Positions 1-64,000 of a DNA stretch of 64,000 nt are shown one piece after another (within the stretch, counting starts at the first letter, position 1; every line of letters starts with the position of its first letter). A program made the translations under genes and the position numbers. Location of the stretch: IMG/VR virus record IMGVR_UViG_3300027844_001828, positions 1-64,000 of that record; one strand, given 5' to 3'. The notes beneath the pieces were generated by a model. The model made no database searches. It was not told where the DNA came from and saw nothing but the letters and a program-made list of their open reading frames with translations.

Positions 1-1059
1 GCCAGAGGCGGATCTACGGGAAGAAGTAAGTACAAGCGATGGAGAGCGGCTTATGAGAGAGCACAAATGAAATACTGGCATTATTCTAGAGATTCTGACG
101 AGATCTATGATGACGGTTCAGGTGTATCCTCTGAAAATGAAAACAAGATTCAGGCGGCGGGGAATAGATGGATGCAGCTTGAAGAATGGCGCGGCGGAAC
201 TTACGCTGACAAATACGAAAAAGAAAGAGAGGGGAGGCTACAAAGGGGATTTAAAAGGGCATATAAGAGATTTGCATATCTTTCTGGATCTGGCAAGAAG
301 CACACGCCAGAATATCATAATGTCAAGAGCAAATTAGAAGCAATGTATCGAGGAACACAATTCTCTGAAGAGGGGCTTCGTAGTCGTAGGGCAATGAATT
401 TTACGAGAAAGACAAATAAAAGAATGTACCACGTCGGGATGCGAGATCGTCGTATAAATGAAAAATTCATGAGTGAACAAGCTGATAACATAAGAATCTT
501 TAAAGCAAAAGAAAGTAAGGCCCTTACGGCACAGGCGCACGACTTCTTCGACTACGGTCAGGAAGAAAACCCCGCAAGAAGAAGGCCACCGAGGAGCGCA
601 GAAAATCCGTATCGATCAGGTCGCTTGCAAGATTATTACAAGAGACAAGGGAAAGACTACAGCCAAGACAATCCATTAAGAGCGGCGCAGAGAGCCGGAG
701 TGGAATACAGCCGTTCTAAGTCGTTTAAAGACCAGATTGCAGAGAGAAACAGTAGGCTCTATCACTATAATAAAGGTTTTGGTCGAACTCCAACCGAAGC
801 GAGAATGAACGGTGGGATCGTAATCCCTGACGCAACAGTGAGTAACTTCTTTGACGGGGGCGATTTGTTGGCCTCTAACATGCAAGGATTGATGGCGGGT
901 GGCGGCATGGGAGGCGGTGGCGGTGGTGGCGGTGGTAGCACCATGACTGGTGGTATAACTATTGAGAACTTGAGTCTCGGTGGAGAGGTCATCGGAAAAC
1001 GCTTGAGAAGTAGCAACGATAACGCATTCGAATTGATAAAAATACAAAATCGCGGTTAA
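1..1059 (+). CDS. C-terminal part of a large protein, probably the tail tape measure protein (5' truncated by window)
   Basis: Frame 1 is open from base 1 (ARGGSTGRSKYKRW...) into the 67..1059 ORF. It ends in a Gly-rich linker plus 'GGITIENLSLGGEVIGKRL', a typical tape-measure C-terminus, and lies directly upstream of baseplate-type genes. Confidence 0.5.
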   Translation, partial: ARGGSTGRSKYKRWRAAYERAQMKYWHYSRDSDEIYDDGSGVSSENENKIQAAGNRWMQLEEWRGGTYADKYEKEREGRLQRGFKRAYKRFAYLSGSGKKHTPEYHNVKSKLEAMYRGTQFSEEGLRSRRAMNFTRKTNKRMYHVGMRDRRINEKFMSEQADNIRIFKAKESKALTAQAHDFFDYGQEENPARRRPPRSAENPYRSGRLQDYYKRQGKDYSQDNPLRAAQRAGVEYSRSKSFKDQIAERNSRLYHYNKGFGRTPTEARMNGGIVIPDATVSNFFDGGDLLASNMQGLMAGGGMGGGGGGGGGSTMTGGITIENLSLGGEVIGKRLRSSNDNAFELIKIQNRG

Positions 1060-1065
1060 AATAAA

Positions 1066-4000
1066 ATGTCTACAACAGGCACAGATCTGTCATTATATAC
1101 AAACTGGCCTCCGTATCCGAGCTATAGCGATTGGGAATTGACAAAAGTTAACGATATCGCAGGATCAGAAGAGCACGAGATAGACGCAGACCAGTTACCC
1201 GCTTCACAATGGTCCATAAGATATAACCCCTTCTCTGATGAGGTTGATATTGGAGGATATGTTCCGCCAGCATCGTTTCTTCCAGCGTTCGCTCGGACAG
1301 GTAGTATATATCGCACAATTGGAACCATTAGCAGTTCTTATCAGTCGTGGTTGCTTACTGGGAACTCTACACTTGTGGATATTTCAGGCGCAGGCGGACA
1401 GCCATCTTATTCTGGGATAATACCACCCACCCTTGATTATCAATTTGCAGACAACTTCAAGGAAGTTTTACACTATGGAATGGAGGGGCTGTTTTCATGC
1501 CAGGTCACATCGACAGGAGCGGTATCGTTCATCTCCATGGAGTCGTTCTTTGCATATATGGAGTTCCTGGCGAGATGTAGAATGAAGCCATTTAGAATTG
1601 AGAGAGCGAATATTTTAACATCAAGTTTTGTCGAAGTGGACTCAAATGCAGATTGGGAATTCACATTAAACACTACATTGTCAAATAACAGATCGGACAT
1701 TATAGACACTCATTCTGACAATATTACCGGGACAATATTTCCAGTGGATGCGAATGGAATTGTTGATGGGAGTACTGTGACAGTCTCGGTAGATAAAATA
1801 ATTGGAAAAGAAATCACAGTAACAATGGCCCCGGTCGCCAACACAACCGCTGAAGAAGTGTCGGCTGGATGGGGTGCCTCTTATATCTCTTTTAATAAAG
1901 TCGTTTTCCTTGAAGATCCATTAATGTTATATGCAGAGAGAAAGGCGGACACAAGTAATATTGCAGGTAACGATTATGTCTATGAGTCAGCAGACGGATA
2001 CGAGACGAGGGAGCAGTCCGTTAAGTCATCAGGGGGAGTGACTGGTATTTATATAGCGAAGGCGGCAATGATCGCGTACATTGAGAAGTCGTTAACGGTT
2101 GTAACAAGTTCTGATTTAACAGACGACTTGGCGTATGCTCAGTCAGAAGATCTTGAAGAGCTTGAATCAGCATCGGCATTCTACGTCCCTTTTGAGGGTA
2201 CGCCAGCAGAAGTGGATCGTGCCAAAAGATTTTTAGGGTATATGAGTAATTTTGATACGAAGCCAAGCACAATAATATTGCATGTTGGAATTGGTGGTGG
2301 GGTAACAAGAAGACACAATATGCATGCGGGATGCTTAACTAATGATTATTTCATAACTCAAGATGGCGGCGAATCTACGTATAGGATATCAAATCATATT
2401 CGTAATGGTATCTACAGTGTTGAAACGAACTCAAAAACATCGTCATTGAATCTTCTCGATCATTTGTCTGACACTAACGTTACTATTTCTGATATATCGT
2501 TTGAAACGCATGCTTCCAGGATGTGGTTGTTTAATGATATTTGTTCAAACAATAGCAAAACAAGTGGTTCTTGTGATAGGGCTTTGTTTTGGGGTGAGAT
2601 AACCACGACGCCACTGAATTTCAATACCACCAATGGTGTTGCTCAAACGAGTTTTGAATTGAAGCTGGGATCGAATTTTTGGGATTATGGAGATAGAGAT
2701 TTTTTGAAGAACAGGTTTGTTCAAAATGTGTCCTCTTCCAATAATAACTTTATTGAAAAGTGGGATAAATTCGGAAATTGGAAATTAAATGATATAAATG
2801 GAACTAAATCTTATGATATTTTTTCTGTCGAAGAAAGTACGGTGTCTTCAGATTCATTCAAGATAAAAATATATGGAACATTTACGGTCGCTGATTTACC
2901 ACTTAATATATTGGAGTGGTGGATATCATTTGATGAGAAATTTGAGATAGCAAATGGCTTTGGGTATGTGACAGCGCCATATGTCGCCATGAGTGGCGTG
3001 TTAGCTGGGGACAATGATAACCAAGGAGGATTCACAAAAGTTATATTTAACGGGTTGTATGTTGGATTGCCTCTTAGAGAGTCCGCCCCAGATGGAGATG
3101 CATTAACAGTCGTTGTAGAGAATCCTGGAATATATCCAAACATAGAGACGCCTCCATCTATATATTTTTCAAGCGGAAAGACCGGCGAGTATTTATTCCT
3201 TGGGAAGAACGAAAGCTCAGAATCATTGAGATTGTTGTACAGGCGAAAAAATGACCAGGGTCAGGCTCTTGTCGTTAGGTCTGGAAGGCTTGGGTTTGAA
3301 TATGAAAATAATGAGACCCCGATATATTATGGTGACGCCGAGACTACGAATTCAAATGTATCTGTGTCTGGATCAGCTGGGGCAACTATTACTATTGATT
3401 CTGGGAACAACATTATTGACAATGATATTATTGGAATATCAGGAAAAAGGACTGCTAACTCCGCGCCAGTTGCGGTTAACGGGTCGTTCCCAAATATTAT
3501 CTGGCAACTGTTTCATGATGGGTATCCATTAGGGTATCCATCAACAAGTGGCAAGAGAGTGACTTTGTATAGTCGAACTGTCGGTTCTCCCCCACCGTAT
3601 GTAGAAGAGGATGTTACGGATGTCCCACTATACAAGAGTGGATTAATGTACAGCGTAGCAATTAAGTCCAATTATGATATTTATGTAACAAGTGACATAC
3701 AGGATGAAAACATAACCGATCCATCTCTGATAAAATTTGTCCCGATTGAGGGTGTTGCAAACTCCCCAATAATTGAGGCTCCAGAGATAACAATGGTAAA
3801 TAAAAGTAACGTTATTAAAAATGCTACGAACCCATTTGTTTATGAGTCAGATATTGGCATGGACGTTTTCATGTTTATAAAAAATCAAGGGTGGCTACAG
3901 GCGGTAGACGGTGGGTCGTCTTTTGTTAACATAAATAATTTCTCAATATTAAGGCCTGGATCACACCCTATTCAGGGATGTGACCCGACAGCTTCGCTTG

Positions 4001-4986
4001 AGGATTTAGACATGTCACAAGATGGTCTTTTTATTATAAAGAGCGATGGCGGTCTCGCCTCATTTTCTTCAGGTATATTTAGTAAGAATGACACCGCTGT
4101 TAGCAACACCCCTGTTGGCGGCATATCGACTCCAACCGTAAAGGATCTATATAGAATACCAAACTTGGTTATATCTAATATAACAAGGTGCGCGTATTCT
4201 GCTAATGGGGACATCGTAAATGTAGTGGGTTATTCAAACTTACGGGAATCTTTGAATTCGGAATTTGATATATTGGCGTTGGTATTCCATGAGGTTAGGC
4301 TTGTTGATGCTAATGAAGCTCCAATATATTTAGCCAGCGGTGGAATAGGAAGCGTATCGAACCCCTTGTTTACGTATTCCAGCCATGAGAGGGAGTATAA
4401 GAGGGTTATTGTTGAAAAACCCGCCTATGAGGAGACTATAAGTGATGCGCATCTATTTGTTGACCCAGGATTAGAATTAGGAGCCATCTCATTGGCGACA
4501 GAGGGTTCAATATCAATCATCATGTTACAGAACGGGAATACATTATCATATCTTGCAAGTGTAGATGGATCTAACTGGGCCTATTTCGATGATTTATTTC
4601 TTCTTAGCAATAGTGAAAATGTATCATCTCCATCAATACAGGTGATCAATGATTATTTGTGGATTTTCTATATGTTAAATCGAAGCGACCTTTATTTGAA
4701 GAAGGTCCCAATGAGTGACGTATTGGAGCTTTATGAGGCCACAGAAAATAATAAAAGCTCATTGGTAGCAGGAAATCCTTATCAAATTTTGAAAAGTAGT
4801 CTACAGATTAACATTGATGGATATAGCACAATCTTTGTCGCCACCATACCTAATCAACAGGTGTCTTTTGTGAAAGACGATAACGATACAATATTTTTAG
4901 CGTACAGAAACGCAAACAATCAGGCCGCAGCGATCTCTTCCCTTGACTATGGGGACACGTGGGATTTCAACCCGGTTAACTTTTAG
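1066..4986 (+). CDS. Large virion structural protein (1306 aa), beta-rich, with C-terminal Asp-box/BNR-like propeller
   Basis: Long ORF rich in S/T/D/N. It has Asp-box-like motifs (ASVDGSNW, SSLDYGDTW) and sits between the putative tape measure and hub genes. Confidence 0.55.
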   Translation: MSTTGTDLSLYTNWPPYPSYSDWELTKVNDIAGSEEHEIDADQLPASQWSIRYNPFSDEVDIGGYVPPASFLPAFARTGSIYRTIGTISSSYQSWLLTGNSTLVDISGAGGQPSYSGIIPPTLDYQFADNFKEVLHYGMEGLFSCQVTSTGAVSFISMESFFAYMEFLARCRMKPFRIERANILTSSFVEVDSNADWEFTLNTTLSNNRSDIIDTHSDNITGTIFPVDANGIVDGSTVTVSVDKIIGKEITVTMAPVANTTAEEVSAGWGASYISFNKVVFLEDPLMLYAERKADTSNIAGNDYVYESADGYETREQSVKSSGGVTGIYIAKAAMIAYIEKSLTVVTSSDLTDDLAYAQSEDLEELESASAFYVPFEGTPAEVDRAKRFLGYMSNFDTKPSTIILHVGIGGGVTRRHNMHAGCLTNDYFITQDGGESTYRISNHIRNGIYSVETNSKTSSLNLLDHLSDTNVTISDISFETHASRMWLFNDICSNNSKTSGSCDRALFWGEITTTPLNFNTTNGVAQTSFELKLGSNFWDYGDRDFLKNRFVQNVSSSNNNFIEKWDKFGNWKLNDINGTKSYDIFSVEESTVSSDSFKIKIYGTFTVADLPLNILEWWISFDEKFEIANGFGYVTAPYVAMSGVLAGDNDNQGGFTKVIFNGLYVGLPLRESAPDGDALTVVVENPGIYPNIETPPSIYFSSGKTGEYLFLGKNESSESLRLLYRRKNDQGQALVVRSGRLGFEYENNETPIYYGDAETTNSNVSVSGSAGATITIDSGNNIIDNDIIGISGKRTANSAPVAVNGSFPNIIWQLFHDGYPLGYPSTSGKRVTLYSRTVGSPPPYVEEDVTDVPLYKSGLMYSVAIKSNYDIYVTSDIQDENITDPSLIKFVPIEGVANSPIIEAPEITMVNKSNVIKNATNPFVYESDIGMDVFMFIKNQGWLQAVDGGSSFVNINNFSILRPGSHPIQGCDPTASLEDLDMSQDGLFIIKSDGGLASFSSGIFSKNDTAVSNTPVGGISTPTVKDLYRIPNLVISNITRCAYSANGDIVNVVGYSNLRESLNSEFDILALVFHEVRLVDANEAPIYLASGGIGSVSNPLFTYSSHEREYKRVIVEKPAYEETISDAHLFVDPGLELGAISLATEGSISIIMLQNGNTLSYLASVDGSNWAYFDDLFLLSNSENVSSPSIQVINDYLWIFYMLNRSDLYLKKVPMSDVLELYEATENNKSSLVAGNPYQILKSSLQINIDGYSTIFVATIPNQQVSFVKDDNDTIFLAYRNANNQAAAISSLDYGDTWDFNPVNF

Positions 4987-4993
4987 GGAAATC

Positions 4994-7771
4994 ATGGCCG
5001 CTCCAGAAAATATGGGAAGAGCATATTGCAAGGTTGTATTTTACGACTCCCTTCCAAATGTAATTAGAGACCCAGATAAGATGAGAAAGTCTGCCGAGAT
5101 GGTTCTCGGATTTGAGAGTCAAACTCTGATCAAAAGGGAGAGTTTTGGGGTTCAATTTATCGGTGTCCCACCAAGAACAGAAGGGCCACCTCTCGCTGGT
5201 GCTATAATACCCAGAATATTGTATGAGCCTGTCAATAATGAAACCTTTAATTCCTCGGCATGTGCGAACGCCCCGGTCCAATGGAATCAAATGAATCATC
5301 GTTTCGCTGGAGGCATCCCACCAATATTTAAGAGTTTAATTTTGGGCAAGACAGACGCTGACGTGACAGACGCTTCGAAACTTCCTGGATACAATAGGCA
5401 GACTTGGAGATCAAAACAAGTCCCAGTCGCAAACACAGAGTATGTTGAGTCGGAGTACATAAACACCAACATCGATTACCCGGCTGGGTTGGTGCCGGAG
5501 ATTGTACTGGTTCAGCCTGATGACAGGCCAATAAACACCAAATGTTTTGCCAGTCAGGAATATGGCGGAAAAGAAGTGTGGTGGGGGATAAAAAGTAATA
5601 ATTTCAAGGCGAAAGGGGCTCCGTTTTGGCTAACTATAAAAGCAACCAGAACATATGTAGAGCAACAAACTAATTATCCAAAAAGGTCTTACATCGCGGT
5701 CAAGTTTGCGGAATCAAGGGAGACTGTACAGTTATCAGATGGATCTACTGTGACCAGGCGTAACCCTCATATTTTGGTGATAAATGACAAGGGTGGCGTG
5801 ATGGTTAGGTATAAATATAAAGGGAATCTTATCGAAGTCTCAGTTAATCTCCCCCATTTGTCAGAGGCTTTTGAGAACAAAGATGAAACAATAAGAGTTG
5901 GTTTTTTACTTGTGGCTGGAAGACTGGTAGTTTTTGCCGATGAGCACAGGTATGATGTTATTAATGTTCATGGCCTAGATAGGGACCAGATAAGGATAGG
6001 ATTTCATCTTAATATGAGAGATGTTGAAGTGTATGGGTGGAATTGCCGAGCACTTATTAACGTATCTCCCATGACGTTTTTCAAGAGAGCGTGGTTCGTA
6101 GTTAAAAACATGTCTGGAAAAGTTTATTATGAAGGAAACAAATCTCCGCCTTCTAATAAAGGCGGATTCGCTGCCGGAACTTGGGCTCCTGGGTATTACA
6201 TTAATTGGCAAATAACTAAAGAGCAGTTTGAGGGAAATAACAGTAAGCCTATGTATGCTGCTCAATTTAACGAGTATCACGAAGTAGACTTAATTGACCC
6301 TCGTGCTAATCCAATAAGGCCACCGGTGGGGATAAACTTGCCAGGAAGGGCTTTTACAAAAGTAAATGACGCTAAGTATTGGTGGGGCAAGGTTGAGATT
6401 GTTAGATCTAAAAAGAAAGATGCAATTGTTGCAGACGATTTTTGGTTTGGTTATTTGGAAACTGAAGATATAGTCGATTCAGCAGCACCAGGCGGTGCGA
6501 TAACAACAAAAGACGCTGGGTTCCCTATAGTCTATAACTTGTTTGTTAAGCAGGACTCTGTAGAGGAGGTTCGAACTGGTCCGATTATGCCAGCGGCAGG
6601 GAGAGTTGACGTTTCTGACGATGTTATGAATGTTCATATAACTCAAGAATTAGACAATGTTAAACCAACTGCGATTATAAAGAAGGCAAAAATAACTCTT
6701 TTTGATGAAACGAATGATTATTCAAGATACTTAACAAGGGCGCGAGGTGTAAAAATTTGGTTGGAGTGGAGCACCAAGGACTCGAACCCAATTCTACTAA
6801 CAGACGATCCCATTTTTGTTGGGGTCGCTTATGGAGAATCATCGACTATTGAGCCAGGGAAAAGCACCATCTCCCTTACCTGTACAGACTATTGGGGCCT
6901 TCTTGATAAGGTTCGAGTTAAGAACTCTCCATTTTATGATGGGTTTGAAGTGGCAAGTGTTGTTGAAGACTTGGCTGATAGGGCGGGGATAAAAACCATT
7001 GATGATATAACACACACCACAGGGAACGCGAGAAGTGTCCCGTTCTATTTCTTGGGAAGTGGATTCTCATTCGATAAGCCAATGCATAGGTATGAGGGGA
7101 CAATGACAATTAAAGAGTGTATTTTCTCTGCGCTAAAGATGTTTCCATACTATGCATATTTCAATGACGTTGGAGAATTGACTATTGCCATAATACCAGG
7201 CGATTTTGACTTTTCAAAGAGACAAGCCGATTGGGACCCCTTGGTTAAGAAGTTCTATTATAGAGAATTTGGCCCCGGAGTTCCCGTTGGAAATCCAGAG
7301 AAGCTCATATTAAATAGTGTTAACATGCAATCAACATTAAGCACCAGTATTTATAATAGTTTTTTGGTCAAGGGCGTTGAGAGAACTCACAACAGGGTTA
7401 TTTTAGTCTCGAAAGGGAATCCTCATTCATTGACAAACCCGAACTATACGGGATATCTTGGTCATATTTCAGAGATTGTTATTCAAGTGCCAGCATTAGA
7501 TTCTCAAGCCGCTGTACAGTCATATGTTCAAAGAATTGCGAAGATGTATGCTAAGCCTGGGTTTGAAACGAGTATTCAGACCGTTGGGCATGTTACACCG
7601 TATAGGCCTGGGCAATTTATTAAAATAAAGGAAACAGTAGCGTCAAACATGTTAAAGTTTAGAGTTACAGAAATACAACATAAGTTCACGGCTGAAAAAA
7701 ACGAATGGTTGACAGATATAAATGCGTACCAGATCACACCTGGCGCAATAGCACTTATTAATACGCCGTAA
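4994..7771 (+). CDS. Baseplate hub / tail-associated protein (gp27/gp44/YqbQ-like C-terminal region)
   Basis: The C-terminal ~400 aa follow the hub pattern: 'ISLTCTDYWGLLDK...SPFYDG..VASVVEDLADRAGI', 'YAYFNDVGELTI', 'YRPGQFIKI...FRVTEIQHKF'. ATG 4994 is preferred over the track's TTG 4943, which overlaps the previous gene. Confidence 0.6.
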   Translation: MAAPENMGRAYCKVVFYDSLPNVIRDPDKMRKSAEMVLGFESQTLIKRESFGVQFIGVPPRTEGPPLAGAIIPRILYEPVNNETFNSSACANAPVQWNQMNHRFAGGIPPIFKSLILGKTDADVTDASKLPGYNRQTWRSKQVPVANTEYVESEYINTNIDYPAGLVPEIVLVQPDDRPINTKCFASQEYGGKEVWWGIKSNNFKAKGAPFWLTIKATRTYVEQQTNYPKRSYIAVKFAESRETVQLSDGSTVTRRNPHILVINDKGGVMVRYKYKGNLIEVSVNLPHLSEAFENKDETIRVGFLLVAGRLVVFADEHRYDVINVHGLDRDQIRIGFHLNMRDVEVYGWNCRALINVSPMTFFKRAWFVVKNMSGKVYYEGNKSPPSNKGGFAAGTWAPGYYINWQITKEQFEGNNSKPMYAAQFNEYHEVDLIDPRANPIRPPVGINLPGRAFTKVNDAKYWWGKVEIVRSKKKDAIVADDFWFGYLETEDIVDSAAPGGAITTKDAGFPIVYNLFVKQDSVEEVRTGPIMPAAGRVDVSDDVMNVHITQELDNVKPTAIIKKAKITLFDETNDYSRYLTRARGVKIWLEWSTKDSNPILLTDDPIFVGVAYGESSTIEPGKSTISLTCTDYWGLLDKVRVKNSPFYDGFEVASVVEDLADRAGIKTIDDITHTTGNARSVPFYFLGSGFSFDKPMHRYEGTMTIKECIFSALKMFPYYAYFNDVGELTIAIIPGDFDFSKRQADWDPLVKKFYYREFGPGVPVGNPEKLILNSVNMQSTLSTSIYNSFLVKGVERTHNRVILVSKGNPHSLTNPNYTGYLGHISEIVIQVPALDSQAAVQSYVQRIAKMYAKPGFETSIQTVGHVTPYRPGQFIKIKETVASNMLKFRVTEIQHKFTAEKNEWLTDINAYQITPGAIALINTP

Positions 7772-7784
7772 TGGGAGAGTTGAG

Positions 7785-8009
7785 ATGAATGGTAGTGAAT
7801 TAATAGGATTGATGAATGATATCACAGGGAGTTTATATAGTTCCAGAGTTGGAGATTTTGGTCTGTCCTTTGATTATCAGAATTTTACCGATATGGAATC
7901 CAGCCAAACAGAATACGTGAATAGTGACAACTCTGATCAGTTTTTTATCATGGGATTCTCAGAGTGGGGCGGTACCTCTGGAGGTAGTTCAGGCGTAATT
8001 GCTGAATAA
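7785..8009 (+). CDS. Small acidic baseplate-region protein (74 aa)
   Basis: GGAG Shine-Dalgarno upstream; fills the gap between two structural genes; ends 'FFIMGFSEWGG'. Confidence 0.55.
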   Translation: MNGSELIGLMNDITGSLYSSRVGDFGLSFDYQNFTDMESSQTEYVNSDNSDQFFIMGFSEWGGTSGGSSGVIAE

Positions 8010-8044
8010 TATCATGGGTATAAACACACAAGCGGCACATTTTA

Positions 8045-11000
8045 ATGGCTAAATACACAGAAAAATATAATTTCGGGTACTTTGAACCTGGAGACACTAC
8101 AGAAACAGTAGGGATAGAGTCTTACAGATGGCGCGTTATCGACGCCCAAATGGACGCTCTATTTAATGTTCTTGGAGACGGTGTTATTTCAGGGTGGGAT
8201 TTTGTCGTCAACGATTTTGACGAATTTGTGTTGTCAATAACCCCTGGATCTGGTCATATTTCAAATGTCGCTGTTGAAAGCACTGATACGGAAACGCTAA
8301 CTCTTCCTGCAAATACGAAGAGTTACATTTATGCGATTTCATCAGATGAATCATTTTATACCAAGGGTGTAACCTTCACCGCATCGACAAACGATTCTGA
8401 GGGTGAAGGCTACTTGCTTCTTGGATTCGCAACAACGGACGAGGTTGGCCAATCTCCGGCTATTACAGAGGTCAATATTGATGACCGTGTATACATTAGC
8501 TTTAAGCAGCAGATCTTAGACCTAATAAATGATCATAGGCATATTGGTGGAACAGAAAATCCATCTAAGATTGATCTTGAAACAGATGTCCAAGGATTCT
8601 TGAGGTCAGACAACATTGAAGACCTTGATGCGTCATTCATAGCCACCGGGACAATAGACCCGGACAGGCTACCAAAGATCGACCATATAACTAAGCTTTC
8701 TCATGTTGGTGTTCTCACCCACTCTCAGCTTGATACCTTTGTTCAGATATTGAGTCAAACAGGCGCGAGACTCATGGGTGATGTTTCCTCGACAGACTTA
8801 CTGAAGATGATTCTTGCTGTAAAGCATGTTTATCCAACAATTGATGAGTTCTTGATTAATGAGTTGGCCTTCATACCAGGAATTAGCGCAGAGACCCTTG
8901 TTGATAAAGTCAATACTACCGCCGTAGTTGATTATAGAACAGCCGCCCAAGGCGGTCTGCATACAATTAAGGGCACACCAGCGTCATCTACATCTACCTT
9001 TACCAAGAAGTGGGAGACCGATACCGAATTCACGGACACCACGAGGGACGACACAGCCGTTGTGGGAGATTCCGTCAAACTCGTGGCTCGTGAGAACAAG
9101 GTGTTTGTAGAAGACTTCCAAGATATTAGTGATTGGGAAACTATAACGACTGATCTTAGTTCAATATCCTCAAGCTTTTCTCTCGACTCTGTTTTGTCAC
9201 AAACAGGGACAACAAGTGGCAAGCTTGATATAAACAATGATGGAGTTGAGGTCGCCCTTATTCTTAGGAAAACATTTGGGGCTCAAGATTGGTCTTCATA
9301 CGACAAGCTTGTATTCAACTTGTACTCGCCATCGGCGGAGCATGGTGACATCTACTTCTATATTTATGACGCCGCGTCAGGAAGTCAGGATTCATATCAA
9401 ATAGTTCTTGAGAGAAACTCTCCAACAATAAATAGAGACTCTCTTGCTGTTGGGTGGAGAGAGATAGTGGTCGATATATCTTCATATTCAAGAGGGAGTA
9501 TAACAACCATTGGGCTTTATACCGCGACTTCTACGGGATGGGAGATAAATCAGCCATTTTCATTCAATGTTGATAACATGTTTTTGACATCCGGGAATTT
9601 GTTTGTAGATAGGGGGACATGCATATTTAGATATGGGAATGATTTTGAGTACACATTCTCAACTGTAAGGTGGGACGCCTCGGTGCCGGAAAATACGTTT
9701 GTCAGGGTCAGGACAAAGGTTTCAGATTCTGAAAGCATGGCGGGCGCTGTGTGGTCAGACTTTATCAACACGAGTGGGGGAAGTATTACGCTCCCATCAC
9801 AAACATCCTATAACTACATCGATGTAGAAGTTACTTTAGAGGCAGATTCGACCCTAAAGCTGACTCCGCAATTACACGCTTTATACCTTGACTCTACAGT
9901 GACAAGCACGGACTATTCATTTGAGTTCGACGCCAAAGATGATTGGGACGCTGGTGAGCTTTACAATATCGACACAGAGACAAATGCCGGAAGCATAACC
10001 ATAGACAACATTGGCGATATTGGAACATACCTTTATGGAAAGGATGGATCATTGAAACAGTTGAATTCTGATTTGACTGAAAAGCTATCTATCCTTGGAA
10101 CAACTGTACCAAAAAGCTTTGTTCAATTAAGTGCTGGTACCGTCGCTGGATTTGGCCAGATTTCTTCAGTTATATCTGGATTGAATGACAGCTTTATTGT
10201 CGCGGACACAGACAACGATAGAGTTTTGGAACTTGACAAAAGTGGAAATGTAATTTGGGGGTTGATGGGAACATTTATAGAGACGCCGACAAACCCATAT
10301 CTCGCTGCGGAGACCGTTGACGATGACACTGCCACCACAGCCGACGACACAACAGATGCCGAGGCGGTTTCGGCGGCATTCAACCCTATTGGATCATATT
10401 ATAATGTTGATGATAGCGCCTTGTATGTTATGTTTGATAAATACCTGGAAAACGTATACACATCAGAAACCTTTGACCCGTCCGGGATGTTTTTGAAATC
10501 TGGAGCGAGAAGAATTTATTTCGACAAGACCAATTTTACGTTTAGCGTAGTCGGGGCAGACAGTGAGCATATTGGAGAATCCGCCTCGTCAACAGAGTTC
10601 TCTGGAGCTAATGTCTTGAAGGTAGTAATTCCAGAAGCTGATGCGGTAACTCTTTCGGGGGCGGCTGTGACACAAGACCCATATCTGACCATGGTGACGC
10701 CAACATTGAATAAGGTTGTTACATCGAGCACGTTGGCTGTTGAATTCAAAGCTTATAATGTTGATATTGGATTGACCGATTACGGAATTAGATATCAGAT
10801 AGATAGTTTACCGAATGTTGATTTAAGAACGGGTCTAACTGCTACAATAACTGGGTTGGCAGACGGGGTTCATACAATTACCGCCGTGTTGATTGACAGT
10901 AATGGGAATGAGCTATCGGCGGTGGGAACGTCTTTAGTGGTCAAGATCTATGTTGAAACAGGGGTGTTGACAGAGACTGTGGTTTCGATACAATCTCCAA

Positions 11001-12235
11001 TAGAGAATCAAATTCTAAGCTCCGGTTCATTTTCAGTAGCTTACACAACGAATAATATCCCTTCTGGGTATACGTTAAGATACTCTATTGACTCAGGAAC
11101 GGGGATAGAATATTCAGGGTCGTCACCAATAGCTTTGACAGGGGTCGCATCAGGGTCTCATACGGTCAAGTTGTATTTGGCAGACTCTTTGAATGTTGAG
11201 TTGGCGGGTTCTGTGGCAAGTGCGACAGCAACCTTCGTCGTGGTCAGTAGGGCGAGTGTGAGTTTCAGTCTATATGTTGATAAAGGATCGGTAAAAGACA
11301 GTGACGGGAATGATGTCATTGAACAATCAATCTCTATTGATATCACAAAGATCAGACCCGCTAATATTTACGCCCCAATCGACATTAATATAGTCACAAG
11401 AGACGATGTTCAGGGAGACGCCTCTGAGTTTGATCTTTTGGTTGCGAAGTCTGGGACACCATCTAATCTTGATTATAAGGACACTTCATACAAGGACGGG
11501 CACAGCGTTGTTCAATTCACATCTCTTGGAATAGTGAGGTTGTCAGATAACACGGCAATAATCGCGGATACAAAAGATAATGCGAAAGCAAATCTTGGTT
11601 CCGCTCAAAAATATAGCGATACTGAGCTTTTCATAGCAGACCCATATGGCAAGAGAGCCGCTGTTATCAAACTTGATACAACTGAGATGACATCCTCTGT
11701 CCTTTGGCAGTATGATTCAGACAAGTTAGTTTCGGACTTTAACAGGATTCCAGACCCTTCTGCTGTAATTAATGTAAATACGGCCTCTCTCGCCTCGATT
11801 GAAGATTATCTTAGAAGAGACTCTGTCGTAACATGGTATAATAATACAAATGATACGGTCAGGATACTTTCTGGAACAACAACTTCCGCCCAATTTGATT
11901 TAGACCCCGATTTCGACTTGTTCGGAGACGAGTTTGATTCAGAAGAAATCCTTCCTGGAGAATTCTTCAGCCACAGGTTCATAAATTTTGGAACGTTCAA
12001 TTACTTTGTTCATCCATTTATACATGTAGGAAAGATTCACGTTATAAATACGTCCATAACGCCAGATGATAATTTTATCATCGCTGAGAATGATCCATCT
12101 GGGTCGTCTTATTTGAACAGGGTCATAAAAATAGACGCCTGGGGGAATATAGTTTGGAGTTTTGGAGAGTCGTTTGTTTCAACAATCAAGGGGGCGAAGC
12201 CGACTTCATCTGGTGAAATAATCATAACGGTGTAA
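8045..12235 (+). CDS. Tail fibre/baseplate-attached multidomain protein (1396 aa): fibre-type N-terminus, CBM-like, NHL, Ig-like and cupredoxin-like domains
   Basis: N-terminal 'LGDGVISGWDFV...LSITPGSGHI' fibre-anchor motif. Also 'DWSSYDKLVFNLY...GWREIVVDISSY' (CBM-like), 'IVADTDNDRVLELDKSGNVIW' (NHL), two Ig-like repeats ('GLADGVHTITAVL', 'GVASGSHTVKLYL') and 'FDSEEILPGEFFSHRFINFGTFNY' (cupredoxin-like). Confidence 0.65.
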   Translation: MAKYTEKYNFGYFEPGDTTETVGIESYRWRVIDAQMDALFNVLGDGVISGWDFVVNDFDEFVLSITPGSGHISNVAVESTDTETLTLPANTKSYIYAISSDESFYTKGVTFTASTNDSEGEGYLLLGFATTDEVGQSPAITEVNIDDRVYISFKQQILDLINDHRHIGGTENPSKIDLETDVQGFLRSDNIEDLDASFIATGTIDPDRLPKIDHITKLSHVGVLTHSQLDTFVQILSQTGARLMGDVSSTDLLKMILAVKHVYPTIDEFLINELAFIPGISAETLVDKVNTTAVVDYRTAAQGGLHTIKGTPASSTSTFTKKWETDTEFTDTTRDDTAVVGDSVKLVARENKVFVEDFQDISDWETITTDLSSISSSFSLDSVLSQTGTTSGKLDINNDGVEVALILRKTFGAQDWSSYDKLVFNLYSPSAEHGDIYFYIYDAASGSQDSYQIVLERNSPTINRDSLAVGWREIVVDISSYSRGSITTIGLYTATSTGWEINQPFSFNVDNMFLTSGNLFVDRGTCIFRYGNDFEYTFSTVRWDASVPENTFVRVRTKVSDSESMAGAVWSDFINTSGGSITLPSQTSYNYIDVEVTLEADSTLKLTPQLHALYLDSTVTSTDYSFEFDAKDDWDAGELYNIDTETNAGSITIDNIGDIGTYLYGKDGSLKQLNSDLTEKLSILGTTVPKSFVQLSAGTVAGFGQISSVISGLNDSFIVADTDNDRVLELDKSGNVIWGLMGTFIETPTNPYLAAETVDDDTATTADDTTDAEAVSAAFNPIGSYYNVDDSALYVMFDKYLENVYTSETFDPSGMFLKSGARRIYFDKTNFTFSVVGADSEHIGESASSTEFSGANVLKVVIPEADAVTLSGAAVTQDPYLTMVTPTLNKVVTSSTLAVEFKAYNVDIGLTDYGIRYQIDSLPNVDLRTGLTATITGLADGVHTITAVLIDSNGNELSAVGTSLVVKIYVETGVLTETVVSIQSPIENQILSSGSFSVAYTTNNIPSGYTLRYSIDSGTGIEYSGSSPIALTGVASGSHTVKLYLADSLNVELAGSVASATATFVVVSRASVSFSLYVDKGSVKDSDGNDVIEQSISIDITKIRPANIYAPIDINIVTRDDVQGDASEFDLLVAKSGTPSNLDYKDTSYKDGHSVVQFTSLGIVRLSDNTAIIADTKDNAKANLGSAQKYSDTELFIADPYGKRAAVIKLDTTEMTSSVLWQYDSDKLVSDFNRIPDPSAVINVNTASLASIEDYLRRDSVVTWYNNTNDTVRILSGTTTSAQFDLDPDFDLFGDEFDSEEILPGEFFSHRFINFGTFNYFVHPFIHVGKIHVINTSITPDDNFIIAENDPSGSSYLNRVIKIDAWGNIVWSFGESFVSTIKGAKPTSSGEIIITV

Positions 12236-12238
12236 GAG

Positions 12239-15200
12239 ATGTTAAAAAAGATACTATACAGCATAGCGAAAAAAAATGTCACAAGGAATTATATAGACAT
12301 TAGCTTGTCTTTCATCGACTCAAGCAGAATCTCTTTCTCGTTTTTCTATAGAATTAATGGATCGGGATCTTGGAACGATGACGCAATAATTGAAACAGTT
12401 GACTCGTCTATCATAAAAAGTAACATAGTAAGCAGTGCAGACCTTGATTCGGATGGGGAATGTGTGGTTAGATGGCATTATCGATTCAATGGTGTTTCTT
12501 ACTATGATGATGTCGAGATAGAAATCAGGCCAGAGCCATACGCAAACATCTTTTCCTACCACGATGACAAGTCTTCACAGGTAGAGCTTAATTCATATGG
12601 TGCTGGTGGATTATCATTATCATCTGGAAAGAGATTTTCAGGCCTTACCCATATTGTTGGGAACTCTCTCTATTTCAACGGATCATTAGTGACAAGCTCT
12701 TTGTCGAACCCATCATTTGTTGACGAATATAAGATTGGCGGATCTTACTACTTCATAGTTGCCGACACTGGAAACAACAGGGTTGTAGAAATAAATCAAA
12801 ATGGATCGTCGGTCATTGAAAAAATAGTAGTGGGAGAGACCCCAGTATATTGCACGATAAATAGAAGCAACGGAAACGTTCTTTATGTTGACAGCACTGG
12901 GGATAACATTATTGAGCTAAACTGGAGAAACCCGTCAACATGGTCCGTCTCTGGCGCGGCTGGCACGGTGGTGTGGGATTACAACACGTCCTTTCCGTCT
13001 AACGCTTTGACCAGCCCATTGTCAGCCACATATGGTGTAGGAGACAATGTTATAGTATCAGACACTGATATTGTTAAGATCGATAGGGACAAATCATCGA
13101 TTAGTAAGGTCGAAGGCCTGGGTTACAAGAGATCTATTGGTATAGAGTCCGAAAATAAGTATTCCCCAACCAACCTCTTTGTTTCGTTTGAGTTTGATGA
13201 AAACAGATACCTATCTCTTGAGAATACTGGCGAACTAATGCCATACCTTAATACGTCAGCGACACACACGACATATAATCGTGAATTGAAGAATGATTCA
13301 GCCTTCTCTGTTCATCGCGGGTTAGAGAATGATCTTCTTTACCCAATAGTTCCAGCCATAAGTGACGAGATCAACGTAACAATAACTTCGTTGAATGGAG
13401 ATGCGCTATCTTCGTCAATGAACAACGCTTATATTACGTTTGGAAGAGTTGATCTTCCGTTAAAGAGAGTCTCTGGGGACAAGGCAAGGGGAAATATATA
13501 TAAAGAGAGATTGTTATGGGGGGTTTCAGAGGCCTACAACAGAGGTGTTGGAACTCAGACTTTTGTTTGCACGACTGGGCAGCAAATTAATTTCAAGTTG
13601 TCTTATAGCGGAACCAAGATTGGATACGCCTTGAGCGGAATAGGAGCAGATCCTGTTTACGTGTCAGAGGCCGTGACGGTAACGATGACAGAATTAATAT
13701 CTGGGGTCTCTACGGAGGTCTATTCCAACATTTCATTATCAGCCGATGATACTTTCTCATTTGTGGCAGATGAGGCGTCGGCAAGTAGCTATACAAAGTC
13801 ATCTTCTATTGGCGCACATGCCATTTACTCAATGAGTATATCTGTAACAGAATCATATTACAAAGATAGTGATTTCGGAACGGTAAGTTCTCATGATCCG
13901 AGAACTTATGAATATAATTCGTTGATCTATTCATTCTGGTGGAGGCAAATACTGAAAGAGGCGAACGCTTCAGAGTCTCCAGTGTCTGACTACGGGTTTG
14001 ATTTAGAAGACTATTCCGAAACTCCAGCGGCGTTTTTCGGGGCATGGACATCATATCCAGATTTCTACAGAGTTGTTGGTGGAACAACATTAACATTATC
14101 AAACGCCCAGAAAGAGAAGATTATAAGAGACAATGCACTCGCTCTTCTATCGTACAAAGTGTCAGTGTTACCCGGAGATTCGGCCTTTGCAAAATCATTT
14201 GGCCTAAATCCAGTGAGTTATGTTGATCCAGTGATAGAAGACGTTACCCATCTTCATAGGGCGGATTTGTCTTCAAGAACAATCTCTCAAGATTTACCAG
14301 GTCTCGACGCTCAATATCAAATGACGAATGTATTTGAGGAAGAACCGACAATATCTGGTACGTTTAATCAATTTGTCAGGAGTCCAGCACGTTCGCTATT
14401 CGCGAATAGCGAACGCTTCCATGATTGTTGGGGAGAAAATGGCATGGAGACGCTTCCATATTGGGGAACCGTATCTGCCGTTAGAGTAACAATCCCAGAA
14501 AGTAGAAAGAGAATTTCAATCTCGATAGACAAACCCACATTATTTGTGGACACAATATCTCTAACTGGAGAAAGCTCTAACAGTGACAAAATTGGCGTGG
14601 ATGATCAAAGTCTTAAGGCATCCTTTACCACTATAAGCAGCCCAGATAAAGTCGTTATGGGCGTTTCTGTTGATGGGGGTCCCTACTCCACTTATACAGA
14701 CCCCTCTGGGACAGTCAGGGATTATATTTTTGATTCACCTCAGACAATAACTTCCCAGTCGATGGTTGAGGCTTTTATTGAGTTAACCGACACCGATGGT
14801 AAATCATACATTTTCTATGCGACCAAAAAGGTTTTTTCTGAAGAGAGAGTGTCCGCAATTGATGGTATTAGAGTCGAGGTGGATAAAAAGGGCAAGAGAT
14901 TAGTTGTAAATTACGATTTGACAACGAAATATGACTGGGTTCCGTACTCAATAGCGATGTCTGTTGACTCTGGATCTGGATACGTCGATATGGTAGACAG
15001 CATAAGTGGAGACTTTGGCTCCGTCGTTTCCGGCCTGAACAGGACGATAATATTGAATTATGGTCAAGTATTCACGGCAACGGTCCAAAAAGAGAGAATG
15101 AAGCTTAAACTTGATCTAACGTCATTGGTAACAGCGGAGTCGGCAGGCAGTGAGGGTTCTCATTTTTCTGTGAGAACAGAGGATCTATGGGATGATATAG

Positions 15201-15790
15201 TAACTGAAGAGGTGGCGGTTTTCCCAACTGACGATGATGATCCAGCGAGGCCGGAGAAAATAGTATCGACCGACAAGGTTTACGATATTGACTTGTTTTA
15301 CAAGAGTGATGTTGCAATTATTCCATCGGTAGTTGGGTTTTCTTTATCTTCAAGCTCGTCAAGCAAGAGTTCGTCTTCTTGCAGTTCCTATAGTTGCTCA
15401 AGCAGTTGCTCAAGGAGTTTCGGTTCAAGTTCAAGTTGTTCCTCGTCATCAGATATAGGCGTTGTACCAGCGGCATATAATGTTGAGTTCTCAGGGGACG
15501 CGACAGTGAATGGATATTATTGTTGGAGCGGAATGTATAATGGTAAGAATGAGTTTAAGAGACAGGACTCTGCGAAATGGATAAGATATATTGGCGGACC
15601 AATATATTTCTGGGGAATTGTAGACGCTATAGACACTTCTTACTATTTAAGTGAGGATGATTTAGTCTTACCCCCATTAGATACCTGGCAAGTGGGTGTA
15701 CTTGGCACGTTTCCTCCACCACTATTAACCGCAGCAACATGCTCAAGTAGCTCGTCTTCAAGCTCATCAAGTGGCGATGTTTGGCTTTGA
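12239..15790 (+). CDS. Large virion protein (1183 aa) with NHL repeats and Ser/Cys-rich C-terminal tracts
   Basis: 'IVADTGNNRVVEINQNG' NHL motif; poly-Ser/Cys tracts near the C-terminus; lies within the structural operon. Confidence 0.6.
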   Translation: MLKKILYSIAKKNVTRNYIDISLSFIDSSRISFSFFYRINGSGSWNDDAIIETVDSSIIKSNIVSSADLDSDGECVVRWHYRFNGVSYYDDVEIEIRPEPYANIFSYHDDKSSQVELNSYGAGGLSLSSGKRFSGLTHIVGNSLYFNGSLVTSSLSNPSFVDEYKIGGSYYFIVADTGNNRVVEINQNGSSVIEKIVVGETPVYCTINRSNGNVLYVDSTGDNIIELNWRNPSTWSVSGAAGTVVWDYNTSFPSNALTSPLSATYGVGDNVIVSDTDIVKIDRDKSSISKVEGLGYKRSIGIESENKYSPTNLFVSFEFDENRYLSLENTGELMPYLNTSATHTTYNRELKNDSAFSVHRGLENDLLYPIVPAISDEINVTITSLNGDALSSSMNNAYITFGRVDLPLKRVSGDKARGNIYKERLLWGVSEAYNRGVGTQTFVCTTGQQINFKLSYSGTKIGYALSGIGADPVYVSEAVTVTMTELISGVSTEVYSNISLSADDTFSFVADEASASSYTKSSSIGAHAIYSMSISVTESYYKDSDFGTVSSHDPRTYEYNSLIYSFWWRQILKEANASESPVSDYGFDLEDYSETPAAFFGAWTSYPDFYRVVGGTTLTLSNAQKEKIIRDNALALLSYKVSVLPGDSAFAKSFGLNPVSYVDPVIEDVTHLHRADLSSRTISQDLPGLDAQYQMTNVFEEEPTISGTFNQFVRSPARSLFANSERFHDCWGENGMETLPYWGTVSAVRVTIPESRKRISISIDKPTLFVDTISLTGESSNSDKIGVDDQSLKASFTTISSPDKVVMGVSVDGGPYSTYTDPSGTVRDYIFDSPQTITSQSMVEAFIELTDTDGKSYIFYATKKVFSEERVSAIDGIRVEVDKKGKRLVVNYDLTTKYDWVPYSIAMSVDSGSGYVDMVDSISGDFGSVVSGLNRTIILNYGQVFTATVQKERMKLKLDLTSLVTAESAGSEGSHFSVRTEDLWDDIVTEEVAVFPTDDDDPARPEKIVSTDKVYDIDLFYKSDVAIIPSVVGFSLSSSSSSKSSSSCSSYSCSSSCSRSFGSSSSCSSSSDIGVVPAAYNVEFSGDATVNGYYCWSGMYNGKNEFKRQDSAKWIRYIGGPIYFWGIVDAIDTSYYLSEDDLVLPPLDTWQVGVLGTFPPPLLTAATCSSSSSSSSSSGDVWL
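15347..15451 (+). repeat. Ser/Cys low-complexity coding tract (SSSSSSKSSSSCSSYSCSSSCSRSFGSSSSCSSSS)
   Basis: Read directly from the translation. Mixed TCN and AGY codons show it is not a simple DNA tandem repeat. Confidence 0.9.
15740..15772 (+). repeat. Second Cys + Ser10 coding tract at the extreme C-terminus
   Basis: tgc tca agt agc tcg tct tca agc tca tca agt = CSSSSSSSSSS, with mixed codons. Confidence 0.9.
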
Positions 15791-15896
15791 CTCGTCCCAT
15801 CTCGCCCTTATGTAGTTAATTTACAATAGTTCTTCAGAAGGTGTTTTCATATAAGTTTTTGAAAATACTTCATGAATAATACACAGGTGTTTTTAG

Positions 15897-18800
15897 ATGG
15901 CTTTCGAATCGTTACTTACTATAAGATTAAACCTCCCCTATTTTGGAGACGCATACAGGTACAGCGGCGAAGCTGACAGACAAAGATTTCTCTACCTTGA
16001 TTACAACTTAGAATCATACGTCGGGGTTATTGGAGTTGGGCTGATTAGTGGATGGACAATAACGGACGCTGGCGGCTTAAACATAACAATTGGGGCTGGG
16101 ACAGCTATATTAAGAGATTTCTTCTCTGAGAGCCCATTCACGGTCAAAGAGAGGTCAACAGTGCTGCCCGGTGACACTGTAGTCAGCTTGGGATACTATG
16201 TGGATATAGTTGAACCCGCCGAAGATGATAATGATTATGATGCCGATCTTGGACAATTCCCACCTTCTGTTTCAGATACGACTACATATTACGACAAGAT
16301 TTTGTATAGCTCTCCGTTAACAATGGCTGATGATAGCGACAATTATGTATACATCTACAGAAATTCAAATGAGTCTCAGGACGACCCGTATCATGAGCCG
16401 GACAATTCTTTGCCAATTATTGAGACTGCGTCAAATGAAAATCCAATCCATACAGCGGTCGCTTTTGGAATAACGTCATCTAAGAAACTTGCCCAGACAA
16501 GCGGTAGAGAATTTATTGGTAAGATTGTCACAAGAAGTGGTGATATCACTGAGATAGACGTTTCTGATGTGACAACTTTACAGGGTCTTGCTGGCCCAAT
16601 TCTTGCTTTTGGAGAATCTGCGGTCAATACACACAATCATGGTGGGTCTGGGACTTATGATCCAGAGGCCATACATCTAAGGACTGATTTGAGGAAGACT
16701 TTCCTACAATCCGTAAATGATGCGGAGGCCGTGTATAGGATCATGTATTCTGATCCGACATCAATCACAAATGGACACAAGCACAGATTTATGGTTGATT
16801 CAAGCGGGAATGGCTTCACTGTTGATAACATTGGCGGGACCGACACTCATTATCATGAAATATTAGAGTATGCAGTATTGAGCGCGGTACTTGGAGACGA
16901 TTTAGTTGACGATCACGGACACACCTTACCGGTAACTGCCACGTCAACAGACCCATGGGTAACGGCTGGTGATTTTGTCATCAATATTAATGACATCCCA
17001 TATACAGGATCTAATGCTACGGTAGACCCATCTGAGAAAACAATTACGTTTACAGAAGATGTCACCGTTACCAAAAGGAAATACTCGATCAACAAAACGT
17101 TTGATGACGGATCAACATATGATTTCGAATCGAACGAGAATGGCGTGTTCAGATTCTTGCTCAGAGCATCTCTCGATTATTACTCAAAGAACGCGGATGA
17201 AATTCATACTGACACAAAAACCCCTTTGATTTTCCCAGACCCAACAACTCCAGTGTCAACACTTGCGGACCAAAGTGTTGTCGCAGAGCAAAGATTAGTT
17301 GCCGCCGGAGACACATTCAAGTTCACGGGCGTAGTTGCACCAGACCCTGTCACTGTTATATTGGTAGAGCCAGGTTCGATAGACGAAGTGACGATTGAAA
17401 TAACTTCAAACTCAGAAGTTACGGGGAAATTGAAAGCCCAGAATGTTTTATACTTGCCAGCTGAGAAATTTGTCACTGGGACCTTTGACATTGGCAGAAT
17501 CCCAATACTAAGTCATGTCGGAAGACTTCTTGAGGAATGTAAGTTCGCGGCTGAAAGGGGTATATCTCAAGATGGATACACCTACACAGTAGACAACGTA
17601 TTACCATGGGGAAATTCCAAAGTTGTATATTCCAGCCATGTACAAACAAATGGAGACACGATCCTTGGAACTTCAGACGGGTTGTATTTCTACCCGGCTT
17701 CGGGTTCGTATTTATTCGTTGTTAACGGAGAGAAAATCCATAGGGCTTATGGTGATCTAAAAATGATGTTAGTATCAGCGGTCAATGACTACAATGCGAA
17801 AACTGGATCGACGATGGTGGTTAAAGACGCAACATTTGACCCTCAGATAACATCAGCAGAAAACGCTCTTACAAAAGTGGGGACATATTACAGGCTGAAT
17901 GGAGATTATCAAGTAATAGATGACAATGTAGTTTATGATATTGTTGATGTGTTTTATATTGATGGGTATAAGGTCCCAACATTTGGGGATGAAGAAAAGA
18001 GGCTTCAGTCAGAGATACTTGATGTGGAAGAGATAGTCTCTGTTGACCCAGACGACGCCACCAAGTTTTTGGTGAAGAACGATTTTAACAAGTCTGTCAT
18101 TAATCAAATAATCGTAGAGTCAGACATCACCGATACGTATGGCGGATTGAATCAAGTGTTTTTCACTTTTGCATCAGACTTCTTTACCAAGAGCATAGAT
18201 ATTGATAAGAATTGGGGTTTGATATATCAGTCTGGAACAATGGGGTATATCAAGGGTGTCGAAAGGACCTTCGAGGGATTCTACGTTGTTTATTCAACAA
18301 ACGGATTGTATATTTGTAAAAGCACAACCGCTTCAGAATATCGCGAGGCCGAGTTGCCATCGTTTTATTCCGACGTTATTGCAATGTCATTTGGGTTTGA
18401 TGATCTCTTGTTGATTTCTTACAAGGGCGGAGATTCATACACGACAGATTATGGAACAACATGGACGGATATGACGATATCCAACAACGATATTGAAAAA
18501 TTCATGTTTGACCCAACTAATGACACTACTTCAACAGTTAGTTCCCATTATCACGGTATGGATATAAATTTCAAGGGAACCGGTGCTACAAGTGGAATGT
18601 TTGACGCCTCAGATGCGCCAATCTCAGAGACACATACGCATACTGTAACTGTCGGGTCATTATCGACAGACAGCGGTCATACGCACATTGGTGAAAGAGA
18701 GTTTTATGCCGTAGACACGAAAGGCTCTATTTATAAATCAAGTGATTTAACAACCTGGGTAAAATTTGCAGACACGCCGACAGTATTTGGCCAGGTCGGG

Positions 18801-21800
18801 ATCTCATTTGTCGGATTTGGTAAATTGTTCTTTAGCACAGCGGAAGGTATTGTGTCCACGGTGAACGGAACGACATGGACAAAGCTTGTCGGATTTGATT
18901 CCCTTATCCATTCTTCTCAGTGGAGCGACGACAAGGAGACGATGTATCTTGGCGGAGTTAATGAGTTTTACTCTTATGACGGAACAACAGTGACCAAGGT
19001 CAAAACGCTTGAGGGTAATAATCCAGTGTCAGTACATGTTGATGATTCCAAGAAGATATTTGGATTTACTTTTACCAACAAATCGAATAAGGTCGATTTC
19101 AAAAACGACGACAAAACAAATAGCACGGTAGACTTGTACTATGACTTCAGTAGTTGCAACGCTGTTGGTGGCGCATGGACCGCTGGGGTTCCATATGACT
19201 TATATGTGAATGAAAGACTGATCCAATCCACTCGTGAGAGTTTAACGCTTGTGGGGTCAAACAAAGTAACCGTAAGCAATTTGGGACAGATTGATTTTAA
19301 CGCAACATCTCCACTTGCAGCTGAGATTGAGTATGGTGCCTCTTACATTGATGTTGATGACGGGGACAACTTCCCATCGTCTGGGATTGTTAGAGTGTCA
19401 TGGTCAAGTAGCTTGTCGTTCTTTTTGAAATTCTCATCTAAGACCGACAATAGATTATTTTTGACGGGACCCTCAATAAATTCTATAACTCCAAGCGATA
19501 GTTTGATCGTTACAGTGGATCTTGTAGGATCAATTGGTGACGATGACGATGTTCTTATAACAATTTATGAGGGCCGATTAACCAACGTCGGTGAAAACAC
19601 CCATGAAGAGATAGAGAATGATTTATCCACAAAAAATATTGGGTCCTCGAAATCATTTTCAGATGTTTTCTTATCAAACGTTGCACATTTGACGGTCGCT
19701 ATAAGAGCGGCTATCTCTGGAGTCGGAGATGACTATAAGAATTATTTCTTATCGCTGTTCGATTATAACGACACGCCGGGAGACCCAGACAATATTGATA
19801 GATTTATTGATAGGGTATCCAGCGATTTCTACAGTCAAGTTATTTACTCGAATGCGTTTACGCCTAATGTGGCGTTAACAATAAACAGGATAGTATTTGG
19901 CTTTGGTTCTTTCCCAAATACAATGCTCATTGCCACAAACATTGGACTTTTCGCCTCCAAGACGAACTTAGGATTAGAAGCAAACTGGTTCAGAATAAAT
20001 GTTTCATCATCAGAAGTCGCTTACGATGTTCTCCAAACAAGAACTGGAGAGGTTTTTGTTTGCACAGAATTAGGTATGTATCAGAATGATAATGTAGACC
20101 TTGATTCATGGACTCTTCTTGAAGAGGAAAAGCTCGGTGGAATACCAACGAAGATTGTTCCCAGATGGGGAACAATCAACGCTTACAACAACGACAGCCA
20201 ATATTGGTGGCAGGGTTGGACCGGAGTTTCCCACAGTAATCAAGATTTGATAAATTCATTGATTATATCAGGCGTCGGGTTTATGAGTGTTAGTGATGAT
20301 TATGGACTGACTTGGCAAAAGGGGATTCTGTTGGATGCTTCTGGATCTGTTGTCGATTCCAACTTCACCACAACAGACACTGAGATATTGCATAGCGGGT
20401 CAATCCTTTTCGGTCTCAGAGATGTTACGAATGACGCCTCCAAGGTCATGTATTCGACTGGCAACGGATCTGTTTCAAGAGAGAGACTTGGATTGTCAAA
20501 ATACACAGCAACCGTGAGCGAATATAGCATCACTTCGGACAGCAACGTAAATCTTTCTGTGGCGTATAGTGGAGACATTCCACCGACAGGTAGGCTAAGG
20601 GGTCTTAACCTTTCTGTTAACGCCAACAATTTCGATGTGATAGACAACTCTACTGGATCGCTTCTTGTATTTGGAACGTCGATAATAGATTCTCTGTTGG
20701 GTGACGATTTAATTTCAGTCTCTCCACCCGTTTTTAATTCTATATCAGAATTCCCAGAAGGGCAAGTGGCATTCGGGACATCTAATGGTGTTCTTACAGA
20801 CAGGGGTGTATTATTATCAGCTGACGAATCGTCTTCTGGCCTTGTGAAGAAGGTTGGGAATAGAGGCGTGGTTTCCTCTCTAAATATAAATGGAGAGTTA
20901 AAATCTGTCGTGTTCTCCACGGGAACAAAAGCATTGTTGTCATTAGAGTTAAACATGATTGTTAAGCAGAATGAAATCCAGGGGCAGCTGATAAAGATTG
21001 AAGGATTCACAGACATGACCGTGTCGAGTAATGAGTCCACAAGCGTAAACAATTTAACATCGGTTCTTGTGGAACACAGTATAGAGGCAATCCCAACCGG
21101 GGTTCCGATAACTGTCGTTGGAGAAAGCAACCGACTGTACGTCACATTTGATTCATTGGTAAGAGACGGCGATGTGACTAATGGGAAGTTATACATTAAA
21201 CCAGCAGACACGAGTTCAACTCCGGCAAAATCAATCCTTCATGAGTTTTCAATAGTCGGGAATGGGGAAGGGTATGTTGATATTGTCCAATCTGATGAGT
21301 TAGAATTGGTTTGGGAAAATGAATTTTACTCAGGGCTTGTAATATTTTGTACACAGCCAGACGATACTGTCCCGTTGTTCGTAGAATTTTCAAAGAAGCC
21401 ATTGCCAGGATCATTAAAGGGCAGCGCTATAAAATTTAGAGAGATCTCCGAAAATATAGATTCGGTAGAATTCAAAATCGTTGACAACACTGAGATTGCG
21501 GTCTACGTTCAAGACTCTGCACAGGCTTTGTTCACTTCAATCTCTGGCTCCAGTTTATCTGATAGTTTCTTGACCTATAGTCTTGTTTTTGACGGGGGTG
21601 ATTTCACTATTGAAACCGTAGGATTTGAGTCGGATGAGAAATTCAATTCGAGATCAACGTCTAAAGAGACGGATCACTTCCACACCACAAACCTTTATGG
21701 AAAGGAGATAGATGGTAAGATAGACACTTTTGGTGATACAACATCTACATACGTGGATTTGAACGTCACATCGGCAGGAATCGGCGAAGAGCCGTTCCTT

Positions 21801-22901
21801 AGCGACTCAACACTCCTTGGTGATCAGAAATTGGTCGCGTATGATCCAGACAATTATTCAAGAGTGTTCGACTTAGTAATTGTCAGTACAACCGCATCGA
21901 AGATTCGCGTCTTGAGAGATGGTGATGTATTTAACGTGTCTGGGGATGATGTCAAGAAAATATCTCCAGATTATAAGTTCTTTATTGACGCCTCAAGGTA
22001 TGGATCAACGGCTGGTACGGAATACTCAAAAGATTTTATTACTAAGACGGGATACTTGACCGCGTCTGCATTTATTGATGGTACTACATTCACGATTGAT
22101 GACACTACATCATTATCGGTTGGAGAAAGGGTGGTTATATTCAACGTTGACGGTATAGAGTTTAAGTCTGAAATCGCGACAATTCCGACATCTGCGACAT
22201 TCACCACCAATGACGCAACCCCATTTGATTTCACACTCAATAAAGACTCAGGATATAGGATCTTGTTTACCAAGTTGACAATAAGCGAATACGATCTTAC
22301 AGCAGACCTTGATCTTGGAGATACTGACGTGACGATATCAAGCACTTCTGACCTGTCTATTGGGGACATCGTAACACTGAGTGACGACAAAGGTCTTTTC
22401 ATGACATCTACAGTAAAAAGTATTGTTGGCCCAACAGTATTTAGACTCAATAATGATTCTAATGCCGATTTCACCACTTCTGATAGTGCGAAGGTGACGA
22501 TTAATAGAAACAACTTCACAGACAGTCATTCTCACACTATAAAGAGTGGAGAGTTTAGCAGTGTTGACAACTCTACGTGGCATAAAAGGGGTTATCAATA
22601 CAAGCATGGCCATATTATTTCACCTTTTGTGAAAGAAGTTTCAGACATTGAGGTCATTGATGGTAGAATATATGTTGTTGGTAGCGGATCAAAAATTTAT
22701 ATTAGTGACGACAACGGAAACGAGTGGTCAGAGTTTGTAGATTTGGCCAACTTTGTAGAATTCAGCCCGACGCCTGGCGCGATACAGAGAATTAGAAGCG
22801 ATGGAAACAATATTATTTTTGGTACAGACTCAGGATATATGGCGTACTTTTCCGTATCAATTCCAACGGCAGTGGTGCCACTTGAATTTCCAGTGGGATA
22901 A
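15897..22901 (+). CDS. Giant tail fibre/adhesin-like virion protein (2334 aa) with Asp-box propellers and HxH motifs
   Basis: N-terminus 'GVGLISGWTITDAGGLNITIGAGTA' resembles that of the 8045 protein. Asp-box repeats (YTTDYGTTW, YKSSDLTTW, STVNGTTW, VSDDYGLTW, ISDDNGNEW) and multiple HxH motifs are present. Confidence 0.65.
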   Translation: MAFESLLTIRLNLPYFGDAYRYSGEADRQRFLYLDYNLESYVGVIGVGLISGWTITDAGGLNITIGAGTAILRDFFSESPFTVKERSTVLPGDTVVSLGYYVDIVEPAEDDNDYDADLGQFPPSVSDTTTYYDKILYSSPLTMADDSDNYVYIYRNSNESQDDPYHEPDNSLPIIETASNENPIHTAVAFGITSSKKLAQTSGREFIGKIVTRSGDITEIDVSDVTTLQGLAGPILAFGESAVNTHNHGGSGTYDPEAIHLRTDLRKTFLQSVNDAEAVYRIMYSDPTSITNGHKHRFMVDSSGNGFTVDNIGGTDTHYHEILEYAVLSAVLGDDLVDDHGHTLPVTATSTDPWVTAGDFVININDIPYTGSNATVDPSEKTITFTEDVTVTKRKYSINKTFDDGSTYDFESNENGVFRFLLRASLDYYSKNADEIHTDTKTPLIFPDPTTPVSTLADQSVVAEQRLVAAGDTFKFTGVVAPDPVTVILVEPGSIDEVTIEITSNSEVTGKLKAQNVLYLPAEKFVTGTFDIGRIPILSHVGRLLEECKFAAERGISQDGYTYTVDNVLPWGNSKVVYSSHVQTNGDTILGTSDGLYFYPASGSYLFVVNGEKIHRAYGDLKMMLVSAVNDYNAKTGSTMVVKDATFDPQITSAENALTKVGTYYRLNGDYQVIDDNVVYDIVDVFYIDGYKVPTFGDEEKRLQSEILDVEEIVSVDPDDATKFLVKNDFNKSVINQIIVESDITDTYGGLNQVFFTFASDFFTKSIDIDKNWGLIYQSGTMGYIKGVERTFEGFYVVYSTNGLYICKSTTASEYREAELPSFYSDVIAMSFGFDDLLLISYKGGDSYTTDYGTTWTDMTISNNDIEKFMFDPTNDTTSTVSSHYHGMDINFKGTGATSGMFDASDAPISETHTHTVTVGSLSTDSGHTHIGEREFYAVDTKGSIYKSSDLTTWVKFADTPTVFGQVGISFVGFGKLFFSTAEGIVSTVNGTTWTKLVGFDSLIHSSQWSDDKETMYLGGVNEFYSYDGTTVTKVKTLEGNNPVSVHVDDSKKIFGFTFTNKSNKVDFKNDDKTNSTVDLYYDFSSCNAVGGAWTAGVPYDLYVNERLIQSTRESLTLVGSNKVTVSNLGQIDFNATSPLAAEIEYGASYIDVDDGDNFPSSGIVRVSWSSSLSFFLKFSSKTDNRLFLTGPSINSITPSDSLIVTVDLVGSIGDDDDVLITIYEGRLTNVGENTHEEIENDLSTKNIGSSKSFSDVFLSNVAHLTVAIRAAISGVGDDYKNYFLSLFDYNDTPGDPDNIDRFIDRVSSDFYSQVIYSNAFTPNVALTINRIVFGFGSFPNTMLIATNIGLFASKTNLGLEANWFRINVSSSEVAYDVLQTRTGEVFVCTELGMYQNDNVDLDSWTLLEEEKLGGIPTKIVPRWGTINAYNNDSQYWWQGWTGVSHSNQDLINSLIISGVGFMSVSDDYGLTWQKGILLDASGSVVDSNFTTTDTEILHSGSILFGLRDVTNDASKVMYSTGNGSVSRERLGLSKYTATVSEYSITSDSNVNLSVAYSGDIPPTGRLRGLNLSVNANNFDVIDNSTGSLLVFGTSIIDSLLGDDLISVSPPVFNSISEFPEGQVAFGTSNGVLTDRGVLLSADESSSGLVKKVGNRGVVSSLNINGELKSVVFSTGTKALLSLELNMIVKQNEIQGQLIKIEGFTDMTVSSNESTSVNNLTSVLVEHSIEAIPTGVPITVVGESNRLYVTFDSLVRDGDVTNGKLYIKPADTSSTPAKSILHEFSIVGNGEGYVDIVQSDELELVWENEFYSGLVIFCTQPDDTVPLFVEFSKKPLPGSLKGSAIKFREISENIDSVEFKIVDNTEIAVYVQDSAQALFTSISGSSLSDSFLTYSLVFDGGDFTIETVGFESDEKFNSRSTSKETDHFHTTNLYGKEIDGKIDTFGDTTSTYVDLNVTSAGIGEEPFLSDSTLLGDQKLVAYDPDNYSRVFDLVIVSTTASKIRVLRDGDVFNVSGDDVKKISPDYKFFIDASRYGSTAGTEYSKDFITKTGYLTASAFIDGTTFTIDDTTSLSVGERVVIFNVDGIEFKSEIATIPTSATFTTNDATPFDFTLNKDSGYRILFTKLTISEYDLTADLDLGDTDVTISSTSDLSIGDIVTLSDDKGLFMTSTVKSIVGPTVFRLNNDSNADFTTSDSAKVTINRNNFTDSHSHTIKSGEFSSVDNSTWHKRGYQYKHGHIISPFVKEVSDIEVIDGRIYVVGSGSKIYISDDNGNEWSEFVDLANFVEFSPTPGAIQRIRSDGNNIIFGTDSGYMAYFSVSIPTAVVPLEFPVG

Positions 22902-22904
22902 AAT

Positions 22905-25900
22905 ATGATAGTTCTTTCTTCATTCCAGGTAAACACAACAGGAACATGTGACAATGAAAATGTCATATTGACATCCAGTGGAGACCCTGTTGCCTCATGG
23001 AAGCAAGATGGGGATTTGAAAGTAAGGCTCTCCAAAGACGGTCTGTGGTACACCATTGACGATGTTGGAGTGTCACCATCAAATGATGTGAAGATTGGCT
23101 TGTCAAGCAATGGGAATTATCTTCTTTTCTATCTTTCATTGACAACGTTAAGATGTCTCGAATACGATTTCACAAATTCAAACTTCAGAGCCCCAGTAAC
23201 CGTAGCGACAGGAGTTGATATTTTTGAAGCCACAAGAAACGCCCCTTCTATCACGGTTGCGTATACGCAGACGAATAAAATTTACACTGCGACGAGAGAT
23301 GAAGATAGCAAAGTCTGGAATACTGGCGCACTTGTGGTTACTGAGACGGGATCTATTACGGACCTTTCAATTGATGGTGAAACTGGGTATACGGCAATTG
23401 CGTATTCAATTGGGGATGAGATTGATGTTTATCAGTCAGTAGACTCATCCCCATTCAGTAGAATTATATCGACCGGAGTTTTGGCAAATGTAAACTTAAG
23501 GTCTGTTAGTGCGTCAAGCTTTGATCTCGTCTATACAGAGAGTCTTGGCGGCGGTAATAATTCAATAGAGCATGTCAGGCGAGACATCTATGTCGATTGG
23601 GCGACACAGATTGTTGACGCCACAAATGATAACAACAACGTGGATCTATACTCCGAGTCTCTAAAAGCCTATGTTGTTTGGGTAGAGGGCGGAAAGGTTC
23701 GATACAGAGAAAGGGCCGACGACAATTCTTGGAGCAATCTTGTCGGGTCAACTGAGATCGATACGTGTGACGCTGACAGCGAGCCTAAAATATTGTTCTA
23801 CGCCAGTTACGCAAGAGTTTTGTATAAGAAGAGCGGCGATGTTTATTATGCTGGGATGACACCAAATACCCAAAACATTGTTGGTAATTTTGGCGCTTCA
23901 TCATGGGGCGGGACAAAGCACATTGATAATAGTGCAACAGCGATAAGATCAAGTTTGGTTGAGAATAGGATTTCTCAAAGGATCATATTCACTCAGAAAG
24001 AATTGAGCATTGGTGGTGTCTCGTGCTATTTGAAAAATAAGTCGAGTGACGCGGACGTGACCTACACATTGTATATGGACATATATTATTCCGATATCAG
24101 TGCGAACCCATACTCTACACCTCTCGCAACAACGTCTATTGCCTCGTCAGCTATCCCAGATCAAGGTTGGGCCGAGTTCGATTTTAATTTGAGCGACCTT
24201 GCAATACCATTGGACGGATATTGTTTTGTAATGAGTCAGGTTGGTGGAGATGAGAATAATTACGCCTCATGGCTCTCCTTTAAGGATGGCGGAACGGGGT
24301 CAAAGGTAAGTAATGATGAAACCACATGGGATTTGGTTAATGGATTCACACGTGGAATCATGATCAAGGGTAATTTTGATCCGTATGCCAACATAATAAA
24401 TGTTGACCCCGCAAAGATAACTAATGAACTGGTTACCCCGCCTGCGGTTTTGTCAACTGTTAAGCAGATTGAATTGACCGACCTTAATGAAGGTCTCTTC
24501 GACGGGACAAAGCTCGTTAACTTTGGATCTCCAGCTTATGGTCAGGTGATTGATCAGGACGAAAGGATATCTGGATACACAGGAACGGATGAAGACTGGA
24601 GAGTCGTTCTCTCAGACAAGAATCTTATTTTATCATTTGTCGTAGATAGCTCTGGTAGCTGCGGGTGGAATGACGTTTTTGGATTGAGAAAAAGCTTGAT
24701 GAATAAGATTATCGCGAGACTAAAGACCAAAACTACCGGTCAGATACTTTTTGATTTTGTAAAATATGGTGGTATGTTAATTGATGACGTGTCAGTTAAT
24801 CTAACCAAGAAGGTTAGAGGGGTAATAGCATCAATAGATGATGTAAAATCTGTCTCAGGATTCGATTCAGATGGGAACCCTATAGACTCTACAATAAATC
24901 CCAGAGAGCATTTGAGGACAGGGGTCATTGCTTATGGATACAAGGCTCTTAAAACGGGAACCACGTATCAGGCCAGAGGCGTGAAACTTGGATGGAAAGA
25001 CATTTTCCATAGATCAGTAGAGTCGAATTGGCATGATTTTTGGAAGGTGGATTCCCCTACACTTAGCGTTGCTACGAATGGCCCTGAAAGCGAAACGGTA
25101 TTGAACATTGCTCTCACCGATTCGGCAAAGGACGCAACAAGATTTTATGCTGCGAATAGTGATGATGATTCCAGGTCTTTCCTTGAAACAGATCTCGCAT
25201 CCGGTTCATTAGACACTGAGGTTTTTGACTCTACAGGATTTGAGGCCGACAGAAGAATAAATGTTTTAGATAAGGATTCTATAAATACGTATTTCATTGT
25301 TGAGTCGGTAGATTCGGTAACGGACATCATAACAGCAGAGCAACAGTCTAATTATAGTTTGACAGCTGCCGGAGCAGTCGTAGAAACAATCAGGCCATTA
25401 TTTGTTCAATCGGGGTGGGAAGCGACAGACTCTATGGAGTTCTTCATTAAAGACGGAGAGAGTAAGGGCGCAATAATATTTTTCATCCAGTGCCTTAATG
25501 GCGCACATATGGAATGGGAAGTTACCCCGTTGGCCGAATGGTCTTCTTCCAATCTTTATTTCATAGATGAAACGGCCAAGTTCGATGTCGATGCTGTCAA
25601 CTCTCAGGGAGAGAACTTGCCAGACGGAACCCTTGTTGAGTTCTATGTTGATAAGCCACCGCCATTAGGTTCTGACGAATTAACCGCTGATGGACAAGCG
25701 TCTTCGGCGCAGGCGTCATATGATTTGTCGCAAGACGCATTAGACGGGTCTTCAGTAATCTATTTGGGCTCTACGGCTATAACGGCTCTTAGTAGGAATG
25801 ACAAGGTCGAGATAATAGATTCCAACAAAACCTATACAAGCGCACAGGGGAGTGGCGGTCCTCACTACTCATTTGTTTCAGAGATAAACGCTGATGACGG

Positions 25901-28900
25901 ATACATTATAATAACAGATTCGCTCGAAGATGATTTTTTGACAGTGGACAGTGCGAAGCTGGTTTTTCCCGCGACAGAAATAAGGGAAAACGACTTCCCG
26001 CTAAAGACGGAAATAGATATTCATGCGAATATTGTAAACGTCACCCCCACATACATTGGGAGAGAATTGGATAGCGGACTATACGACGGGCTTGATAAAA
26101 AGAGATCTGCTGTGGCGGACGGGTATGATGATCACAACGCTGACAATGAATATGTCTACAGGGACTCGGCGGAAATGCTAACGACAGATGGATATTCCGC
26201 CCTTAGAATTTTACCAGTTACGGAAGATAATTTCTTAAGCAAAGACTTGAAAGAAGCAGCCGCGAATTCAATCTTTGGGTTGACAGACCGAGAGAAAGTT
26301 AATGCGGATGCAGAACCTGGAGGTTTAGAGTCGGAAGATGAAACAGCCGTGGCCCTATCCTCGGATGATGATACGGCGAAGTACTTCGAGCCACCCGCCG
26401 ATTTTGTTATGGACCATAGAGTTAGCGTTTTCGGCGGGGAGGCAAGCACAACGATGAAGTCATTCGCCTCAGAACTCTATGCCGAAACCATCAATGGAAG
26501 AACATACCTTGCGAAGAGCTATGAGGTGTACACCGCAATGACATTTTTCAAAGAGAATGGGAATATTCTTGCACAGTCGATGCTCCCATCCTTCACTGTT
26601 AGTTTCGCCTCCCCAATAAGAATGGGGAGTGAAATAAATAAAACGACCACATACAGTTGCCCACCAACAGAGCACGGCGAAGAAGAGTCTAATCAAATTG
26701 TTTCTGGAACATTTGCGACAGATGAAGACTCTGTCGTGGTAACTTACAATATTGATGATAGGGATTTCCCATTACCGAATGGCGTTATAGAAGTTTACGT
26801 TTATGATGGGATGAGAGATGAAGACAATGCAAATGTTACTGATGACGACATCGGGGAGCCAAATGGTTGTGACGACAAATTGTCAAGCGCAGGCGGAACG
26901 CTAATTTATGTTGGTGAAAATTCGACTTACGATTCTGATATTAGTAAGTATCTACTTGCCGACTCATATCTTGACCCATTTAGTTTCGAGTCAAAACAAA
27001 CCTTAGTTGTTGACAATGGTGTTGCGACTCTGACGCTTCCAGCAATTGATAGAGTCGCTAAATTTGTTATCCATGCCGTTTATGAGATCGAAGAGGGTAA
27101 GAGGGTCGTTCATGAGCAGACTATTTACTACAGAAGCCCTCTGGTTATCGAGTACACAGGGCCAACAACACTTGTTGCGGATGGCTCTTCTGTTTACAAT
27201 TTGAGCGCCTCGTTAGAGTGGAGAGGAACTGACAACGTAGACGATGGAACAATCGTCAACTTTTCAGCAAGTGGTGGGGATTTAACCCCTTCAGTAAGTG
27301 AGACCGTAAGTAATATTGCCAGCGGTGTGGAATACCATCCAAACTTACAATACGGAGTGGAGATAGTTTCAGACGATGAAGAAGCCCAGTCTTTAAGTCA
27401 GAATTTTGCGGATAGATTGTCGGGCGAGGAATCAACAGAGTCGAGGTCTATAGTTATCACCGCAACGTATCAGGGGTTCTCAGGAAGAACAAGTGCGACG
27501 TTGAATATTAACGACACAGAAGATGGGACTGGGGATTTCTTTTTCTATTGCTCAGTAGATCCGGCAGAAATATACTCGGATGGTGAAGACCCTTCAATGG
27601 TGGTTGCTGACCTTCAGGAATCTACGAATAGAGGGTTCCCGTTCATTGAGGTGGTGGGAGAGGACCTTGTCGAGAGCAATATTGGTTGTTTGTTTAATGG
27701 GCCTGGAATAACTGTAGAGAACAGACTGGCCAGATGGACTGATGATTTACCTCCAGACGGAAGCTTCGCAACTCCGGATGACACCCCGTGGTATGCATGG
27801 AATAGGATTACGGCAAATGAATTCATTGGTAGACCAAAATACTTCCCACCAGGGAGGCCAGGGTCTCCGCCAGCTTGTAATTCGCCAGCTTGTGTTTTAC
27901 TTAATGTTTACACAAGGTCTCAGAAGTTCAATTCTTTTGGGAGAGGAATAGATAGCTTCACTGTTTCCTTCTTGTCTTCAACAATAACTGGAGTCGCAAA
28001 AATTCCAAAGCCAAGGATCGAATTGAAAGAACCCCTTGGCATAGACGTTTCATTTGAGCCAATTGATAGAACTGAATATCAGACTACGGCTTGGAGGTCC
28101 ACGCCACTTGGAACTCACCCGTCTTCTCACTATATTGATGAATACAACCATCCAATAAGAAGAGATGGGTCCGCCAAACATTATGTTGTAGCCGAAATAA
28201 CATGGAAGGACAAGTATATTGTTGGCACGGCTCAAAACCCACTTCCAAAAGTTACATTCACTTCGGGCGAACTCGACGTGAACAGTGAGAACCAGTCATA
28301 TGATGTTTCGTTCACGGAAAATGACGACTACAGTCTTGACACAACAGAAGCTCAGGTTTCTATAGCGAGAACAAGTTTTGACGAAAGTCATTATCACGTT
28401 TGCTATGTTGATGCTAATGGAAAAGGGTTGACAACGGAAACTATAGTGTTCGAAAAAGGGGTGACAGTCGCAGATCATGTGCATGCGATTGATCTTAATG
28501 CTGAAGAAGTAATATCTTACGAGGTGTTTGATAAGGTTGTTACAAATGAGAGCGGATCAGATGTCGAAGCCGCCGTTAACCATACTCACAGTCCAAGGGC
28601 GGTTGCGATAATATCTACTGGATCAACAAGCGATATTAGCCTACCCATAGCTGTTAAGGGCGAAGTCACATATGACAATGGTGTATTGCTTAATAATGGC
28701 AAGAGAGTGGTCAGGACTCTTGAGAACTACGCCTTGAGCAAGCCGGAGAAGAAAACGGATTCTGGATCTGTATTTACAGAGCAATATTTCCTTGAAATCA
28801 TTCCCCCACAACAGAAGGTTGAAGACGGATTAGTTCCTGGGATATTGACATCGACAAATAAATCTAAGCCCGGCCACACTATTGCTTATCATGCGTGGAA

Positions 28901-31184
28901 GCAGGATGATGAAGGAAATCTACTTCCCCTTCCAGATGGAACGAGGATATTGACGAGCTTCAAGTTTTATGAGCCAGAAGCCACAGAGGGGCAGACTGAC
29001 AATTCAACATCGGGCGTTATCAATGTTGAACAGTCAATAAGGCAAGACTATGCAATCATGGAAGTTAACGCAAGAATAACAGGTTTGCCGATTGATGTGA
29101 CTGCGAAGATGCAAATAATTATTCAGAGCGATACTAATTGGTTCCCATATATTAACAATCCTATATTTGACAAGCCAACAGCGGATAGTTTGTACTTAAC
29201 TCAGGCTATCGATTCATTGACAGAGTTTGGAGCAAGCCAAATGAATGACGCGCTTGCTCAAGCGGCAAGCAGATTGATAACGGCGGAAGAAACGTATGCT
29301 GGGTGGGTTAAGGCTGTCGTCCTGATATCTAATGGAAGCGAGAACACCTCTGACGTTTCTTATTCTCAAGCAGCAGCTGCGATAAACTCTATTGATGGCG
29401 ACGGGGAGGTCCCAATATTCGCAATCAAGTTAGCGGACACAGATAGCTTCGACACGGTCGTAATGCAAAAAATGTCCAAATTAACATCTGGTGAAATGTT
29501 CAAGATTGGTCAGATTGTTGGAACCGTTGACGCTACGGCTACAGCCGTGGTCAATTCCATCCTCGCGTTAGACAAGTTCAACTTGTTAAGTGGAAAATAT
29601 ACGAACACAGTGGATCTTGGGGAAGACAAGTATTATGAGACGATAAAATTCAATGTTCTTCTTGAGGCTGGAACCTCAATCAAATTCAGAGTTAGATTCA
29701 GCGTCGATAATGTAACGTTTGGGGAGTGGGTGGAGCTTGATACGGCGACATACTCAGACGCCATTGGAAATATCATCCAGACGCACTCCATAGACCTTTC
29801 AAGCATAACTGATTTTTCCAGATACATGCAATATGAAGCGACTATGTTTGGGAACGTGACTACGTTTAAGTCGCCACAGATTCAAAGCATCAACACAGAT
29901 TATTATGAGCCTGGAGAGTACGTTTTATTCTTTCAGCCAATTGAGTTGGAAGGGAACGATGAATTTATTGGAGAGATTATATTTGTCCATGAAGGAACGG
30001 TTCCCACCACATCATCAGTCAAGTATGGTTTAACACACGATATTACATCTGATTTTAATTCTGAATATTCATCAACAGAGCAGCCGTTGTTTAGTTCCGG
30101 CAGATCCGCAATAGTATTGTCGAGGGTTAACGAAAAAACAACGACTGTTGATTATAAGAATTACTATGCAATAAATGGAAGATGGAACGATTCTTATGAA
30201 GTGGATGTCTACAGGGTTTCCGAAGATCAGCCAAAGGGTATCATTGTCCCAGATGGAGACTACTCGGTAGAAAACGCTGAGGGCCTTATTACGTTTATTT
30301 CAGCGCAGCCAATATCTAATGAATTCAATCTTGTGATAAAGCTAAACCCCTATTTTAAGCCAGCTATCGAGATGAGAAACTTCAAGCCAGAATCGGTGGT
30401 CTTGGATAACGTTTCGTTTATCTACAATGTAGTTGATAAAAACGATCTTTTCCCAGCTAATGATCATCGAGATGTCACTGGGCTCGTAGAAACCGATGTG
30501 ACCCCTTTAGGATCACTACAGGGAACGTTAGATGACGGGTTTGTAGTCTCCAACGCCAACGTCGGAAGTGACCAAGACATTTCAATTGATTTCGCAGAAG
30601 TCAGGATTGACGATAACAATGTTTCGTACTTCTGGCTTTTGACAAACTCTACTGGTCCGTATGTAGTAGAGATGCTGACGAACTTGACCAAGGTTGTCAC
30701 CCATACATTTACGGACGGGCCAACATATACTCCAATATCAATGTCGTTTGATGAGGATAATTGGTATCTTGTCGAAAGGACTTCGACAGGGTTGAAAGTA
30801 CACAAGTATGATTCGTTATTTAACTTTATAGTATCCAGTGTTCACTTAGTCGGATTCTTAAAGACGGATGATAGCTTCAAGAACATCAGAAGATTTGATT
30901 CTAAATGGTATGTTACCGAAAGCGACAGGCTCCATATCTTAAATCAGTCGTTCACAAGCATTAGCGAGATTCTCCTTCCGGTTAAGACTTCAGGGCCATT
31001 TTCGGTTGATTCAGAGAACGCCTGGATTGTTTCTAGCTTGAAAGATGTGGTGTTTGGTGTTACATTATCTGGAGCCTCAGTAGGATATTATGACGCGAAT
31101 CAGGCTGTGATTCTAAATAATTTATCCAGATTGTCAGACTTATTCTATAAGGTAAAAGATCAAAAAATCATAGAACTAACGTAA
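22905..31184 (+). CDS. Giant virion adhesin-like protein (2759 aa) with an interrupted vWA domain and invasin-type Ig-like (Big_1-like) domains
   Basis: vWA start 'LILSFVVDSSGSCGWND' and later vWA end 'GASQMNDALAQA...KAVVLISNG...PIFAIKL...LTSGEMF'. Big_1-like 'TTLVADGSSVYNLSASL...DGTIVNFSASGG'. HxH module near 28386. Confidence 0.65.
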   Translation: MIVLSSFQVNTTGTCDNENVILTSSGDPVASWKQDGDLKVRLSKDGLWYTIDDVGVSPSNDVKIGLSSNGNYLLFYLSLTTLRCLEYDFTNSNFRAPVTVATGVDIFEATRNAPSITVAYTQTNKIYTATRDEDSKVWNTGALVVTETGSITDLSIDGETGYTAIAYSIGDEIDVYQSVDSSPFSRIISTGVLANVNLRSVSASSFDLVYTESLGGGNNSIEHVRRDIYVDWATQIVDATNDNNNVDLYSESLKAYVVWVEGGKVRYRERADDNSWSNLVGSTEIDTCDADSEPKILFYASYARVLYKKSGDVYYAGMTPNTQNIVGNFGASSWGGTKHIDNSATAIRSSLVENRISQRIIFTQKELSIGGVSCYLKNKSSDADVTYTLYMDIYYSDISANPYSTPLATTSIASSAIPDQGWAEFDFNLSDLAIPLDGYCFVMSQVGGDENNYASWLSFKDGGTGSKVSNDETTWDLVNGFTRGIMIKGNFDPYANIINVDPAKITNELVTPPAVLSTVKQIELTDLNEGLFDGTKLVNFGSPAYGQVIDQDERISGYTGTDEDWRVVLSDKNLILSFVVDSSGSCGWNDVFGLRKSLMNKIIARLKTKTTGQILFDFVKYGGMLIDDVSVNLTKKVRGVIASIDDVKSVSGFDSDGNPIDSTINPREHLRTGVIAYGYKALKTGTTYQARGVKLGWKDIFHRSVESNWHDFWKVDSPTLSVATNGPESETVLNIALTDSAKDATRFYAANSDDDSRSFLETDLASGSLDTEVFDSTGFEADRRINVLDKDSINTYFIVESVDSVTDIITAEQQSNYSLTAAGAVVETIRPLFVQSGWEATDSMEFFIKDGESKGAIIFFIQCLNGAHMEWEVTPLAEWSSSNLYFIDETAKFDVDAVNSQGENLPDGTLVEFYVDKPPPLGSDELTADGQASSAQASYDLSQDALDGSSVIYLGSTAITALSRNDKVEIIDSNKTYTSAQGSGGPHYSFVSEINADDGYIIITDSLEDDFLTVDSAKLVFPATEIRENDFPLKTEIDIHANIVNVTPTYIGRELDSGLYDGLDKKRSAVADGYDDHNADNEYVYRDSAEMLTTDGYSALRILPVTEDNFLSKDLKEAAANSIFGLTDREKVNADAEPGGLESEDETAVALSSDDDTAKYFEPPADFVMDHRVSVFGGEASTTMKSFASELYAETINGRTYLAKSYEVYTAMTFFKENGNILAQSMLPSFTVSFASPIRMGSEINKTTTYSCPPTEHGEEESNQIVSGTFATDEDSVVVTYNIDDRDFPLPNGVIEVYVYDGMRDEDNANVTDDDIGEPNGCDDKLSSAGGTLIYVGENSTYDSDISKYLLADSYLDPFSFESKQTLVVDNGVATLTLPAIDRVAKFVIHAVYEIEEGKRVVHEQTIYYRSPLVIEYTGPTTLVADGSSVYNLSASLEWRGTDNVDDGTIVNFSASGGDLTPSVSETVSNIASGVEYHPNLQYGVEIVSDDEEAQSLSQNFADRLSGEESTESRSIVITATYQGFSGRTSATLNINDTEDGTGDFFFYCSVDPAEIYSDGEDPSMVVADLQESTNRGFPFIEVVGEDLVESNIGCLFNGPGITVENRLARWTDDLPPDGSFATPDDTPWYAWNRITANEFIGRPKYFPPGRPGSPPACNSPACVLLNVYTRSQKFNSFGRGIDSFTVSFLSSTITGVAKIPKPRIELKEPLGIDVSFEPIDRTEYQTTAWRSTPLGTHPSSHYIDEYNHPIRRDGSAKHYVVAEITWKDKYIVGTAQNPLPKVTFTSGELDVNSENQSYDVSFTENDDYSLDTTEAQVSIARTSFDESHYHVCYVDANGKGLTTETIVFEKGVTVADHVHAIDLNAEEVISYEVFDKVVTNESGSDVEAAVNHTHSPRAVAIISTGSTSDISLPIAVKGEVTYDNGVLLNNGKRVVRTLENYALSKPEKKTDSGSVFTEQYFLEIIPPQQKVEDGLVPGILTSTNKSKPGHTIAYHAWKQDDEGNLLPLPDGTRILTSFKFYEPEATEGQTDNSTSGVINVEQSIRQDYAIMEVNARITGLPIDVTAKMQIIIQSDTNWFPYINNPIFDKPTADSLYLTQAIDSLTEFGASQMNDALAQAASRLITAEETYAGWVKAVVLISNGSENTSDVSYSQAAAAINSIDGDGEVPIFAIKLADTDSFDTVVMQKMSKLTSGEMFKIGQIVGTVDATATAVVNSILALDKFNLLSGKYTNTVDLGEDKYYETIKFNVLLEAGTSIKFRVRFSVDNVTFGEWVELDTATYSDAIGNIIQTHSIDLSSITDFSRYMQYEATMFGNVTTFKSPQIQSINTDYYEPGEYVLFFQPIELEGNDEFIGEIIFVHEGTVPTTSSVKYGLTHDITSDFNSEYSSTEQPLFSSGRSAIVLSRVNEKTTTVDYKNYYAINGRWNDSYEVDVYRVSEDQPKGIIVPDGDYSVENAEGLITFISAQPISNEFNLVIKLNPYFKPAIEMRNFKPESVVLDNVSFIYNVVDKNDLFPANDHRDVTGLVETDVTPLGSLQGTLDDGFVVSNANVGSDQDISIDFAEVRIDDNNVSYFWLLTNSTGPYVVEMLTNLTKVVTHTFTDGPTYTPISMSFDEDNWYLVERTSTGLKVHKYDSLFNFIVSSVHLVGFLKTDDSFKNIRRFDSKWYVTESDRLHILNQSFTSISEILLPVKTSGPFSVDSENAWIVSSLKDVVFGVTLSGASVGYYDANQAVILNNLSRLSDLFYKVKDQKIIELT

Positions 31185-31198
31185 AACCAGCAACTTAT

Positions 31199-32752
31199 AT
31201 GATAATAATATACGATAAAAAAAGCAGGGTGATCGTTGAGAGCCTTACCACAAACTCAGAGGGCGAGCTACCCTCTTCAGACTCTTTGTCTAAGATGTAT
31301 CCAAAAAGTTATAAGAGACTTCTTTGCTGTAACATGGAAATCCCGACAAATATAAGTGTTGTTGGAGCGACGATTGAAATAAAATCTGAGATTCCTTTCA
31401 AGATTTTCAAAGACGATTCGATAGTGTTTGAGTTGACTATAAAAGAGTTCGATCAGAAGCTCAAAAACAAGCGAGAAGAAAGAAGAAACAGCATGCTTGT
31501 AAACTTTCCGTGCGTATTCTCCAAGAAAGGAGTGAGCGGATTCACAGATCAACTTTCACGCTTGCCACAAACCTTTGATGAAATTGGGTTGTCGATGCGA
31601 GATGGTAGTTATTTTGAAAAGGGGTTGATGAAGGTTGGTTGGTGGGGAACATTCATGGATGCTGGCGGCTATGCCAACATGAATCGCGAGATAACAAGAA
31701 GGCTACACAACTATAGGATAATCCCCTATGTTAGAACTTACGCGACCGCCTGTCAGATTGACCCACCTGCTGCTGACTTATTCAGGCAATACGAAGATAT
31801 GAAACCTAAAAAGGGCGATCACCCATTTGTATATGCTTACACTCCGATGGCTCACACTTACCATGGCGGTAAGCGTGTCTTTTTTACAATGATGGAGACC
31901 TCATCTTTACACTCTGTGTTTGTAGACCATTGCAATAGGTTTAGTGATGAAGTCTGGGTCCCGTCTGAGGCTAACAAGGAGTTATTCAAATCAGAGGGTG
32001 TAAAAAAGAGAATCAGAGTTGCCCCACTTGGCATTGATGAAATCATATACTTTAAACAAAGTGTTCCGGTTAAGAAAATAAATTCCTACAAGAGTTTGTT
32101 TGGACCAAAGGTGGAAGATGGCGTGAGGGATTTTAAGTTCCTAACACTGATTCAGTGGAACTTTAGGAAAGGCTATGACGCCTTGATAAAAGCCTTCGTT
32201 AATAAGTACACGGCAAAGGATGATGTCTGCTTAGTCTTTGCCACACAATATTCATTTGACACGGTGTACAACGACTTGAAAAGACATTTACCAAGGAATA
32301 GTGATCTTCCACAGGTTGTCCTGTATAATGACATAATCCCGACAGTAGACATGCCGGGGTTCTACAAAAATTTTGATTGTTATATTCATATGTCAAGAGG
32401 TGAAGGTTTTAGCTTGACTCAAATTGAAGCAGCCGCATGTGGGTTGCCAGTAATATCTAATTGTCATTCTGGGATGACTGAGTATCTCACAAAAGAAAAC
32501 AGTTTCATGATCGACTGCAAAGAGGTTGAGAAGTGTTGCCCAGAGCTTGGTAGCGTTTGCTATTTTTACCAAGGTCAGTACTTGTGGAAAGTTGGAAAAA
32601 AACAAATTAACCAGGCTTCAGAATATATGGATTACGTTGTTAATAATTACGGTAATGCGAAGAAGAAAGCGGAAGTGTTCCATGATGACGTAATAAAAAA
32701 TTATACCTGGGAATTAACCGCAGAACGGATAGCATCATTGCTCAAGAGTTAA
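31199..32752 (+). CDS. Glycosyltransferase family 4 (GT-B) with ~140 aa N-terminal extension
   Basis: 'RKGYDALIKAF' and 'SRGEGFSLTQIEAAACGLPVISNCHSGMTEY' are the GT4 signature; 'DEVWVPSEAN...PLGID' also fits. Confidence 0.9.
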   Translation: MIIIYDKKSRVIVESLTTNSEGELPSSDSLSKMYPKSYKRLLCCNMEIPTNISVVGATIEIKSEIPFKIFKDDSIVFELTIKEFDQKLKNKREERRNSMLVNFPCVFSKKGVSGFTDQLSRLPQTFDEIGLSMRDGSYFEKGLMKVGWWGTFMDAGGYANMNREITRRLHNYRIIPYVRTYATACQIDPPAADLFRQYEDMKPKKGDHPFVYAYTPMAHTYHGGKRVFFTMMETSSLHSVFVDHCNRFSDEVWVPSEANKELFKSEGVKKRIRVAPLGIDEIIYFKQSVPVKKINSYKSLFGPKVEDGVRDFKFLTLIQWNFRKGYDALIKAFVNKYTAKDDVCLVFATQYSFDTVYNDLKRHLPRNSDLPQVVLYNDIIPTVDMPGFYKNFDCYIHMSRGEGFSLTQIEAAACGLPVISNCHSGMTEYLTKENSFMIDCKEVEKCCPELGSVCYFYQGQYLWKVGKKQINQASEYMDYVVNNYGNAKKKAEVFHDDVIKNYTWELTAERIASLLKS

Positions 32753-32754
32753 TT

Positions 32755-33396
32755 ATGATTGGACTTGGTTTAATAACTTTGAATGAAGAAGAGTATGTCG
32801 AAAGATGTATCAAGAGCGCCGAGGGGCTCTATGATGAATTAATAGTTCTTGACCACTTCTCTTCAGATAGGACGGCTGAAATATGCGCCGATCTTGGGGC
32901 GCAAGTCGTTCAGGCCAAATGGATTCACGATTTTTCACTCGCCAGGAACCAACTAAATAATTTATTTACCTCTCCATGGATATTTCAGATGGACGCTGAT
33001 GAACATCTTGAGGGGGAAAAGTTAAATTTATTGTCACATGCAGTTGAAATATCAGAAAACCAGGGTATAGTAGCATGGTCCTTGTTAAGGAAGAACCATT
33101 ATCCTGATCATGATGCAGGATCTCCGTTTTTTGCGGCTCCGTTTTACCCGGACCCGCAAGTGAGACTGTTCAAAAACCAACCTGAGATATATTGGAGTGG
33201 AGCAGTTCACGAAGGAGTTTCTCAGGCGATTACAGAAGGGAATATTGGAACAATAGGACGCCTTTCTGTTTGTCTTCACCATCACATGTTCCGAGGAAAC
33301 CAAGAAAAATACGAAGACTTAAAAGGACAATATTACAGTAACATTCAACAAGGAGTTTTCCATGAAGATGGCCACCCGACTAATAAAGTCAACTGA
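32755..33396 (+). CDS. Glycosyltransferase family 2 (GT-A; WaaE/SunS/flagellin-GT-like catalytic domain)
   Basis: 'LITLNEEEYVERCIKS...ELIVLDHFSSDRT', 'DFSLARN', DxD motif 'MDADE', 'VRLFKN...WSGAVHE'. Confidence 0.9.
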   Translation: MIGLGLITLNEEEYVERCIKSAEGLYDELIVLDHFSSDRTAEICADLGAQVVQAKWIHDFSLARNQLNNLFTSPWIFQMDADEHLEGEKLNLLSHAVEISENQGIVAWSLLRKNHYPDHDAGSPFFAAPFYPDPQVRLFKNQPEIYWSGAVHEGVSQAITEGNIGTIGRLSVCLHHHMFRGNQEKYEDLKGQYYSNIQQGVFHEDGHPTNKVN

Positions 33397-35644
33397 ATTA
33401 GAATTTCTCAATGCCTACAAGCATGAATTGTACTCAAAGGGCTCTGACATTTCAAAGTCCTGGAAGGTAGGCGAGAACCTCGTTTTTGTCGTTGGAGACG
33501 AAATCGCTGGTTTTGCTAACGTTCTTGGAAGGTCTTATCATAGCGATGAGGAATTGTGGCCCGGAGTGACGAAGCCGTTCAGGTTGCCTATAGATTTTAT
33601 AAGGGTTTTCCCCGTTGGTGATAGACCGACATTCTCAGGGTCGGTCCACAAAAATATGCTTATAGAAATATATGGTAAGAATAATTGGGGCCATGTTTTT
33701 GTAAACAAGCACTCTCTCCCAGACCATGTCAGCAAGAGCCTTCTCACCGAGTTGAAAGGGCTCAGAAACATGAGCGAAAAAGTAGACTTCTCATTGGACA
33801 TCTCAATCTCCAATGAGATAAAATCTATCACTGAGAAAATTCAGAGAAAGGCCAAACAAAGTATGAACCAAGACAAAGTTGACTATGAAGAGAAAAGGGA
33901 GACGCTTGTTTTCCGAATGCTTGAATTTGTAAGAAACGATCCAGAAAGGTTGGAGAAGCTTAAACATAAATCTTTCCTTAAGTCACTCGACGAGTCGGAA
34001 AACAATTACTTCAGAGAAGTCAAATACGCTGACGTAAAACATGATGTTAAAGAATTAATGTCAATTCAGGGATTATTCAGACCCAAGTGGAAAGAGTATG
34101 GCCCAGGAACATACGTAGTTGTTGGCGACTCTCATGGTGATCATGCGGAAGCTGGGGTGTTCTCTCTTGTCCAATCATTAAGCGAATACATCGGTGCCGA
34201 TAATGTATTCCATATTGGACATATATTGGATGATAATGAAATAATCAACGAAGACTTGGTGAGAATAAAAGACCTTGTTGTTATTTCAAGGGTGGAAGAG
34301 TCGCCACAGATTGAAGAGTTTTATGAAGACAACTCAACCGGTGACACCGAGCCATTTGAAATTATTCAAGAGGGCGTTTTACTTGGTAATGTAAAGGTCG
34401 CTAATCACGATCTTTCAAACGACTATATGAGTACGAGAGCGGATAGCAAAACAGTAAATAGGAAGGTATTTGAAGAGTCTTCTATTTTGAGCGGGCACAG
34501 ACATGAAATATCCAATACTGCCACAAATGATGATCAGAGAGTCGTCTCTGGATTTCCAGGATGCTTGTGTGAAAATCACGTTTCATCAAATTCGAGAAAG
34601 CCAAGATACAGACAAGACATTCTCGAAAAGTTCTTGAAAAAGAACCCGTGGCATTTGAAAGCCAATAGAAGAAGGATTACGATCAAGGAAGAGTGGGAAC
34701 AGGGCGTTTTTGTTGTCAATGTAAGCGCGGACTATTCACATACGATTGTTCCATGCCGAATCAAAAAAGTAATGATTGAAGGAAGAGAAAGATTTGCCAC
34801 GAGTTACTTCGACAAGATCATTTCTGAAAACGCAGTTCATGAGCCAGACAAAAAGATTTTCGTCAATGGTGATGTTCACGCTCCGCTTCAAGACTCGCAG
34901 GTTCTCCACATTCAGGACCAAGTAGTGAAGGACTACCAACCAGATATTTATGTCAACATCGGAGACATAAGAAGCAGCGAGGGGTTGAATCATCATATCC
35001 TTGATCGTGGAGAGATTCCTAATGAGACCCTCATTGAAGAATCCACTTGCGTCTATCATCTTCTTAAAATGATGTCTGAATGGGCACCTGAAAAGCATGT
35101 CTTGTTTGGAAATCATGAAAGATTCGCTTGTGACTTTATAAAGAAGAACCCTCAATTCGAAGGGCTCATTGATTTCAACTTTATGTGTGGAGTAGAAAGA
35201 CTTGGGTATAATCTTGTTCCGCATCAAGGAACTCTTGAGATTGATGACGTTGTATTCGTCCATGGAGATATCTTGAGAGGTGGAGCGGCAGCGATGGATA
35301 AGTACGCTTCTGCGTTCCCCGACAAGACGGTCGTTTTGGGCCACAGTCACTATCCTGCAATAAGGTCTGAAGTGTACATGATGGGTCTCACCGGATTGAG
35401 AGATCAGGGATACAATGAGAAATCAATAACGAGATGGTGCCATGGATTAGGTTTTGTAAATACCTTCAATGGGGTATCCTGGGCCACATCCATAGCTATT
35501 GAAAGACATTCGATAAGCATAAATGGGAAAAAATATTCCTCAGACGACGATGGTTTTTGGAGGACTTATCGGTATAAAACAGAATTAGTTTATATACCAG
35601 AAGACCCCGAAAGCGAGTTAGATGATGAATTGGCACTTGAATGA
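33362..35644 (+). CDS. EVE/PUA-like domain fused to two calcineurin-like metallophosphoesterase domains
   Basis: N-terminus 'WKVGENLVFVV..EIAGFANVLGRSYHSDEELWP...PFRLPIDF' is EVE-like. MPE1 has GDSHG / GHILDD / NHD / GHRH. MPE2 has GDVH / GDI / GNHE / HGD / GHSH. Confidence 0.7.
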   Translation: MKMATRLIKSTELEFLNAYKHELYSKGSDISKSWKVGENLVFVVGDEIAGFANVLGRSYHSDEELWPGVTKPFRLPIDFIRVFPVGDRPTFSGSVHKNMLIEIYGKNNWGHVFVNKHSLPDHVSKSLLTELKGLRNMSEKVDFSLDISISNEIKSITEKIQRKAKQSMNQDKVDYEEKRETLVFRMLEFVRNDPERLEKLKHKSFLKSLDESENNYFREVKYADVKHDVKELMSIQGLFRPKWKEYGPGTYVVVGDSHGDHAEAGVFSLVQSLSEYIGADNVFHIGHILDDNEIINEDLVRIKDLVVISRVEESPQIEEFYEDNSTGDTEPFEIIQEGVLLGNVKVANHDLSNDYMSTRADSKTVNRKVFEESSILSGHRHEISNTATNDDQRVVSGFPGCLCENHVSSNSRKPRYRQDILEKFLKKNPWHLKANRRRITIKEEWEQGVFVVNVSADYSHTIVPCRIKKVMIEGRERFATSYFDKIISENAVHEPDKKIFVNGDVHAPLQDSQVLHIQDQVVKDYQPDIYVNIGDIRSSEGLNHHILDRGEIPNETLIEESTCVYHLLKMMSEWAPEKHVLFGNHERFACDFIKKNPQFEGLIDFNFMCGVERLGYNLVPHQGTLEIDDVVFVHGDILRGGAAAMDKYASAFPDKTVVLGHSHYPAIRSEVYMMGLTGLRDQGYNEKSITRWCHGLGFVNTFNGVSWATSIAIERHSISINGKKYSSDDDGFWRTYRYKTELVYIPEDPESELDDELALE

Positions 35645-37733
35645 AGTATTTGGGCAGCAGCCACATAAAGATACTTCAACAATTAATTTTTACTTATTTT
35701 TATCAAATGGGGAGTATTGGGTTGAGACAATCGACACCAATTACCCCATGGGATATATAGAAAGTGAATTCACCAAACAGTTAATCAGCATGAACACCGC
35801 TGAGTACGGAACAGACCAGTCCGTATTGACCATTTTGCGTAAGAGATTGACCCCAACTTCCGCCTTGCATCTAATATTTGACCGAGATAAGGCTGATTTA
35901 TACCTCTCAGAAGACAATAAGCAGCTTCTGAAGGCAAATCGTGGCGAAGACGGGTATCGAATCGCAACCTTAGCCTTGAAGGCGCTCGGTGGCTGGCTGG
36001 TAAGTGATGATCAACCTAAGACCAACTTATTTGGTGAATTAGATAAAAGTTCACTGTCCCTCGTCTCAAACAATAAGTTCTGGATAAATAAAAATTTCTC
36101 CATATATTCACTTATGGATTTTCCAGCAATAATTTCGTCCTTAGAGAATTCTGGTAAAGAGTGGAAAGGGATGGAGACAGCGAGTATTTTCATCTTTGAT
36201 TACAATGATGAGCAGATACGGGAAGTTATGGAGAAGCAAATAGGGAACGGGTTTCTTGATAGAGATGCTAGCCTGTGCTTGCTAAACTTCAATATCGGGA
36301 GATTTGAGGTCCAGTCGCCATCTATTATTGTTGACTCGAATGAAAAGGGAATCTTTGAGATTCAAAACGCTATAAAAGACGTATTGTTGAAAAAGATTGG
36401 TGTTACGGGACTACCATTAATGAAGGCGAGATCTGAGGCCGCTTTTAATAGCGGGTACAGTGTTCAGGATATTTACTATACGTCTTTCAAAGACGCGGAG
36501 CATGATCAGGCCATATCTAACGCATTCAATAGCGGCCCTAACAAAGAAGCCAAGGCTAAGATGGCAAAAATATTCAAGGATTATAAAATTTTCCTTGGTG
36601 ACACTGAGATGAGAAACTTCTTATTGAGCTTTTTTATTTTCAAAGAGATATTCCCATTGTCAGACGCCGCAAAACAATACAAGACTTTTTTCACTATTAT
36701 CGGAATGGCAAAACCACCCGGAGCGCCGGGGAGAAATCCCTCAGTAAACAACCAGGAAGTATTTGACGCTATCTTCACTGCCGTTGGAGACCCCGTTGTC
36801 GGAGAAGACAAATTATATTACCTTATATCTTCAAGGTTTTGTTTCCCAAAGAGGGTGTTTTCTTTATTTTTCAATGTGAACGATTCCTCTGATGCCACAA
36901 TGCATGATGTGATCGAGTTCAATCAGAAGAATGGGATGGTATCTGGGTACAGTTTGACCGAGGGCGAGTCTGATACGACTCAAGATGAAAAAGCGTTTTA
37001 CAACCTTAAAGTAGCGCCACATATGCAGAAAGCTGTTATTGCCAAACTTGGAGATAAGGTCAGAGACAATCGGGTGGATGAAAAAGTAATGATTAAAAGC
37101 TTGTCTGAATTTCCAGATGCGCATTCTCAGATCTTACAGTCTTTTGAATCCTACGGAGTTGAGTATCAAGACATTAATGTTATCATGACATTTTCCCCCG
37201 GCGAGGCAGGGCAGGTAGCTGGTTATGCCAGTAACACATTCAATGATCAGGAAGCGGTGTCTCTGGCTCGGGGGCACAGGGACTTTAAGATGCCATTTAT
37301 CATTATGAACACTGCATCGCCGCAGGTTTCAAATAGAGAGAAGATGACATCAATATTGATTCATGAGGCGGATCACTACTTGCATGATATGCTAATACTA
37401 AAAGGAGAACTTGATAAATCGTTTAACGACATCAAGGGCGGCAGCGATGCAAAAACGCACAAGGAGCAAATCCAAAACCATCTTGAGTATTTGAGATCAC
37501 CATCTGAGACGGAGGCCCACACGGTTGAGGCGCTATCCGTTCTTCGAGCATTCTCTGTCCCGTACCTTATCAAAAACTGGCATACAATAAAAAGTAAGAT
37601 TATAGCAGAGGAATTTGAAGTCAAAGGAGAGCTTGCCTACCAAGTAGTCATCAAAGAATATTCTGGTTTCGTCGAAGAGGCGCTAAGAAGATATATTAAA
37701 GAAGTTGAAGTCTCAAATCCCCCACCTGAGTAA
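35622..37733 (+). CDS. Large protein (703 aa) with C-terminal HExxH zincin-like metallopeptidase motif
   Basis: 'ILIHEADHYLH' followed by 'YLRSPSETEAH', a downstream Glu-ligand pattern. The N-terminal ~500 aa are unrecognised. Confidence 0.55.
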   Translation: MMNWHLNEVFGQQPHKDTSTINFYLFLSNGEYWVETIDTNYPMGYIESEFTKQLISMNTAEYGTDQSVLTILRKRLTPTSALHLIFDRDKADLYLSEDNKQLLKANRGEDGYRIATLALKALGGWLVSDDQPKTNLFGELDKSSLSLVSNNKFWINKNFSIYSLMDFPAIISSLENSGKEWKGMETASIFIFDYNDEQIREVMEKQIGNGFLDRDASLCLLNFNIGRFEVQSPSIIVDSNEKGIFEIQNAIKDVLLKKIGVTGLPLMKARSEAAFNSGYSVQDIYYTSFKDAEHDQAISNAFNSGPNKEAKAKMAKIFKDYKIFLGDTEMRNFLLSFFIFKEIFPLSDAAKQYKTFFTIIGMAKPPGAPGRNPSVNNQEVFDAIFTAVGDPVVGEDKLYYLISSRFCFPKRVFSLFFNVNDSSDATMHDVIEFNQKNGMVSGYSLTEGESDTTQDEKAFYNLKVAPHMQKAVIAKLGDKVRDNRVDEKVMIKSLSEFPDAHSQILQSFESYGVEYQDINVIMTFSPGEAGQVAGYASNTFNDQEAVSLARGHRDFKMPFIIMNTASPQVSNREKMTSILIHEADHYLHDMLILKGELDKSFNDIKGGSDAKTHKEQIQNHLEYLRSPSETEAHTVEALSVLRAFSVPYLIKNWHTIKSKIIAEEFEVKGELAYQVVIKEYSGFVEEALRRYIKEVEVSNPPPE

Positions 37734-37751
37734 GTAATAGTTGCCCCCGGC

Positions 37752-37779
37752 TTGCAAAGCGCACCGACTCGGCTATATT
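37752..37779 (+). promoter_or_regulatory. Sigma70-type promoter TTGCAA-N16-TATATT
   Basis: Intergenic, upstream of ORF 37816; the same motif recurs at 51653 and 55518. Confidence 0.7.
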
Positions 37780-37815
37780 ATGCTATCGAAACGATTATAA
37801 ACTCAGGAGCGCACC

Positions 37816-38196
37816 ATGTTTGACAATAAATTAATAGCTATATTTAACACCAAGAAAGAAAAACTAATTAGCGGCTTCAACTTTCCAGAATGGCTTCACC
37901 TCAAGTGTTTTGGATGCAGTGGAGAAATGGGCCGGTCCTCGATTCAGGCTCTTGAAGTATCGTTTGTCCCGTCATTCCTTGGCGATCTTGTTATCACGTA
38001 CCTTTGCGATGAGTGCTCCAGTTGTTATTGTATGCACCTTAAGGCGGGGGTGAAAAACTTTACGGACGTTGCCGATGTTTTAGAGAGTTCCGTGAATACC
38101 TGGGAATTTATAGACAGGAATGAGTTGTTAGGTAACGACAGACATAACTTAATAGAACGATGGAAAGACGATGCAGAAACTACAGATAATAATTGA
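37816..38196 (+). CDS. Small putative zinc-ribbon protein
   Basis: AGGAG SD; CxxC (CFGC) and CxxC (CDEC) plus extra Cys/His. Confidence 0.6.
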   Translation: MFDNKLIAIFNTKKEKLISGFNFPEWLHLKCFGCSGEMGRSSIQALEVSFVPSFLGDLVITYLCDECSSCYCMHLKAGVKNFTDVADVLESSVNTWEFIDRNELLGNDRHNLIERWKDDAETTDNN

Positions 38197-39724
38197 TAAT
38201 AATGAGACGAGAATTGTTGGTCAAATCCCGATGGAAGCCAACAACGCTCTTTCAGATAAAATGTCATATGTAATGAAAGGGCGCGAGCATGTCCAATCAT
38301 ATATTGATGATGAATGGGATGGCGTGGTCAGACTTTTCAAACCAAGTGGTTTTCTCAGCGGTCTTTTGGGGATTGTCAAGGGCACTTTCGATGAGTATGG
38401 TGTAGAATATGAAGTGTGTGATGAACGTCGTCGCACCAGTAATAATTTCCCTGAGTTGGAGTTCACTTACCCCGAAGGGTATGAAAAAAGAGACTACCAG
38501 GATTTCACCGTAGAAAGATCCATTCAGATCACTCGTGGGACATTGAATATAGCGACCGGTGGTGGGAAGACTGTGATAGTAGCGAAGTTGATTGGAGATT
38601 TGAAGGTCAAACCATTTTTGTTTTATACATTGACGAAAGACCTTTTGTATCAGGCCAAAGATGTTTTAGGGAAGCATCTAAATTGTAAAATAGGCCAGAT
38701 TGGCGACTCTAAAGTTGACATACAAGATGTCACAGTCTGCACCAAGGATGCGGTTTTGTACGCATTGAATAAGGGTAAGAGCGTAGATTTCAAAAAGTAC
38801 AAACTTGATAGTGAAGACGTGTGGGACGAAAGCGAAGTATTTGGATCGAGTTCTGCCGAAGAGATTTGTGAGTTGGTAAGAAATTGCAGAGGTTTGTATT
38901 TTGACGAAGTTCATCATGCGTCAGCAACTACTTGCCAAGAGATTATTAATGCCTCACCAAATGCGTATTGGAGATTCGGCGGCAGCGCTACATTACTTCG
39001 AGAAGACGGTCAAGAAATAGTTATTCAGGGATTGTTCGGCAGAAGGATTGTTAATATCCCCTTGTCTTATTTGGTTAAGAACGGGCACCTTGTTCCTGCG
39101 GGTTTATTTGTTGCCCCGGTCACCGTCAACCATAATATTTACAAGTCGTATCCTCAAATTTACAAGAAGTGTGTCATTGATAATGAGCAAGTGGCTCAGA
39201 CCATTGCTGATATTGCGATATACACATCTGGATTAGGGAAGAGTAATTTGGTCCTTGTGTCTAAGATAAAACATGGGCAGTCGATTAAGAAACTAATTCC
39301 CGGATCTGTGTTTTTGTCTGGTAGGGACTCTTCGAAAAAGAGGAACCAAGCTATCGAAGATATGAGAACTGGAAAGAAGATGGTTCTCATAGCCACGACG
39401 CTGGCTGATGAGGGCCTTGATATAACGAACTTGGATATAGTCCATATGGCTGGAGCGGGGGCGTCAATCTCCAGAATCCCCCAAAGGATCGGTCGAATAG
39501 TTAGAAAGAGGCCGGGAAAAACCTACGGCATCGCGATATATTATCATTACTGCACCACCTATTTGTATGAACACGGATTGAAGGTGAAGAAAATAGTAAA
39601 GGCCGAAGAGGGAGCTATCGAAATAATACAGGTTGCCGATGTAGTAGATTTGAAGTCTGAGATTATAAGATACATGAATAAGAAAGAAACATTGTTTGGG
39701 GAATTAGAAAAAGAACTTGAGTAG
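38171..39724 (+). CDS. Superfamily 2 DExH helicase (UvsW/XPB/ResIII-like)
   Basis: Walker A 'ATGGGKT', 'DEVHH', motif III 'SAT', motif VI 'QRIGRIVR'. Confidence 0.9.
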   Translation: MQKLQIIIDNNETRIVGQIPMEANNALSDKMSYVMKGREHVQSYIDDEWDGVVRLFKPSGFLSGLLGIVKGTFDEYGVEYEVCDERRRTSNNFPELEFTYPEGYEKRDYQDFTVERSIQITRGTLNIATGGGKTVIVAKLIGDLKVKPFLFYTLTKDLLYQAKDVLGKHLNCKIGQIGDSKVDIQDVTVCTKDAVLYALNKGKSVDFKKYKLDSEDVWDESEVFGSSSAEEICELVRNCRGLYFDEVHHASATTCQEIINASPNAYWRFGGSATLLREDGQEIVIQGLFGRRIVNIPLSYLVKNGHLVPAGLFVAPVTVNHNIYKSYPQIYKKCVIDNEQVAQTIADIAIYTSGLGKSNLVLVSKIKHGQSIKKLIPGSVFLSGRDSSKKRNQAIEDMRTGKKMVLIATTLADEGLDITNLDIVHMAGAGASISRIPQRIGRIVRKRPGKTYGIAIYYHYCTTYLYEHGLKVKKIVKAEEGAIEIIQVADVVDLKSEIIRYMNKKETLFGELEKELE

Positions 39725-39735
39725 GGGCTACGAAA

Positions 39736-41352
39736 ATGAGTAACATTAAAGACATAGAACCGATAAGGGAGTTGCTTGATTGTGCCAACGGGCAGTTTAA
39801 CTTATCGCAACCAAACTTCACACTTTGTTTGAATGCCATCGAGAAGGGTGGAGTTAAGGCTATGGTATCCGTTGCTCTTTTTAACAGAATAACGAGCAAT
39901 GTTTATTTGTTAAAAACCGAAGGGAGACAAAAGAAGGGAAGTGTCTGGTCAAACCCAATCCCTGTTGAAGAGATCATAATGGATTGCACCTCCAGGAAAG
40001 TTCTTGGAGAAAAAGGAATCGCTGCTTTGAAGCCGAACTATAGCCGCTACATTGCCGAGCTTATTGCAAATAACGTTTTCTACAGATTCGGTAAAAACAA
40101 CTTCCATGTATACACTTATGAGAAAGAAGTTTTCTCGTGGGGGTATATGAATAAAAAGTTAGCCTTCGTGTATCCTAAGACGGTTAAGAAATTGATCGCA
40201 TCAAAAACTGATTTGTGGAACTTGTTTTCTCATAACCACAAACCCGGCGTAAACTCATCAATGATGATCGGAGAGTTCTCTGAAAGGTTCGCGATGTTCA
40301 TTGACGAACTTGTTCAGAAGATGCCACCCAAAACGAAGAGCAGATTTAGAAAGTACACGAAGCATTATGACGCTTCGATTTATTTGTATGAGGTCGAGGC
40401 CATGTTAGCCAAAACGGATGATTTCGACGGGTTTGACGAGTATAACTCATTTGACGAGTCCATGCTTCCGTTATCGGTAGAGGGAAAGTTCTCAGAGCTT
40501 ATTCCGGGGGAAGTGAAAAGTAATTCAAGCAATGCGTTTGGTCACCAGAGAAGAATATCCGAGAAGAGCCTCTTCTTTATTAATGAGTCACTCTTAGCAA
40601 AGATCGTCGCAGTTAATGGGCTCCCCGAAGAGCAACTTCATGTTTCAAGTGATGCGTATCATCTTTTGAGTTATTTGGAGAGAAAGATAAAGGAGAAGCG
40701 CGGTATCACAGATCCGTCACTCGTTATATTTAAGAGTCTTTCCAAAGAGCAGAATCAATGTGCCGAGTTGTTCGACCGGTTGACCGCGACCGACAATCGA
40801 GATGACGACTTCATAAAAGAGTGGATAAAATGGTTTGTCATAAACCAAACTTTGGACAAGGACTTCGATAGTTCGTATGTCATTTGTCGCGCATTACTTA
40901 GGACATATAATAAGTTTTCTAAGAGTTATTTAATTGAAATGGGTGACGATAAAGTTGTCAGCGTCCTTTACAATTCGATGAAAGACAAGTATAGTATTGA
41001 CTGTACAATTGAGGAACTCTGCGGTCAGTTTGGAGTCTGGTTGTCTTATAATTTTTTGCACGTTTCATACGGTGAGAAAGAGGCTATCGATCTTATGCTT
41101 GGCATGTTCGAGGAAATATCTAACGAAGAGGGTCAGAAGAAGCGCACAAGGATTGAAACACTCTTGAAGGCGACTTGTTCTAGACCTTGGGAGCCGGGCT
41201 TGGTAACAAGACTTCACCCCATTACTAAAGCAATGGATAAGATGGTGTCGGGAAATAATTGTAGGTTGGCGGATCTCGGTTTGTCACCAGACAGAACAAC
41301 TGACGCGCAGCATTCAGCATTTTGGAGGAAAATAAATGACGAACGAAAGTAA
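39736..41352 (+). CDS. Hypothetical protein (538 aa), possibly a replication initiator
   Basis: Long ORF with SD, located between the SF2 helicase and the loader/DnaB genes. No motif recognised, so function is inferred from context only. Confidence 0.5.
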   Translation: MSNIKDIEPIRELLDCANGQFNLSQPNFTLCLNAIEKGGVKAMVSVALFNRITSNVYLLKTEGRQKKGSVWSNPIPVEEIIMDCTSRKVLGEKGIAALKPNYSRYIAELIANNVFYRFGKNNFHVYTYEKEVFSWGYMNKKLAFVYPKTVKKLIASKTDLWNLFSHNHKPGVNSSMMIGEFSERFAMFIDELVQKMPPKTKSRFRKYTKHYDASIYLYEVEAMLAKTDDFDGFDEYNSFDESMLPLSVEGKFSELIPGEVKSNSSNAFGHQRRISEKSLFFINESLLAKIVAVNGLPEEQLHVSSDAYHLLSYLERKIKEKRGITDPSLVIFKSLSKEQNQCAELFDRLTATDNRDDDFIKEWIKWFVINQTLDKDFDSSYVICRALLRTYNKFSKSYLIEMGDDKVVSVLYNSMKDKYSIDCTIEELCGQFGVWLSYNFLHVSYGEKEAIDLMLGMFEEISNEEGQKKRTRIETLLKATCSRPWEPGLVTRLHPITKAMDKMVSGNNCRLADLGLSPDRTTDAQHSAFWRKINDERK

Positions 41353-42358
41353 CAAAAATCTTGATGATGCAATAAAGTATCTTCAAGAGATTGAGCGTGG
41401 TACTGGCATAGATTTGCAAAAGTACGCGCACAAAAAAAGTTGGTTTGATAAGAAATTCTCAAACAAGCTTAAAGGGGTTAAAAACCCAGATGAATTGTCG
41501 GAATTCTTAAGTAAGGGAGTTGGTAGTTATTCAAATTCAGAGTTGACAGTTTTTGTTGACGGCCCAGTCCCAGGCAGCAGGCTTCTTGATGGATTGGATT
41601 ATAGAGAGGAAATATCTCGACATATTATGGTTGCCACTTTGCTACCGACGCTTTTCCACATAGATAGTTTCTCAGCTTCAGAGATGGTTCATCGAGAAGA
41701 GTTTAGTTCAGTGGTTCCTAAGCTCGTAGATTTTAAGAAGTCCGCAGAAGCGATTGAAAGGATGATCTCCGCCAAGATATTGTTTCTTGGAAACGTATCT
41801 TGCAATTCGGTTTTCGCCGTTTCAAACAGAGGCGGAAATCAAGAGCACTCCAATAAAACCACACAGTGGATATCAAGTGTTTTCGAAAGAGTCTTTTCAA
41901 CGAGGATGCTACAAGGGAAAATCACGATTGTGAGCCTTCTTGACCCGTATGAGACGATCATGGAAGAAGGGTCATGGCTCGGCCCTACGCTTCTTGAGAA
42001 GGTAAAAATATGCCACTCTTACCCAAACAGGGTTGATAACGCTATCTACTCAGAGATAAAAGGATTCAGAATTAGTTTGTCCACTAAGATCGAGGGAAGT
42101 GCTTTTGATTGTGAGTCGGTGAAGAAAAGAGTTATAAAAGCCGCTAATAAAGCGAGGTTGGGGATTGAAGACAAAGAGATAGATAGTGCGTTTATGAATT
42201 TTCATCAAAAGTGTGTGGATCTTAAAGTTCCAGACACAATTTATGAGAAGGTTGAAGCGTGGTTTGGATACGCAGTGGAGAACGACAAAGACGGAATGAA
42301 GAAGTTGATTTCCCAAATGAAAGAAGACCCGTCATTTATTACAATTTTTGCGAGGTAG
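41336..42358 (+). CDS. DnaC/IstB-like helicase loader with degenerate P-loop
   Basis: 'ISSVFERVFSTRMLQGKITIVS' matches the DnaC-type 'LFxIIxxRYxxxKPTIITSN' segment. 'VFVDGPVPGSR' lies at the Walker A position. Directly upstream of dnaB. Confidence 0.45.
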   Translation: MTNESNKNLDDAIKYLQEIERGTGIDLQKYAHKKSWFDKKFSNKLKGVKNPDELSEFLSKGVGSYSNSELTVFVDGPVPGSRLLDGLDYREEISRHIMVATLLPTLFHIDSFSASEMVHREEFSSVVPKLVDFKKSAEAIERMISAKILFLGNVSCNSVFAVSNRGGNQEHSNKTTQWISSVFERVFSTRMLQGKITIVSLLDPYETIMEEGSWLGPTLLEKVKICHSYPNRVDNAIYSEIKGFRISLSTKIEGSAFDCESVKKRVIKAANKARLGIEDKEIDSAFMNFHQKCVDLKVPDTIYEKVEAWFGYAVENDKDGMKKLISQMKEDPSFITIFAR

Positions 42359-42361
42359 AGA

Positions 42362-44011
42362 ATGTCATTTAGAGAAATAGATATAGCTAAAATAAAGCAG
42401 CGTGAAAGATTGTTGCCAAATGAAGATGTGATGATTGAGGCTCAGAGAGAAGAAGTTCAATTGCTATCTATCGTCATGAGAAAAGGCGGTGATCAATACC
42501 TTCAGGATATGATGGATTGCACAGAAGTTGGAGTTGAGCATTTCTTGTTCGCTCCTAATGCAAGGATGTTCTCACTTGTTTGTAAGTGTTACATGAAGAA
42601 TAGATCGAGGCCAACAAGGATCTACATTGAAAAACAAGCCGAGTACTTCGACTCGCCTGCACAGGTTCGATCATTTTATGAAAAGATTGTTCGGTTAAAT
42701 GTAGAAGAAGATAATTATGAGCAGTTGAAAAGAGGGTTGGTCGCAAGATTCCTACAGCAGTCATTTTTTGAAATAACTATGGGCAAGACTCCAGATGAAG
42801 TCGGACTCATGCAAAGAATATTTGACGCCAAAGATGATCAAGATAAGTTGATTGACAAGATGAGGGACCAACTCTTAGGTCTTGAGGCTCCAAATGATTC
42901 CGAAGATAAATTCACAAAGACGGTTTTGGTTAAAGAGGAAATAGATGAGGTCTATGATGAAATCATGGATCGAAGAATGAATCCAGAGGCCCATCAAGGA
43001 ATGATGTGTGGAATCCCAGGATTTGACAACACCTTGAATGGTTGGAAGCCGGGGGAGTACTCGATTTTGGTTGGGCACCCTAACGGCGGTAAAACAACGA
43101 CCATGATAAACTTGGCTGTGGGAATGGCTGAACGAGGCGCGAGGGTGTGCTATGTTACGGTAGAGTCATCAAGTCAGCAGTTGATCGAGAGATTGATCTC
43201 AAGAGAGTCTAAGATTGATTCGGCGATTATCAAGAAGGGTGGACAGGGAGAAGATGAGATAAACCAAGAAAGAGCTAACAAGATATACCATGCAAAGGAA
43301 AAGATCAAAGAGATGCTTGGCGATACCTTGTGCTTTATCACTGTTCCTCAGAAGACTAAGATCACATCAATGCTTGCCCGTGTAGAAAAACAGCGTAGGT
43401 TTTCTGACTTCGATGTTCTATTTGTTGATTATCTTGATGTTATTGATTCCGTAGAGAGATATCCAGACAGAAAGGACTTGGAGATCGGTGACGTAAGTGT
43501 TAGACTTCAGTCTTATGGAAGAAGACATGGGTTGACCACCTTTACTGCACAGAGTTTCAATAATGAAATGATAAAGGCCATTAAGAAGTGCCAAGAGAAT
43601 GCGTCCGATGATGAAGAGTCTGATCTTGAAAACGTTGTTGGAATCGAAGGTGTTGGAGGAACTCAGAAGTTATCGAGAGACGCAGATTATATGTGGGGGA
43701 TAATACTGGGAAATCAAGGGTTGAAGCTCTCCATATTTTGGCTTAAATCAAGGAACACTGGAAAAGAAAGACCATTTATCTTAAACGCCTTTTTAGACTG
43801 TTGCCTCCTTGTTCAAAGAGAGAGCTTCCAGGCTGATGGAAACGGAACAGGTCCGATTCTTCCAAATGTAAGCGAAGAAGAAGTCGCTAAGGGTATTGAA
43901 GCAATAAGCTCGGACGAGGACGGGCCAGAAGAAATTAACAAGGGGAAAGACGGTTCGATTGCCGATGAGGTAAGCACAGGCAGTGGTTTCGCTATGAACC
44001 CAGAGGTATAG
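42362..44011 (+). CDS. dnaB: Replicative DNA helicase DnaB
   Basis: Walker A 'GHPNGGKTT', 'VCYVTVESS', Walker B 'FVDYLDVI', 'AQSFN', 'QKLSRDADY', 'LKSRN'. Confidence 0.9.
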   Translation: MSFREIDIAKIKQRERLLPNEDVMIEAQREEVQLLSIVMRKGGDQYLQDMMDCTEVGVEHFLFAPNARMFSLVCKCYMKNRSRPTRIYIEKQAEYFDSPAQVRSFYEKIVRLNVEEDNYEQLKRGLVARFLQQSFFEITMGKTPDEVGLMQRIFDAKDDQDKLIDKMRDQLLGLEAPNDSEDKFTKTVLVKEEIDEVYDEIMDRRMNPEAHQGMMCGIPGFDNTLNGWKPGEYSILVGHPNGGKTTTMINLAVGMAERGARVCYVTVESSSQQLIERLISRESKIDSAIIKKGGQGEDEINQERANKIYHAKEKIKEMLGDTLCFITVPQKTKITSMLARVEKQRRFSDFDVLFVDYLDVIDSVERYPDRKDLEIGDVSVRLQSYGRRHGLTTFTAQSFNNEMIKAIKKCQENASDDEESDLENVVGIEGVGGTQKLSRDADYMWGIILGNQGLKLSIFWLKSRNTGKERPFILNAFLDCCLLVQRESFQADGNGTGPILPNVSEEEVAKGIEAISSDEDGPEEINKGKDGSIADEVSTGSGFAMNPEV

Positions 44012-44013
44012 TT

Positions 44014-44556
44014 ATGGCTGGTGGATTCAGAGGATTAGTTTATAATCAGGTGGATCTTAAGGACTTCTTGGAAACGACATGCGGTGTCCGATTGAGAAAG
44101 ACCGGGGACGACAGTTATAAAACTCTTTGCCCGTTCCCGTATCATAGGGACGGGAAGCCGTCATTTCAGGTAGATCTTAAGGAAGGTGGCTGGATGTGGT
44201 ATTGCTATGGCTGCTCTGAAGGCGGGACGATATTTGAATTCGTCCAAAAGTATTTCAGTCTCGATGCCGAGAATGCCGTCAAGTATATCACTGATAATTT
44301 TGAAATAAGAAGTGACGTTGAGGCTATCGTCTCGTCTATGGCTTTATCGGGATCTGACTCTAAGCGTAGGGTGGAGACTGAGACTCATCATGTTGTTTTG
44401 TGCAACGTCTGTTATGATTTATTAAAAAATAGATCTGGGGATAAAGAAGTTTTTTTAAAGGTCAAGAATATATTTTCCAGAGCGAATGAGGCGTTGTCCA
44501 CAATGGACGCTAATGAAATGTATGAAATCATGTCTGACGCATTGTCTATAGATTAA
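44014..44556 (+). CDS. Stand-alone DnaG-type CHC2 zinc-binding domain protein (no TOPRIM domain)
   Basis: 'CPFPYHRDGKPSFQV...WYCYGCSEGGTIFEFVQKY' is the CHC2 zinc finger; the ORF stops at 180 aa. Confidence 0.85.
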   Translation: MAGGFRGLVYNQVDLKDFLETTCGVRLRKTGDDSYKTLCPFPYHRDGKPSFQVDLKEGGWMWYCYGCSEGGTIFEFVQKYFSLDAENAVKYITDNFEIRSDVEAIVSSMALSGSDSKRRVETETHHVVLCNVCYDLLKNRSGDKEVFLKVKNIFSRANEALSTMDANEMYEIMSDALSID

Positions 44557-44558
44557 CG

Positions 44559-44567
44559 TGGTATAAT
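44559..44567 (+). promoter_or_regulatory. Extended -10 promoter (TGgTATAAT), probably giving a near-leaderless dCMP deaminase mRNA
   Basis: TG-n-TATAAT lies 8 nt upstream of ATG 44576, with no SD in the gap. Confidence 0.5.
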
Positions 44568-44575
44568 TTAGAATT

Positions 44576-45133
44576 ATGAGAAATGATTATAATAGTTGGC
44601 ACGAATGCTTTTTTGGATTCGCATATGAGGCGGCGGGACGATCAAAAGATCCGTCTACTCAATGCGGAGCTTGTATTGTTAGAAATAACAGGCCGAAGGG
44701 GATTGGATATAATGGCTTTATAAAAGGAGTCGAAGACACCCCGGAACGATGGGAAAAAGAAGAAAAGAAAAAGTACGTCTACCACGCTGAAAAGAATGCG
44801 ATAGCTAATAGTGAACTTAGAGACTTTGAAGATTGTCATTTGTATTTATGGTCTTCAAACCCGAATGTTTACCTTCCGTGCAAGGCATGCGCTGGAGATA
44901 TCGTACAGTTTGGAATAAGAAACGTACACGTATTGAAAAGACACAACGCAATTGAACCTGAAGATGACAAAAGATGGGACACTGGATTGACCTTATCTCT
45001 ATTTGAACATGGAGACGTAAGAGTTCATTCTCATTCCGCCGAAGAAGTACACCGTGCTTTGCTCACAAGAGCAACGAAAGATCTAAGCATGGAGAACATA
45101 GGTAATGAGTCAGGAACAGATAACAAGTGTTAA
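44576..45133 (+). CDS. dCMP deaminase (ComEB/T4 Cd-like)
   Basis: 'AAGRSKDPSTQCGACIV', 'GIGYNGF', 'HAEKNAI', 'PCKAC'. Confidence 0.92.
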   Translation: MRNDYNSWHECFFGFAYEAAGRSKDPSTQCGACIVRNNRPKGIGYNGFIKGVEDTPERWEKEEKKKYVYHAEKNAIANSELRDFEDCHLYLWSSNPNVYLPCKACAGDIVQFGIRNVHVLKRHNAIEPEDDKRWDTGLTLSLFEHGDVRVHSHSAEEVHRALLTRATKDLSMENIGNESGTDNKC

Positions 45134-46196
45134 TGCGATAGCACCAACGAGAATTTGCGATATTGGCGGGTGGACTGATACCTGGTTCGCAGGACACGGG
45201 TCAATTTTTAATATTGCAGTATATCCGTATGTGGATGTCCAGGTTTCCATATTGAGGGACGAAGAGAGCGCTGGGAAAATTTTTCTTTCTATGGAAAATT
45301 ACGACGATAAGTACCAGTTTGACTCAAGCAAAAAAATTGATGGCCCACTTGGGTCAAAGTTATTTTTACGAGAGGGTAAGGGGGGAGAATTCGGAAAATA
45401 CCCACTCGTAGAGAAGGCTGTTGAGATAATGGATACCCCTATGGATGTAGGGTATAGTATCAGCGTGTATTCTGACGCGCCACCTGGAGCGTCCATCGGA
45501 ACCTCCGCCGCCGTTTCTGTCGCCTTAATCGCGAGCCTTGACAGGCTATCTGACGGCCATTTAACCGCTCATGAAATAGCTCAGATGGCGCATTCAATAG
45601 AAACCAAGTACTTAAATTTGGAATGTGGCGTTCAGGATCAGTTGGCAAGTGCCTATGGTGGTATTAATTTCATTGATGTAAATAGATACCCATACTCAGT
45701 CGTCTCACCAGTTCCTATTAGCGATCAGATTTGGTGGGAATTAGAACAGAGACTGGCATTAGTTTATATTGGAATTCCACATGAATCGAGTGCGATCCAT
45801 AAGATTGTTATTGAAAGCCTTGGGAAAACCCCCTCACTTGACAATCGAATAGAGAAATTAAGGGTTCTTGCGAGAAGAGCTAAAAACGCTTTGATCGATG
45901 GTAATTTCGTCGAATTTGGCGATATTATGAATGAAAGCACAGCTGTTCAAAAAAGTATGCATCCAGAATTGGTGTGCTCTCAGTTTAGAGAGATCATCGA
46001 TATAGTTAAACATTATAAAGCCCTTGGATGTAAAGTAAATGGGGCTGGCGGGGATGGCGGGTCTTTAAGTATCTTGTTTGGAGAATGTAGAGAGGATAAA
46101 AGGAAGTGCCTGAAAGTTCTTGAAGAAAAGGGGTTTAACATTCTCCCCATATATCTCGCAAGAAGGGGGCTTAGGGTTTGGGAATCAAGAGGGTAG
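45105..46196 (+). CDS. hddA: GHMP sugar kinase, D-glycero-alpha-D-manno-heptose-7-phosphate kinase (HddA)-like
   Basis: 'APTRICDIGGWTD', 'PPGASIGTSAA', 'GVQDQLASAYGGINFI' and 'GCKVNGAGGDGG' match the HddA/fucokinase subgroup of GHMP kinases. Confidence 0.75.
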   Translation: MSQEQITSVNAIAPTRICDIGGWTDTWFAGHGSIFNIAVYPYVDVQVSILRDEESAGKIFLSMENYDDKYQFDSSKKIDGPLGSKLFLREGKGGEFGKYPLVEKAVEIMDTPMDVGYSISVYSDAPPGASIGTSAAVSVALIASLDRLSDGHLTAHEIAQMAHSIETKYLNLECGVQDQLASAYGGINFIDVNRYPYSVVSPVPISDQIWWELEQRLALVYIGIPHESSAIHKIVIESLGKTPSLDNRIEKLRVLARRAKNALIDGNFVEFGDIMNESTAVQKSMHPELVCSQFREIIDIVKHYKALGCKVNGAGGDGGSLSILFGECREDKRKCLKVLEEKGFNILPIYLARRGLRVWESRG

Positions 46197-46199
46197 GAC

Positions 46200-47090
46200 A
46201 TGAAATACATTCCGTCTGATGAGAATTTGGTAAAGTTTACAGACTTTGTCAATGAGGGGGGTTTCTATTTGAGAAACACGAGAGTTTGGAAAGGTAGATC
46301 TTCTTGTGTTATAAAACTCCCTGGTGTAGATGCCGATATAGAATTTAAGCCTCAAAGAGACTTCACTATTCATGATAGACTCATGATGACTCATATGAGA
46401 ATACATCGTTGGATGTATAGAACATTCACGGTCAAAACAGAATATGGATATTTCGTCCCCAATTGCAACCTTGATGAGTTTTCTTTGGTTAACGAAAGGT
46501 TCACAGAAAGATTCTACAATATTGTTGAGGAATCATCCACTATAAGACTTGATGAAATAAAAGCAAGCGTTGAAGGATCGTTTCATGAGATGATTAGATG
46601 GATATGGGCGAACAATCTTGGAAATGATGGAGACCCACCAGAGTCATTTGTAAATGAATATATCAAAAAACGAATAAAAAGCATAGAAACTCCAGAGTCG
46701 TTCAAAAACCAGTTTGAGTATTCGGTAACAAAAGTAAACCCGGAAAAATCCCCGGAGATTAGTGAAAAAGTAGCGAGAGAGGTGTATTCCAGGTGTATAA
46801 ACAAGAGGATGGCTTTCTATTTGTACTTGAGCAAGTCAAAAGAAAAGATCAGGGCCACAGGGAATGGGCCTTTAAAAAATCTTGTGAGATACACCCTACA
46901 TTGGAAAAAGGTACCATTCTATGGTGATGACGAGCTATTATTTTTTATAGATGAGATAAGACATTTGGTCATGAGAAACTTGGAAAGAGATCATGAAGAA
47001 ATATGCGCCAAGATAGATGTTTTAATGAACTATATAAAGACGTGTACAAAATACCCAATATACCTTGGAGACAAAAAGTATGGAGAATAG
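46200..47090 (+). CDS. Hypothetical protein (296 aa), weak resemblance to DUF3150-type phage proteins
   Basis: Intact ORF with SD. 'RIHRWMYRTFTVKTEYGYFVPNCNLDEF' recalls the DUF3150 pattern, but the match is tentative. Confidence 0.5.
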   Translation: MKYIPSDENLVKFTDFVNEGGFYLRNTRVWKGRSSCVIKLPGVDADIEFKPQRDFTIHDRLMMTHMRIHRWMYRTFTVKTEYGYFVPNCNLDEFSLVNERFTERFYNIVEESSTIRLDEIKASVEGSFHEMIRWIWANNLGNDGDPPESFVNEYIKKRIKSIETPESFKNQFEYSVTKVNPEKSPEISEKVAREVYSRCINKRMAFYLYLSKSKEKIRATGNGPLKNLVRYTLHWKKVPFYGDDELLFFIDEIRHLVMRNLERDHEEICAKIDVLMNYIKTCTKYPIYLGDKKYGE

Positions 47091-47343
47091 ATTCGAAGGA
47101 ATAGAAGTGATAGATGATGGCCCGGATGTTTATTCCAGGAGTAAGGACGGTAGAATCATGTTTAGATTTAATAGAATAGACGGGACGTTTGCCCTGTTCA
47201 GATCTACAAGAATCAGCGATGCAGAAAAAGAGTTCACGTTGATAATGTTTGATAAGTTGAGCAATGATATGACCGAGACGAGTAGAGAAGATGTAAAATG
47301 TGCATTAGAGTATAAACTTGAAAAGGACCTATTTTGCACATGA
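47080..47343 (+). CDS. Hypothetical protein
   Basis: GGAG SD upstream of ATG 47080; its stop overlaps the next ATG (ATGA). Confidence 0.55.
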   Translation: MENRFEGIEVIDDGPDVYSRSKDGRIMFRFNRIDGTFALFRSTRISDAEKEFTLIMFDKLSNDMTETSREDVKCALEYKLEKDLFCT

Positions 47344-49535
47344 GTAATGCAGAGCATAAAAACATATTACCATTTAGCATTTTCAAAACCATCCTCATTG
47401 TAGAGAAGAGGGCTCTTGATGAAGGGATATCATTAGTGGACTCTTGTTTTTTCGCAAGCTGTATGATGAGTGCGAACAAGATGCATTTCCACCCCACCTT
47501 TGACGATAAAGAGATGGGCAAGTTCTGCGCCTTCATAGATGAAAACTGTCTTGTTAGATCGAAAAAGAAGACTTTTAATATAGATGACATCAAGTTCGCG
47601 AAACCAGTAATCGACTGTGTTGTGAAAGCGAAGGTCGAACCCAACAATGTTGATGCATGTCACGTCTTTTATCTTTTGATGAAATCAGATAGGAAGTTGA
47701 ATTCAATCGCTGCGCAACACAATATAACCACGAATAAGATTCTTGAGGTTGTAAATAGGATTGGCTCAAGTAAAATTGAGAATGATAAAAAGGTTACGGG
47801 TAAAAACAAGAAGCCCGCCAAGAGTGTCGCAAGTGGAAAAGAAGATTTGATTTTCAAATACTGCATAGATTTTAATGAGAAAGCAGCCAAGGGCGAATTG
47901 TCACCAGTGTTTTGTAGGGATGATGAAATTGAGAAGGTGATCGTCTCCTTGATGAAAAAGAACAAAGCTAATCCATTGTTGATTGGTGAGCCGGGAGTCG
48001 GTAAGACAGCCATTGTTGAGGGTATAGCGCAAAAGTTCGCTGCCGGGGATGTGCCTAAGAGATTCAAAGGGTATAAGATTCTTGGATTAAGTATGTCATC
48101 GATCATTCAAGGGACAACCTTGAGAGGGCAGTTTGAAGAACGCCTCGAAGCCATAATGAAAAAGATAATCGAAACTGGCAATATCATTTTGTTCATTGAT
48201 GAGATCCACACAATGGTGGGTGCGGGAAACGACTCTAATGGATTGGATGCGGGAAATATTATGAAGCCGTATCTTGCCAGAGGTGAATTTAGATGCATCG
48301 GAGCGACAACGTTTGACGATTATTATAAGTACATGAAAAAAGACAAGGCTCTTTCGAGAAGGTTCCAGAGAATTTTTGTTTCAGAACCCAGTAAAGAAGA
48401 GACGATTGAAATAATTAGGGGGTTAGCACCAGGTCTTGAGACCTATCACGGTTGCGTCATTGACTCATCGTCTTTTGAAAAATCTGTTGATTTATGCCAA
48501 AGATTTATCAATGACAGGTTTTTTCCAGACAAGGCTATAGATTGTCTTGATCACGCTTGTGCAAAGTCATCATTAGACTTGAGTGTTGTCGGAGACGATA
48601 TTATTGAGGAAGTTATTAGCGACTTCTGTGACATCCCCGTCTCTTTAATCAGAACGAAAGAGTCTGTGAGGCTTGAGAAGCTTGAGGGCGCTATTGGGAG
48701 TGAGATATTTGGAAATGAAAATAGTATCAAAGAATTTTGCAATAGAATAAGATTCGCTTGCTCAACGAGGAAGTCTTCGAGTGGGCCGTTATGTTCTTTT
48801 GTGTTTTATGGCCCTCCGGGGATTGGTAAAAAATCTATTATCGGGATAACAGCGAGGCATCTGTATGGTGATCAATCCGTAATAGTAATAAATGGATCGG
48901 AATACTCAGAGAGCAATGCGATAAATAGAATAATTGGCTCTCCGCCTGGATATATCGGTTACGATGAGGAAGGGTATATTTTAAGAGAGGTGAGACGCAA
49001 GCCCCATACGATGATTTTAATTAAGAAGCAAGATCTAATGCATGCTACAGTGAAAGAGCAGTTTAAGCAGATAATAGAGCGTGGTGTGGTAACTGATGTT
49101 CATGGGATGATAGCGGACTTCTCAAATTGCGTTATCGCCTTCTCGGTGGACACCAGCAACAAAAGTAGTTTGGGATTTACTCAGGGAGGGAACAGCGTCA
49201 GTGGCGATGCGGAATGCGAGACAATAAAAAAGAATTGCCCATTATTATCCCGCGTGTCTCACCACATATCTTTCAACGACACACCATCCGAGTACGTGTC
49301 GAGTCTCGTATCAGTCGAAATGGAAAAATTCCATGACGAGTTGAAATTCAGCGAAATCCGTGTACATTATGATTCTAAGTGTATCAAGTATTTCGAATCC
49401 TTGAAGGGCTCTCCTTCATCTATTCGATCCGAAGTAAGAAACAAGCTCGAATACGAATTATGTAATGGGCTATCCTCAGACAATCGAGAGTACTGGTTTG
49501 AAGTAGTCGATGATGAAATAACAGTTAGGAGGTAA
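47340..49535 (+). CDS. clpA: ClpA/ClpC-family AAA+ chaperone; NBD1 intact, NBD2 degenerate
   Basis: NBD1 has 'GEPGVGKT', 'FIDEIH', 'CIGATT' and 'ALSRRFQ'. NBD2 has 'GPPGIGKK', pore loop 'GSPPGYIGY', Walker B replaced by 'LIKKQD', and an 'LGF' loop. There is no middle coiled-coil domain. Confidence 0.85.
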   Translation: MSNAEHKNILPFSIFKTILIVEKRALDEGISLVDSCFFASCMMSANKMHFHPTFDDKEMGKFCAFIDENCLVRSKKKTFNIDDIKFAKPVIDCVVKAKVEPNNVDACHVFYLLMKSDRKLNSIAAQHNITTNKILEVVNRIGSSKIENDKKVTGKNKKPAKSVASGKEDLIFKYCIDFNEKAAKGELSPVFCRDDEIEKVIVSLMKKNKANPLLIGEPGVGKTAIVEGIAQKFAAGDVPKRFKGYKILGLSMSSIIQGTTLRGQFEERLEAIMKKIIETGNIILFIDEIHTMVGAGNDSNGLDAGNIMKPYLARGEFRCIGATTFDDYYKYMKKDKALSRRFQRIFVSEPSKEETIEIIRGLAPGLETYHGCVIDSSSFEKSVDLCQRFINDRFFPDKAIDCLDHACAKSSLDLSVVGDDIIEEVISDFCDIPVSLIRTKESVRLEKLEGAIGSEIFGNENSIKEFCNRIRFACSTRKSSSGPLCSFVFYGPPGIGKKSIIGITARHLYGDQSVIVINGSEYSESNAINRIIGSPPGYIGYDEEGYILREVRRKPHTMILIKKQDLMHATVKEQFKQIIERGVVTDVHGMIADFSNCVIAFSVDTSNKSSLGFTQGGNSVSGDAECETIKKNCPLLSRVSHHISFNDTPSEYVSSLVSVEMEKFHDELKFSEIRVHYDSKCIKYFESLKGSPSSIRSEVRNKLEYELCNGLSSDNREYWFEVVDDEITVRR

Positions 49536-49537
49536 TC

Positions 49538-50029
49538 TTGAACGCTAACAAGTTCACGCTCGGTAAGATCATCTTGGATTGTGACACAACAGTTCACGCT
49601 TTGTTAAGGGATGACCAGAGGGGTGTATTCACGCCGATGTATTTGGATTACGAATGCTCAAGGTCCCTTGTTGAATTAAATGAAAATAATTACGCCCGCG
49701 AAATGAAAATGACTGTAGACTTTTTGATCCAGTCATGGCGGAGTATGGGTTTTTCAATCGAGAGTCTTTTTCTTGACAATCCAAACGGGGGAGCAGACGA
49801 CGTTCCAGTTCCAGTTATCGTATTGGCCCAGAATAATGGTGATCAGGTGATGATGAAGATTTCCTCGTTTGCACCCATCAATGTCGCTTTAACAATTGTT
49901 CAGTTAACTGGAATAAATATTTATATTACTGATAGAATAGAGAAAAATCTTCATATTTTAGATATTTCAGTGTATGATAAGTATATACAAGAAACATCTT
50001 TGACAGATGAAATAGAAGAGGAAGACTAA
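49538..50029 (+). CDS. DUF151 / bifunctional-nuclease-like protein (diverged)
   Basis: AGGAGG SD with TTG start. 'PMYLDYECSRSL...MTVDFL...MGFSIESLFL...APINVALTIVQLTGINIYI' follows the DUF151 layout. Confidence 0.55.
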   Translation: MNANKFTLGKIILDCDTTVHALLRDDQRGVFTPMYLDYECSRSLVELNENNYAREMKMTVDFLIQSWRSMGFSIESLFLDNPNGGADDVPVPVIVLAQNNGDQVMMKISSFAPINVALTIVQLTGINIYITDRIEKNLHILDISVYDKYIQETSLTDEIEEED

Positions 50030-50313
50030 TGGATAGGACGATTGTCAATGAAGGAGAATACATAGAGGTCGAATGTGAAAATATTTCCGGTGATATCGAG
50101 AAACTTGAGGAAGCGGAAATAATTGTTCTTACAAATATGAGAATAGAATTGGCTGACAAAGACAAGTCAGATTTTCTAAGAGTTTTTAAGAAGTGGTATG
50201 AATTTTTTATAGAGACTTCACCATACTTTAACCAGCTTGATGAGACCCAACGTTCAGACGCCACAATAAGGAAGATGTTGACCCATGTGCCTAATTTCAA
50301 TAAAGCTGACTAA
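50029..50313 (+). CDS. Hypothetical protein
   Basis: GAGGA SD; start overlaps the previous stop; 94 aa. Confidence 0.55.
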   Translation: MDRTIVNEGEYIEVECENISGDIEKLEEAEIIVLTNMRIELADKDKSDFLRVFKKWYEFFIETSPYFNQLDETQRSDATIRKMLTHVPNFNKAD

Positions 50314-50530
50314 GAAGGCCTCGGAAGGCCCGGAGCCGCAATTCTTTTATAGTCTCAAAGAGAGATTCAAAGACTTTTTTAGTAAATGTGACGTTGTATC
50401 ATACGAGAAGGTTAATGATAGGTTCTTATTGAGAGTTTATGTGCATTGGCCGGAGAACGCGGTTTCAATATTTATCAATGGTGCCTTATTGCGGGTAAGA
50501 GGCGTTGAAAAAGCATCAATTATATCATAG
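50285..50530 (+). CDS. Possible small hypothetical protein
   Basis: Fills an otherwise empty ~220 nt gap in a co-oriented operon; start uncertain. Confidence 0.35.
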   Translation: MCLISIKLTKKASEGPEPQFFYSLKERFKDFFSKCDVVSYEKVNDRFLLRVYVHWPENAVSIFINGALLRVRGVEKASIIS

Positions 50531-50540
50531 GAGTATGGAA

Positions 50541-51224
50541 ATGGAAGATCAAATAACGGTTGAAGAACTTGAGAAGCAACTGTCAGAAATTGACAAAAAA
50601 GCGATGAGTATAGAAATTTTCCAATGGCTAATTGACAACGCCGAACATTACATTGACACAATGACCGAAGATTTCTCGTTAAGCTTTTTAGCTAATGATG
50701 AGATTATGCCAGAGACTGTGAAAGTTGAAAAGCTATGCAATGATCTTGAGACTATGGAGATCGAAGTGACCGGGGCGGAAGATCAGTTGGAAGACGTTAT
50801 CAATGATAACCCAGATATTGAGGAAGCGGCAAGAAAGCAGACAGCATTGAACGAGTTTATGGAAGAGGTTAGGGTTTTTATGGATGAAGACCTGGAGTAT
50901 AAAGGGAAAATCCTTGACAAGTTCATGTATTTCCACGACTTTGTTGGATATCGACCAGTTGAAAAAGAAGACGGTACAATAAAAGCCGAAGAGATTATAA
51001 AAGATATGACCGGCTCAGTAGAAATATCATATCTGTCTTTTGAGAACATGAGCATGGACGTATCAAGAATAGCCCACGACCCAGTTTATGACGATGATGG
51101 TAATATTGTCAGTTATGAAAAAGATGAGGCTAAGAGAGAGATCGTCGGAAAGATTCCGCCGTCATTTTGTATAGACATGTCAGTTAGCGTATGGGAGAAC
51201 CATGGATCAGCCTCAATATTCTAA
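50541..51224 (+). CDS. Acidic hypothetical protein with N-terminal coiled coil
   Basis: GGAG SD 7 nt before ATG 50541; very D/E-rich. Confidence 0.6.
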   Translation: MEDQITVEELEKQLSEIDKKAMSIEIFQWLIDNAEHYIDTMTEDFSLSFLANDEIMPETVKVEKLCNDLETMEIEVTGAEDQLEDVINDNPDIEEAARKQTALNEFMEEVRVFMDEDLEYKGKILDKFMYFHDFVGYRPVEKEDGTIKAEEIIKDMTGSVEISYLSFENMSMDVSRIAHDPVYDDDGNIVSYEKDEAKREIVGKIPPSFCIDMSVSVWENHGSASIF

Positions 51225-51648
51225 AATAATAATTCCTGTCCCAGTTAGTGTATCCATTGTGGTGATCAGTGACGCACGTGTGTTGGTAAAAAAACATGAC
51301 ATTGGATTTCACTTCCCATTTGATTATTTTACACACTCTGAAAGTGCTACCACACAAGATTGCGCCGCAAAATTATTATCAGAGATTACCGATGTTGTAC
51401 ATGACGGAGAAAATTGGCTTCCAGTTGATATTAGAAGTTTCGGGGTGCGGAAAAATATCGACAATAATCATAGCTTAGACATTGGCTACATGACAATGTT
51501 AAATACGCTTGACATCCCACTTGTAGATGAAGATGAGTATGAGTGGAAGATAGTAGATTTTGATAAAAAGACGTTCCCGGTTGATCTCTTAACCGATCAC
51601 GAGTCGTTATGGCAAGCCGCTTGGAATATGTTTGATATAATGAAATAG
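51202..51648 (+). CDS. Nudix-fold protein with degenerate Nudix box
   Basis: 'VSIVVISDARVLVKK...FHFPFDYFTHSESATTQDCAAKLLSEITDV...W...DHE' follows the Nudix layout, but the G and the catalytic RExxEE are missing. Confidence 0.55.
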   Translation: MDQPQYSKIIIPVPVSVSIVVISDARVLVKKHDIGFHFPFDYFTHSESATTQDCAAKLLSEITDVVHDGENWLPVDIRSFGVRKNIDNNHSLDIGYMTMLNTLDIPLVDEDEYEWKIVDFDKKTFPVDLLTDHESLWQAAWNMFDIMK

Positions 51649-51652
51649 CGGC

Positions 51653-51680
51653 TTGCAATCCACCGTATTAACGGTATATT
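51653..51680 (+). promoter_or_regulatory. Sigma70-type promoter TTGCAA-N16-TATATT
   Basis: Intergenic, upstream of the 5'-3' exonuclease gene; second copy of the motif. Confidence 0.7.
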
Positions 51681-51705
51681 GACAGTAATTTAACGGAGAA
51701 CACCT

Positions 51706-52782
51706 GTGAAGAAAATTCTATTTATTGACGGTATGAATTTGGCCTGGAAGGCTATCCATGCTTATAATCTCTCGACCTCAAGCGGACAAGATACGTCCGC
51801 TATTTTTGGTTTTATAAACCAGCTTATATCAGTAATAAACGGTAGAAAAGACTTGTTGATTGTTGTAGCGTGGGACGGTGGTTATGAAGAGAGGACCAGG
51901 CTCTCAAACGCGGGTATTGAAAAGGGCATTATCAATGCTGCGTATAAGTCTAATCGAAAATCAGACGATAAGACTCAAGACACCAAGATCAACTTAGACC
52001 CTCAGCTTAAAGAGATCCAACGCGCACTTAGCCACACTGACATAAAACAAATATTTGTAGCTGGCGAAGAGGCCGATGATGTTATCGCTTCATGCGCCAA
52101 AAAGATCGGTGGCAAGGCGGAGATACTCTGCTTAACCTGCGACCATGATTATTATCAATTATTGAGTGACAATTTTTCAATTTTGGATAGGATGCATGGC
52201 ACAGAGAATTTAATCACGAACAAAACATTCACCGAAGACAAGGGTATAGAGCCTTGTCAGTGGGTTGATTCTGGAGCGTTAAGCGGAGACACGAGTGATT
52301 GCATTATGGGGGTTCCCGGATGTGGAGAACCAACTGCTATAAAGCTCATCAAAGCACATGGAGATGTTGAGAGTGTCATTAGTCATTTTGAATCTGAATT
52401 GTCTATAGAAAGGGGTAAGTATCCAGATTTACAAACTCAGGATGAAGTAAATGAGTTGATCTCTCTTGGTGGGACTAAGAAAGTAAAGGGAAATAGTCAA
52501 AAGCCAAATTATGAGGGTATTTATGTTGGGATGCCCTTCAGCGGAGTTTGCTTGGCGAACTTGAGGGGTGACTTGAAAAAGGTAAAGAAGATTGATATAA
52601 AGGTCGTCATGTACCAAGAGAGAATCCGTCTTGCAAAGCAGTTGAAAAAGATGAGGTCAGATATAGACGTTCCAAACATAACGTTTGAATCGTCTTTTAA
52701 TGAAAGAGAGTTTTGCAGAATTTGTGGGGAATATGAGTTGTATTCTATAACCATGAAAGCTGAGGTTTTTAAGTTCTTATGA
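51706..52782 (+). CDS. 5'-3' exonuclease / flap endonuclease (PolA N-terminal / T5 D15-like)
   Basis: 'FIDGMNLAWKA', 'YKSNR', 'EADDVIAS', 'DHDYYQL', H3TH 'ALSGDTSDCIMGVPGCGEPTA'; GTG start with GGAG SD. Confidence 0.92.
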   Translation: MKKILFIDGMNLAWKAIHAYNLSTSSGQDTSAIFGFINQLISVINGRKDLLIVVAWDGGYEERTRLSNAGIEKGIINAAYKSNRKSDDKTQDTKINLDPQLKEIQRALSHTDIKQIFVAGEEADDVIASCAKKIGGKAEILCLTCDHDYYQLLSDNFSILDRMHGTENLITNKTFTEDKGIEPCQWVDSGALSGDTSDCIMGVPGCGEPTAIKLIKAHGDVESVISHFESELSIERGKYPDLQTQDEVNELISLGGTKKVKGNSQKPNYEGIYVGMPFSGVCLANLRGDLKKVKKIDIKVVMYQERIRLAKQLKKMRSDIDVPNITFESSFNEREFCRICGEYELYSITMKAEVFKFL

Positions 52783-53042
52783 AACGAAGATACGATATGA
52801 GAAGGTCTGATAACTTTCCTCATTGTTCGACAGTAGAGAAATTTCTTGAGGGGGAATCCGGTAAGGTTTTTATCCATACCGGATTTCCCGTAAAGAGCGC
52901 AATAGTGGTTCCCACATCTATACCAGAAGGGTCTGAATTGTTTGCTGACCCGGAGTTCGATGAAGAGGAAGGTTTCAATGTAATCTTTAACAAAATGCCA
53001 GGTGATCAGAACTTGGTAAAATTCAGCTATCAGGCAACATAA
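52779..53042 (+). CDS. Small hypothetical beta-rich protein
   Basis: ATGA overlap with the exonuclease stop; 87 aa. Confidence 0.5.
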   Translation: MKRRYDMRRSDNFPHCSTVEKFLEGESGKVFIHTGFPVKSAIVVPTSIPEGSELFADPEFDEEEGFNVIFNKMPGDQNLVKFSYQAT

Positions 53043-53044
53043 AT

Positions 53045-54700
53045 ATGAAATTAGTAATATTAGAGTCTCCGAATAAGATATCCACCATTAAAAAGTATCT
53101 ACCTGATGACTTTGAGGTCTTGGCCTCAGTTGGTCATATCATGGAGATACCGGCAGATTCGATGAATATCAACATAGCAGATGGGACATTCGCTCCCGTT
53201 ATCAGACCGATACCAGGAAAAGAAGATACAATAAAGTTGATTCAGTTTAAGGCCAAGCAAGCCGATGAAGTGTTTATCTGTACTGACCCTGACCGTGAGG
53301 GAGAAAGAATAGCTCTAGATATCTATGAAATATTGGAAGATAAAAGCAAAGTTAAGCGAGCGGCTTTCCACGAGATCACAAAGAAAGCCGTGGCGAAGGC
53401 CATTAATGAGGCTGGAGATATTGATTTTAATAGAGCATACAGTCAAATGGCTCGTCAAATTATAGATCGAGTATTGGGGTACACAGTAAGTCCAATGGTA
53501 TGGAAGAGCATCGTTGGTGGAAAAAGCGCCGGGAGAGTCCAGTCTGTCGCCCTTGGGTTGATCGCAGAAAGAGAGGCGGAGATTGATTCTTTTGTAAGAG
53601 ACTTATTCTGGGATATCACTGTGGGTATGAAGATTGGAGGGGAAAATGTTTTCGGAGTTGTTTCAACAAACAATAAGGGGAATAGAATATACAAACAGGC
53701 CGACGCCGAGAGAGCAAAGGAGATCATTGAGAAAAGTGAGCTTAAGGTTTCAAACGTTAGCAAAAGTATCAAGGCAAGAAAGGCCCAGGCACCATTTGAC
53801 ACTGCTTCATTGCAGAAGTTGGCCTCTACAAATTTTGGGTGGTCAGGAAAAAAGACGATGGATGTTGCTCAGAAATTGTATGAAAAGGGAATGTGTACAT
53901 ATCATAGGACCGACAGTTTCAGCGTATCAACGGAGGCTCAAGAAGTCTGTTCAGGATATATAAAGACCGAACATGGAGACGATTACGTCCCAAAGACTCC
54001 AAATGTTTATAAGAAGAAAGGGCAAACATCTCAGGAGGCCCATGAGTGTATAAGGCCAACATCTGTAAGGGGAGACTCGTGGATTAATGAACCCTTAGAG
54101 AAAGATGAGCAGAGGCTTATAGATATGATCACGAACAGGTTTGTTGCCTCGCAAATGTCTGACTTGAGGGTAAAAAGCACCGTTATCACTATTCCATGCA
54201 AGCCGTGTAAGATTATTGTAGAGGGGAAGTCGATTGAGTTTGATGGCTGGTCAAAGGTTTGGCAAATAAGCGGAAAGGAAGTATTCCTTCCGAATATCGA
54301 AGAGAATGACACCCTCGATCTCAATGGAGTGGTTATTAAGGATCATGAGACCCGTCCACCGGAAAGGTACAACACGGGTACTTTAGTGTCAAAGATGGAG
54401 AAGCACGGGGTTGGAAGGCCCTCAACATGGGCGCAGATAATTGAAAACATCGTTGGGCGAGGATATGTTGAAAATGACGGGAAGAGGTTCGCTCTCACCA
54501 GTATAGGGAAGGATGTTTATACTTTCTTGGTGAATAAATTTAGAGAATCTTTCATGGACTTGGGATACACTTCTACAGTAGAAGCCGAGTTAGACAAAAT
54601 ATGTAAAGACCCGTCAATTAGAGTGGAAGTGATTTCTAACTTTTACGATAATATTAACAGGGCAATCAAAAAAAGTCGGCGCGTATCCCTTGGAATATAG
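53045..54700 (+). CDS. topA: DNA topoisomerase IA (core, no C-terminal zinc ribbons)
   Basis: 'LVILESPNK', 'SVGHI', 'TDPDREGE', 'SAGRVQS', active-site 'TYHRTDS', 'HECIRPT', 'GVGRPSTW'. Confidence 0.95.
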   Translation: MKLVILESPNKISTIKKYLPDDFEVLASVGHIMEIPADSMNINIADGTFAPVIRPIPGKEDTIKLIQFKAKQADEVFICTDPDREGERIALDIYEILEDKSKVKRAAFHEITKKAVAKAINEAGDIDFNRAYSQMARQIIDRVLGYTVSPMVWKSIVGGKSAGRVQSVALGLIAEREAEIDSFVRDLFWDITVGMKIGGENVFGVVSTNNKGNRIYKQADAERAKEIIEKSELKVSNVSKSIKARKAQAPFDTASLQKLASTNFGWSGKKTMDVAQKLYEKGMCTYHRTDSFSVSTEAQEVCSGYIKTEHGDDYVPKTPNVYKKKGQTSQEAHECIRPTSVRGDSWINEPLEKDEQRLIDMITNRFVASQMSDLRVKSTVITIPCKPCKIIVEGKSIEFDGWSKVWQISGKEVFLPNIEENDTLDLNGVVIKDHETRPPERYNTGTLVSKMEKHGVGRPSTWAQIIENIVGRGYVENDGKRFALTSIGKDVYTFLVNKFRESFMDLGYTSTVEAELDKICKDPSIRVEVISNFYDNINRAIKKSRRVSLGI

Positions 54701-54759
54701 GGTAATTTTTTATGATAATTTCTGGGTTTTCAGGTATCGGTGTGATTATAAGAGGAGGG

Positions 54760-55503
54760 ATGTCTCAATCGCCATTTAGATTTCTTAGCGCCGACATAAA
54801 TCTAAGTCAAAACATTAATATCTATCTACCATCATACGGTGGGGAAAATCTTAGAAGAATAATTTCTCCAAATATTGGAACAATATCGGGGAGGGTGTCT
54901 TTGATACCAACCGCCTCTTCAAGCGCAATGTTTTATAATATCGTCAAGGACTTCGAGCCGGTAGATGTCAAGCTGTATTATTATTCTGGCCGAAATAGAT
55001 CCTTCACCACTTGTTTCTTAGACAACCTGACGTTTTCTTGTAAGGCCGGTGAAATGGTCAATTTAAGTTTTGATGTGGTTTGTGAGGGTGAGGACTTTGA
55101 GTCCAATTCAAAAAGATACACTGTCGCTGAAAAACTTGTAACCTGGGACAAGACTGGAATTACTGGGTTCCCATTGAGCGCCACTGAGGATCTGAATAGT
55201 TTTACCTACTCTGTAAAGAACAACCTGGTTCTCATTAGAACAGCGGAAGGTCTGCTTCCAAGAAAGTACGGTAAAGGAATACAGGAGGTCAGTGGTAATT
55301 TGACTTATTTCTCATCTATAGATTCTTTGAGAGAGCCGTCTCGACTGAATAAATATAAGATTCAAGTTTCCAATGCAGTAACCTTTTATGTTGACGACTT
55401 CTCTGTTACCCATAAGATCGCGAACCATTGGACATACAAGACACCATTGAGTCCTGGGATCGTCATCACGACCCTTGACTGGACCCGCGTTGACGACATA
55501 TAA
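54760..55503 (+). CDS. Tail-tube-like protein, isolated from the structural module
   Basis: Two similar halves ('ISGRVSL...FTTCFLDNLTFSCKAGEMVNLSFDV' and 'LNSFTYSVKNNL...IQEVSGNLTY') resemble phage tube-fold proteins. GGAGG SD before ATG 54760. Confidence 0.5.
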   Translation: MSQSPFRFLSADINLSQNINIYLPSYGGENLRRIISPNIGTISGRVSLIPTASSSAMFYNIVKDFEPVDVKLYYYSGRNRSFTTCFLDNLTFSCKAGEMVNLSFDVVCEGEDFESNSKRYTVAEKLVTWDKTGITGFPLSATEDLNSFTYSVKNNLVLIRTAEGLLPRKYGKGIQEVSGNLTYFSSIDSLREPSRLNKYKIQVSNAVTFYVDDFSVTHKIANHWTYKTPLSPGIVITTLDWTRVDDI

Positions 55504-55517
55504 TTGTTGTCAGCAGC

Positions 55518-55545
55518 TTGCAATTTATTCGTATCACGGTATAAT
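55518..55545 (+). promoter_or_regulatory. Sigma70-type promoter TTGCAA-N16-TATAAT
   Basis: Intergenic, upstream of dnaX; perfect -10; third copy of the motif. Confidence 0.75.
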
Positions 55546-55595
55546 ATACAATCGGGAAGCTATGTCGATGTTAATTATTATAATCGGAGAACACG

Positions 55596-56690
55596 ATGCC
55601 AGAGATCTTTTATCAAAAATACAGGCCTAAATACATTGGTCACCTAATAGGTCAAGAAATCGTTTCCAAAATACTCACGAGAGCCTGTGAGAAAGAGTTT
55701 TTCCACCATTCGTACTTGTTATCTGGAAAACACGGCACCGGAAAGACCACAGTAGCCCGAATTATCGCATCTATGCTTGTTTGTGAGTCAAGGAAGACCG
55801 GAAGTGATGTCACATGTGGAAAATGCCCCGGCTGCAATGCGGTACATAAGAATGCGTCTCCAGACGTTCAGGAAATCGATGCGGCGTCGAATAGCAGCGT
55901 TGACAATATTAGATCCGTGATCGAAAGTAGCCGCCACTCTCCACAGGACTTGAAAAAGAGAGTGTTCATTATTGATGAATGTCATAGGCTCAGTCCAGCC
56001 GCTATGTCAGCTTTGTTGAAAACATTGGAAGAACCATCTTCCTCTTCGGTGTTCATATTGTGTACAACAGAGTTCGATAAGGTTTTGTCAACTATTAAAG
56101 GCCGGTGTCAAAAGTTGTTTTTCAATCCGGTACCACCCAAGAAAATGATTCCGTATTTAGGTGGTTTGTTTAAGTCAAGGGATGTTAAGATTGACACACC
56201 AGCGTTATTCAGTATCGCATCAGCCAGTGGCGGAAGTGTCCGAGAAGCGCTTGAGATTTCCCAAGAAGTTATTGTGTTAGCGGATGGCGAAGTGACTGAA
56301 GCAATGATTGCTGAGAATTACGGGATAGCAAACCGCCAGGATCTTTACACCTTAGTTGGTGCCACATTGTCGGACGACTTAATAAAAACTTTTGACACCT
56401 TAGAGCGACTTTTCGCATCAAATATTGATGTACGAAAGGTTTGCAGAGAAATTGGAGATATTTTTAGGAGTATAATGTTATCGAAAGTTGATTCAAAATA
56501 TATTAATGGATTGGTTGACTCAGAAAAAGAGTTCATTAGTAAGACGGGGTCAACAGTAAACATTTCGGATTTAGCGTCATTCTTGCCCTTTTTCGAAGAG
56601 GCGGAAAGATGTTTCGAAGTAAACGTAAACAACAAATGGGTATTAGAAGCCATAATTGTTAAGATAACTCAAAAGATAAACGGAAAATAA
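55596..56690 (+). CDS. dnaX: DNA polymerase III clamp loader subunit gamma/tau (short, gamma-like)
   Basis: 'YQKYRP...LIGQE', 'GKHGTGKTTVARI', Zn module 'CGKCPGC', 'EIDAASNSSVDNIR', 'IIDECHRLS', 'LLKTLEEP', 'GRCQ'. Confidence 0.95.
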   Translation: MPEIFYQKYRPKYIGHLIGQEIVSKILTRACEKEFFHHSYLLSGKHGTGKTTVARIIASMLVCESRKTGSDVTCGKCPGCNAVHKNASPDVQEIDAASNSSVDNIRSVIESSRHSPQDLKKRVFIIDECHRLSPAAMSALLKTLEEPSSSSVFILCTTEFDKVLSTIKGRCQKLFFNPVPPKKMIPYLGGLFKSRDVKIDTPALFSIASASGGSVREALEISQEVIVLADGEVTEAMIAENYGIANRQDLYTLVGATLSDDLIKTFDTLERLFASNIDVRKVCREIGDIFRSIMLSKVDSKYINGLVDSEKEFISKTGSTVNISDLASFLPFFEEAERCFEVNVNNKWVLEAIIVKITQKINGK

Positions 56691-56708
56691 TTCAGATAGT
56701 ACGCTTCC

Positions 56709-56730
56709 TTCCCTGCTCATGCAAGGGGAA
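56709..56730 (+). promoter_or_regulatory. Putative hairpin occluding the ribosome-binding site of the sigma factor gene
   Basis: ttccct-gc (tcat) gc-aa-ggggaa can pair and covers the AAGGGG SD 8 nt before GTG 56737. Confidence 0.35.
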
Positions 56731-56736
56731 TAACAA

Positions 56737-57444
56737 GTGGAAAAAGACACGAAGAAGAGACCAAAGAACAAAGCGAAAACCAAGGAACAGGTAGAAAAAT
56801 TAAATAACTATGCTCTTAGTTTGCAGATGAACATCGATAACGATGAGGCTTTTGAAGCAATCCATGCAGCATTGCATAACTTTATAATAAGCCAGGCTTT
56901 TCATAGGTTTATTATCAAGGGGCAAGAAGGTAAAGACTTGTATCAAGAATCGTTAATTGTCTTGTGGCAAAAGGCGATTCCTAAATTCAATCCAGATAAG
57001 GGAATGAGTTTTCTTGGGTTTGCTAAGATGTGTATAAATAGGCACCTGATCACAATATTGAATAGCGCCTTAAATCGAAAGAAAGACATTCCTATGAATA
57101 GGTCAGTTTCTCTCGATGAAGTATTTGGCGGTAAAGATGGAGATGAAGAGGGATGCTCCCTATATAACATGTTAGCTGATGAAGACACTGATTTTGTTAG
57201 AGATTTATGCTCGAATCAAGATCGACATGAGACGGTTAAAAAATTGAAAGCGGAGTTAAGTCCATTTGAATCTATGGTACTTTACCACTATCTTGATCAC
57301 CTATCATACAAAGAAATTGCCGAGTCTGTGTCAAACACTCTTGGCACACGATATAATGAAAAGTCAGTAGACAACGCTTTGCTTAGAATAAGGAGAAAAG
57401 CATCCGACCTGATGTCGGAAGTTCAGCTGGCCCTTTTTGAATAG
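56737..57444 (+). CDS. sigH: RNA polymerase sigma factor, SigH (Spo0H)-like
   Basis: 'KDLYQESLIVLWQKAIPKF...SFLGFAKMCINRHLITIL...RKKDIPMNRSVSLD' and 'LSPFESMVLYHYLDHLSYKEIA...KSVDNALLRIRRK' parallel the SigH signature segments. Confidence 0.85.
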   Translation: MEKDTKKRPKNKAKTKEQVEKLNNYALSLQMNIDNDEAFEAIHAALHNFIISQAFHRFIIKGQEGKDLYQESLIVLWQKAIPKFNPDKGMSFLGFAKMCINRHLITILNSALNRKKDIPMNRSVSLDEVFGGKDGDEEGCSLYNMLADEDTDFVRDLCSNQDRHETVKKLKAELSPFESMVLYHYLDHLSYKEIAESVSNTLGTRYNEKSVDNALLRIRRKASDLMSEVQLALFE

Positions 57445-57459
57445 AACAAGGAGTAGACA

Positions 57460-58635
57460 ATGCACGTTAAGACCCTCTCTGATAAGATATTGGAAACGAT
57501 TGATAAAGGCACCGTATCATTAGCCTTGCCGCCAAAAATTGAGGGGCCACTCTCGGAATTCGGGAGTGTGTCCTTTAGTGAAGATGGGATTTCCGTAAGG
57601 TCATCTGGCTCACATTCATCTTCAGAATATTCACGCGATTGGGACGATGATGAAGAATTTATTAGTGCCGGATCATGCGCGATAAATATCGCCAAGTTGA
57701 AATCTATGTTGTCTTCTACCAAGAAGGGAACTCCGGTTGAGATAAGGCTTAATGAGAAAGAAGCGAGTGGCGAAGCTATTGGGGTATTGGAATGTGAAGC
57801 TGGGAAAAGCTCTTGGAGGATGCCTTGCGTACACTCTGACATAGTTGCCGATGTGAGACCGGATAATGGGAAACTCATGCTTGAAGCAACAAAGAAAGAC
57901 CTTGTCATGGCGATCTCTTCTGTTTCCTATGCGGCGAACATAAGGGATGCATTTTTTACGAACTCAAACATTTGTTTCAGCGTAAATGGTGATAAGCTCT
58001 TAATGGGCGCGACAGATGATATTCGTTGTGCGGTCTACGAATTGAAATTGGAGAACCAATACGAAGATAGCAGATTCTTAGCTCCAGTAGTATGTGTCTC
58101 TCCAGCGTTGAAAAGTTTCAATGAGGGGCCGATGTCTATTTTTGTCGGTGACAAAAGCGTAAGGCTCGAACAGCATGGTCACCAAGTCAGATTCTCTCTT
58201 CCAGATGCCGCTGATGTAAACAGGTTTCCAAAGTACGAAGCCGCTGTGTTGGCTAATTATCCGTATTCAACCAGAGTCCTTGTCAGCGCATTTGCAGAAG
58301 CGATAAGCGCCTGTCAGAAAATGAACAAGGAAGAATTTTTACTCCGATACAAAGATGACGTTATGGATTTGTATGCTTACGACAGCAAAGATGGGATGTC
58401 ATATAAATCAGAGGTTGGGTACACTGGTGATAATATTAGTGTCTCAGTGGAGATATGCTCAATGTTTTTGATCGAGTTCATCAAGAAGGTTAGTGGAGAT
58501 GTCGTTAATATTGAGTTCAGAGAAAATGAGGGTAAGCAGAAGGTCATCAAGATCTCTGACGAGTCTGGGAGAACTTACATAATGAAATCACTTGTTGATA
58601 TGATTTGCGTACCTCCAGATTCAATTGAGGTATAA
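57460..58635 (+). CDS. dnaN: DNA polymerase III beta sliding clamp
   Basis: Three-domain length (391 aa). 'LVMAISSVSYAA...ICFSVNGDKLLMGATDDIRCA', 'RFPKYEAAV' and 'FLIEFIK' match beta-clamp motifs. Confidence 0.8.
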   Translation: MHVKTLSDKILETIDKGTVSLALPPKIEGPLSEFGSVSFSEDGISVRSSGSHSSSEYSRDWDDDEEFISAGSCAINIAKLKSMLSSTKKGTPVEIRLNEKEASGEAIGVLECEAGKSSWRMPCVHSDIVADVRPDNGKLMLEATKKDLVMAISSVSYAANIRDAFFTNSNICFSVNGDKLLMGATDDIRCAVYELKLENQYEDSRFLAPVVCVSPALKSFNEGPMSIFVGDKSVRLEQHGHQVRFSLPDAADVNRFPKYEAAVLANYPYSTRVLVSAFAEAISACQKMNKEEFLLRYKDDVMDLYAYDSKDGMSYKSEVGYTGDNISVSVEICSMFLIEFIKKVSGDVVNIEFRENEGKQKVIKISDESGRTYIMKSLVDMICVPPDSIEV

Positions 58636-58637
58636 TA

Positions 58638-59621
58638 ATGGCAGAAGTATACATTATTTGTGGCGATGACTATTTTAGAAAAATAGAGATAGATAAAGTA
58701 AAAAGCCAATACGATTTTTCTATCAAGTCGGACTATCCAGACAAGGAAGGGTTGTTCAGGGACTTGTTTTTTGAGTCGGTTTTTGACAGTGGTAGAAAGG
58801 CGGTTGTGGTCAGGGGCTTGGATATGAAGAAGTGGGCTTCAGATTTGATATTGAGATTTTCTAAATCGTCTTCAAATGATTGCTTGATCGTTAGCGAAGG
58901 AGACCCTAAAAAGGCAAAGGCCTTCGCAAAGAAGATAGATGGAGTCCAACTTGTTGAATTGAGCAAAGCTAATAAACCCAATGATGGGGTCAAGTTCTCT
59001 ATTGATAGAGCAAAAGACTTCGGGTTCACACTCAACAGAGACGGGGCCAAACTCCTTGTTGATCTTTGTGGATTAGATTATGCGATGTTATCAACCGAGA
59101 TTGACAAGTTGTCTGATATTTTTCCTGGCGAGGACATTGGAGAAAGAGAAGTGTATTTTTGCATAAATAGGTTATCTGGCAATTCCGACTTCCTCTCCCT
59201 CTACGTTTCCATTATGACAGGAGACACCTCCGAGTCCATAAGACATGCTCACAACATGAAGGATGAAATGACTCTTGACGCTGTATTGGGATCGATCATA
59301 AAAATTCTTCATGCTACAATAATAATCTCTCTTTTCGATGGCGATAAAGACAGAGCTTTTGATTTCTCAACAGCTAAGCGTGAAGAGGCTAAAACGAGCT
59401 TTTCATCTATCGGTGGAGTTAAGAAAAGTAAAGACCCGGCTCCCACAAAGTTCTTGTATAATGTATCTGATAAGGTGCAAAAAAGAATACTGTGCAAGCG
59501 AAAGGTTTTAGCTCTTTATGAAAATGCCTATAATTCATTAGTGAATAGTAGGGTCAAACAAAATGAAAACCTCGCTCTTGCACAGTTAGACAAGATAATT
59601 TGTTTAATGTGTAGGAGATAA
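58638..59621 (+). CDS. holA: DNA polymerase III delta subunit
   Basis: 'VYIICGDDYFR', 'LFFESVFDSGRKAVVV', 'LVDLCGLDYAMLSTEIDKL'; adjacent to dnaN. Confidence 0.75.
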   Translation: MAEVYIICGDDYFRKIEIDKVKSQYDFSIKSDYPDKEGLFRDLFFESVFDSGRKAVVVRGLDMKKWASDLILRFSKSSSNDCLIVSEGDPKKAKAFAKKIDGVQLVELSKANKPNDGVKFSIDRAKDFGFTLNRDGAKLLVDLCGLDYAMLSTEIDKLSDIFPGEDIGEREVYFCINRLSGNSDFLSLYVSIMTGDTSESIRHAHNMKDEMTLDAVLGSIIKILHATIIISLFDGDKDRAFDFSTAKREEAKTSFSSIGGVKKSKDPAPTKFLYNVSDKVQKRILCKRKVLALYENAYNSLVNSRVKQNENLALAQLDKIICLMCRR

Positions 59622-59623
59622 AT

Positions 59624-60280
59624 ATGATAATAGGAATCGACCAGTCCCTAACTGGAACTGGAATAGCTTCAATTGACGATGACGGAACTCTTCTAATGAC
59701 CCAAACGGTCGAAACGAGTAAGATGAGGGGCGTAGAGCGATTGGCTCAAATCTGTCAGGTGGTAGAAGAGATGTGCGATAACGTTGGCGAGAAATACGTT
59801 GTTGCCAGAGAGGGTTACTCTTTCGGAAGCAAGGGTAGAGCAACCTTTAGCCTCGGAGAACTCGGCGGCTGTTTGGATCTCACCTTGTACCAAATTGAAA
59901 ATCCAAATCTCAAGTCCTATTACATTATCCCGCCAACGACTATCAAGAAACTTTGCCTGGGATCTGGCGCTATAAAGAAAGATAGTGCCTATTTATTGAA
60001 GATATTCACCACTCTGGGTATAGAATTCGCTAACGATAACGAAGCTGATGCTTACATGATTGCTGTTTCTTTATGGAAGTATTTAAGGTCTTCAAAGGCC
60101 AATTCTATCAAAGGTTATTACGAGACCCTCAAGGTATATGAAAAAGAGGCAATTTTGAGTTCCCTAATTTCCAAATCAGGGTCTGGCGTAACTAAGGCCT
60201 CACTTAAAAATTTAACTGAGGAAGATTACGCAACAGCAGCCAAATCTGTTTTAGATGGCTACTTATGCTTTGCGAGATAA
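59624..60280 (+). CDS. ruvC: RuvC-like Holliday junction resolvase
   Basis: 'IIGIDQSLTGTG', 'EGYSF', 'LGELGG', 'PTTIKK', 'DNEADAY'. Confidence 0.88.
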   Translation: MIIGIDQSLTGTGIASIDDDGTLLMTQTVETSKMRGVERLAQICQVVEEMCDNVGEKYVVAREGYSFGSKGRATFSLGELGGCLDLTLYQIENPNLKSYYIIPPTTIKKLCLGSGAIKKDSAYLLKIFTTLGIEFANDNEADAYMIAVSLWKYLRSSKANSIKGYYETLKVYEKEAILSSLISKSGSGVTKASLKNLTEEDYATAAKSVLDGYLCFAR

Positions 60281-60290
60281 CGGAGTCGAT

Positions 60291-60509
60291 ATGATAAAGA
60301 AAAATTCAGATTCAATCCAAACCATTCAAGAATTATTAAAAAGAACTCATAATGGAAGGATTATAGACAAGCAAATTGACAATTCAAATGAAAATATTGA
60401 AGGGTATGGGAAGACGGAGTGCCAATTGTGTGGTCTAATCTTAACATCGGACCAATTCGTGAGCGGATGCCTTCAGTGTGGCTCGACAGAATTTAATGCA
60501 ATAACGTAA
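60291..60509 (+). CDS. Small zinc-ribbon protein
   Basis: GGAG SD; 'CQLC...CLQC'. Confidence 0.55.
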   Translation: MIKKNSDSIQTIQELLKRTHNGRIIDKQIDNSNENIEGYGKTECQLCGLILTSDQFVSGCLQCGSTEFNAIT

Positions 60510-60519
60510 GGAGTTAACA

Positions 60520-61482
60520 ATGGCTAGTATACAAACAGCTGGACATGGCAATCCAAATAGAGACGACGCATATCACAATCCATATTTTGACACTTCAGAT
60601 ATGCTCGCACAGTCGCTAAAAAATAATCTTAAGGGCGTGACAAGCGATAGTGTCCAGGTTGAGGGATCATCCGTTGATATTGAAGGAGATCCAGCGGCGG
60701 TCCCCTTTGGGGCGGTTGGACCCGCTGGAGAAATTGCTGAAAGAGGAAGTGACTCTCTCGGCGGAAATTATGTAAGCCCATTATTTTACGAGCAGGTTCT
60801 TAATAATCTTGATGCCGTGAAGGATGACTTGTCTGCCCTGTTCCAAAATTCGTCTTCAGACCATGTTGTGGCAGAAAAAATTGAGCAGACAATCAGAAGA
60901 GTCGAGGGGATTCAGCAAGACATGGGCGCAGAAATAGTCCCATTTGAGCCATTAAGGAACATGTCCGGGCTCGAAAATGGTGGTCCATTGGAGAACACTG
61001 AGAAGGTGATTGAGAACACTGTTCATCACTATAAGATGAATAAGATAAGCTCAATCGAGCCAGAACTTGTTGCCAATAAAGGATCAATCAGGATACATTT
61101 ATATGGCCATTCGGACAATCTGGGATTTGAAATACGAGGAACGGTAACCTCAAATAGCGACTTCAATGGGAACGAAGCTATCGATTATGTTTACTCGCCA
61201 GAAGGTGGGCTAATGACCGTTAAAGCCAAGATTGGCGGGCAATGGAGAGACGTGTCAGAGAATTGCAGAATAAACTTTGAAGTCAACAGAACTAAATTTG
61301 ATGAAGAGGGAACAGAGCCGTTCTGGACTTTCCTTGGAGAAAAAATAATTGCGGAGGGGAAGGAAAAAATCGTCTCGGCATTGAAGATCAATAATAACAG
61401 TTTGAGATTTGGTAAATGCAGGGTTTTTTCAAATGACCAAGTAATAATAGATAAGATCGAAAAGCTGGTTAGAATAAACTAA
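60520..61482 (+). CDS. Hypothetical protein (320 aa)
   Basis: AGGAG SD; intact ORF; no recognised motif. Confidence 0.65.
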   Translation: MASIQTAGHGNPNRDDAYHNPYFDTSDMLAQSLKNNLKGVTSDSVQVEGSSVDIEGDPAAVPFGAVGPAGEIAERGSDSLGGNYVSPLFYEQVLNNLDAVKDDLSALFQNSSSDHVVAEKIEQTIRRVEGIQQDMGAEIVPFEPLRNMSGLENGGPLENTEKVIENTVHHYKMNKISSIEPELVANKGSIRIHLYGHSDNLGFEIRGTVTSNSDFNGNEAIDYVYSPEGGLMTVKAKIGGQWRDVSENCRINFEVNRTKFDEEGTEPFWTFLGEKIIAEGKEKIVSALKINNNSLRFGKCRVFSNDQVIIDKIEKLVRIN

Positions 61483-61510
61483 ACATGTAATAAAATGGAT
61501 CTTCAGTAAA

Positions 61511-61939
61511 ATGAGCAAAGTAACACAAAGAGAAAATCAAAGAAGAACGTTTGTAGATTCTTTGTATAAGGAGCTTGACAAGCTCTCTTCTGCATTTGAA
61601 GCTGAAAATGAAACGTTATTGGCAAAGGCAAGCACCCTCATTTTTGAAGACAAGCTCAGTAATGACATGGCCGTTGATTTACTTATCATCGACGGTATAG
61701 GTTCTAAAGAGGCCCGTCAGTGTGTGAACACACTTTGCGCCAGTAAACTTTCCAGTTCATCCGACACCAAACAATTCGACTATTCATTTTCAGACCATAG
61801 AGGCAGAATTTTCAGCGGAAGAGAATTAGGCAATCTGGTTGAAGCTGAAAACGAAGAGAAGGCAGAGGTTATTGCTGGTGAGATCCTTTCATCATTTGAC
61901 CCTCCAGTTCAGTTGCTGTCGGTAACCGAACTATCTTAG
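61511..61939 (+). CDS. Hypothetical protein (142 aa)
   Basis: Intact co-oriented ORF. Confidence 0.6.
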   Translation: MSKVTQRENQRRTFVDSLYKELDKLSSAFEAENETLLAKASTLIFEDKLSNDMAVDLLIIDGIGSKEARQCVNTLCASKLSSSSDTKQFDYSFSDHRGRIFSGRELGNLVEAENEEKAEVIAGEILSSFDPPVQLLSVTELS

Positions 61940-61959
61940 GTCACATAGGAGGATGAGAT

Positions 61960-62259
61960 ATGTATAATATTTCTCCACATGCATTGACCATAATGTCAAT
62001 TATCAATAACGTCGCAGACCTCGCCGTTAAACATCACGAATACCATGTCGCCAGAGATGTCGTCCGAGCGATGGAAAAAGTTTGCGCCGAATTGGAATTT
62101 GATCTCCCTAACAATGTTTTTGCGCATATAATAAGCATCATAGGCAACAACCCTCCGATTAGAACGGCCAGGGAATTAGAAATGCTTAGTTTCATGGTGA
62201 TAGAAAAAGACAAGCAACTTAGTAAAAAGCCACAGGCAAACGACAAGAGAAATGAGTAA
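61960..62259 (+). CDS. Hypothetical protein (99 aa)
   Basis: GGAGG SD; intact ORF. Confidence 0.6.
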   Translation: MYNISPHALTIMSIINNVADLAVKHHEYHVARDVVRAMEKVCAELEFDLPNNVFAHIISIIGNNPPIRTARELEMLSFMVIEKDKQLSKKPQANDKRNE

Positions 62260-62941
62260 CACAGAACTCACAATTCCACAGACATCAAAAAAGCAATTAG
62301 AAAAAGTAGTAGGCAGTGACGAAGATTTAGAGAAATTTCTTTATGCACAAGTCAGCATCAATAATGATGGCCTATATTACGAATCTGATTGCGTAGTATG
62401 TTCCAGCCAGTACAGAAAAGAGTCAGAAGAAAAATGGCTCGACTCCAGGAACGCTGATGAAATCGTTACTTATTTCAAAGATAAGGGCGAACCAATTCCA
62501 AGATCGGTTGTAAAAAACCATATGGAATTCCACATTGATCAGAGCTATATTGAACTCCGTAAAAGAGAATACATAAAAAAAGTCATTTCTATGACCAATA
62601 TGCACCTCGATACTATAAGTAGAGTTGAGATGGCAATGTCGGCAATAAATGACCGTATCATAGCAATAAACGCTTCAGAAGAGCCAGCGTCATCACCTGT
62701 TGCTATAAACAAGATAAAAGCCGAGACCACATGTAAATTAGTCTCGTCAATGTCGAGTTTGTTACAATTGAGAGCCAATCTTTTGGGAGAAATGGCTGCT
62801 TCAGGGGAAGTGTTAACAATAAAGCAAGAAGATTTTTCTTCTATATTTGGAGACTCGTTGCAAAAGTTTAATTCAGAATCGGCGAGAGAAGCAATAAATT
62901 ATATCTTAGACAAGTTTGTCGAGGCAGCAAAAAAACAATAG
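62252..62941 (+). CDS. CxxC...HxxxH zinc/HTH protein with coiled coil, possibly small-terminase-like DNA-binding protein
   Basis: 'CVVCSSQYRKESEEKWL...IVTYF...VVKNHMEFH' followed by a helical region. Confidence 0.4.
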   Translation: MSNTELTIPQTSKKQLEKVVGSDEDLEKFLYAQVSINNDGLYYESDCVVCSSQYRKESEEKWLDSRNADEIVTYFKDKGEPIPRSVVKNHMEFHIDQSYIELRKREYIKKVISMTNMHLDTISRVEMAMSAINDRIIAINASEEPASSPVAINKIKAETTCKLVSSMSSLLQLRANLLGEMAASGEVLTIKQEDFSSIFGDSLQKFNSESAREAINYILDKFVEAAKKQ

Positions 62942-62951
62942 GAGAATAACG

Positions 62952-63335
62952 ATGGAAAATAACTTAAATGAAGAAGTCGAAGAGACATCCCCAGTAACAC
63001 TTGAAGCTGGAGAAGAACAGGTTGAAGAAGTCAAGGATATCCCTCTTGGAATTAGAGACATTAAAGCCTTGAAAAGAAACAAATACGACGATGTCAAAAA
63101 CAATTTTAATCAGGTTTTTGTGTTAAAGCATAAGACTGGGAAGATCGCGCAATTACAAGCGGCGAGCGATGCCCACGCATGCACGTTGATCGGATGGAGA
63201 CCGCGACAATGCAAGCTCATCACATCTTATGTAAAGTCTGCTGATGAGGAAGTTGATGTTCAAACTATTGACCCGTTGTTCACTCAGGGGTTCAAAGAAG
63301 AACCGGCTGTGTCCCCTGCCGCGTCAATTTCGTAG
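62952..63335 (+). CDS. Hypothetical protein
   Basis: GGAG SD before ATG 62952. Confidence 0.6.
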   Translation: MENNLNEEVEETSPVTLEAGEEQVEEVKDIPLGIRDIKALKRNKYDDVKNNFNQVFVLKHKTGKIAQLQAASDAHACTLIGWRPRQCKLITSYVKSADEEVDVQTIDPLFTQGFKEEPAVSPAASIS

Positions 63336-63413
63336 CTCAATAGAGGGAATAGGGCGGCGGCGCTTGAAAATAACCATATCAATTTTGATTAATAAATATT
63401 AAGGAGAATCCAG

Positions 63414-64000
63414 ATGTCTCAATATTGCAGAACTTCACTAACTATATCAGCAGAGATGATTAACCAGTATGTCGCCCAAGTCCTTGGCATTACCAGTTTA
63501 GACTTGGAAGGGACAGAACAGGAAAAGTCTGATCTGGAGAAGCAAATAGAAAGACTTATTGAAGCTTTTGCAACAGAGAGGGATGTCTCACCTACAAGGG
63601 TCACCACGAGAAGAGCCTTGAGAGAAGAATTCGTAAATAAATACGCCGCCAGTCTTGGGATGTTAACCGCTGATTTAGATGAGAAACTTCGAGAGATATC
63701 ACGAGATACGCCGCCAACCCTTATGGATTTGTTAAATACATATGCGCAAGGTAAGGGCGTCCCATTGGAATGTTTTTATGATCCCAACGGAATCACAGAT
63801 GAAAACTTTGCGCTTTGTGATGGGGCAGAAAAAGGAGCGTCTCAGACGGGGATGTATCATGGAACGTATTATGGGAACCTCAAAGAAACTGTGCAGAAGT
63901 CATCGCAATCTTCATTAACCGAAAACGATGAGGTTATTGATAAAGTATACCTTGCTATTCCACCATCAATCGGATCACAGATTTATGGACAGAGAATGCA
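63414..64000 (+). CDS. Hypothetical protein, 3' truncated by window (MSQYCRTSLTISAEMINQYVAQ...)
   Basis: AAGGAG SD; frame open from 63414 to the window end. It is absent from the ORF track because it has no stop codon in the window. Confidence 0.7.
   Translation, partial: MSQYCRTSLTISAEMINQYVAQVLGITSLDLEGTEQEKSDLEKQIERLIEAFATERDVSPTRVTTRRALREEFVNKYAASLGMLTADLDEKLREISRDTPPTLMDLLNTYAQGKGVPLECFYDPNGITDENFALCDGAEKGASQTGMYHGTYYGNLKETVQKSSQSSLTENDEVIDKVYLAIPPSIGSQIYGQRM

What the first reader, a model, noticed from the sequence alone, without database searches (positions are those of the whole stretch)
24615..29510. A single vWA domain split by an insertion of about 1460 aa
Seen: vWA strand 1 with the MIDAS DxSxS ('FVVDSSGS', D at 24645, aa 581), helix 1 and strand 2 ('ILFDFVKYG', ending 24770) are followed by unrelated sequence. 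The rest of the vWA resumes at ~29160: 'PIFDKPTADSLYLTQAIDSLTEFGASQMNDAL...KAVVLISNG...PIFAIKL...VMQKMSKLTSGEMF'. The break falls at the beta2-beta3 hairpin. The insert (24771-29159, ~1463 aa) holds barrel repeats, several Big_1-like Ig domains and an HxH module. The distal MIDAS residues are T>S and D>N. Known: pilus adhesin vWA domains such as RrgA carry inserted arms, but much shorter ones. Inference: the chain loops out and back, so the vWA acts as a clasp, possibly a metal- or force-dependent latch that releases a long receptor-binding arm.
Basis: partly seen in the sequence, partly recalled or inferred. Interest (0 to 1): 0.72.

Follow-up and report, generated by a model that had tools for sequence, protein, structure and literature searches.

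The report
Split vWA domain in phage tail giant
A 2,759-residue tail-region protein of an uncultivated 236-kb phage carries one metal-binding vWA domain whose two pieces lie about 1,455 residues apart. The same split runs through a large family of such proteins, and in some relatives the two pieces sit on two adjacent genes.

Summary
ORF 22905-31184 (+) has strand 1, the DxSxS motif, helix 1 and strand 2 of a vWA domain at aa 572-623. The rest of the domain, from strand 3 to helix 6, is at aa 2079-2220. About 1,455 residues lie between, in the beta2-beta3 hairpin.

- **Pfam:** the two pieces match complementary, non-overlapping parts of the VWA models.
- **Co-folding:** given as separate chains they co-fold, ipSAE 0.87 against 0.02 for the best control.
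- **No spare partner:** neither piece has a second partner in the protein or the genome.
- **Family:** 81 cluster representatives carry both pieces with inserts of 1,440-2,437 aa. All five metal-site residues are almost invariant.
- **Gene fission:** in five lineages the gene is cut inside the insert, so the two pieces lie on adjacent ORFs and still keep their metal-site residues.
- **Unsplit relatives:** three distant relatives appear to carry a contiguous vWA; one checked at the same genomic position.

I read the vWA as a permanent junction that is complete only when both pieces meet. It is a new variant of a known kind. No paper or isolate phage with it was found.

The parts
22905..31184 (+). 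Gene for the 2,759-aa giant protein (P0001). It is the last of six consecutive giant ORFs in the presumed tail module.
   Evidence: ORF list and translation. It has 12 full-length homologues at 24-48% identity.
22905..24617 (+). Variable N-terminal region, aa 1-571, ahead of the vWA N-piece. It is shorter or absent in many relatives, where the N-piece starts at about aa 50-250.
   Evidence: Positions of the N-piece in relatives. A BNR/GH43-like propeller is only a weak Atlas lead (0.77).
24618..24773 (+). vWA N-piece, aa 572-623: strand 1 (574-581), MIDAS D581-x-S583-x-S585 (24645-24659), helix 1 (594-609), strand 2 (614-621).
   Evidence: Pfam VWA_2 profile 3-44. AF2 secondary structure. D/S/S kept in 79-80 of 81 relatives. 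These residues form the interface in the co-fold.
24774..29138 (+). Insert in the beta2-beta3 hairpin, aa 624-2078, about 1,455 aa of mostly beta-rich domains.
   Evidence: Insert length is 1,440-2,437 aa in 81 relatives. AF2 of aa 481-1201 gives confident beta domains after strand 2. Foldseek gives local matches to tailspike N-terminal domains and to host specificity / tip attachment protein J. An Ig/invasin-like lead covers aa 1400-2077.
28389..28589 (+). Three HxH motifs inside the insert (H1829/H1831, H1858/H1860, H1893/H1895). They are the only HxH motifs in the protein.
   Evidence: Invariant in the 13-sequence alignment. Three HxH at the same place in 69 of 100 relatives. A role in metal binding is inference only.
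29139..29564 (+). vWA C-piece, aa 2079-2220: strand 3 (W2079-F-P motif), helices 2-3, S2111 at the MIDAS Thr position (29235-29237), strand 4 ending in S2142-N2143 (N at the MIDAS Asp position, 29331-29333), then helix 4, strand 5, helix 5, strand 6 and helix 6.
   Evidence: Homologues match PF00092 profile 60-164. AF2 of aa 2040-2759 shows helices 2-6 and strands 4-6, but no strand 1, helix 1 or strand 2 of its own, at pLDDT 55-70. Co-fold interface. Residue conservation.
29589..30434 (+). Beta-sandwich module after the vWA, aa 2229-2510. It is conserved with the vWA across the whole family, including the unsplit relatives.
   Evidence: AF2 strands. Most of the 331 hits cover profile positions up to about 480. 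The unsplit relative P0148 aligns at aa 883-1160.
30516..31181 (+). C-terminal beta-propeller, aa 2538-2759. Only the closest relatives have it.
   Evidence: AF2 pLDDT about 90. Foldseek matches glutaminyl cyclase and NHL propellers, E 1e-8, TM by target 0.6. Only the top hits cover profile positions 499-712.
4943..7771 (+). Upstream ORF with weak matches to tail protein and baseplate hub families. It is the only direct evidence that this is a tail module.
   Evidence: phrog_1887 tail protein, E 1.6e-6; phrog_196 baseplate hub, E 8.6e-4.
31199..33396 (+). Two glycosyltransferase genes directly downstream. The order 'giant protein, then glycosyltransferases' recurs in relatives.
   Evidence: phrog_2170 and phrog_13126. 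Same order in L002, L004, L008, L009 and L012.

Best explanation
The gene encodes a giant tail-region protein, probably for host recognition, of an uncultivated 236-kb phage. One vWA (Rossmann-like, MIDAS-bearing) domain serves as its junction.

The chain makes strand 1, the DxSxS loop, helix 1 and strand 2. It then leaves the fold at the beta2-beta3 turn and builds about 1,455 residues of beta-rich fibre or adhesin-type domains. It returns to add strand 3 and the remaining two thirds of the vWA, then continues into beta-sandwich modules and a terminal beta-propeller.

The vWA core and its metal site can exist only when both pieces are together. DxSxS comes from the N-piece, and the Ser and Asp/Asn come from the C-piece. 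The domain therefore closes the base of the giant loop in this protein. In relatives where the gene is cut inside the insert, it would join two separate polypeptides.

Shown here: the split, its position, complementarity at the profile level, predicted co-folding, family-wide conservation, the fissions and three relatives that appear unsplit. Inferred: that the joint is permanent; that the insert emerges on the MIDAS face (from standard vWA topology); that the site binds a divalent cation and perhaps an acidic ligand; and that the protein is a virion tail component.
For: - **Complementary Pfam coverage:** N-piece on VWA_2 profile 3-44; C-piece on VWA profile 60-164, above the gathering cut-off in P0008 and P0009. 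8 of 13 C-pieces and 7 of 13 N-pieces hit VWA families, and nothing else recurs.
- **PDB profile searches:** the N-piece profile finds strand 1/helix 1 of collagen VI, PTMP1 and factor B vWA domains. The C-piece profile finds the later part of the alpha2delta-1 and VWF A3 vWA domains. All are weak, E 0.03-1.
- **Co-fold of the pieces as separate chains:** ipSAE 0.87 in three runs; the best of 3 controls scored 0.02. The tool's mark was reached by 58 of 80 solved complexes and 2 of 110 mismatched pairs, and holds only roughly here because my own alignments were used. N-piece residues 572-587, 593-603 and 613-626 touch C-piece 2077-2093, 2101-2113 and 2133-2145, as the 3-2-1-4 strand order requires.
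- **Pieces alone:** AF2 of the C-terminal part lacks strand 1, helix 1 and strand 2, and is only moderately confident there. AF2 of the N-terminal part gives beta-alpha-beta and then unrelated beta domains.
- **One copy each:** each piece occurs once in the 236-kb genome.
- **Family:** 331 hits at E <= 1e-3. 81 representatives carry both pieces, with inserts of 1,440-2,437 aa.
- **MIDAS conservation:** D 80/81, S 79/81, S 79/81, S 123/125, D 123/125.
- **Gene fissions:** L002/L003, L004, L008, L009/L010 and L011 have the N-piece in the upstream ORF and the C-piece in the downstream ORF. The cut sites differ. Four junctions are out of frame with ATGA/TAATG-type overlaps, and two recur in independent samples. 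MIDAS residues are kept on both polypeptides.
- **Unsplit relatives:** P0148, and more weakly P0156 and P0145, have a contiguous vWA followed by the same downstream module. For P0148 the same neighbourhood was checked.
Against: - The window protein itself does not reach any Pfam VWA cut-off.
- The co-fold is a prediction built with my own 13-row alignments. No coordinates were returned, so I could not confirm the fold by structure search or inspect the metal-site geometry.
- The vWA identity of the unsplit relatives rests on weak matches: VWA_2 at 21 bits, below the cut-off; PDB E 0.04. The equivalence of their 'FPGV' motif with 'WFP' here is by eye.
- The tail location rests on one weak PHROG match upstream and on local fold matches. 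No sheath, Baseplate_J or gp25 was found in the genome.
- One fission (L008) is a single in-frame TAA. It could be a nonsense mutation, a read-through site or an error.
- This protein has Asn instead of the last MIDAS Asp, so its own metal affinity may differ.
Confidence: 0.82

Rival explanations
1. Swapped complementation between subunits. In an oligomeric (for example trimeric) fibre, the N-piece of one chain completes the C-piece of a neighbouring chain. The vWA domains would then interlock the subunits rather than close a loop within one chain.
For: In the fission lineages complementation would have to occur between different polypeptides. The linker of about 1,455 aa imposes no geometric limit. 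Three conserved HxH motifs resemble, from my own knowledge, the metal-binding HxH of trimeric phage fibres such as the T4 gp37 tip. That hints at an oligomer.
Against: Nothing here measures oligomeric state. The co-fold cannot tell in-chain pairing from between-chain pairing. The HxH parallel was recalled from memory and not tested.
Confidence: 0.2
2. Releasable latch. The assembled vWA opens on metal loss or mechanical load and frees the inserted arm during infection.
For: The metal site is built from both pieces and is strongly conserved. Other vWA and integrin I domains couple the MIDAS to conformational change (general knowledge; review PMC7893114).
Against: The interface between the pieces is the core of the sheet, with strand 1 between strands 2 and 4. 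Separation would mean unfolding. In the fission lineages the same interface, inferred from the single-chain model, would have to hold two proteins together. This protein tolerates Asn at a MIDAS position. No tool result bears on dynamics.
Confidence: 0.06
3. No split domain. The N-terminal DxSxS stretch is a chance look-alike or part of another fold, and the C-piece is a degenerate partial vWA.
For: The window protein's own Pfam matches are not significant. Single-profile PDB matches are weak.
Against: The profile coverage is complementary. The co-fold scored 0.87 against 0.02. All five MIDAS residues are nearly invariant across pieces that lie more than 1,400 aa apart or on different ORFs. 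Unsplit relatives exist.
Confidence: 0.03

Closest known systems
vWA / integrin I-type domains with a MIDAS (Pfam PF00092, PF13519)
   Same: The order of secondary-structure elements is the same. The DxSxS motif, a hydroxyl residue and an Asp position lie at the expected places. Homologues match the Pfam models.
   Different: The domain is interrupted by 1,440-2,437 residues between strands 2 and 3. The family has Ser where most vWA domains have Thr, and this protein has Asn for the last Asp. The window protein is below Pfam's cut-offs.
Pilus-tip adhesins RrgA and GBS104: vWA domain with two inserted arms
   Same: A MIDAS-bearing vWA on a surface adhesin carries extra structure inserted into the fold, extending from the domain next to the metal site (review PMC7893114).
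   Different: Those arms are beta-hairpins, short helices and loops, not more than 1,400 residues of independent domains. They belong to sortase-assembled pili of Gram-positive bacteria, not to phage proteins. No sequence relationship was found, and whether the insertion sites coincide was not tested.
Integrin beta-subunit I-like domain with its specificity-determining loop
   Same: From my own knowledge, not tested here: that loop is also an insertion between strands 2 and 3 (B and C) on the MIDAS face, and the beta I domain is itself part of a nested insertion architecture.
   Different: That insertion is tens of residues long and is not made of independent domains. It is eukaryotic, and no gene fission is known to me.
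Phage host-recognition proteins (tailspike N-terminal domains, lambda J-type tip attachment / host specificity proteins)
   Same: Parts of the insert give local fold matches to these proteins. The Atlas gives weak leads to Phage-tail_3 and Rcc01698_C. The gene lies next to a weak tail/hub match.
   Different: There is no global match (TM about 0.1) and no Pfam or PHROG hit for the protein. No isolate phage in the INPHARED collection encodes a relative.

Membership tests
vWA domain (Pfam PF00092 / PF13519, MIDAS-type) | Sequence match to the family model above the curated cut-off | tested here: inconclusive
   The window protein scores 13.1 bits against a cut-off of 27 and covers only profile positions 3-44. 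PF00092 finds nothing in it. Homologues pass: P0008 27.9 and P0009 24.0 bits against 23.8. 8 of 13 C-pieces and 7 of 13 N-pieces match at E <= 0.1.
vWA domain (Pfam PF00092 / PF13519, MIDAS-type) | Alternating beta/alpha fold with elements in the order b1-a1-b2-b3-a2-a3-b4-a4-b5-a5-b6-a6 | tested here: met
   The N-piece is predicted as b1-a1-b2. The C-piece has helices 2-6 and strands 4-6. In the co-fold, b2 contacts the WFP (b3) segment and b1 contacts b4. These are predictions, and no coordinates were available for a fold search.
vWA domain (Pfam PF00092 / PF13519, MIDAS-type) | MIDAS residues DxSxS ... T ... D | tested here: met
   In the family: D 80/81, S 79/81, S 79/81; Ser at the Thr position 123/125; D 123/125. 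The window protein has D581, S583, S585, S2111 and N2143, so four of five are canonical in kind and the last is Asn. Metal binding itself was not tested.
vWA domain (Pfam PF00092 / PF13519, MIDAS-type) | The two pieces belong to one domain; neither has another partner | tested here: met
   Co-fold 0.87 against a best control of 0.02. Each piece occurs once in the genome. There is no nearby b1/a1/b2 for the C-piece.
Adhesin vWA with inserted arms (RrgA / GBS104 type) | Sortase-pilus tip adhesin whose vWA domain sits among IgG-like domains and carries two short inserted arms | tested here: not met
   This is a phage gene in a 236-kb virus record. It has one insert of about 1,455 aa. No sequence match to pilus adhesins appeared in the PDB searches. 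The resemblance is one of principle only.
Phage tail fibre / host specificity protein | Virion tail location and recognisable fibre, tailspike or J-type domains | tested here: inconclusive
   There are only local fold matches, weak Atlas leads and one weak tail/hub PHROG match three genes upstream. The protein has no PHROG hit. No sheath, Baseplate_J or gp25 was found. Virion proteomics cannot be done with these tools.
Intein or other self-excising insert | Hint / splicing motifs at the insert ends | tested here: not met
   Pfam finds no intein or Hint domain in the protein. The insert is conserved as folded beta domains.

The most novel reading that the evidence does not exclude
The two vWA pieces form a natural self-complementing assembly module, a split domain whose metal site exists only after assembly. 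Jumbo phages would use it either to close a loop of 1,400-2,400 residues or, after gene fission, to dock two separately made giant tail proteins. The beta2-beta3 turn would serve as an exchangeable socket for host-recognition cargo. If so, it would be a new way of assembling phage host-recognition proteins and a ready-made, metal-reporting split tag for protein engineering.
Probability: 0.4. Interest if true: 0.72.

Novelty: new variant of a known kind. Interest (0 to 1): 0.62.

Why it matters
Discontinuous domains are common, but I know of no other case where about 200 residues of fold enclose 1,440-2,437 residues of cargo. Here the pattern is no oddity of one gene. It defines a family with hundreds of members in uncultivated large phages.

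The repeated gene fissions imply that the two vWA pieces find each other as separate polypeptides. That makes a concrete and cheap experiment possible: co-express the two pieces with and without metal. It also suggests how very large phage tail proteins may be assembled and how their recognition modules are exchanged.

Annotation pipelines miss the domain because neither piece alone passes Pfam's cut-offs. The case therefore also shows a blind spot of domain-by-domain annotation.

Tried and rejected
The structure tools take only unaltered sequences, so I folded the pieces as two chains instead.
- **Isolate phages.** tblastn of the whole protein and of the unsplit relative against the phage genome collection found nothing.
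- **Other collections.** Pattern scans of genome contigs and viral contigs with the C-terminal profile found no relatives. I could therefore infer neither host nor environment.
- **PHROGs.** There is no hit for the protein or for the other giant ORFs, except weak tail/hub hits for 4943-7771.
- **Myovirus baseplate and sheath families.** Searches of the whole genome for PF04865, PF04984 and PF04965 were negative. PHROG scans of ORFs at the far end of the genome returned replication genes or unknowns, not structural genes.
- **Fold searches.** Both AF2 models gave only propeller matches (C-terminus) and local tailspike/J-type matches. None covered the vWA pieces themselves.
- **Atlas searches.** Three parts of the protein gave leads below the reliable range.
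- **Are the inserts of the two main subgroups homologous?** A profile of this subgroup's insert finds only marginal matches in one Kelch/laminin-G subgroup protein (the upstream ORF of L004). One ancient insertion versus repeated insertions at the same loop stays open.
- **Aligning the whole C-piece profile to the unsplit relatives.** Only the last helix and the downstream module aligned. The equivalence of the strand-3 motif is by eye.
- **Literature.** Searches for split, interrupted or discontinuous vWA domains and for vWA in phage tails found nothing relevant.
- **Rejected readings:** an intein, because there are no Hint motifs; and chance similarity (see the rival explanations).
Full report
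**Context.** The window is the first 64 kb of a 235,624-bp virus record that CheckV rates about 93% complete. Almost all genes lie on the + strand. The finding lies inside one ORF, 22905-31184 (+), 2,759 aa. This is the last of six consecutive giant ORFs, 1066-31184. None of the six has a Pfam hit. Only 4943-7771 gives weak PHROG matches: tail protein, E 1.6e-6, and baseplate hub, E 8.6e-4. Downstream come two glycosyltransferases, a metallophosphoesterase-like protein and then replication genes. The whole genome gave no match to Baseplate_J, sheath or gp25 models. 'Tail module' is therefore a reasonable but weakly supported label.

**Checking the observation.**
- On its own the window protein gives only a sub-threshold VWA_2 match, aa 578-615 on profile positions 3-44.
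- Twelve full-length homologues at 24-48% identity exist, and they settle the identity of the pieces. P0008 and P0009 pass Pfam's cut-off for PF00092 with their C-pieces on profile positions 60-164. P0013 matches VWA_2 positions 3-35 with its N-piece.
- Scanning the excised pieces one by one, 8 of 13 C-pieces and 7 of 13 N-pieces hit VWA families, and nothing else recurs.
- Profile searches of the PDB are weak but point the same way. The N-piece finds strand 1 and helix 1 of collagen VI, PTMP1 and factor B vWA domains. The C-piece finds the later part of the vWA domains of calcium-channel alpha2delta-1 and VWF A3.

I gave the two pieces as separate chains with their alignments: aa 560-650 and aa 2052-2246.
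- They co-fold with ipSAE 0.86-0.88 in three runs. The best of three controls scored 0.02. The tool's mark was reached by 58 of 80 solved complexes and 2 of 110 mismatched pairs, and it holds only roughly here because my own alignments were used.
- The confident contacts are those a vWA sheet requires. Strand 1 with the DxSxS loop (572-587), helix 1 (593-603) and strand 2 (613-626) touch aa 2077-2093 (the WFP/strand 3 segment), 2101-2113, and 2133-2145 (strand 4).
- AF2 of aa 2040-2759 alone shows helices 2-6 and strands 4-6 at only pLDDT 55-70. It shows no strand 1, helix 1 or strand 2 of its own.
- AF2 of aa 481-1201 shows beta-alpha-beta for the N-piece and then confident, unrelated beta domains.
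- HMMs of each piece find exactly one copy in the whole genome.

**The family.** A profile of aa 2040-2759 found 331 proteins at E <= 1e-3 among 1.84 billion cluster representatives. With my HMMs of the two pieces, 81 representatives carry both pieces in one chain. Their inserts measure 1,440-2,437 aa, median 1,542.
- One subgroup of about 2,900-3,750 aa has the N-piece near its N-terminus. Its insert is 2,000-2,400 aa and contains laminin-G and Kelch-propeller domains.
- This subgroup's insert is barely, if at all, alignable to the insert of the window's subgroup.
- What is constant is the vWA, in two pieces, and the beta-sandwich module of about 290 aa after it. The N-terminal region, the cargo and the C-terminal propeller all vary.
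- The five metal-site residues are almost invariant: D 80/81, S 79/81, S 79/81, Ser at the Thr position 123/125, D 123/125.
- So 'T>S' is a family trait, and 'D>N' (N2143) is peculiar to this protein.

**Gene fissions.** Forty-nine representatives have only the C-piece. Many fall into tight length classes. I fetched contigs for five of them.
- In every case the ORF directly upstream carries the N-piece and the queried ORF carries the C-piece.
- The cut lies at a different place in the insert in each lineage. The C-piece starts at aa 201, 336, 544, 742 and 1104 of the downstream protein.
- Four junctions are out of frame with the overlaps typical of coupled genes.
- Two were seen with the same boundary in independent samples (L002/L003 and L009/L010).
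- L008 is a single in-frame TAA and could be a nonsense mutation or read-through.
- Both polypeptides keep their metal-site residues.

Selection thus maintains both pieces when they are no longer covalently linked. That makes sense only if they still assemble.

**Unsplit relatives.** The most distant hits, P0148, P0156 and P0145, have the N-piece motif and the end of the vWA only about 170-180 aa apart.
- P0148 reads as a contiguous vWA, with DCSGSM, then a Thr, then TDGQDS. About 20 residues link strand 2 to an FPGV motif that I equate by eye with WFP here. The same downstream module follows.
- P0148 sits at the same place in its genome, after giant ORFs and before glycosyltransferases.
- Its vWA identity rests on weak matches.
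- The likely history is a contiguous vWA, then insertion at the beta2-beta3 turn, then repeated fission inside the insert. This order is inferred, not tested with a rooted tree.

**What the insert and flanks are.** Foldseek gives only local matches for aa 481-1201. One is a domain of about 80 residues like the N-terminal domain of several tailspikes. Others are to proteins named host specificity or tip attachment protein J. Atlas look-alikes are leads only: Phage-tail_3/Rcc01698_C for aa 624-1400, Ig/invasin-like for aa 1400-2077, and BNR/GH43-like for aa 1-560. The C-terminus is a confident beta-propeller. Three HxH motifs at 1829-1895 are the only ones in the protein, and 69 of 100 relatives keep them. 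From memory they resemble the metal-binding HxH of trimeric phage fibres. This was not tested.

**How it most likely works.** In a standard vWA the N- and C-termini lie at one end of the domain. The MIDAS and the beta2-beta3 turn lie at the other end (established topology; inference here). The domain would then be a four-way junction. The variable N-terminal region and the C-terminal sandwich and propeller modules leave from one face. Both ends of the cargo leave from the metal face.

Strand 1 is the central strand of the sheet, so the domain cannot fold without both pieces, and the metal site needs residues from both. I therefore read the vWA as a permanent joint that closes the cargo loop or, after fission, joins two proteins. 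Its conserved MIDAS is available for a cation and possibly an acidic ligand from a partner or from the host surface. A swapped arrangement between subunits of an oligomer is a live alternative. A releasable latch is unlikely, for the reasons given under the rival explanations.

**Comparison with known systems and novelty.** The domain meets the vWA criteria by fold order, motif and homologue scores, although this copy is below Pfam's cut-offs. RrgA and GBS104 show the same principle with short arms (PMC7893114). Integrin beta I-like domains use the same loop for a short insertion (my own knowledge). I found no paper on a split or interrupted vWA domain or on a vWA in phage tail proteins. No isolate phage encodes a relative. 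I rate it a new variant of a known kind. The variant is extreme in size, defines a large family and comes with natural two-polypeptide forms.

**Limits.**
- All structural statements are predictions.
- No coordinates of the co-fold were available.
- Oligomeric state, metal binding and virion location were not tested.
- Host and environment are unknown.

Noticed in passing
window 31199-33396; also L002 10662-13232, L004 13147-15736, L008 13274-14851, L009 11307-12233, L012 13718-19864: Glycosyltransferase genes directly follow the vWA-bearing giant gene in the window and in every relative's contig I looked at, including the unsplit relative. This may mean glycosylation of the virion protein or modification of the host surface. 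It is unexplained.
   Followed up: partly
window 28389-28589 (aa 1829-1895): Three HxH motifs about 30 aa apart are the only HxH in the 2,759-aa protein. They are invariant in close homologues and present as a triplet in 69 of 100 relatives. They may form a metal site in an oligomeric fibre segment.
   Followed up: partly
window 29331-29333 (N2143): This protein has Asn where 123 of 125 relatives have the last MIDAS Asp. The only other exception is a truncated sequence that may be misaligned.
   Followed up: yes
window 1066-31184: Six consecutive giant ORFs (1306, 942, 1396, 1183, 2334 and 2759 aa) lie on one strand with almost no database matches. Relatives' contigs carry even larger neighbours, for example a 6,290-aa ORF in L012.
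   Followed up: partly
L008 7977-8003: In this relative the two halves of the giant gene are separated by a single in-frame TAA and 21 nt. This differs from the out-of-frame overlaps in the other four fissions. It could be a nonsense mutation, read-through or a sequencing error.
   Followed up: no
L008 19767-20713; L009 19165-19291 and 18653-19150: Relatives' contigs carry intein/Hint signatures in a ResIII helicase gene, and faintly in an AAA gene. One contig encodes a translation initiation factor IF3 homologue.
   Followed up: no
window 47334-49535 and 53045-54700: The phage encodes an FtsH-like ATP-dependent protease (phrog_4871, E 1.9e-141). It also encodes a protein whose tblastn matches lie under genes annotated DNA topoisomerase I (topA), 36% identical to Microcystis phage MaAM05.
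   Followed up: no
window 30516-31181 (aa 2538-2759): A confident C-terminal beta-propeller (glutaminyl cyclase/NHL-like by Foldseek) occurs only in the closest relatives. It is a plausible exchangeable receptor-binding tip.
   Followed up: partly

What the first reader, a model, noticed from the sequence alone, without database searches (positions are those of the whole stretch)
31199..33396. Candidate virion-glycosylation system: GT4 plus protein-type GT2 at the end of the fibre operon
Seen: two GT genes follow the last giant fibre gene with 14 nt and 2 nt gaps, so they are probably co-transcribed late. The GT2 has the 'DFSxARN...DADE...RLF...WxGxVHE' signature. Known: that GT2 subgroup includes flagellin glycosyltransferases, SunS and WaaE, and virion glycosylation by phage GTs is known in some mycobacteriophages. 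The genome also has an HddA-like heptose kinase (45105) and Ser/Cys tracts (15347). Inference: the phage decorates its own fibres or capsid with sugars, perhaps heptose, for shielding or receptor mimicry. Alternatives are host LPS/S-layer conversion or DNA glycosylation.
Basis: partly seen in the sequence, partly recalled or inferred. Interest (0 to 1): 0.72.

Follow-up and report, generated by a model that had tools for sequence, protein, structure and literature searches.

The report
Candidate virion protein-glycosylation genes, marine jumbo phage
A marine jumbo phage carries two soluble sugar-adding enzymes directly behind its giant tail-fibre gene; they most likely decorate serine/cysteine-rich linkers in the phage's own fibre and adhesin proteins, which would take virion glycosylation beyond the mycobacteriophages where it was first shown, but nothing here proves what they modify.

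Summary
ORFs 31199-32752 (517 aa, GT4) and 32755-33396 (213 aa, GT2) follow the 2759-aa giant gene with gaps of 14 and 2 nt. Both keep their catalytic motifs, and they are the only GT4 and GT2 genes in the 235.6-kb phage genome.

The GT2's only good matches among solved structures are protein or peptide glycosyltransferases: GmaR (flagellin O-GlcNAc), ThuS and SunS.

GT4 is a conserved core gene. It sits behind the orthologous giant in all 14 related loci with the same gene order. The slot after it holds a GmaR-like GT2, an unrelated GNT-I-type GT, or nothing.

The giant has three invariant HxH motifs, a fibre hallmark.

They use mixed codons and recur at the same place in orthologues of 22-27% identity.

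No known route to glycosylatable DNA bases was found (no ThyA-like, TET/JBP or C5-methylase gene). No membrane Gtr-type features were found either.

The heptose idea fails: gmhA and hddC are absent, and the kinase is missing from a 97%-complete relative that has both GTs.

The gene string does not end at the GTs, and late expression is untested.

Verdict: virion protein glycosylation is the best reading, at about 0.45. It is plausible and testable but unproven.

The parts
31199..32752 (+). GT4 glycosyltransferase (517 aa). Residues 1-143 (nt 31199-31627) form a lineage-specific N-terminal domain with no recognisable relative. Residues 144-517 form the GT-B catalytic core, with the EX7E motif at nt 32402-32428.
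   Evidence: Pfam. AlphaFold model with pLDDT 94. Foldseek and VIA top match is chlorovirus B736L (3oy2), Z 32.4, covering residues 144-517 only. The N-domain is unmatched. Invariant E402, E410, R323 and K324.
32755..33396 (+). Minimal GT2 (GT-A) glycosyltransferase (213 aa) of the GmaR/SunS/ThuS kind. It has no C-terminal substrate-recognition domain.
   Evidence: Pfam. PDB phmmer: GmaR 22ao, E 1.3e-15, residues 5-204; ThuS 7msk; SunS 7msp. NCBIfam SunS 64.6 bits against a cut-off of 350. Invariant D80, D82, E83 and E153.
22905..31184 (+). Giant fibre-like structural protein (2759 aa) directly upstream of GT4. HxH motifs lie at nt 28389-28397, 28476-28484 and 28581-28589. A VWA-like block starts near nt 29307.
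   Evidence: Conserved at 25-47% identity over about 2400 aa in L001, L004, L015, L009, L010, L098 and L106. Its only three HxH motifs are all invariant in 8 homologues. Acidic and Ser/Thr-rich. No Pfam, PHROG or PDB match.
15897..22901 (+). Second giant structural protein (2334 aa), conserved upstream of the 2759-aa giant.
   Evidence: Homologues occupy the same position in L001, L009, L010, L015, L098 and L106. No family match.
12239..15790 (+). Modular tail-region protein (1183 aa). Two Ser/Cys linkers (nt 15338-15460 and 15731-15781) flank a C-terminal module of about 95 aa. This is the candidate glycosylation acceptor inside the window.
   Evidence: Its orthologue in G001 (27% identity over 945 aa) has a 92-aa Ser-rich tract at the same C-terminal place.
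4943..7771 (+). Baseplate-hub-like tail protein (942 aa). It places the upstream block in the tail module.
   Evidence: PHROG 1887 'tail protein', E 1.6e-6; PHROG 196 'baseplate hub', E 8.6e-4. This evidence is weak. No PDB match.
33362..35644 (+). Double metallophosphoesterase protein (760 aa) that overlaps the end of GT2 by 35 nt. It follows the GT slot in every relative. Its role is unknown.
   Evidence: Pfam Metallophos and PHROG 221. Two motif-I sites. Synteny.
35622..37733 (+). Conserved 703-aa protein with an HExxH motif near its C-terminus. It overlaps the preceding gene by 23 nt. Its role is unknown.

Best explanation
GT4 and GT2 are soluble cytoplasmic enzymes that use the host's common nucleotide sugars to glycosylate the phage's own structural proteins before or during assembly.

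The retaining GT4 is the conserved enzyme of the lineage. I infer that it places sugars on Ser residues of the Ser-rich linkers that join the modules of tail, fibre and adhesin proteins. GtfA and SdgB, both GT4 enzymes, do this on bacterial serine-rich adhesins. Its unique N-terminal domain (residues 1-143) would dock it to its substrate.

The inverting GT2 is a stripped-down relative of GmaR, SunS and ThuS. It would either add a second kind of sugar directly to Ser or Cys side chains or extend the first sugar.

The slot GT2 occupies is exchangeable between lineages, which would diversify the glycan. The resulting mucin-like linkers would be stiffened, protected from proteases and shielded.

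Shown here:
- Enzyme families, intact catalytic motifs and absence of transmembrane segments.
- Conserved position behind the giant fibre-like gene.
- The Ser/Cys linkers and their conservation in orthologues.

Inferred:
- The acceptor, the sugar, the order of the two steps and the timing.
For: 1. GT2's only significant solved relatives glycosylate proteins or peptides: GmaR E 1.3e-15 over residues 5-204, ThuS 5.5e-14, SunS 6e-13, and the next hit at 0.004. The best NCBIfam hit is SunS.

2. GT4 lies directly after the orthologous giant in all 14 same-order related loci examined, down to 33% identity. In one of them it even hosts an intein beside the EX7E region, as highly conserved phage genes tend to.

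3. The giant has exactly three HxH motifs, all invariant in 8 homologues. HxH pairs are the iron sites of trimeric phage fibres (PMC11705849).

4. The genome has 15 Ser/Cys tracts (478 residues, 68% Ser, 12% Cys) in five modular proteins, against about 1 expected from within-protein shuffles. All six Ser and both Cys codons are used, so the selection is on the protein. The tracts sit exactly at module boundaries.

5. Orthologues in G001 at 22-27% identity keep long Ser tracts at the same places. In lineages with GT4 only, the giant next to GT4 carries 2-6 tracts.

6. Neither GT has a transmembrane segment, and these are the only GT2 and GT4 genes in the genome.

7. No ThyA-like, TET/JBP or C5-methyltransferase gene was found.

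8. GT4's closest structure is a chlorovirus GT, Z 32.4 against 29.5 for the next match.
Against: - No glycan has been observed, so every link to an acceptor is circumstantial.
- Gene order is conserved across the whole clade, so adjacency to the giant may be inherited rather than functional.
- Ser tracts follow the clade and GT4, not the GmaR-like GT2. Cys content does not follow GT2 either: 12% in this phage against 1% in G001, which also has GT2.
- GT4's fold matches are generic and include LPS, teichoic-acid and small-molecule enzymes.
- GT2 lacks the TPR-like recognition domain of GmaR and SunS.
- Poly-Ser linkers can be plain flexible spacers.
- The GT4-GT2 complex prediction gave no answer.
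- The genes immediately downstream are enzymes and replication genes, so 'late structural operon' is not established.
- I had no GT-free control set of phages with which to test the tract-GT association.
Confidence: 0.45

Rival explanations
1. The enzymes convert a host surface structure. They would modify a host envelope glycan (LPS core, capsule, teichoic acid, S-layer glycan) or a host surface protein such as flagellin or pilin during infection. That would block superinfection or stop progeny from adsorbing to debris.
For: GT4's structural neighbours include WaaG, TarM, PimA/B, PglA and HepE. GT2's closest solved relative, GmaR, glycosylates a host-type substrate, flagellin. Soluble phage-encoded GT-A enzymes of this general kind are known to modify teichoic acid (TarP, discussed in bioRxiv 10.1101/2023.12.21.572611). 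A variable second-GT slot is also what selection for surface-glycan diversity would give.
Against: There is no Gtr-type membrane partner and no transmembrane segment, and no sugar-nucleotide or flippase genes. GT4 is a fixed core gene with an intein in one relative, embedded in the structural and replication backbone of a lytic-looking jumbo phage lineage, rather than a movable moron. This reading does not explain the Ser-tract trait.
Confidence: 0.27
2. The enzymes glycosylate phage DNA, adding sugars to modified bases to escape restriction.
For: Phage DNA GTs have both GT-A and GT-B folds, resemble LPS and teichoic-acid enzymes, and can lie next to structural genes (bioRxiv 10.1101/2023.12.21.572611). 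The GTs border the replication module, and a dCMP deaminase lies 11 kb downstream.
Against: All known routes start from a hydroxylated pyrimidine made by a ThyA homologue or by a C5-methyltransferase plus TET-like oxygenase. None of PF00303, PF12851 or PF00145 is found in the 235.6-kb record. GT2 matches GmaR and SunS, whereas the DNA GT-A enzymes are described as resembling TarP and JGT. T4 beta-GT is absent from GT4's top 50 structural matches. One caveat is that the record is about 93% complete.
Confidence: 0.06
3. The enzymes act on some other soluble acceptor, such as a small molecule, a nucleotide signal, or a non-structural phage or host protein, as a metabolic or counter-defence function.
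For: GT4 also passes the Pfam 'GT4-conflict' model (36.7 bits). GT4's structural neighbours include small-molecule GTs (BshA, MshA, TreT, LmbT, SenB). The conserved downstream partners are a double phosphoesterase and an HExxH protein of unknown role.
Against: The GT4-conflict match is only the C-terminal part shared with all GT4 enzymes and scores lower than the generic models. Nothing in the neighbourhood points to a particular metabolite. GT2's affinity for protein GTs is unexplained by this reading.
Confidence: 0.17

Closest known systems
Mycobacteriophage virion glycosylation (Che8, Corndog, Myrna; Freeman et al. 2023, known to me only as cited in PMC12619734)
   Same: Phage-encoded GTs lie beside structural genes, and the proposed product is a glycan coat on virion proteins built from host sugar nucleotides.
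   Different: In those phages the glycans sit on C-terminal extensions of the capsid and tail-tube subunits of small temperate siphophages of Actinobacteria. Here the setting is a 236-kb marine jumbo phage. The candidate acceptors are Ser/Cys linkers in fibre and adhesin proteins. The GT4 has a novel N-domain. No glycan has been shown.
GmaR (Listeria flagellin O-GlcNAc transferase) and the SunS/ThuS S-/O-glycosyltransferases of glycocins
   Same: GT2 aligns with the GmaR GT domain over its full length and with the N-terminal halves of SunS and ThuS. It shares the DFSxARN, DADE and xHE motifs.
   Different: GT2 is 213 aa, the bare catalytic domain. It lacks the TPR-like C-terminal domain that recognises MogR or the peptide substrate. 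It falls far below the SunS equivalog cut-off (64.6 against 350 bits).
GtfA/GtfB (accessory-Sec serine-rich-repeat adhesins) and SdgA/SdgB (Ser-Asp repeat adhesins)
   Same: GT4 enzymes that put sugars on long Ser-rich tracts of modular surface adhesins, with further GTs extending them. This is the working analogy for GT4 plus the Ser-rich linkers.
   Different: Sequence similarity is only family-level (GtfA 21 bits, SdgB 16 bits, Gtf1 E 0.02). There is no GtfB-like partner. The add-on domain is N-terminal, not an inserted DUF1975.
Chlorovirus glycosyltransferase B736L (PDB 3oy2) and chlorovirus capsid glycosylation
   Same: It is the best structural match of the GT-B core (Z 32.4, 340 residues aligned), and it is a virus-encoded cytoplasmic GT4.
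   Different: Identity is 16%. B736L's own acceptor is not given in the entry title. It comes from a eukaryotic virus and has no N-terminal add-on domain.
Phage DNA glycosylation clusters (T4 alpha/beta-GT; ThyA- or MT/TET-dependent GT clusters)
   Same: Phage-encoded GT-A and GT-B enzymes, sometimes near structural genes.
   Different: The defining precursor enzymes are absent from this genome.

Membership tests
CAZy GT4 / Pfam Glycos_transf_1 (retaining GT-B) | Score above the curated Pfam cut-off | tested here: met
   48.9 bits against 26.4; Glyco_trans_1_4 scores 49.4 against 27.
CAZy GT4 / Pfam Glycos_transf_1 (retaining GT-B) | Two-Rossmann GT-B fold | tested here: met
   Model pLDDT 94. 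VIA Z 24-32 to many GT4 structures over residues 144-517.
CAZy GT4 / Pfam Glycos_transf_1 (retaining GT-B) | EX7E motif with both glutamates | tested here: met
   E402 and E410 are invariant in 60 homologues.
GT2 / Pfam Glycos_transf_2 (inverting GT-A) | Score above the cut-off, and a DxD metal/nucleotide motif | tested here: met
   47.8 bits against 23.3. D80-A-D82 is invariant in 45 homologues.
GmaR/SunS/ThuS protein-peptide glycosyltransferase subgroup of GT2 | Catalytic domain closer to this subgroup than to other GT2 enzymes | tested here: met
   GmaR E 1.3e-15 over the full length, ThuS 5.5e-14, SunS 6e-13; the next PDB hit is at 0.004.
GmaR/SunS/ThuS protein-peptide glycosyltransferase subgroup of GT2 | C-terminal TPR-like substrate-recognition domain | tested here: not met
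   The protein ends at residue 213. Only the N-terminal 85-200 residues of the 335-430-aa SunS and ThuS chains align.
GmaR/SunS/ThuS protein-peptide glycosyltransferase subgroup of GT2 | NCBIfam SunS equivalog cut-off | tested here: not met
   64.6 bits against 350.
GmaR/SunS/ThuS protein-peptide glycosyltransferase subgroup of GT2 | Demonstrated Ser/Thr/Cys acceptor on a polypeptide | not testable with these tools
   Needs an enzyme assay or MS.
Phage virion glycosylation system (mycobacteriophage type) | GT genes next to virion structural genes | tested here: met
   GT4 starts 14 nt after the giant HxH-motif protein, and this position is conserved in 14 related loci.
Phage virion glycosylation system (mycobacteriophage type) | Glycans detectable on virion proteins | not testable with these tools
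   No isolate exists; the phage is known only from metagenomes.
GtfA/SdgB-type Ser-repeat adhesin glycosylation | Ser-rich repeat substrates encoded in the same genome | tested here: met
   15 tracts in 5 proteins, conserved in orthologues.
GtfA/SdgB-type Ser-repeat adhesin glycosylation | Equivalog-level similarity to GtfA or SdgB | tested here: not met
   GtfA 21.2 bits against 574.6; SdgB 16.2 against 800.
D-glycero-D-manno-heptose (HddA) pathway | HddA equivalog score | tested here: not met
   100 bits against 600. HddA-type kinases are nevertheless the nearest solved relatives (E 4e-23).
D-glycero-D-manno-heptose (HddA) pathway | GmhA isomerase and HddC nucleotidyltransferase present | tested here: not met
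   No PF13580 or PF00483 match at E <= 0.1, while both searches hit the control genomes.
Phage DNA glycosylation | ThyA-homologue hydroxylase/hydroxymethylase, or C5-MT plus TET/JBP oxygenase | tested here: not met
   No PF00303, PF00145 or PF12851 match in the whole record. The record is about 93% complete.
Gtr-type seroconversion (GtrA/B/C) | Membrane-embedded bactoprenol GT with flippase and serotype-specific partner | tested here: not met
   Maximum 19-residue Kyte-Doolittle mean is 1.24 (GT4) and 0.61 (GT2), so no transmembrane segment. Neighbouring genes show no Gtr families.

The most novel reading that the evidence does not exclude
This marine jumbo-phage lineage builds mucin-like glycosylated stalks. 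A conserved GT4 with a private docking domain O-glycosylates poly-Ser linkers of fibre and adhesin proteins. In this phage a SunS/GmaR-like minimal GT2 additionally S-glycosylates the many Cys residues in those linkers. That would be the first S-linked glycosylation of a structural protein rather than a bacteriocin, and the first virion glycosylation system outside actinobacteriophages.
Probability: 0.12. Interest if true: 0.85.

Novelty: new variant of a known kind. Interest (0 to 1): 0.58.

Why it matters
Virion glycosylation by phage-encoded enzymes has, as far as I could find, been shown only for a few mycobacteriophages. There it shields particles from antibodies.

If this system works as proposed, the phenomenon would be widespread in uncultured marine, sediment and peat jumbo phages. 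It would also have a recognisable genomic signature: a long-form GT4 behind the giant fibre gene, an exchangeable second GT, and Ser-rich linkers.

That signature gives a concrete substrate hypothesis that can be tested with a few recombinant constructs. It bears on phage stability, protease resistance, host recognition and particle stickiness in the ocean.

A SunS-like enzyme acting on Cys-rich structural linkers would also extend S-glycosylation beyond glycocins.

Tried and rejected
- **Heptose pathway.** Rejected. No gmhA-type SIS, HddC-type nucleotidyltransferase or epimerase was found. The kinase is far below the HddA cut-off and is absent from G001.

- **DNA glycosylation.** Made unlikely by the absence of ThyA-like, TET/JBP and C5-MT genes.

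- **A GT4-GT2 physical complex.** The prediction gave 'no answer' (score 0.00). This is not evidence either way.

- **GT2 specifically coupled to Cys in the linkers.** Not supported. G001 has the GT2, but its tracts are 1% Cys against 12% here. Lineages with GT4 only also have Ser tracts.

- **Identity of GT4's N-domain.** Atlas feature and structure searches gave only noise (best 0.57, TM 0.40). VIA aligns nothing before residue 115.

- **Fold of the giant.**
  - AlphaFold on residues 1700-2759 with 8 homologues gave pLDDT 50, so I ran no fold search on it.
  - The Atlas search of residues 1-2000 gave only weak Ig-like, BACON and lectin leads.
  - Pfam, PHROG, PDB and INPHARED found nothing.

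- **Promoter and terminator scan.** Uninformative.

- **Metatranscriptome contigs.** Only a few 150-270-nt pieces, which could be DNA carry-over.

- **Close relatives among isolated phages.** None.

- **'Moraphage' paper (PMC12619734).** It describes another jumbo lineage with four core GT families. I could not link it to this genome.
Full report
**What the window is**

The window is the first 64 kb of a single 235,624-bp IMG/VR virus record. CheckV rates it 93% complete, and no terminal repeats were found. Nearly all large ORFs lie on the + strand (my own whole-genome ORF pick gave 235 of 278).

The same 5.9-kb stretch is present at about 100% identity in at least nine seawater or marine metagenome runs, and partly in others. 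This is therefore an uncultured marine jumbo phage. No isolated phage in INPHARED is close.

**The observation**

ORF 31199-32752 (517 aa) and ORF 32755-33396 (213 aa) follow the 2759-aa ORF 22905-31184.

Pfam places the first in Glycos_transf_1/GT4 and the second in Glycos_transf_2. Both score well above the curated cut-offs, and PHROGs agrees.

GT4 keeps the EX7E motif. E402, E410, R323 and K324 are invariant in 60 homologues.

GT2 keeps DFSLARN, DADE, RLF and WSGAVHE at residues 59, 80, 137 and 147. D80, D82, E83 and E153 are invariant in 45 homologues.

These are the only GT2 and GT4 genes in the genome.

One correction is needed: the GTs are not at the end of the gene string.
- A 760-aa protein with two metallophosphoesterase motifs starts 35 nt before the GT2 stop.
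- A 703-aa protein with an HExxH motif overlaps that gene by 23 nt.
- A UvsW-like helicase, DnaB and primase follow.

Structural and replication genes are interleaved further on. For example, a tail-tube-like gene at 54712 lies between the topoisomerase and the clamp loader. 'Late operon' is therefore an assumption. Terminator-like hairpins are no more frequent than in shuffled sequence, and the RNA-library contigs are too few to help.

**What the enzymes are**

GT2 against all PDB sequences gives three strong hits:
- GmaR's glycosyltransferase domain, E 1.3e-15, aligned over residues 5-204.
- ThuS, E 5.5e-14.
- SunS, E 6e-13.

The next hit is at 0.004. The best NCBIfam model is SunS, but at 64.6 bits against a cut-off of 350.

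GmaR O-GlcNAcylates flagellin (named as flagellin glycosyltransferase in PMC9638930 and PMC3150276). From my own knowledge, SunS and ThuS S- or O-glycosylate Cys or Ser of glycocin peptides.

The protein is only that domain, however: the TPR-like recognition part of GmaR and SunS is missing.

GT4 modelled at pLDDT 94.
- Residues 144-517 are a standard GT-B core. Its best structural match is the chlorovirus NY-2A glycosyltransferase B736L (Foldseek E 1.1e-15; VIA Z 32.4 against 29.5 for the next match). The rest of the list is generic GT4: HepE, GlgM, BshA, TreT, PimA/B, PglA, TarM, WaaG.
- Residues 1-143 form a small beta domain plus a long helix. No relative was found.

Neither enzyme has a hydrophobic segment that could span a membrane.

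**Comparative genomics**

About 40 metagenomic homologues of GT2 (47-64% identity) and more than 200 of GT4 exist.

I compared the window with 14 related loci that carry the long-form GT4 in the same gene order. The order is the same wherever the flanks were recovered: 2334-aa-type giant, 2759-aa-type giant, GT4, an optional second GT, the phosphoesterase protein, the p703-like protein, small genes, helicase, then DnaB.

Contents of the second-GT slot:

| Second-GT slot | Loci | GT4 identity to window |
|---|---|---|
| GmaR-like GT2 | window, L001, L002/L015, L004, L100 | 43-52% |
| Unrelated 231-aa GNT-I-family GT-A (Pfam 28-37 bits, cut-off 25.4; no BLAST similarity to this GT2) | L009, L103, L108 | ~33-34% |
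| Nothing | L010, L098, L101, L102, L106, L104 | 33-38% |

Supporting calls are 64, 96 and 97.

In L104 the GT4 gene carries a Hint/LAGLIDADG intein just before the EX7E region. Inteins characteristically sit in highly conserved sites of important genes. The helicase of L098 has one too.

A more distant locus, L016 (30% identity), has a different context, with a 1300-aa multi-GT protein nearby.

Shorter GT4 homologues that lack the N-domain head large multi-GT and epimerase clusters in phages of 150-550 kb.

So GT4 with its private N-domain is a fixed core gene of this lineage, always behind the giant. The partner GT is exchangeable.

**Is the giant a fibre?**

It has no Pfam, PHROG, PDB or isolated-phage match. 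My model of residues 1700-2759 was poor (pLDDT 50), so I did not search with it.

Several things do point to a tail or fibre module:
- The protein is conserved over about 2400 residues, at 25-47% identity.
- It is acidic and rich in Ser/Thr.
- Its only three HxH motifs in 2759 residues (1829-1831, 1858-1860, 1893-1895) are all invariant in eight homologues. They are spaced 29 and 35 residues apart. Paired HxH motifs are the iron-binding sites of trimeric phage fibres such as T4 gp37, and are common in marine phage fibres (PMC11705849).
- A 942-aa gene upstream has weak PHROG matches to tail and baseplate-hub proteins.

I accept 'tail/fibre module', but as an inference.

**The Ser/Cys tracts**

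The two (nt 15338-15460 and 15731-15781) flank a C-terminal module of about 95 aa.

Genome-wide there are 15 such tracts, 478 residues in all (68% Ser, 12% Cys), in five proteins. Within-protein shuffles give about one. The five proteins are:
- the 1183-aa protein in the window;
- a 556-aa protein with a 113-residue tract;
- a 1362-aa protein made of four tandem beta-helix modules of about 330 aa (Pfam Beta_helix);
- a papain-family protease;
- a 553-aa protein made of four copies of the same ~100-aa module that ends p1183.

The tracts lie exactly at module boundaries. They are written with all six Ser codons and both Cys codons, so selection acts on the amino acids, not on a DNA repeat.

In G001, a 255-kb, 97%-complete relative that has GT4 and GT2, the pattern repeats:
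- The p1183 orthologue (27% identity) has a 92-residue Ser-rich tract at the same C-terminal place.
- The orthologue of the 556-aa protein (22% identity) has a 93-residue tract.
- At least six more proteins carry tracts.

In the lineages with GT4 only or with GT4 plus GNT-I, the giant next to GT4 has 2-6 tracts in its N-terminal ~320 residues. A small ORF between the giant and GT4 often has one as well.

By contrast, two unrelated huge phages with short-form GT4 had one strict pattern match (a single Ser-rich site) in 296 kb and none in 488 kb.

The tracts therefore follow the lineage and its GT4. They do not follow the GmaR-like GT2, and Cys content does not follow GT2 either (12% here, 1% in G001).

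**Alternatives**

*DNA glycosylation.* Every described route needs a hydroxylated pyrimidine. This is made either by a thymidylate-synthase homologue (5hmC, 5hmU, 5hoC; PMC13326640) or by a C5-methyltransferase plus a TET-like oxygenase (bioRxiv 10.1101/2023.12.21.572611). None of PF00303, PF00145 or PF12851 is found in the record, although the searches for PF00303 and PF00145 matched the control genomes. About 7% of the genome may be missing, so I keep a small probability.

*Heptose.* The GHMP kinase is nearest to HddA/WcbL-type kinases but far below the equivalog cut-off. No isomerase, nucleotidyltransferase or epimerase is encoded. G001 lacks the kinase altogether. The kinase is not part of this system.

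*Host conversion.* This cannot be excluded. GT4's fold neighbours include LPS and teichoic-acid enzymes, and GmaR's substrate is a cell-surface protein. However, there is no membrane component. The gene also behaves as a fixed backbone gene rather than a moron.

**Mechanism I commit to (confidence about 0.45)**

This is a cytoplasmic protein-glycosylation module acting on the phage's own tail, fibre and adhesin proteins.
- GT4 is the conserved initiating enzyme on Ser-rich linkers, by analogy with the GT4 enzymes GtfA and SdgB on serine-rich adhesins. This is an analogy, not membership.
- The exchangeable GT-A, here a GmaR/SunS-like minimal GT2, adds or extends sugars.

The acceptor, the sugar and the timing are inferred, not shown.

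**Novelty**

Phage virion glycosylation is known from mycobacteriophages (cited in PMC12619734). My literature searches found nothing on Ser-rich linkers plus GTs in phages.

If true, this is a new variant of a known kind, with a distinctive and searchable genomic signature.

Noticed in passing
G000 (whole genome) 103505-105175 (+), 134140-138228 (+), 138723-139928 (-), 177810-179471 (-); window 12239-15790: Five modular proteins are joined by long Ser/Cys low-complexity linkers written with mixed codons. One is four tandem ~330-aa beta-helix modules, one is four copies of a ~100-aa module, and one is a papain-family protease. This 'beads on a string' architecture is unusual for phage proteins.
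   Followed up: yes
window 28389-28397, 28476-28484, 28581-28589: Three invariant HxH motifs, the only ones in the 2759-aa giant, are spaced 29 and 35 residues apart. They look like the iron-binding sites of trimeric phage fibres. A VWA-like block follows near nt 29307.
   Followed up: partly
L104:1363-4221: In one relative the GT4 gene is interrupted by an intein (Hint plus LAGLIDADG homing endonuclease) just before the EX7E catalytic region. The helicase of L098 (16519-18591) also carries an intein.
   Followed up: partly
window 45105-46196 (with 44576-45133 and 46200-47090): An HddA/WcbL-like GHMP sugar kinase overlaps the end of a dCMP-deaminase gene and is followed by a 296-aa protein with no match anywhere. 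The kinase is absent from the related phage G001. Its substrate and role are unknown.
   Followed up: partly
window 33362-35644 and 35622-37733: A 760-aa protein with two calcineurin-like phosphoesterase motif-I sites and a 703-aa protein with a C-terminal HExxH motif are translationally coupled to the GTs. They are conserved in every relative. Their function is unknown, with only a weak PHROG hit to 'DNA transfer protein'.
   Followed up: partly
L098:9606-9995, L106:9663-9998, L104:892-1359: In the GT4-only lineages a small ORF of 106-155 aa with its own Ser-rich tract sits between the giant and GT4. It might be a dedicated small substrate.
   Followed up: no
L008:10001-20943, L099:10001-20732: Short-form homologues of GT4 open large glycan gene clusters in phage contigs of 150-550 kb. 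The clusters hold a ~1050-aa triple-GT2 protein, GT6, further GT2 genes, a methyltransferase and sugar epimerases.
   Followed up: no
window 47334-49535, 56737-57444, 55596-58635: The phage encodes a ClpB-like double-AAA chaperone, a sigma-70-family factor, and a bacterial-type clamp loader and beta clamp. A tail-tube-like gene (54712-55503) is embedded among these replication genes.
   Followed up: no
window 31185-31198 and 32753-32754 versus 33346-33361: No Shine-Dalgarno-like sequence precedes the GT4 or GT2 start codons. A clear AAGGAG lies 6 nt before the start of the next gene at 33362.
   Followed up: no

What the first reader, a model, noticed from the sequence alone, without database searches (positions are those of the whole stretch)
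33362..35644. EVE-like modified-base reader fused to tandem metallophosphoesterases
Seen: an N-terminal ~130 aa EVE/PUA-like segment, a helical linker, a partly degenerate MPE (GDSH, GH for GD, no GNHE, GHRH; ~34120-34510) and an intact MPE (GDVH, GD, GNHE, HGD, GHSH; ~34865-35350). Known: EVE domains bind modified bases such as 5mC/5hmC and are usually fused to nucleases in modification-dependent restriction. Calcineurin-like MPEs include Mre11/SbcD nucleases and cyclic-nucleotide phosphodiesterases. Inference: a phage enzyme that recognises modified nucleic acid, for example methylated host DNA or tRNA, and cleaves it, or an anti-defence phosphodiesterase. I do not know of this architecture being described.
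Basis: partly seen in the sequence, partly recalled or inferred. Interest (0 to 1): 0.7.

Follow-up and report, generated by a model that had tools for sequence, protein, structure and literature searches.

The report
Modified-base reader fused to T5-A1-like nuclease
A 235-kb phage encodes a protein that joins an EVE-type modified-base reader, of the kind bacteria use in methylation-dependent restriction, to a double phosphoesterase core distantly related to phage T5's host-DNA-destroying protein A1, which suggests (untested) how such a nuclease could tell host DNA from phage DNA.

Summary
ORF 33362-35644 (+, 760 aa) has an EVE/YTH-type fold at residues 1-135 (Z 12.8-13.5; profile hit to PH1033, E 0.0013), a helical linker, a rewired metallophosphoesterase (MPE) fold at 241-470 (Z 12.5; motifs II, III and VI changed) and an intact MPE at 490-735 (PF00149, all motifs).

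- The double-MPE core is a distant relative of phage T5 A1 (phrog_1745; hhalign 93%, E 3.6e-7). A 2026 preprint reports A1 as necessary and sufficient for host chromosome degradation.
Its other partners are restriction modules: NmeDI_C, McrB, Mrr, an OLD-like ATPase, and neighbouring C5-methyltransferases plus HNH.

Sister proteins carry Myb, HTH or Zn-ribbon N-termini instead, so the N-terminus is a swappable nucleic-acid-binding module.

Best reading (confidence about 0.4): an A1-like DNA nuclease directed or licensed by a modified base. The ligand, the substrate, and whether the target is host, competitor or phage DNA are all untested.

The architecture is not wholly undescribed: bacterial PUA-Calcineurin (PUA-Cal/MisA) defence proteins exist. 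This phage protein differs from them in having a tandem core, no HAD partner and a phage setting. I rate it a new variant of known kinds.

The parts
33362..35644 (+). Whole ORF, 760 aa (P0001). The start overlaps the end of the upstream GT2 gene by 35 nt, and the stop overlaps the start of the downstream gene by 23 nt.
   Evidence: homologues; single copy in the 235.6-kb genome.
33362..33766 (+). Residues 1-135: EVE/YTH-type PUA-like reader module. The family's near-invariant positions R6, W34, W66, R74, F79, R88 and G110 are all kept. Relative to the family consensus, the query has Y24 for W and K71 for Y.
   Evidence: Fold: Z 13.5 (YTH 7nh2), 12.8-13.4 (PH1033 1wmm), 11.6 (VcaM4I). Profile A3 against PDB sequences: PH1033 E 0.0013. 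Family of at least 192 clusters. Conservation.
33767..34081 (+). Residues 136-240: a low-confidence segment followed by a helical linker. The part from about residue 172 is shared by all family members (R191 and F205 invariant).
   Evidence: AF2 secondary structure and pLDDT; alignment A1.
34082..34771 (+). Residues 241-470: MPE-fold domain 1 with a rewired site. Motif I is kept (D256, H258). Motif II GD becomes GH (H287). Motif III GNHE becomes S-[R/K]-x-E-E (R310, E312, E313). Motif V GH is kept (H379, plus E382). Motif VI GHxH becomes G-C-x-C-E-x-H (C401, C403, E404, H406).
   Evidence: Z 12.5 to MJ0936 over residues 249-467; no PF00149 hit; invariant columns; hhalign against domain 2 aligns only motifs I-II, with H287 opposite D535; reciprocal HMM cross-hits on motifs I-II. 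The assignment of motifs III-VI is my inference from the order of secondary-structure elements.
34829..35566 (+). Residues 490-735: catalytically intact MPE domain 2, with D504/H506, G534-D535, G583-N584-H585-E586, H634, and G660-H661-x-H663. It also has motifs shared with T5 A1: N543-H544-H545 and the GHxH...GYNE...W block (Y684-N685-E686, W692).
   Evidence: PF00149 at 33.5 bits; phrog_221 E 2.7e-20 and phrog_1745 E 5.3e-6; Z 12-14 to DP1, SbcD, Mre11, YfcE and LpxH; hhalign of the family against T5 A1 at 93%, E 3.6e-7.
35567..35641 (+). Residues 736-760: a low-confidence, acidic C-terminal tail (…PEDPESELDDELALE) that is specific to this protein.
35622..37733 (+). Downstream gene, 703 aa, unannotated, with a conserved HExxH-like motif. 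It is a conserved neighbour in the close relative, so it is a possible partner, but this is unproven.
   Evidence: no family hit; E 4e-37 to the neighbour of P0007; a gene of about 700 aa at the same position.
31199..33396 (+). Upstream GT4 (31199-32752) and GT2 (32755-33396) glycosyltransferase genes. They abut or overlap the ORF and are probably co-transcribed. This is context, not shown to be functionally linked.
   Evidence: same gene order in L003.

Best explanation
The gene encodes a phage enzyme with three parts.

(1) Residues 1-135 form an EVE/YTH-type PUA-like pocket domain. It belongs to a family whose other members serve as the specificity module of modification-dependent restriction enzymes.

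(2) Residues 241-735 form a double metallophosphoesterase core homologous to phage T5 A1. The second copy has a complete binuclear-metal active site and is the catalytic unit. The first copy keeps the fold but has a rewired, strongly conserved His/Asp/Cys/Glu constellation. It probably acts as a non-canonical partner, an intramolecular pseudo-dimer that helps hold the substrate. That is inferred.

(3) A helical linker joins the two.

Most likely mechanism (inferred): the N-terminal module binds a modified base in DNA, probably a methylated cytosine and less surely a methylated adenine. This recruits or licenses the A1-like core to hydrolyse phosphodiester bonds in that DNA. The enzyme would degrade host (or competitor) DNA during takeover while sparing phage DNA that lacks the mark.

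The N-terminus is therefore an exchangeable nucleic-acid-targeting head on a constant catalytic body.

Shown here: Inferred: DNA as the substrate, nuclease chemistry, dependence on modification, and the identity of the target.
For: Reader module:
- Fold matches at Z 12.8-13.5 to YTH domains and PH1033/EVE, and Z 11.6 to residues 1-152 of VcaM4I.
- Profile hit to PH1033 at E 0.0013.
- All near-invariant family positions are kept in the fused proteins.
- Other architectures in the family: AAA_5 + McrB_lid (P0072), Mrr_cat (P0092), an OLD-like AAA_15/21 ATPase (P0122), NmeDI_C (P0021; 22 clusters share that C-terminal domain), and a stand-alone copy next to two C5-MTases plus HNH_2 in an integrase-flanked island.

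Core and T5 A1:
- T5 A1 is phrog_1745 (E 8.5e-244). P0001, P0009 and P0013 hit phrog_1745 at 5e-6, 2e-7 and 3.6e-13.
- hhalign of the family against T5 A1 gives 93%, E 3.6e-7 over 234 columns, including the NHH and GHxH...GYN...W motifs.
- The domain-2 HMM hits only the A1 gene in the T5 genome, E 2e-6.
- tblastn of P0013 hits 560 phage records, and the listed ones are mostly annotated 'A1 protein' or 'DNA transfer protein'.
- The ESM Atlas 'A1 protein' cluster aligns over 434 residues, TM 0.51/0.68.
- A1 is reported as necessary and sufficient for host chromosome degradation (bioRxiv 10.64898/2026.04.02.716235).

Swappable head:
- Myb, HTH and Zn-ribbon N-termini in P0008-17, L015 and L017.
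- The EVE-bearing proteins sit on one side of a 100/99 branch and are retained across deep divergence.

Roles already filled by other genes:
- The phage has its own fused SbcD-SbcC and a DnaE-type polymerase, so this is neither the recombination nuclease nor a polymerase subunit.

Genome features:
- The phage genome avoids many 6-bp restriction palindromes.
- No C5-MTase or hydroxymethylase was found, so a 5mC-type mark would not be made by the phage itself.
Against: - No biochemical data exist for this family. Even for T5 A1, nuclease activity of the purified protein has not been shown; the preprint states that A1 might instead activate a host nuclease.
- Homology to A1 is demonstrable by sequence only for domain 2. 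Domain 1 against the N-terminal half of A1 gives nothing.
- Host methyltransferases would also methylate replicating phage DNA, which weakens a simple host-versus-phage discrimination model.
- GATC and CCWGG are not avoided in the phage genome.
- The gene sits in an operon with glycosyltransferases, not in an obvious early or host-takeover module.
Confidence: 0.4

Rival explanations
1. A nucleotide-directed enzyme gated by a modified mononucleotide, following PUA-Cal/MisA logic. The EVE-like pocket binds a free modified nucleotide such as m6-dAMP or 5m-dCMP, and the MPE hydrolyses nucleotides, NAD+ or signalling nucleotides. The phage would use this either to reshape nucleotide pools or as a counter-defence that removes the methylated-mononucleotide alarm sensed by Metis/PUA-Cal-HAD.
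For: [quoted passage not shown] Domain 2 matches compact phosphodiesterases (YfcE, MJ0936, ApaH-type, LpxH) about as well as it matches nucleases. A conserved arginine on strand 1 (R6) resembles the phosphate-binding arginines R8/R10 of PUA-Cal, though that comparison is by position only.
Against: The closest characterised relative of the core is T5 A1, which is linked to chromosome degradation. There is no HAD partner anywhere in the genome. The core is tandem, not a single Cal domain. There is no PADLOC hit, although the 2023 library predates Metis.
Confidence: 0.17
2. A self-directed DNA-processing enzyme. The reader recognises the phage's own methyl mark (m6A or m4C, written by its N6/N4 methyltransferase). 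It either brings the A1-like core to phage DNA for replication, recombination or end processing, or holds it inactive on marked (self) DNA.
For: The phage encodes an N6_N4 methyltransferase (E 4e-44). The fold is as close to YTH m6A readers as to EVE. The gene lies just upstream of the helicase/DnaB replication block, and this synteny is conserved. T5 A1 itself has a second role in phage DNA handling, second-step transfer together with the DNA-binding protein A2 (bioRxiv 10.1101/866236).
Against: Synteny is expected among related phages and does not prove a functional link.
Confidence: 0.15
3. An RNA-directed enzyme. The YTH/EVE-like head reads a modified RNA base (in tRNA, rRNA or mRNA), and the MPE cleaves the RNA or heals its ends (2',3'-cyclic phosphodiesterase/phosphatase, as in the MPE domain of bacterial Pnkp).
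For: YTH domains are the best fold matches and are RNA m6A readers. Some EVE domains are proposed to read 5mC in tRNA (PMC7641849). The existence of MPE-type RNA end-healing enzymes is from my own knowledge, not from a tool.
Against: There are no tRNA genes in the window, and no RNA ligase or kinase partner was noticed nearby. Ectopic T5 A1 expression left rRNA intact while degrading the chromosome (bioRxiv 10.64898/2026.04.02.716235). The Myb/HTH heads in sister proteins point to DNA.
Confidence: 0.08
4. A mainly non-catalytic takeover factor. Like the other reported activities of T5 A1 (RNA-polymerase binding, shut-off), the protein might act as a DNA-bound regulator or scaffold, with the MPE site being secondary.
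For: A1 is pleiotropic and is reported to bind RNA polymerase. Domain 1 looks like a pseudo-enzyme. The helical linker is conserved (R191, F205).
Against: All metal-binding and catalytic residues of domain 2 are invariant across 17 sequences that share only 30-50% identity. That degree of conservation argues for catalysis.
Confidence: 0.05

Closest known systems
Phage T5 A1 protein (phrog_1745, annotated 'A1' or 'DNA transfer protein'; Demerecviridae)
   Same: The C-terminal MPE is homologous, including family-specific motifs beyond the generic MPE signature: NHH after motif II and GHxH...G.Y..G.(T/S)G..D.GYN...W (hhalign 93%, E 3.6e-7). The predicted structures align over 434 residues spanning both halves. 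Both are phage proteins of about 550-760 aa with a degenerate domain in front of the catalytic MPE.
   Different: T5 A1 has no EVE-like head. Its DNA-binding partner A2 is a separate protein. In T5 A1 the region in front of the catalytic MPE has lost even motif I ('SIQN' by my reading), whereas here D256, H258, H287, H379, C401 and C403 are conserved. A1 is a pre-early gene in the terminal repeat, whereas this gene follows two glycosyltransferase genes, 33 kb into a 235-kb genome. Identity in the aligned part is only about 21%.
PUA-Cal (PUA-Cal-HAD) and MisA (type I Metis) bacterial anti-phage proteins
   Same: The order of modules is the same: an N-terminal PUA-clan pocket domain followed by a calcineurin-like metallophosphoesterase. 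The pocket domain's family is also found fused to McrB and HNH effectors.
   Different: PUA-Cal has one Cal domain (549 aa), an obligatory HAD partner, a bacterial defence context, a mononucleotide ligand (m6-dAMP) and nucleotide/NAD+ substrates. This protein has a tandem MPE core related to T5 A1, no HAD in the genome and a phage context. I could not test sequence relatedness to MisA/PUA-Cal because no sequence was available to the tools.
Modification-dependent (type IV) restriction enzymes with PUA-superfamily readers (for example the VcaM4I class, EVE/YTH-McrB)
   Same: Reader-plus-effector logic. The same reader family is fused to McrB-, Mrr- and NmeDI_C-type modules elsewhere.
   Different: The effector is an MPE, not an HNH, PD-(D/E)XK or PLD nuclease or McrBC. 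The gene is phage-encoded rather than cellular. EVE-MPE is absent from the 2020 census of EVE architectures ('calcineurin' and 'metallophosph' each occur 0 times in PMC7641849).
PH1033 / UPF0310 (the archetypal EVE-domain structure, PDB 1wmm/2hd9)
   Same: Best sequence-profile hit in the PDB (E 0.0013), with shared WG, GD and YPYR motifs. Z 12.8-13.4 over about 124 residues.
   Different: P0001 does not reach the Pfam PF01878 model. Only 2 of 55 family members hit it, weakly. YTH domains match the fold equally well.
Mre11/SbcD and the PolD DP1 exonuclease
   Same: Domain 2 has the same MPE fold and a full motif set, with Z 11-14.
   Different: There is no capping domain or Rad50/SbcC partner, and the phage has a separate fused SbcD-SbcC. 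The replicase is DnaE-type, not PolD.

Membership tests
EVE domain (Pfam PF01878; PUA-like clan) | PUA-like beta-barrel fold superimposable on PH1033 and other EVE structures | tested here: met
   Z 12.8-13.4, rmsd 2.4-2.7 Å over 122-125 residues to 1wmm/2hd9; Z 11.6 to VcaM4I residues 1-152. YTH domains score equally well (Z 13.5).
EVE domain (Pfam PF01878; PUA-like clan) | Significant match to the curated Pfam EVE model | tested here: not met
   No PF01878 hit for P0001 or its six close relatives, even at E up to 10. Only 2 of 55 members of the wider family hit it (best E 0.0018). I therefore file it as EVE-like (PUA-like clan), not as a PF01878 member.
EVE domain (Pfam PF01878; PUA-like clan) | Profile-level sequence relationship to UPF0310/EVE proteins | tested here: met
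   The 55-sequence profile finds PH1033 as the top PDB sequence (E 0.0013) and MJECL36 second (E 0.07), with aligned WG / GD / YPYR motifs. This is marginal but specific.
EVE domain (Pfam PF01878; PUA-like clan) | Binds a modified base in a conserved aromatic pocket | not testable with these tools
   Conserved aromatic and basic positions exist (R6, W/Y24, W34, W66, Y/F73, R74).
Calcineurin-like metallophosphoesterase (PF00149) | Domain 2: motifs DxH, GD, GNH[DE], H, GH and GHxH, and a Pfam score above the cut-off | tested here: met
   33.5 bits against a cut-off of 21.5. D504, H506, D535, N584, H585, H634 and H663 are invariant and H661 is at least 90% conserved.
Calcineurin-like metallophosphoesterase (PF00149) | Domain 1: the same motifs | tested here: not met
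   The fold is present (Z 12.5 to MJ0936). There is no PF00149 hit. GD becomes GH, GNHE becomes S-[R/K]-x-E-E, and GHxH becomes G-C-x-C. It has the MPE fold but not a canonical MPE site.
Phage T5 A1 family (phrog_1745) | Sequence-profile match to the family | tested here: inconclusive
   P0001 matches only a 62-residue stretch (E 5.3e-6); P0013 matches at 3.6e-13. The family profile against T5 A1 gives 93%, E 3.6e-7 over 234 columns. The best PHROG for these proteins is phrog_221 (generic MPE), not 1745. This makes it a distant relative, not a member of the PHROG.
Phage T5 A1 family (phrog_1745) | Same overall architecture (a degenerate domain in front of the catalytic MPE) | tested here: inconclusive
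   The ESM Atlas structure search aligns 434 residues (query 58-720) to the 'A1 protein' cluster, TM 0.51/0.68. By sequence, domain 1 against the N-terminal half of A1 gives nothing (E 0.48).
Phage T5 A1 family (phrog_1745) | Pre-early gene in the first-step-transfer terminal repeat, acting with the DNA-binding protein A2 | tested here: not met
   The gene lies 33 kb into the record, after two glycosyltransferase genes. IMG/VR found no end repeats on the record. Here a nucleic-acid-binding module is fused in cis instead.
Phage T5 A1 family (phrog_1745) | Causes degradation of host chromosomal DNA | not testable with these tools
   This needs expression or infection experiments.
PUA-Cal-HAD / type I Metis (MisA-MisB) | N-terminal PUA-like domain followed by a single Calcineurin-CE domain | tested here: not met
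   The PUA-like head is present, but it is followed by a linker and two MPE-fold domains, whereas PUA-Cal is 1-185 plus 186-549.
PUA-Cal-HAD / type I Metis (MisA-MisB) | Adjacent HAD phosphatase partner | tested here: not met
   No PF13419 match anywhere in the 235.6-kb genome. The neighbours are glycosyltransferases and an unannotated 703-aa protein.
PUA-Cal-HAD / type I Metis (MisA-MisB) | Sequence homology to MisA/PUA-Cal | not tested
   No MisA or PUA-Cal sequence was available through the tools. PADLOC 2.0.0 (2023) predates these systems and gave no hit.
Type IV (modification-dependent) restriction endonucleases | A modified-base reader domain joined to a DNA-cleaving effector | tested here: inconclusive
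The effector is an MPE whose DNase activity is inferred only from its homology to A1.
Mre11/SbcD recombination nuclease | MPE plus capping domain, acting with a Rad50/SbcC ATPase | tested here: not met
   There is no capping domain after residue 735. The neighbouring genes are not ABC ATPases. The phage has a separate fused SbcD-SbcC of 1192 aa.

The most novel reading that the evidence does not exclude
The A1-type host-genome-degrading enzymes of phages form a broad superfamily with a constant double-MPE body and exchangeable targeting heads: EVE-like reader, Myb, HTH, Zn-ribbon, and in T5 perhaps the separate A2 protein. In this jumbo-phage clade, the head is a restriction-type modified-base reader, which would make the enzyme a phage-encoded, methylation-dependent 'reverse restriction' nuclease. 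It would recognise host (or rival-phage) DNA by its epigenetic mark and destroy it, while the phage's differently marked DNA is spared. That would give a concrete, testable answer to the open question of how A1-like nucleases tell host DNA from phage DNA.
Probability: 0.25. Interest if true: 0.8.

Novelty: new variant of a known kind. Interest (0 to 1): 0.62.

Why it matters
Three reasons.

1. It extends the T5 A1 family. The 2026 A1 preprint describes that family as predominantly associated with Demerecviridae. Here it reaches huge environmental phages, and it turns out to be modular: a conserved double-phosphoesterase body carrying different nucleic-acid-binding heads.

2. How A1 degrades host DNA while sparing unmodified T5 DNA is stated to be unresolved in that preprint. 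A natural fusion of an A1-like body to a modified-base reader makes 'discrimination by epigenetic mark' directly testable in a related enzyme.

3. It shows a restriction-type reader module, shared with McrB, Mrr and NmeDI_C fusions, recruited by a phage. This fits the pattern of conflict-system domains moving between hosts and viruses. It also complements the recent discovery that bacteria use PUA-calcineurin fusions to sense methylated nucleotides.

The strongly conserved but non-canonical site of domain 1 (His for Asp, Arg/Lys for Asn, Cys-x-Cys for His-x-His) is also an unexplored variation of the metallophosphoesterase fold.

Tried and rejected
Led nowhere:
- tblastn of P0001 against 50,697 phage genomes gave no match at 1e-5. 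The link to A1 appeared only with the family member P0013 and with profiles.
- Pfam, NCBIfam and PADLOC gave nothing for the N-terminus, domain 1 or the downstream gene.
- PDB sequence searches with the 7-sequence head profile, the domain-1 profile and the domain-2 profile gave only chance hits.
- hhalign of domain 1 against the N-terminal half of T5 A1 gave no signal.
- Complex prediction of domain 1 with Zn, meant to test whether the rewired site still binds metal, was not folded by the tool and gives no evidence.
- The promoter/terminator scan was uninformative.

Considered and rejected:
- It is the phage's Mre11/SbcD. Rejected: a fused SbcD-SbcC exists elsewhere in the genome.
- It is a PolD-DP1-like polymerase subunit (DP1 was the top fold hit). 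Rejected: the replicase is DnaE-type, no PolB or PolA was found, and DP1's Z score is barely above that of other MPEs.
- It is a PUA-Cal-HAD/Metis member. Rejected: tandem core, no HAD, phage context.
No thymidylate-synthase-type hydroxymethylase, DpdA, Dam or Dcm was found, and strong avoidance of restriction sites suggests ordinary DNA. An N6/N4 methyltransferase does exist, so a self-mark is kept as a rival.
- The phage avoids a methylation motif that would betray the enzyme's target. GATC and CCWGG are not avoided, so this test was uninformative.
- The antisense ORF 34736-35350 (204 aa) is a mechanical ORF inside a conserved gene and was disregarded.

Full report
**1. The observation**

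The window is the first 64 kb of a 235.6-kb IMG/VR virus record estimated to be 93% complete, so this is a jumbo phage. Almost all of its genes are on the + strand. ORF 33362..35644 (+) encodes 760 aa. It overlaps the upstream GT2 glycosyltransferase gene by 35 nt and the downstream gene by 23 nt, and it occurs once in the genome.

The protein has 16 homologues (E 1e-86 to 1e-244) among 5.8 billion proteins, all from metagenomes, and three more in the 1.84-billion representative set. It is a real, conserved gene.

**2. The N-terminal module (residues 1-135)**

Sequence searches with the single protein or its six close relatives found nothing. AlphaFold2 models of the whole protein (pLDDT 79) and of residues 1-150 (pLDDT 77) give a beta-rich domain. 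That domain superimposes on:
- YTH m6A-reader domains (Z 13.5);
- PH1033, the archetypal EVE structure (Z 12.8-13.4, rmsd about 2.5 Å);
- MJECL36 (Z 12.5);
- ASCH (Z 11.1);
- residues 1-152 of the restriction endonuclease VcaM4I (Z 11.6).

Each match covers 120-136 of about 135 residues.

A profile search of 1.84 billion representatives found at least 192 clusters carrying this module, most of them stand-alone proteins of 130-170 aa. A 55-sequence profile then found PH1033 as the top PDB sequence (E 0.0013), with aligned WG, GD and YPYR motifs. MJECL36 and a YTH domain came next.

P0001 does not reach Pfam's EVE model, and only 2 of 55 family members do so weakly. The correct label is therefore 'EVE-like, PUA-like clan'. 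Bell et al. (PMC7641849) note that many prokaryotic YTH-like domains cannot be separated cleanly from EVE.

The family's near-invariant residues (R6, W34, W66, R74, F79, R88, G110) are all kept in the phage proteins. The query has Y for the consensus W at position 24 and K for the consensus Y at position 71.

**3.

Its other architectures are:
- AAA_5 + McrB_lid, followed by an overlapping downstream gene (P0072);
- Mrr_cat + Mrr_N (P0092);
- an OLD/AbiEii-type ABC ATPase (P0122);
- an HTH (P0155);
- a class of about 360 aa, comprising 22 clusters, whose shared C-terminal domain is NmeDI_C, a restriction-endonuclease domain (also row 10).

A stand-alone member sits directly after two C5-cytosine methyltransferases and an HNH_2 endonuclease in an integrase-flanked island.

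This is the signature of a specificity module of modification-dependent restriction. It gives a weak hint, not more, that the ligand class is methylated cytosine.

**4. The two phosphoesterase domains**

Domain 2 (residues 490-735) is a bona fide calcineurin-like MPE. It scores 33.5 bits on PF00149 and E 2.7e-20 on phrog_221. All metal and catalytic residues are invariant across sequences only 30-50% identical. Fold matches are Z 11-14 to PolD DP1, SbcD/Mre11, YfcE, Vps29 and LpxH.

Domain 1 (residues 241-470) has the MPE fold (Z 12.5 to MJ0936 over residues 249-467) but is invisible to PF00149. Profile-profile comparison with domain 2 aligns only motifs I-II and places H287 opposite the bridging D535 (E 0.002). 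The two HMMs cross-hit each other in the same region, which is consistent with an old internal duplication.

Reading the remaining motifs from the order of secondary-structure elements (my inference):
- GNHE has become S-[R/K]-x-E-E;
- GHxH has become G-C-x-C-E-x-H;
- motif I (D256, H258) and the motif V His (H379) are kept.

All of these positions are invariant or nearly so. Domain 1 is therefore not decaying. It is a conserved, non-canonical site, possibly mononuclear, and I could not test that.

**5. The core is related to phage T5 A1**

The weak phrog_1745 hit ('DNA transfer protein') turned out to be the key lead.
- T5 A1 itself scores E 8.5e-244 on phrog_1745. Family members P0013 and P0009 score 3.6e-13 and 2e-7.
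- The family alignment aligns to T5 A1 with 93% probability (E 3.6e-7) over 234 columns (our residues 445-693 against A1 residues 249-532). The alignment includes motifs that are not part of the generic MPE signature: NHH after motif II and GHxH...G.Y..G.(T/S)G..D.GYN...W.
- In the entire T5 genome, the domain-2 HMM hits only A1, once in each terminal repeat.
- tblastn of P0013 against 50,697 phage genomes hits 560 records. The listed ones are overwhelmingly annotated 'A1 protein' or 'DNA transfer protein' in T5-like phages.
- The ESM Atlas structure search aligns 434 residues (query 58-720) to the 'A1 protein' cluster (TM 0.51/0.68). It also finds further virus clusters of 499-724 aa with the same double core and HTH_8, HTH_23, HNH_repeat or Myb heads. 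BFVD and AlphaFold DB give similar double-core proteins, for example in Pseudomonas phage pf16.

By sequence, domain 1 is not detectably related to the N-terminal half of A1. In T5 that region has lost even motif I (my reading).

According to a 2026 preprint (10.64898/2026.04.02.716235):
- A1 is a predicted metallophosphatase that is essential for infection.
- It is necessary and sufficient for host chromosome degradation in vivo.
- It leaves rRNA intact.
- It appears predominantly associated with Demerecviridae.
- Nuclease activity of purified A1 has not yet been shown.
- How unmodified T5 DNA escapes A1 is unresolved.

**6. The head is exchangeable**

Ten proteins carry the EVE-like head (P0001-7, P0018, P0023, P0028). 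Twelve relatives with the same linker and double core carry two Myb/SANT-like repeats, a single HTH or a Zn-ribbon instead. Some of these are in phage contigs of 296-476 kb.

In a maximum-likelihood tree of the core, the EVE-bearing proteins occupy one side of a 100/99-supported branch, with terminal branches up to about 1 substitution per site. This fits one acquisition that has been retained for a long time.

Gene order is conserved in a close relative and a distant one: sugar or glycosyltransferase genes, this gene, a gene of about 700 aa, a ResIII helicase, then DnaB/primase. These phages are syntenic overall, so this is weak evidence for a functional link.

**7. Genome context relevant to function**

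The phage has:
- its own fused SbcD-SbcC of 1192 aa;
- a DnaE-type polymerase, with no PolA or PolB found;
- a third small MPE next to an HD hydrolase;
- one N6/N4 DNA methyltransferase.

It has no Dam, Dcm, thymidylate-synthase-type hydroxymethylase, DpdA or HAD.

Its genome contains no GGATCC, GGCGCC, CGATCG or GTCGAC sites (28-36 expected of each), but it does not avoid GATC or CCWGG. The DNA therefore looks like ordinary, restriction-exposed DNA, perhaps carrying m6A or m4C.

**8. Interpretation**

The best-supported reading is an A1-like DNA phosphodiesterase whose exchangeable head brings it to nucleic acid. In this clade the head is a restriction-type modified-base reader, so the enzyme would act on, or be licensed by, DNA carrying a particular mark. 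The most economical target is host or rival DNA during takeover.

I put this at about 0.4 because none of the following is shown: catalysis, DNA as the substrate, the identity of the ligand, or the identity of the target.

The main rivals are:
- **A nucleotide-directed enzyme gated by a modified mononucleotide.** The PUA-Cal-HAD and Metis preprints (10.64898/2026.01.15.699771 and 10.1101/2025.11.05.686725) show that this logic exists for a PUA-like + calcineurin fusion in bacteria.
- **A self-directed enzyme** that reads the phage's own methyl mark.
- **An RNA-directed enzyme.**
- **A mainly non-catalytic takeover factor.**

The Myb, HTH and Zn-ribbon heads of sister proteins and the relation to A1 favour DNA polymers over mononucleotides or RNA.

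**9. Comparison with known systems and novelty**

- **T5 A1 family.** The protein works like, and is distantly homologous to, T5 A1. It fails membership of that PHROG: its best PHROG is the generic phrog_221, its genomic setting differs, and its head is fused in cis.
- **Type IV restriction enzymes.** It has the same reader-plus-effector logic, but with an MPE effector in a phage.
- **PUA-Cal/MisA.** It shares the module order but not the defining features (a single Cal domain, a HAD partner, a defence island).

PUA-like + calcineurin fusions are described. An EVE-like head on an A1-like double MPE is not: the words are absent from the 2020 EVE census, and I found no paper describing it.

I rate it a new variant of known kinds. 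Interest is moderately high, because it turns an open question about A1-type host-genome destruction into a direct experiment.

Noticed in passing
window 35622-37733 (+): An unannotated 703-aa protein overlaps the end of the MPE gene by 23 nt and has no hit in Pfam, PHROGs, NCBIfam or PADLOC. It is homologous to the 693-aa neighbour of P0007 (23% identity, E 4e-37), with a conserved HExxH-like motif (LIHEADHYLHD / LMHETRHYIDD). A 709-aa protein sits in the same position in the distant relative L002 but is not BLAST-similar. It may be a partner or an independent conserved gene.
   Followed up: partly
window 31199-33396 (+): GT4 and GT2 glycosyltransferase genes lie immediately upstream and are probably in the same operon. 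The GT4 also matches PF20706 'GT4 in conflict systems' (E 3e-9). The distant relative L002 has a large sugar-nucleotide / sulfotransferase / sialyltransferase-like cluster at the equivalent place. The target of the glycosylation (virion, host surface or DNA) is unknown.
   Followed up: partly
whole genome G000 (window = bases 1-64000): Four 6-bp palindromes are completely absent: GGATCC, GGCGCC, CGATCG and GTCGAC (0 observed, 28-36 expected). TCCGGA and GACGTC are strongly depleted and CTAG has O/E 0.11. GATC and CCWGG are not avoided. This suggests heavy selection by type II restriction systems of the unknown host.
   Followed up: no
G000:C1:78338-81916 (outside the window): A single 1192-aa ORF combines an SbcD-like MPE nuclease (N-terminal, phrog_100) with an SbcC/Rad50-like ATPase (phrog_77). 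This is a fused Mre11-Rad50-type protein.
   Followed up: partly
G000:C1:68243-71887 (L027/L028, outside the window): The only recognisable replicative polymerase is a DnaE/PolIII-alpha type enzyme in a 1084-aa open frame. No family A or family B polymerase was found.
   Followed up: no
G000:C1:191964-193381 and G000:C1:150161-150808 (outside the window): A third small MPE (309 aa, phrog_1649) is directly followed by an HD-domain phosphohydrolase (163 aa). Separately, there is a 248-aa open frame with an N6/N4 DNA methyltransferase match (PF01555, E 4e-44).
   Followed up: no
L021:2781-6462 and L022 (JGI metagenome contigs): A stand-alone member of the EVE-like family (P0019, 153 aa) lies after a weak HhH-GPD glycosylase-like gene, two C5 DNA methyltransferases and an HNH_2 endonuclease, and is flanked by integrases. 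This looks like a mobile 5mC-related R-M or defence island with an apparently uncharacterised reader component.
   Followed up: partly
P0021 and 21 further clusters: A family of proteins of about 250-420 aa combines the same EVE-like head with an NmeDI_C-type C-terminal domain. They are found in bacterial contigs near transposases and are candidate modification-dependent restriction endonucleases.
   Followed up: partly
window 1066-31184 (+): There is a run of very large ORFs (1306, 942, 1396, 1183, 2334 and 2759 aa) on the + strand upstream of the glycosyltransferases. They are presumably structural or fibre proteins and were not analysed.
   Followed up: no
window 47334-49535 (+): A 733-aa protein matches phrog_4871, 'ATP-dependent protease' (E 1.9e-141), and lies within the replication-gene region.
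   Followed up: no
window 34736-35350 (-): A 204-aa antisense ORF (GTG start) lies entirely inside the conserved domain-2 coding region. It is most likely a mechanical ORF, not a gene.
   Followed up: no
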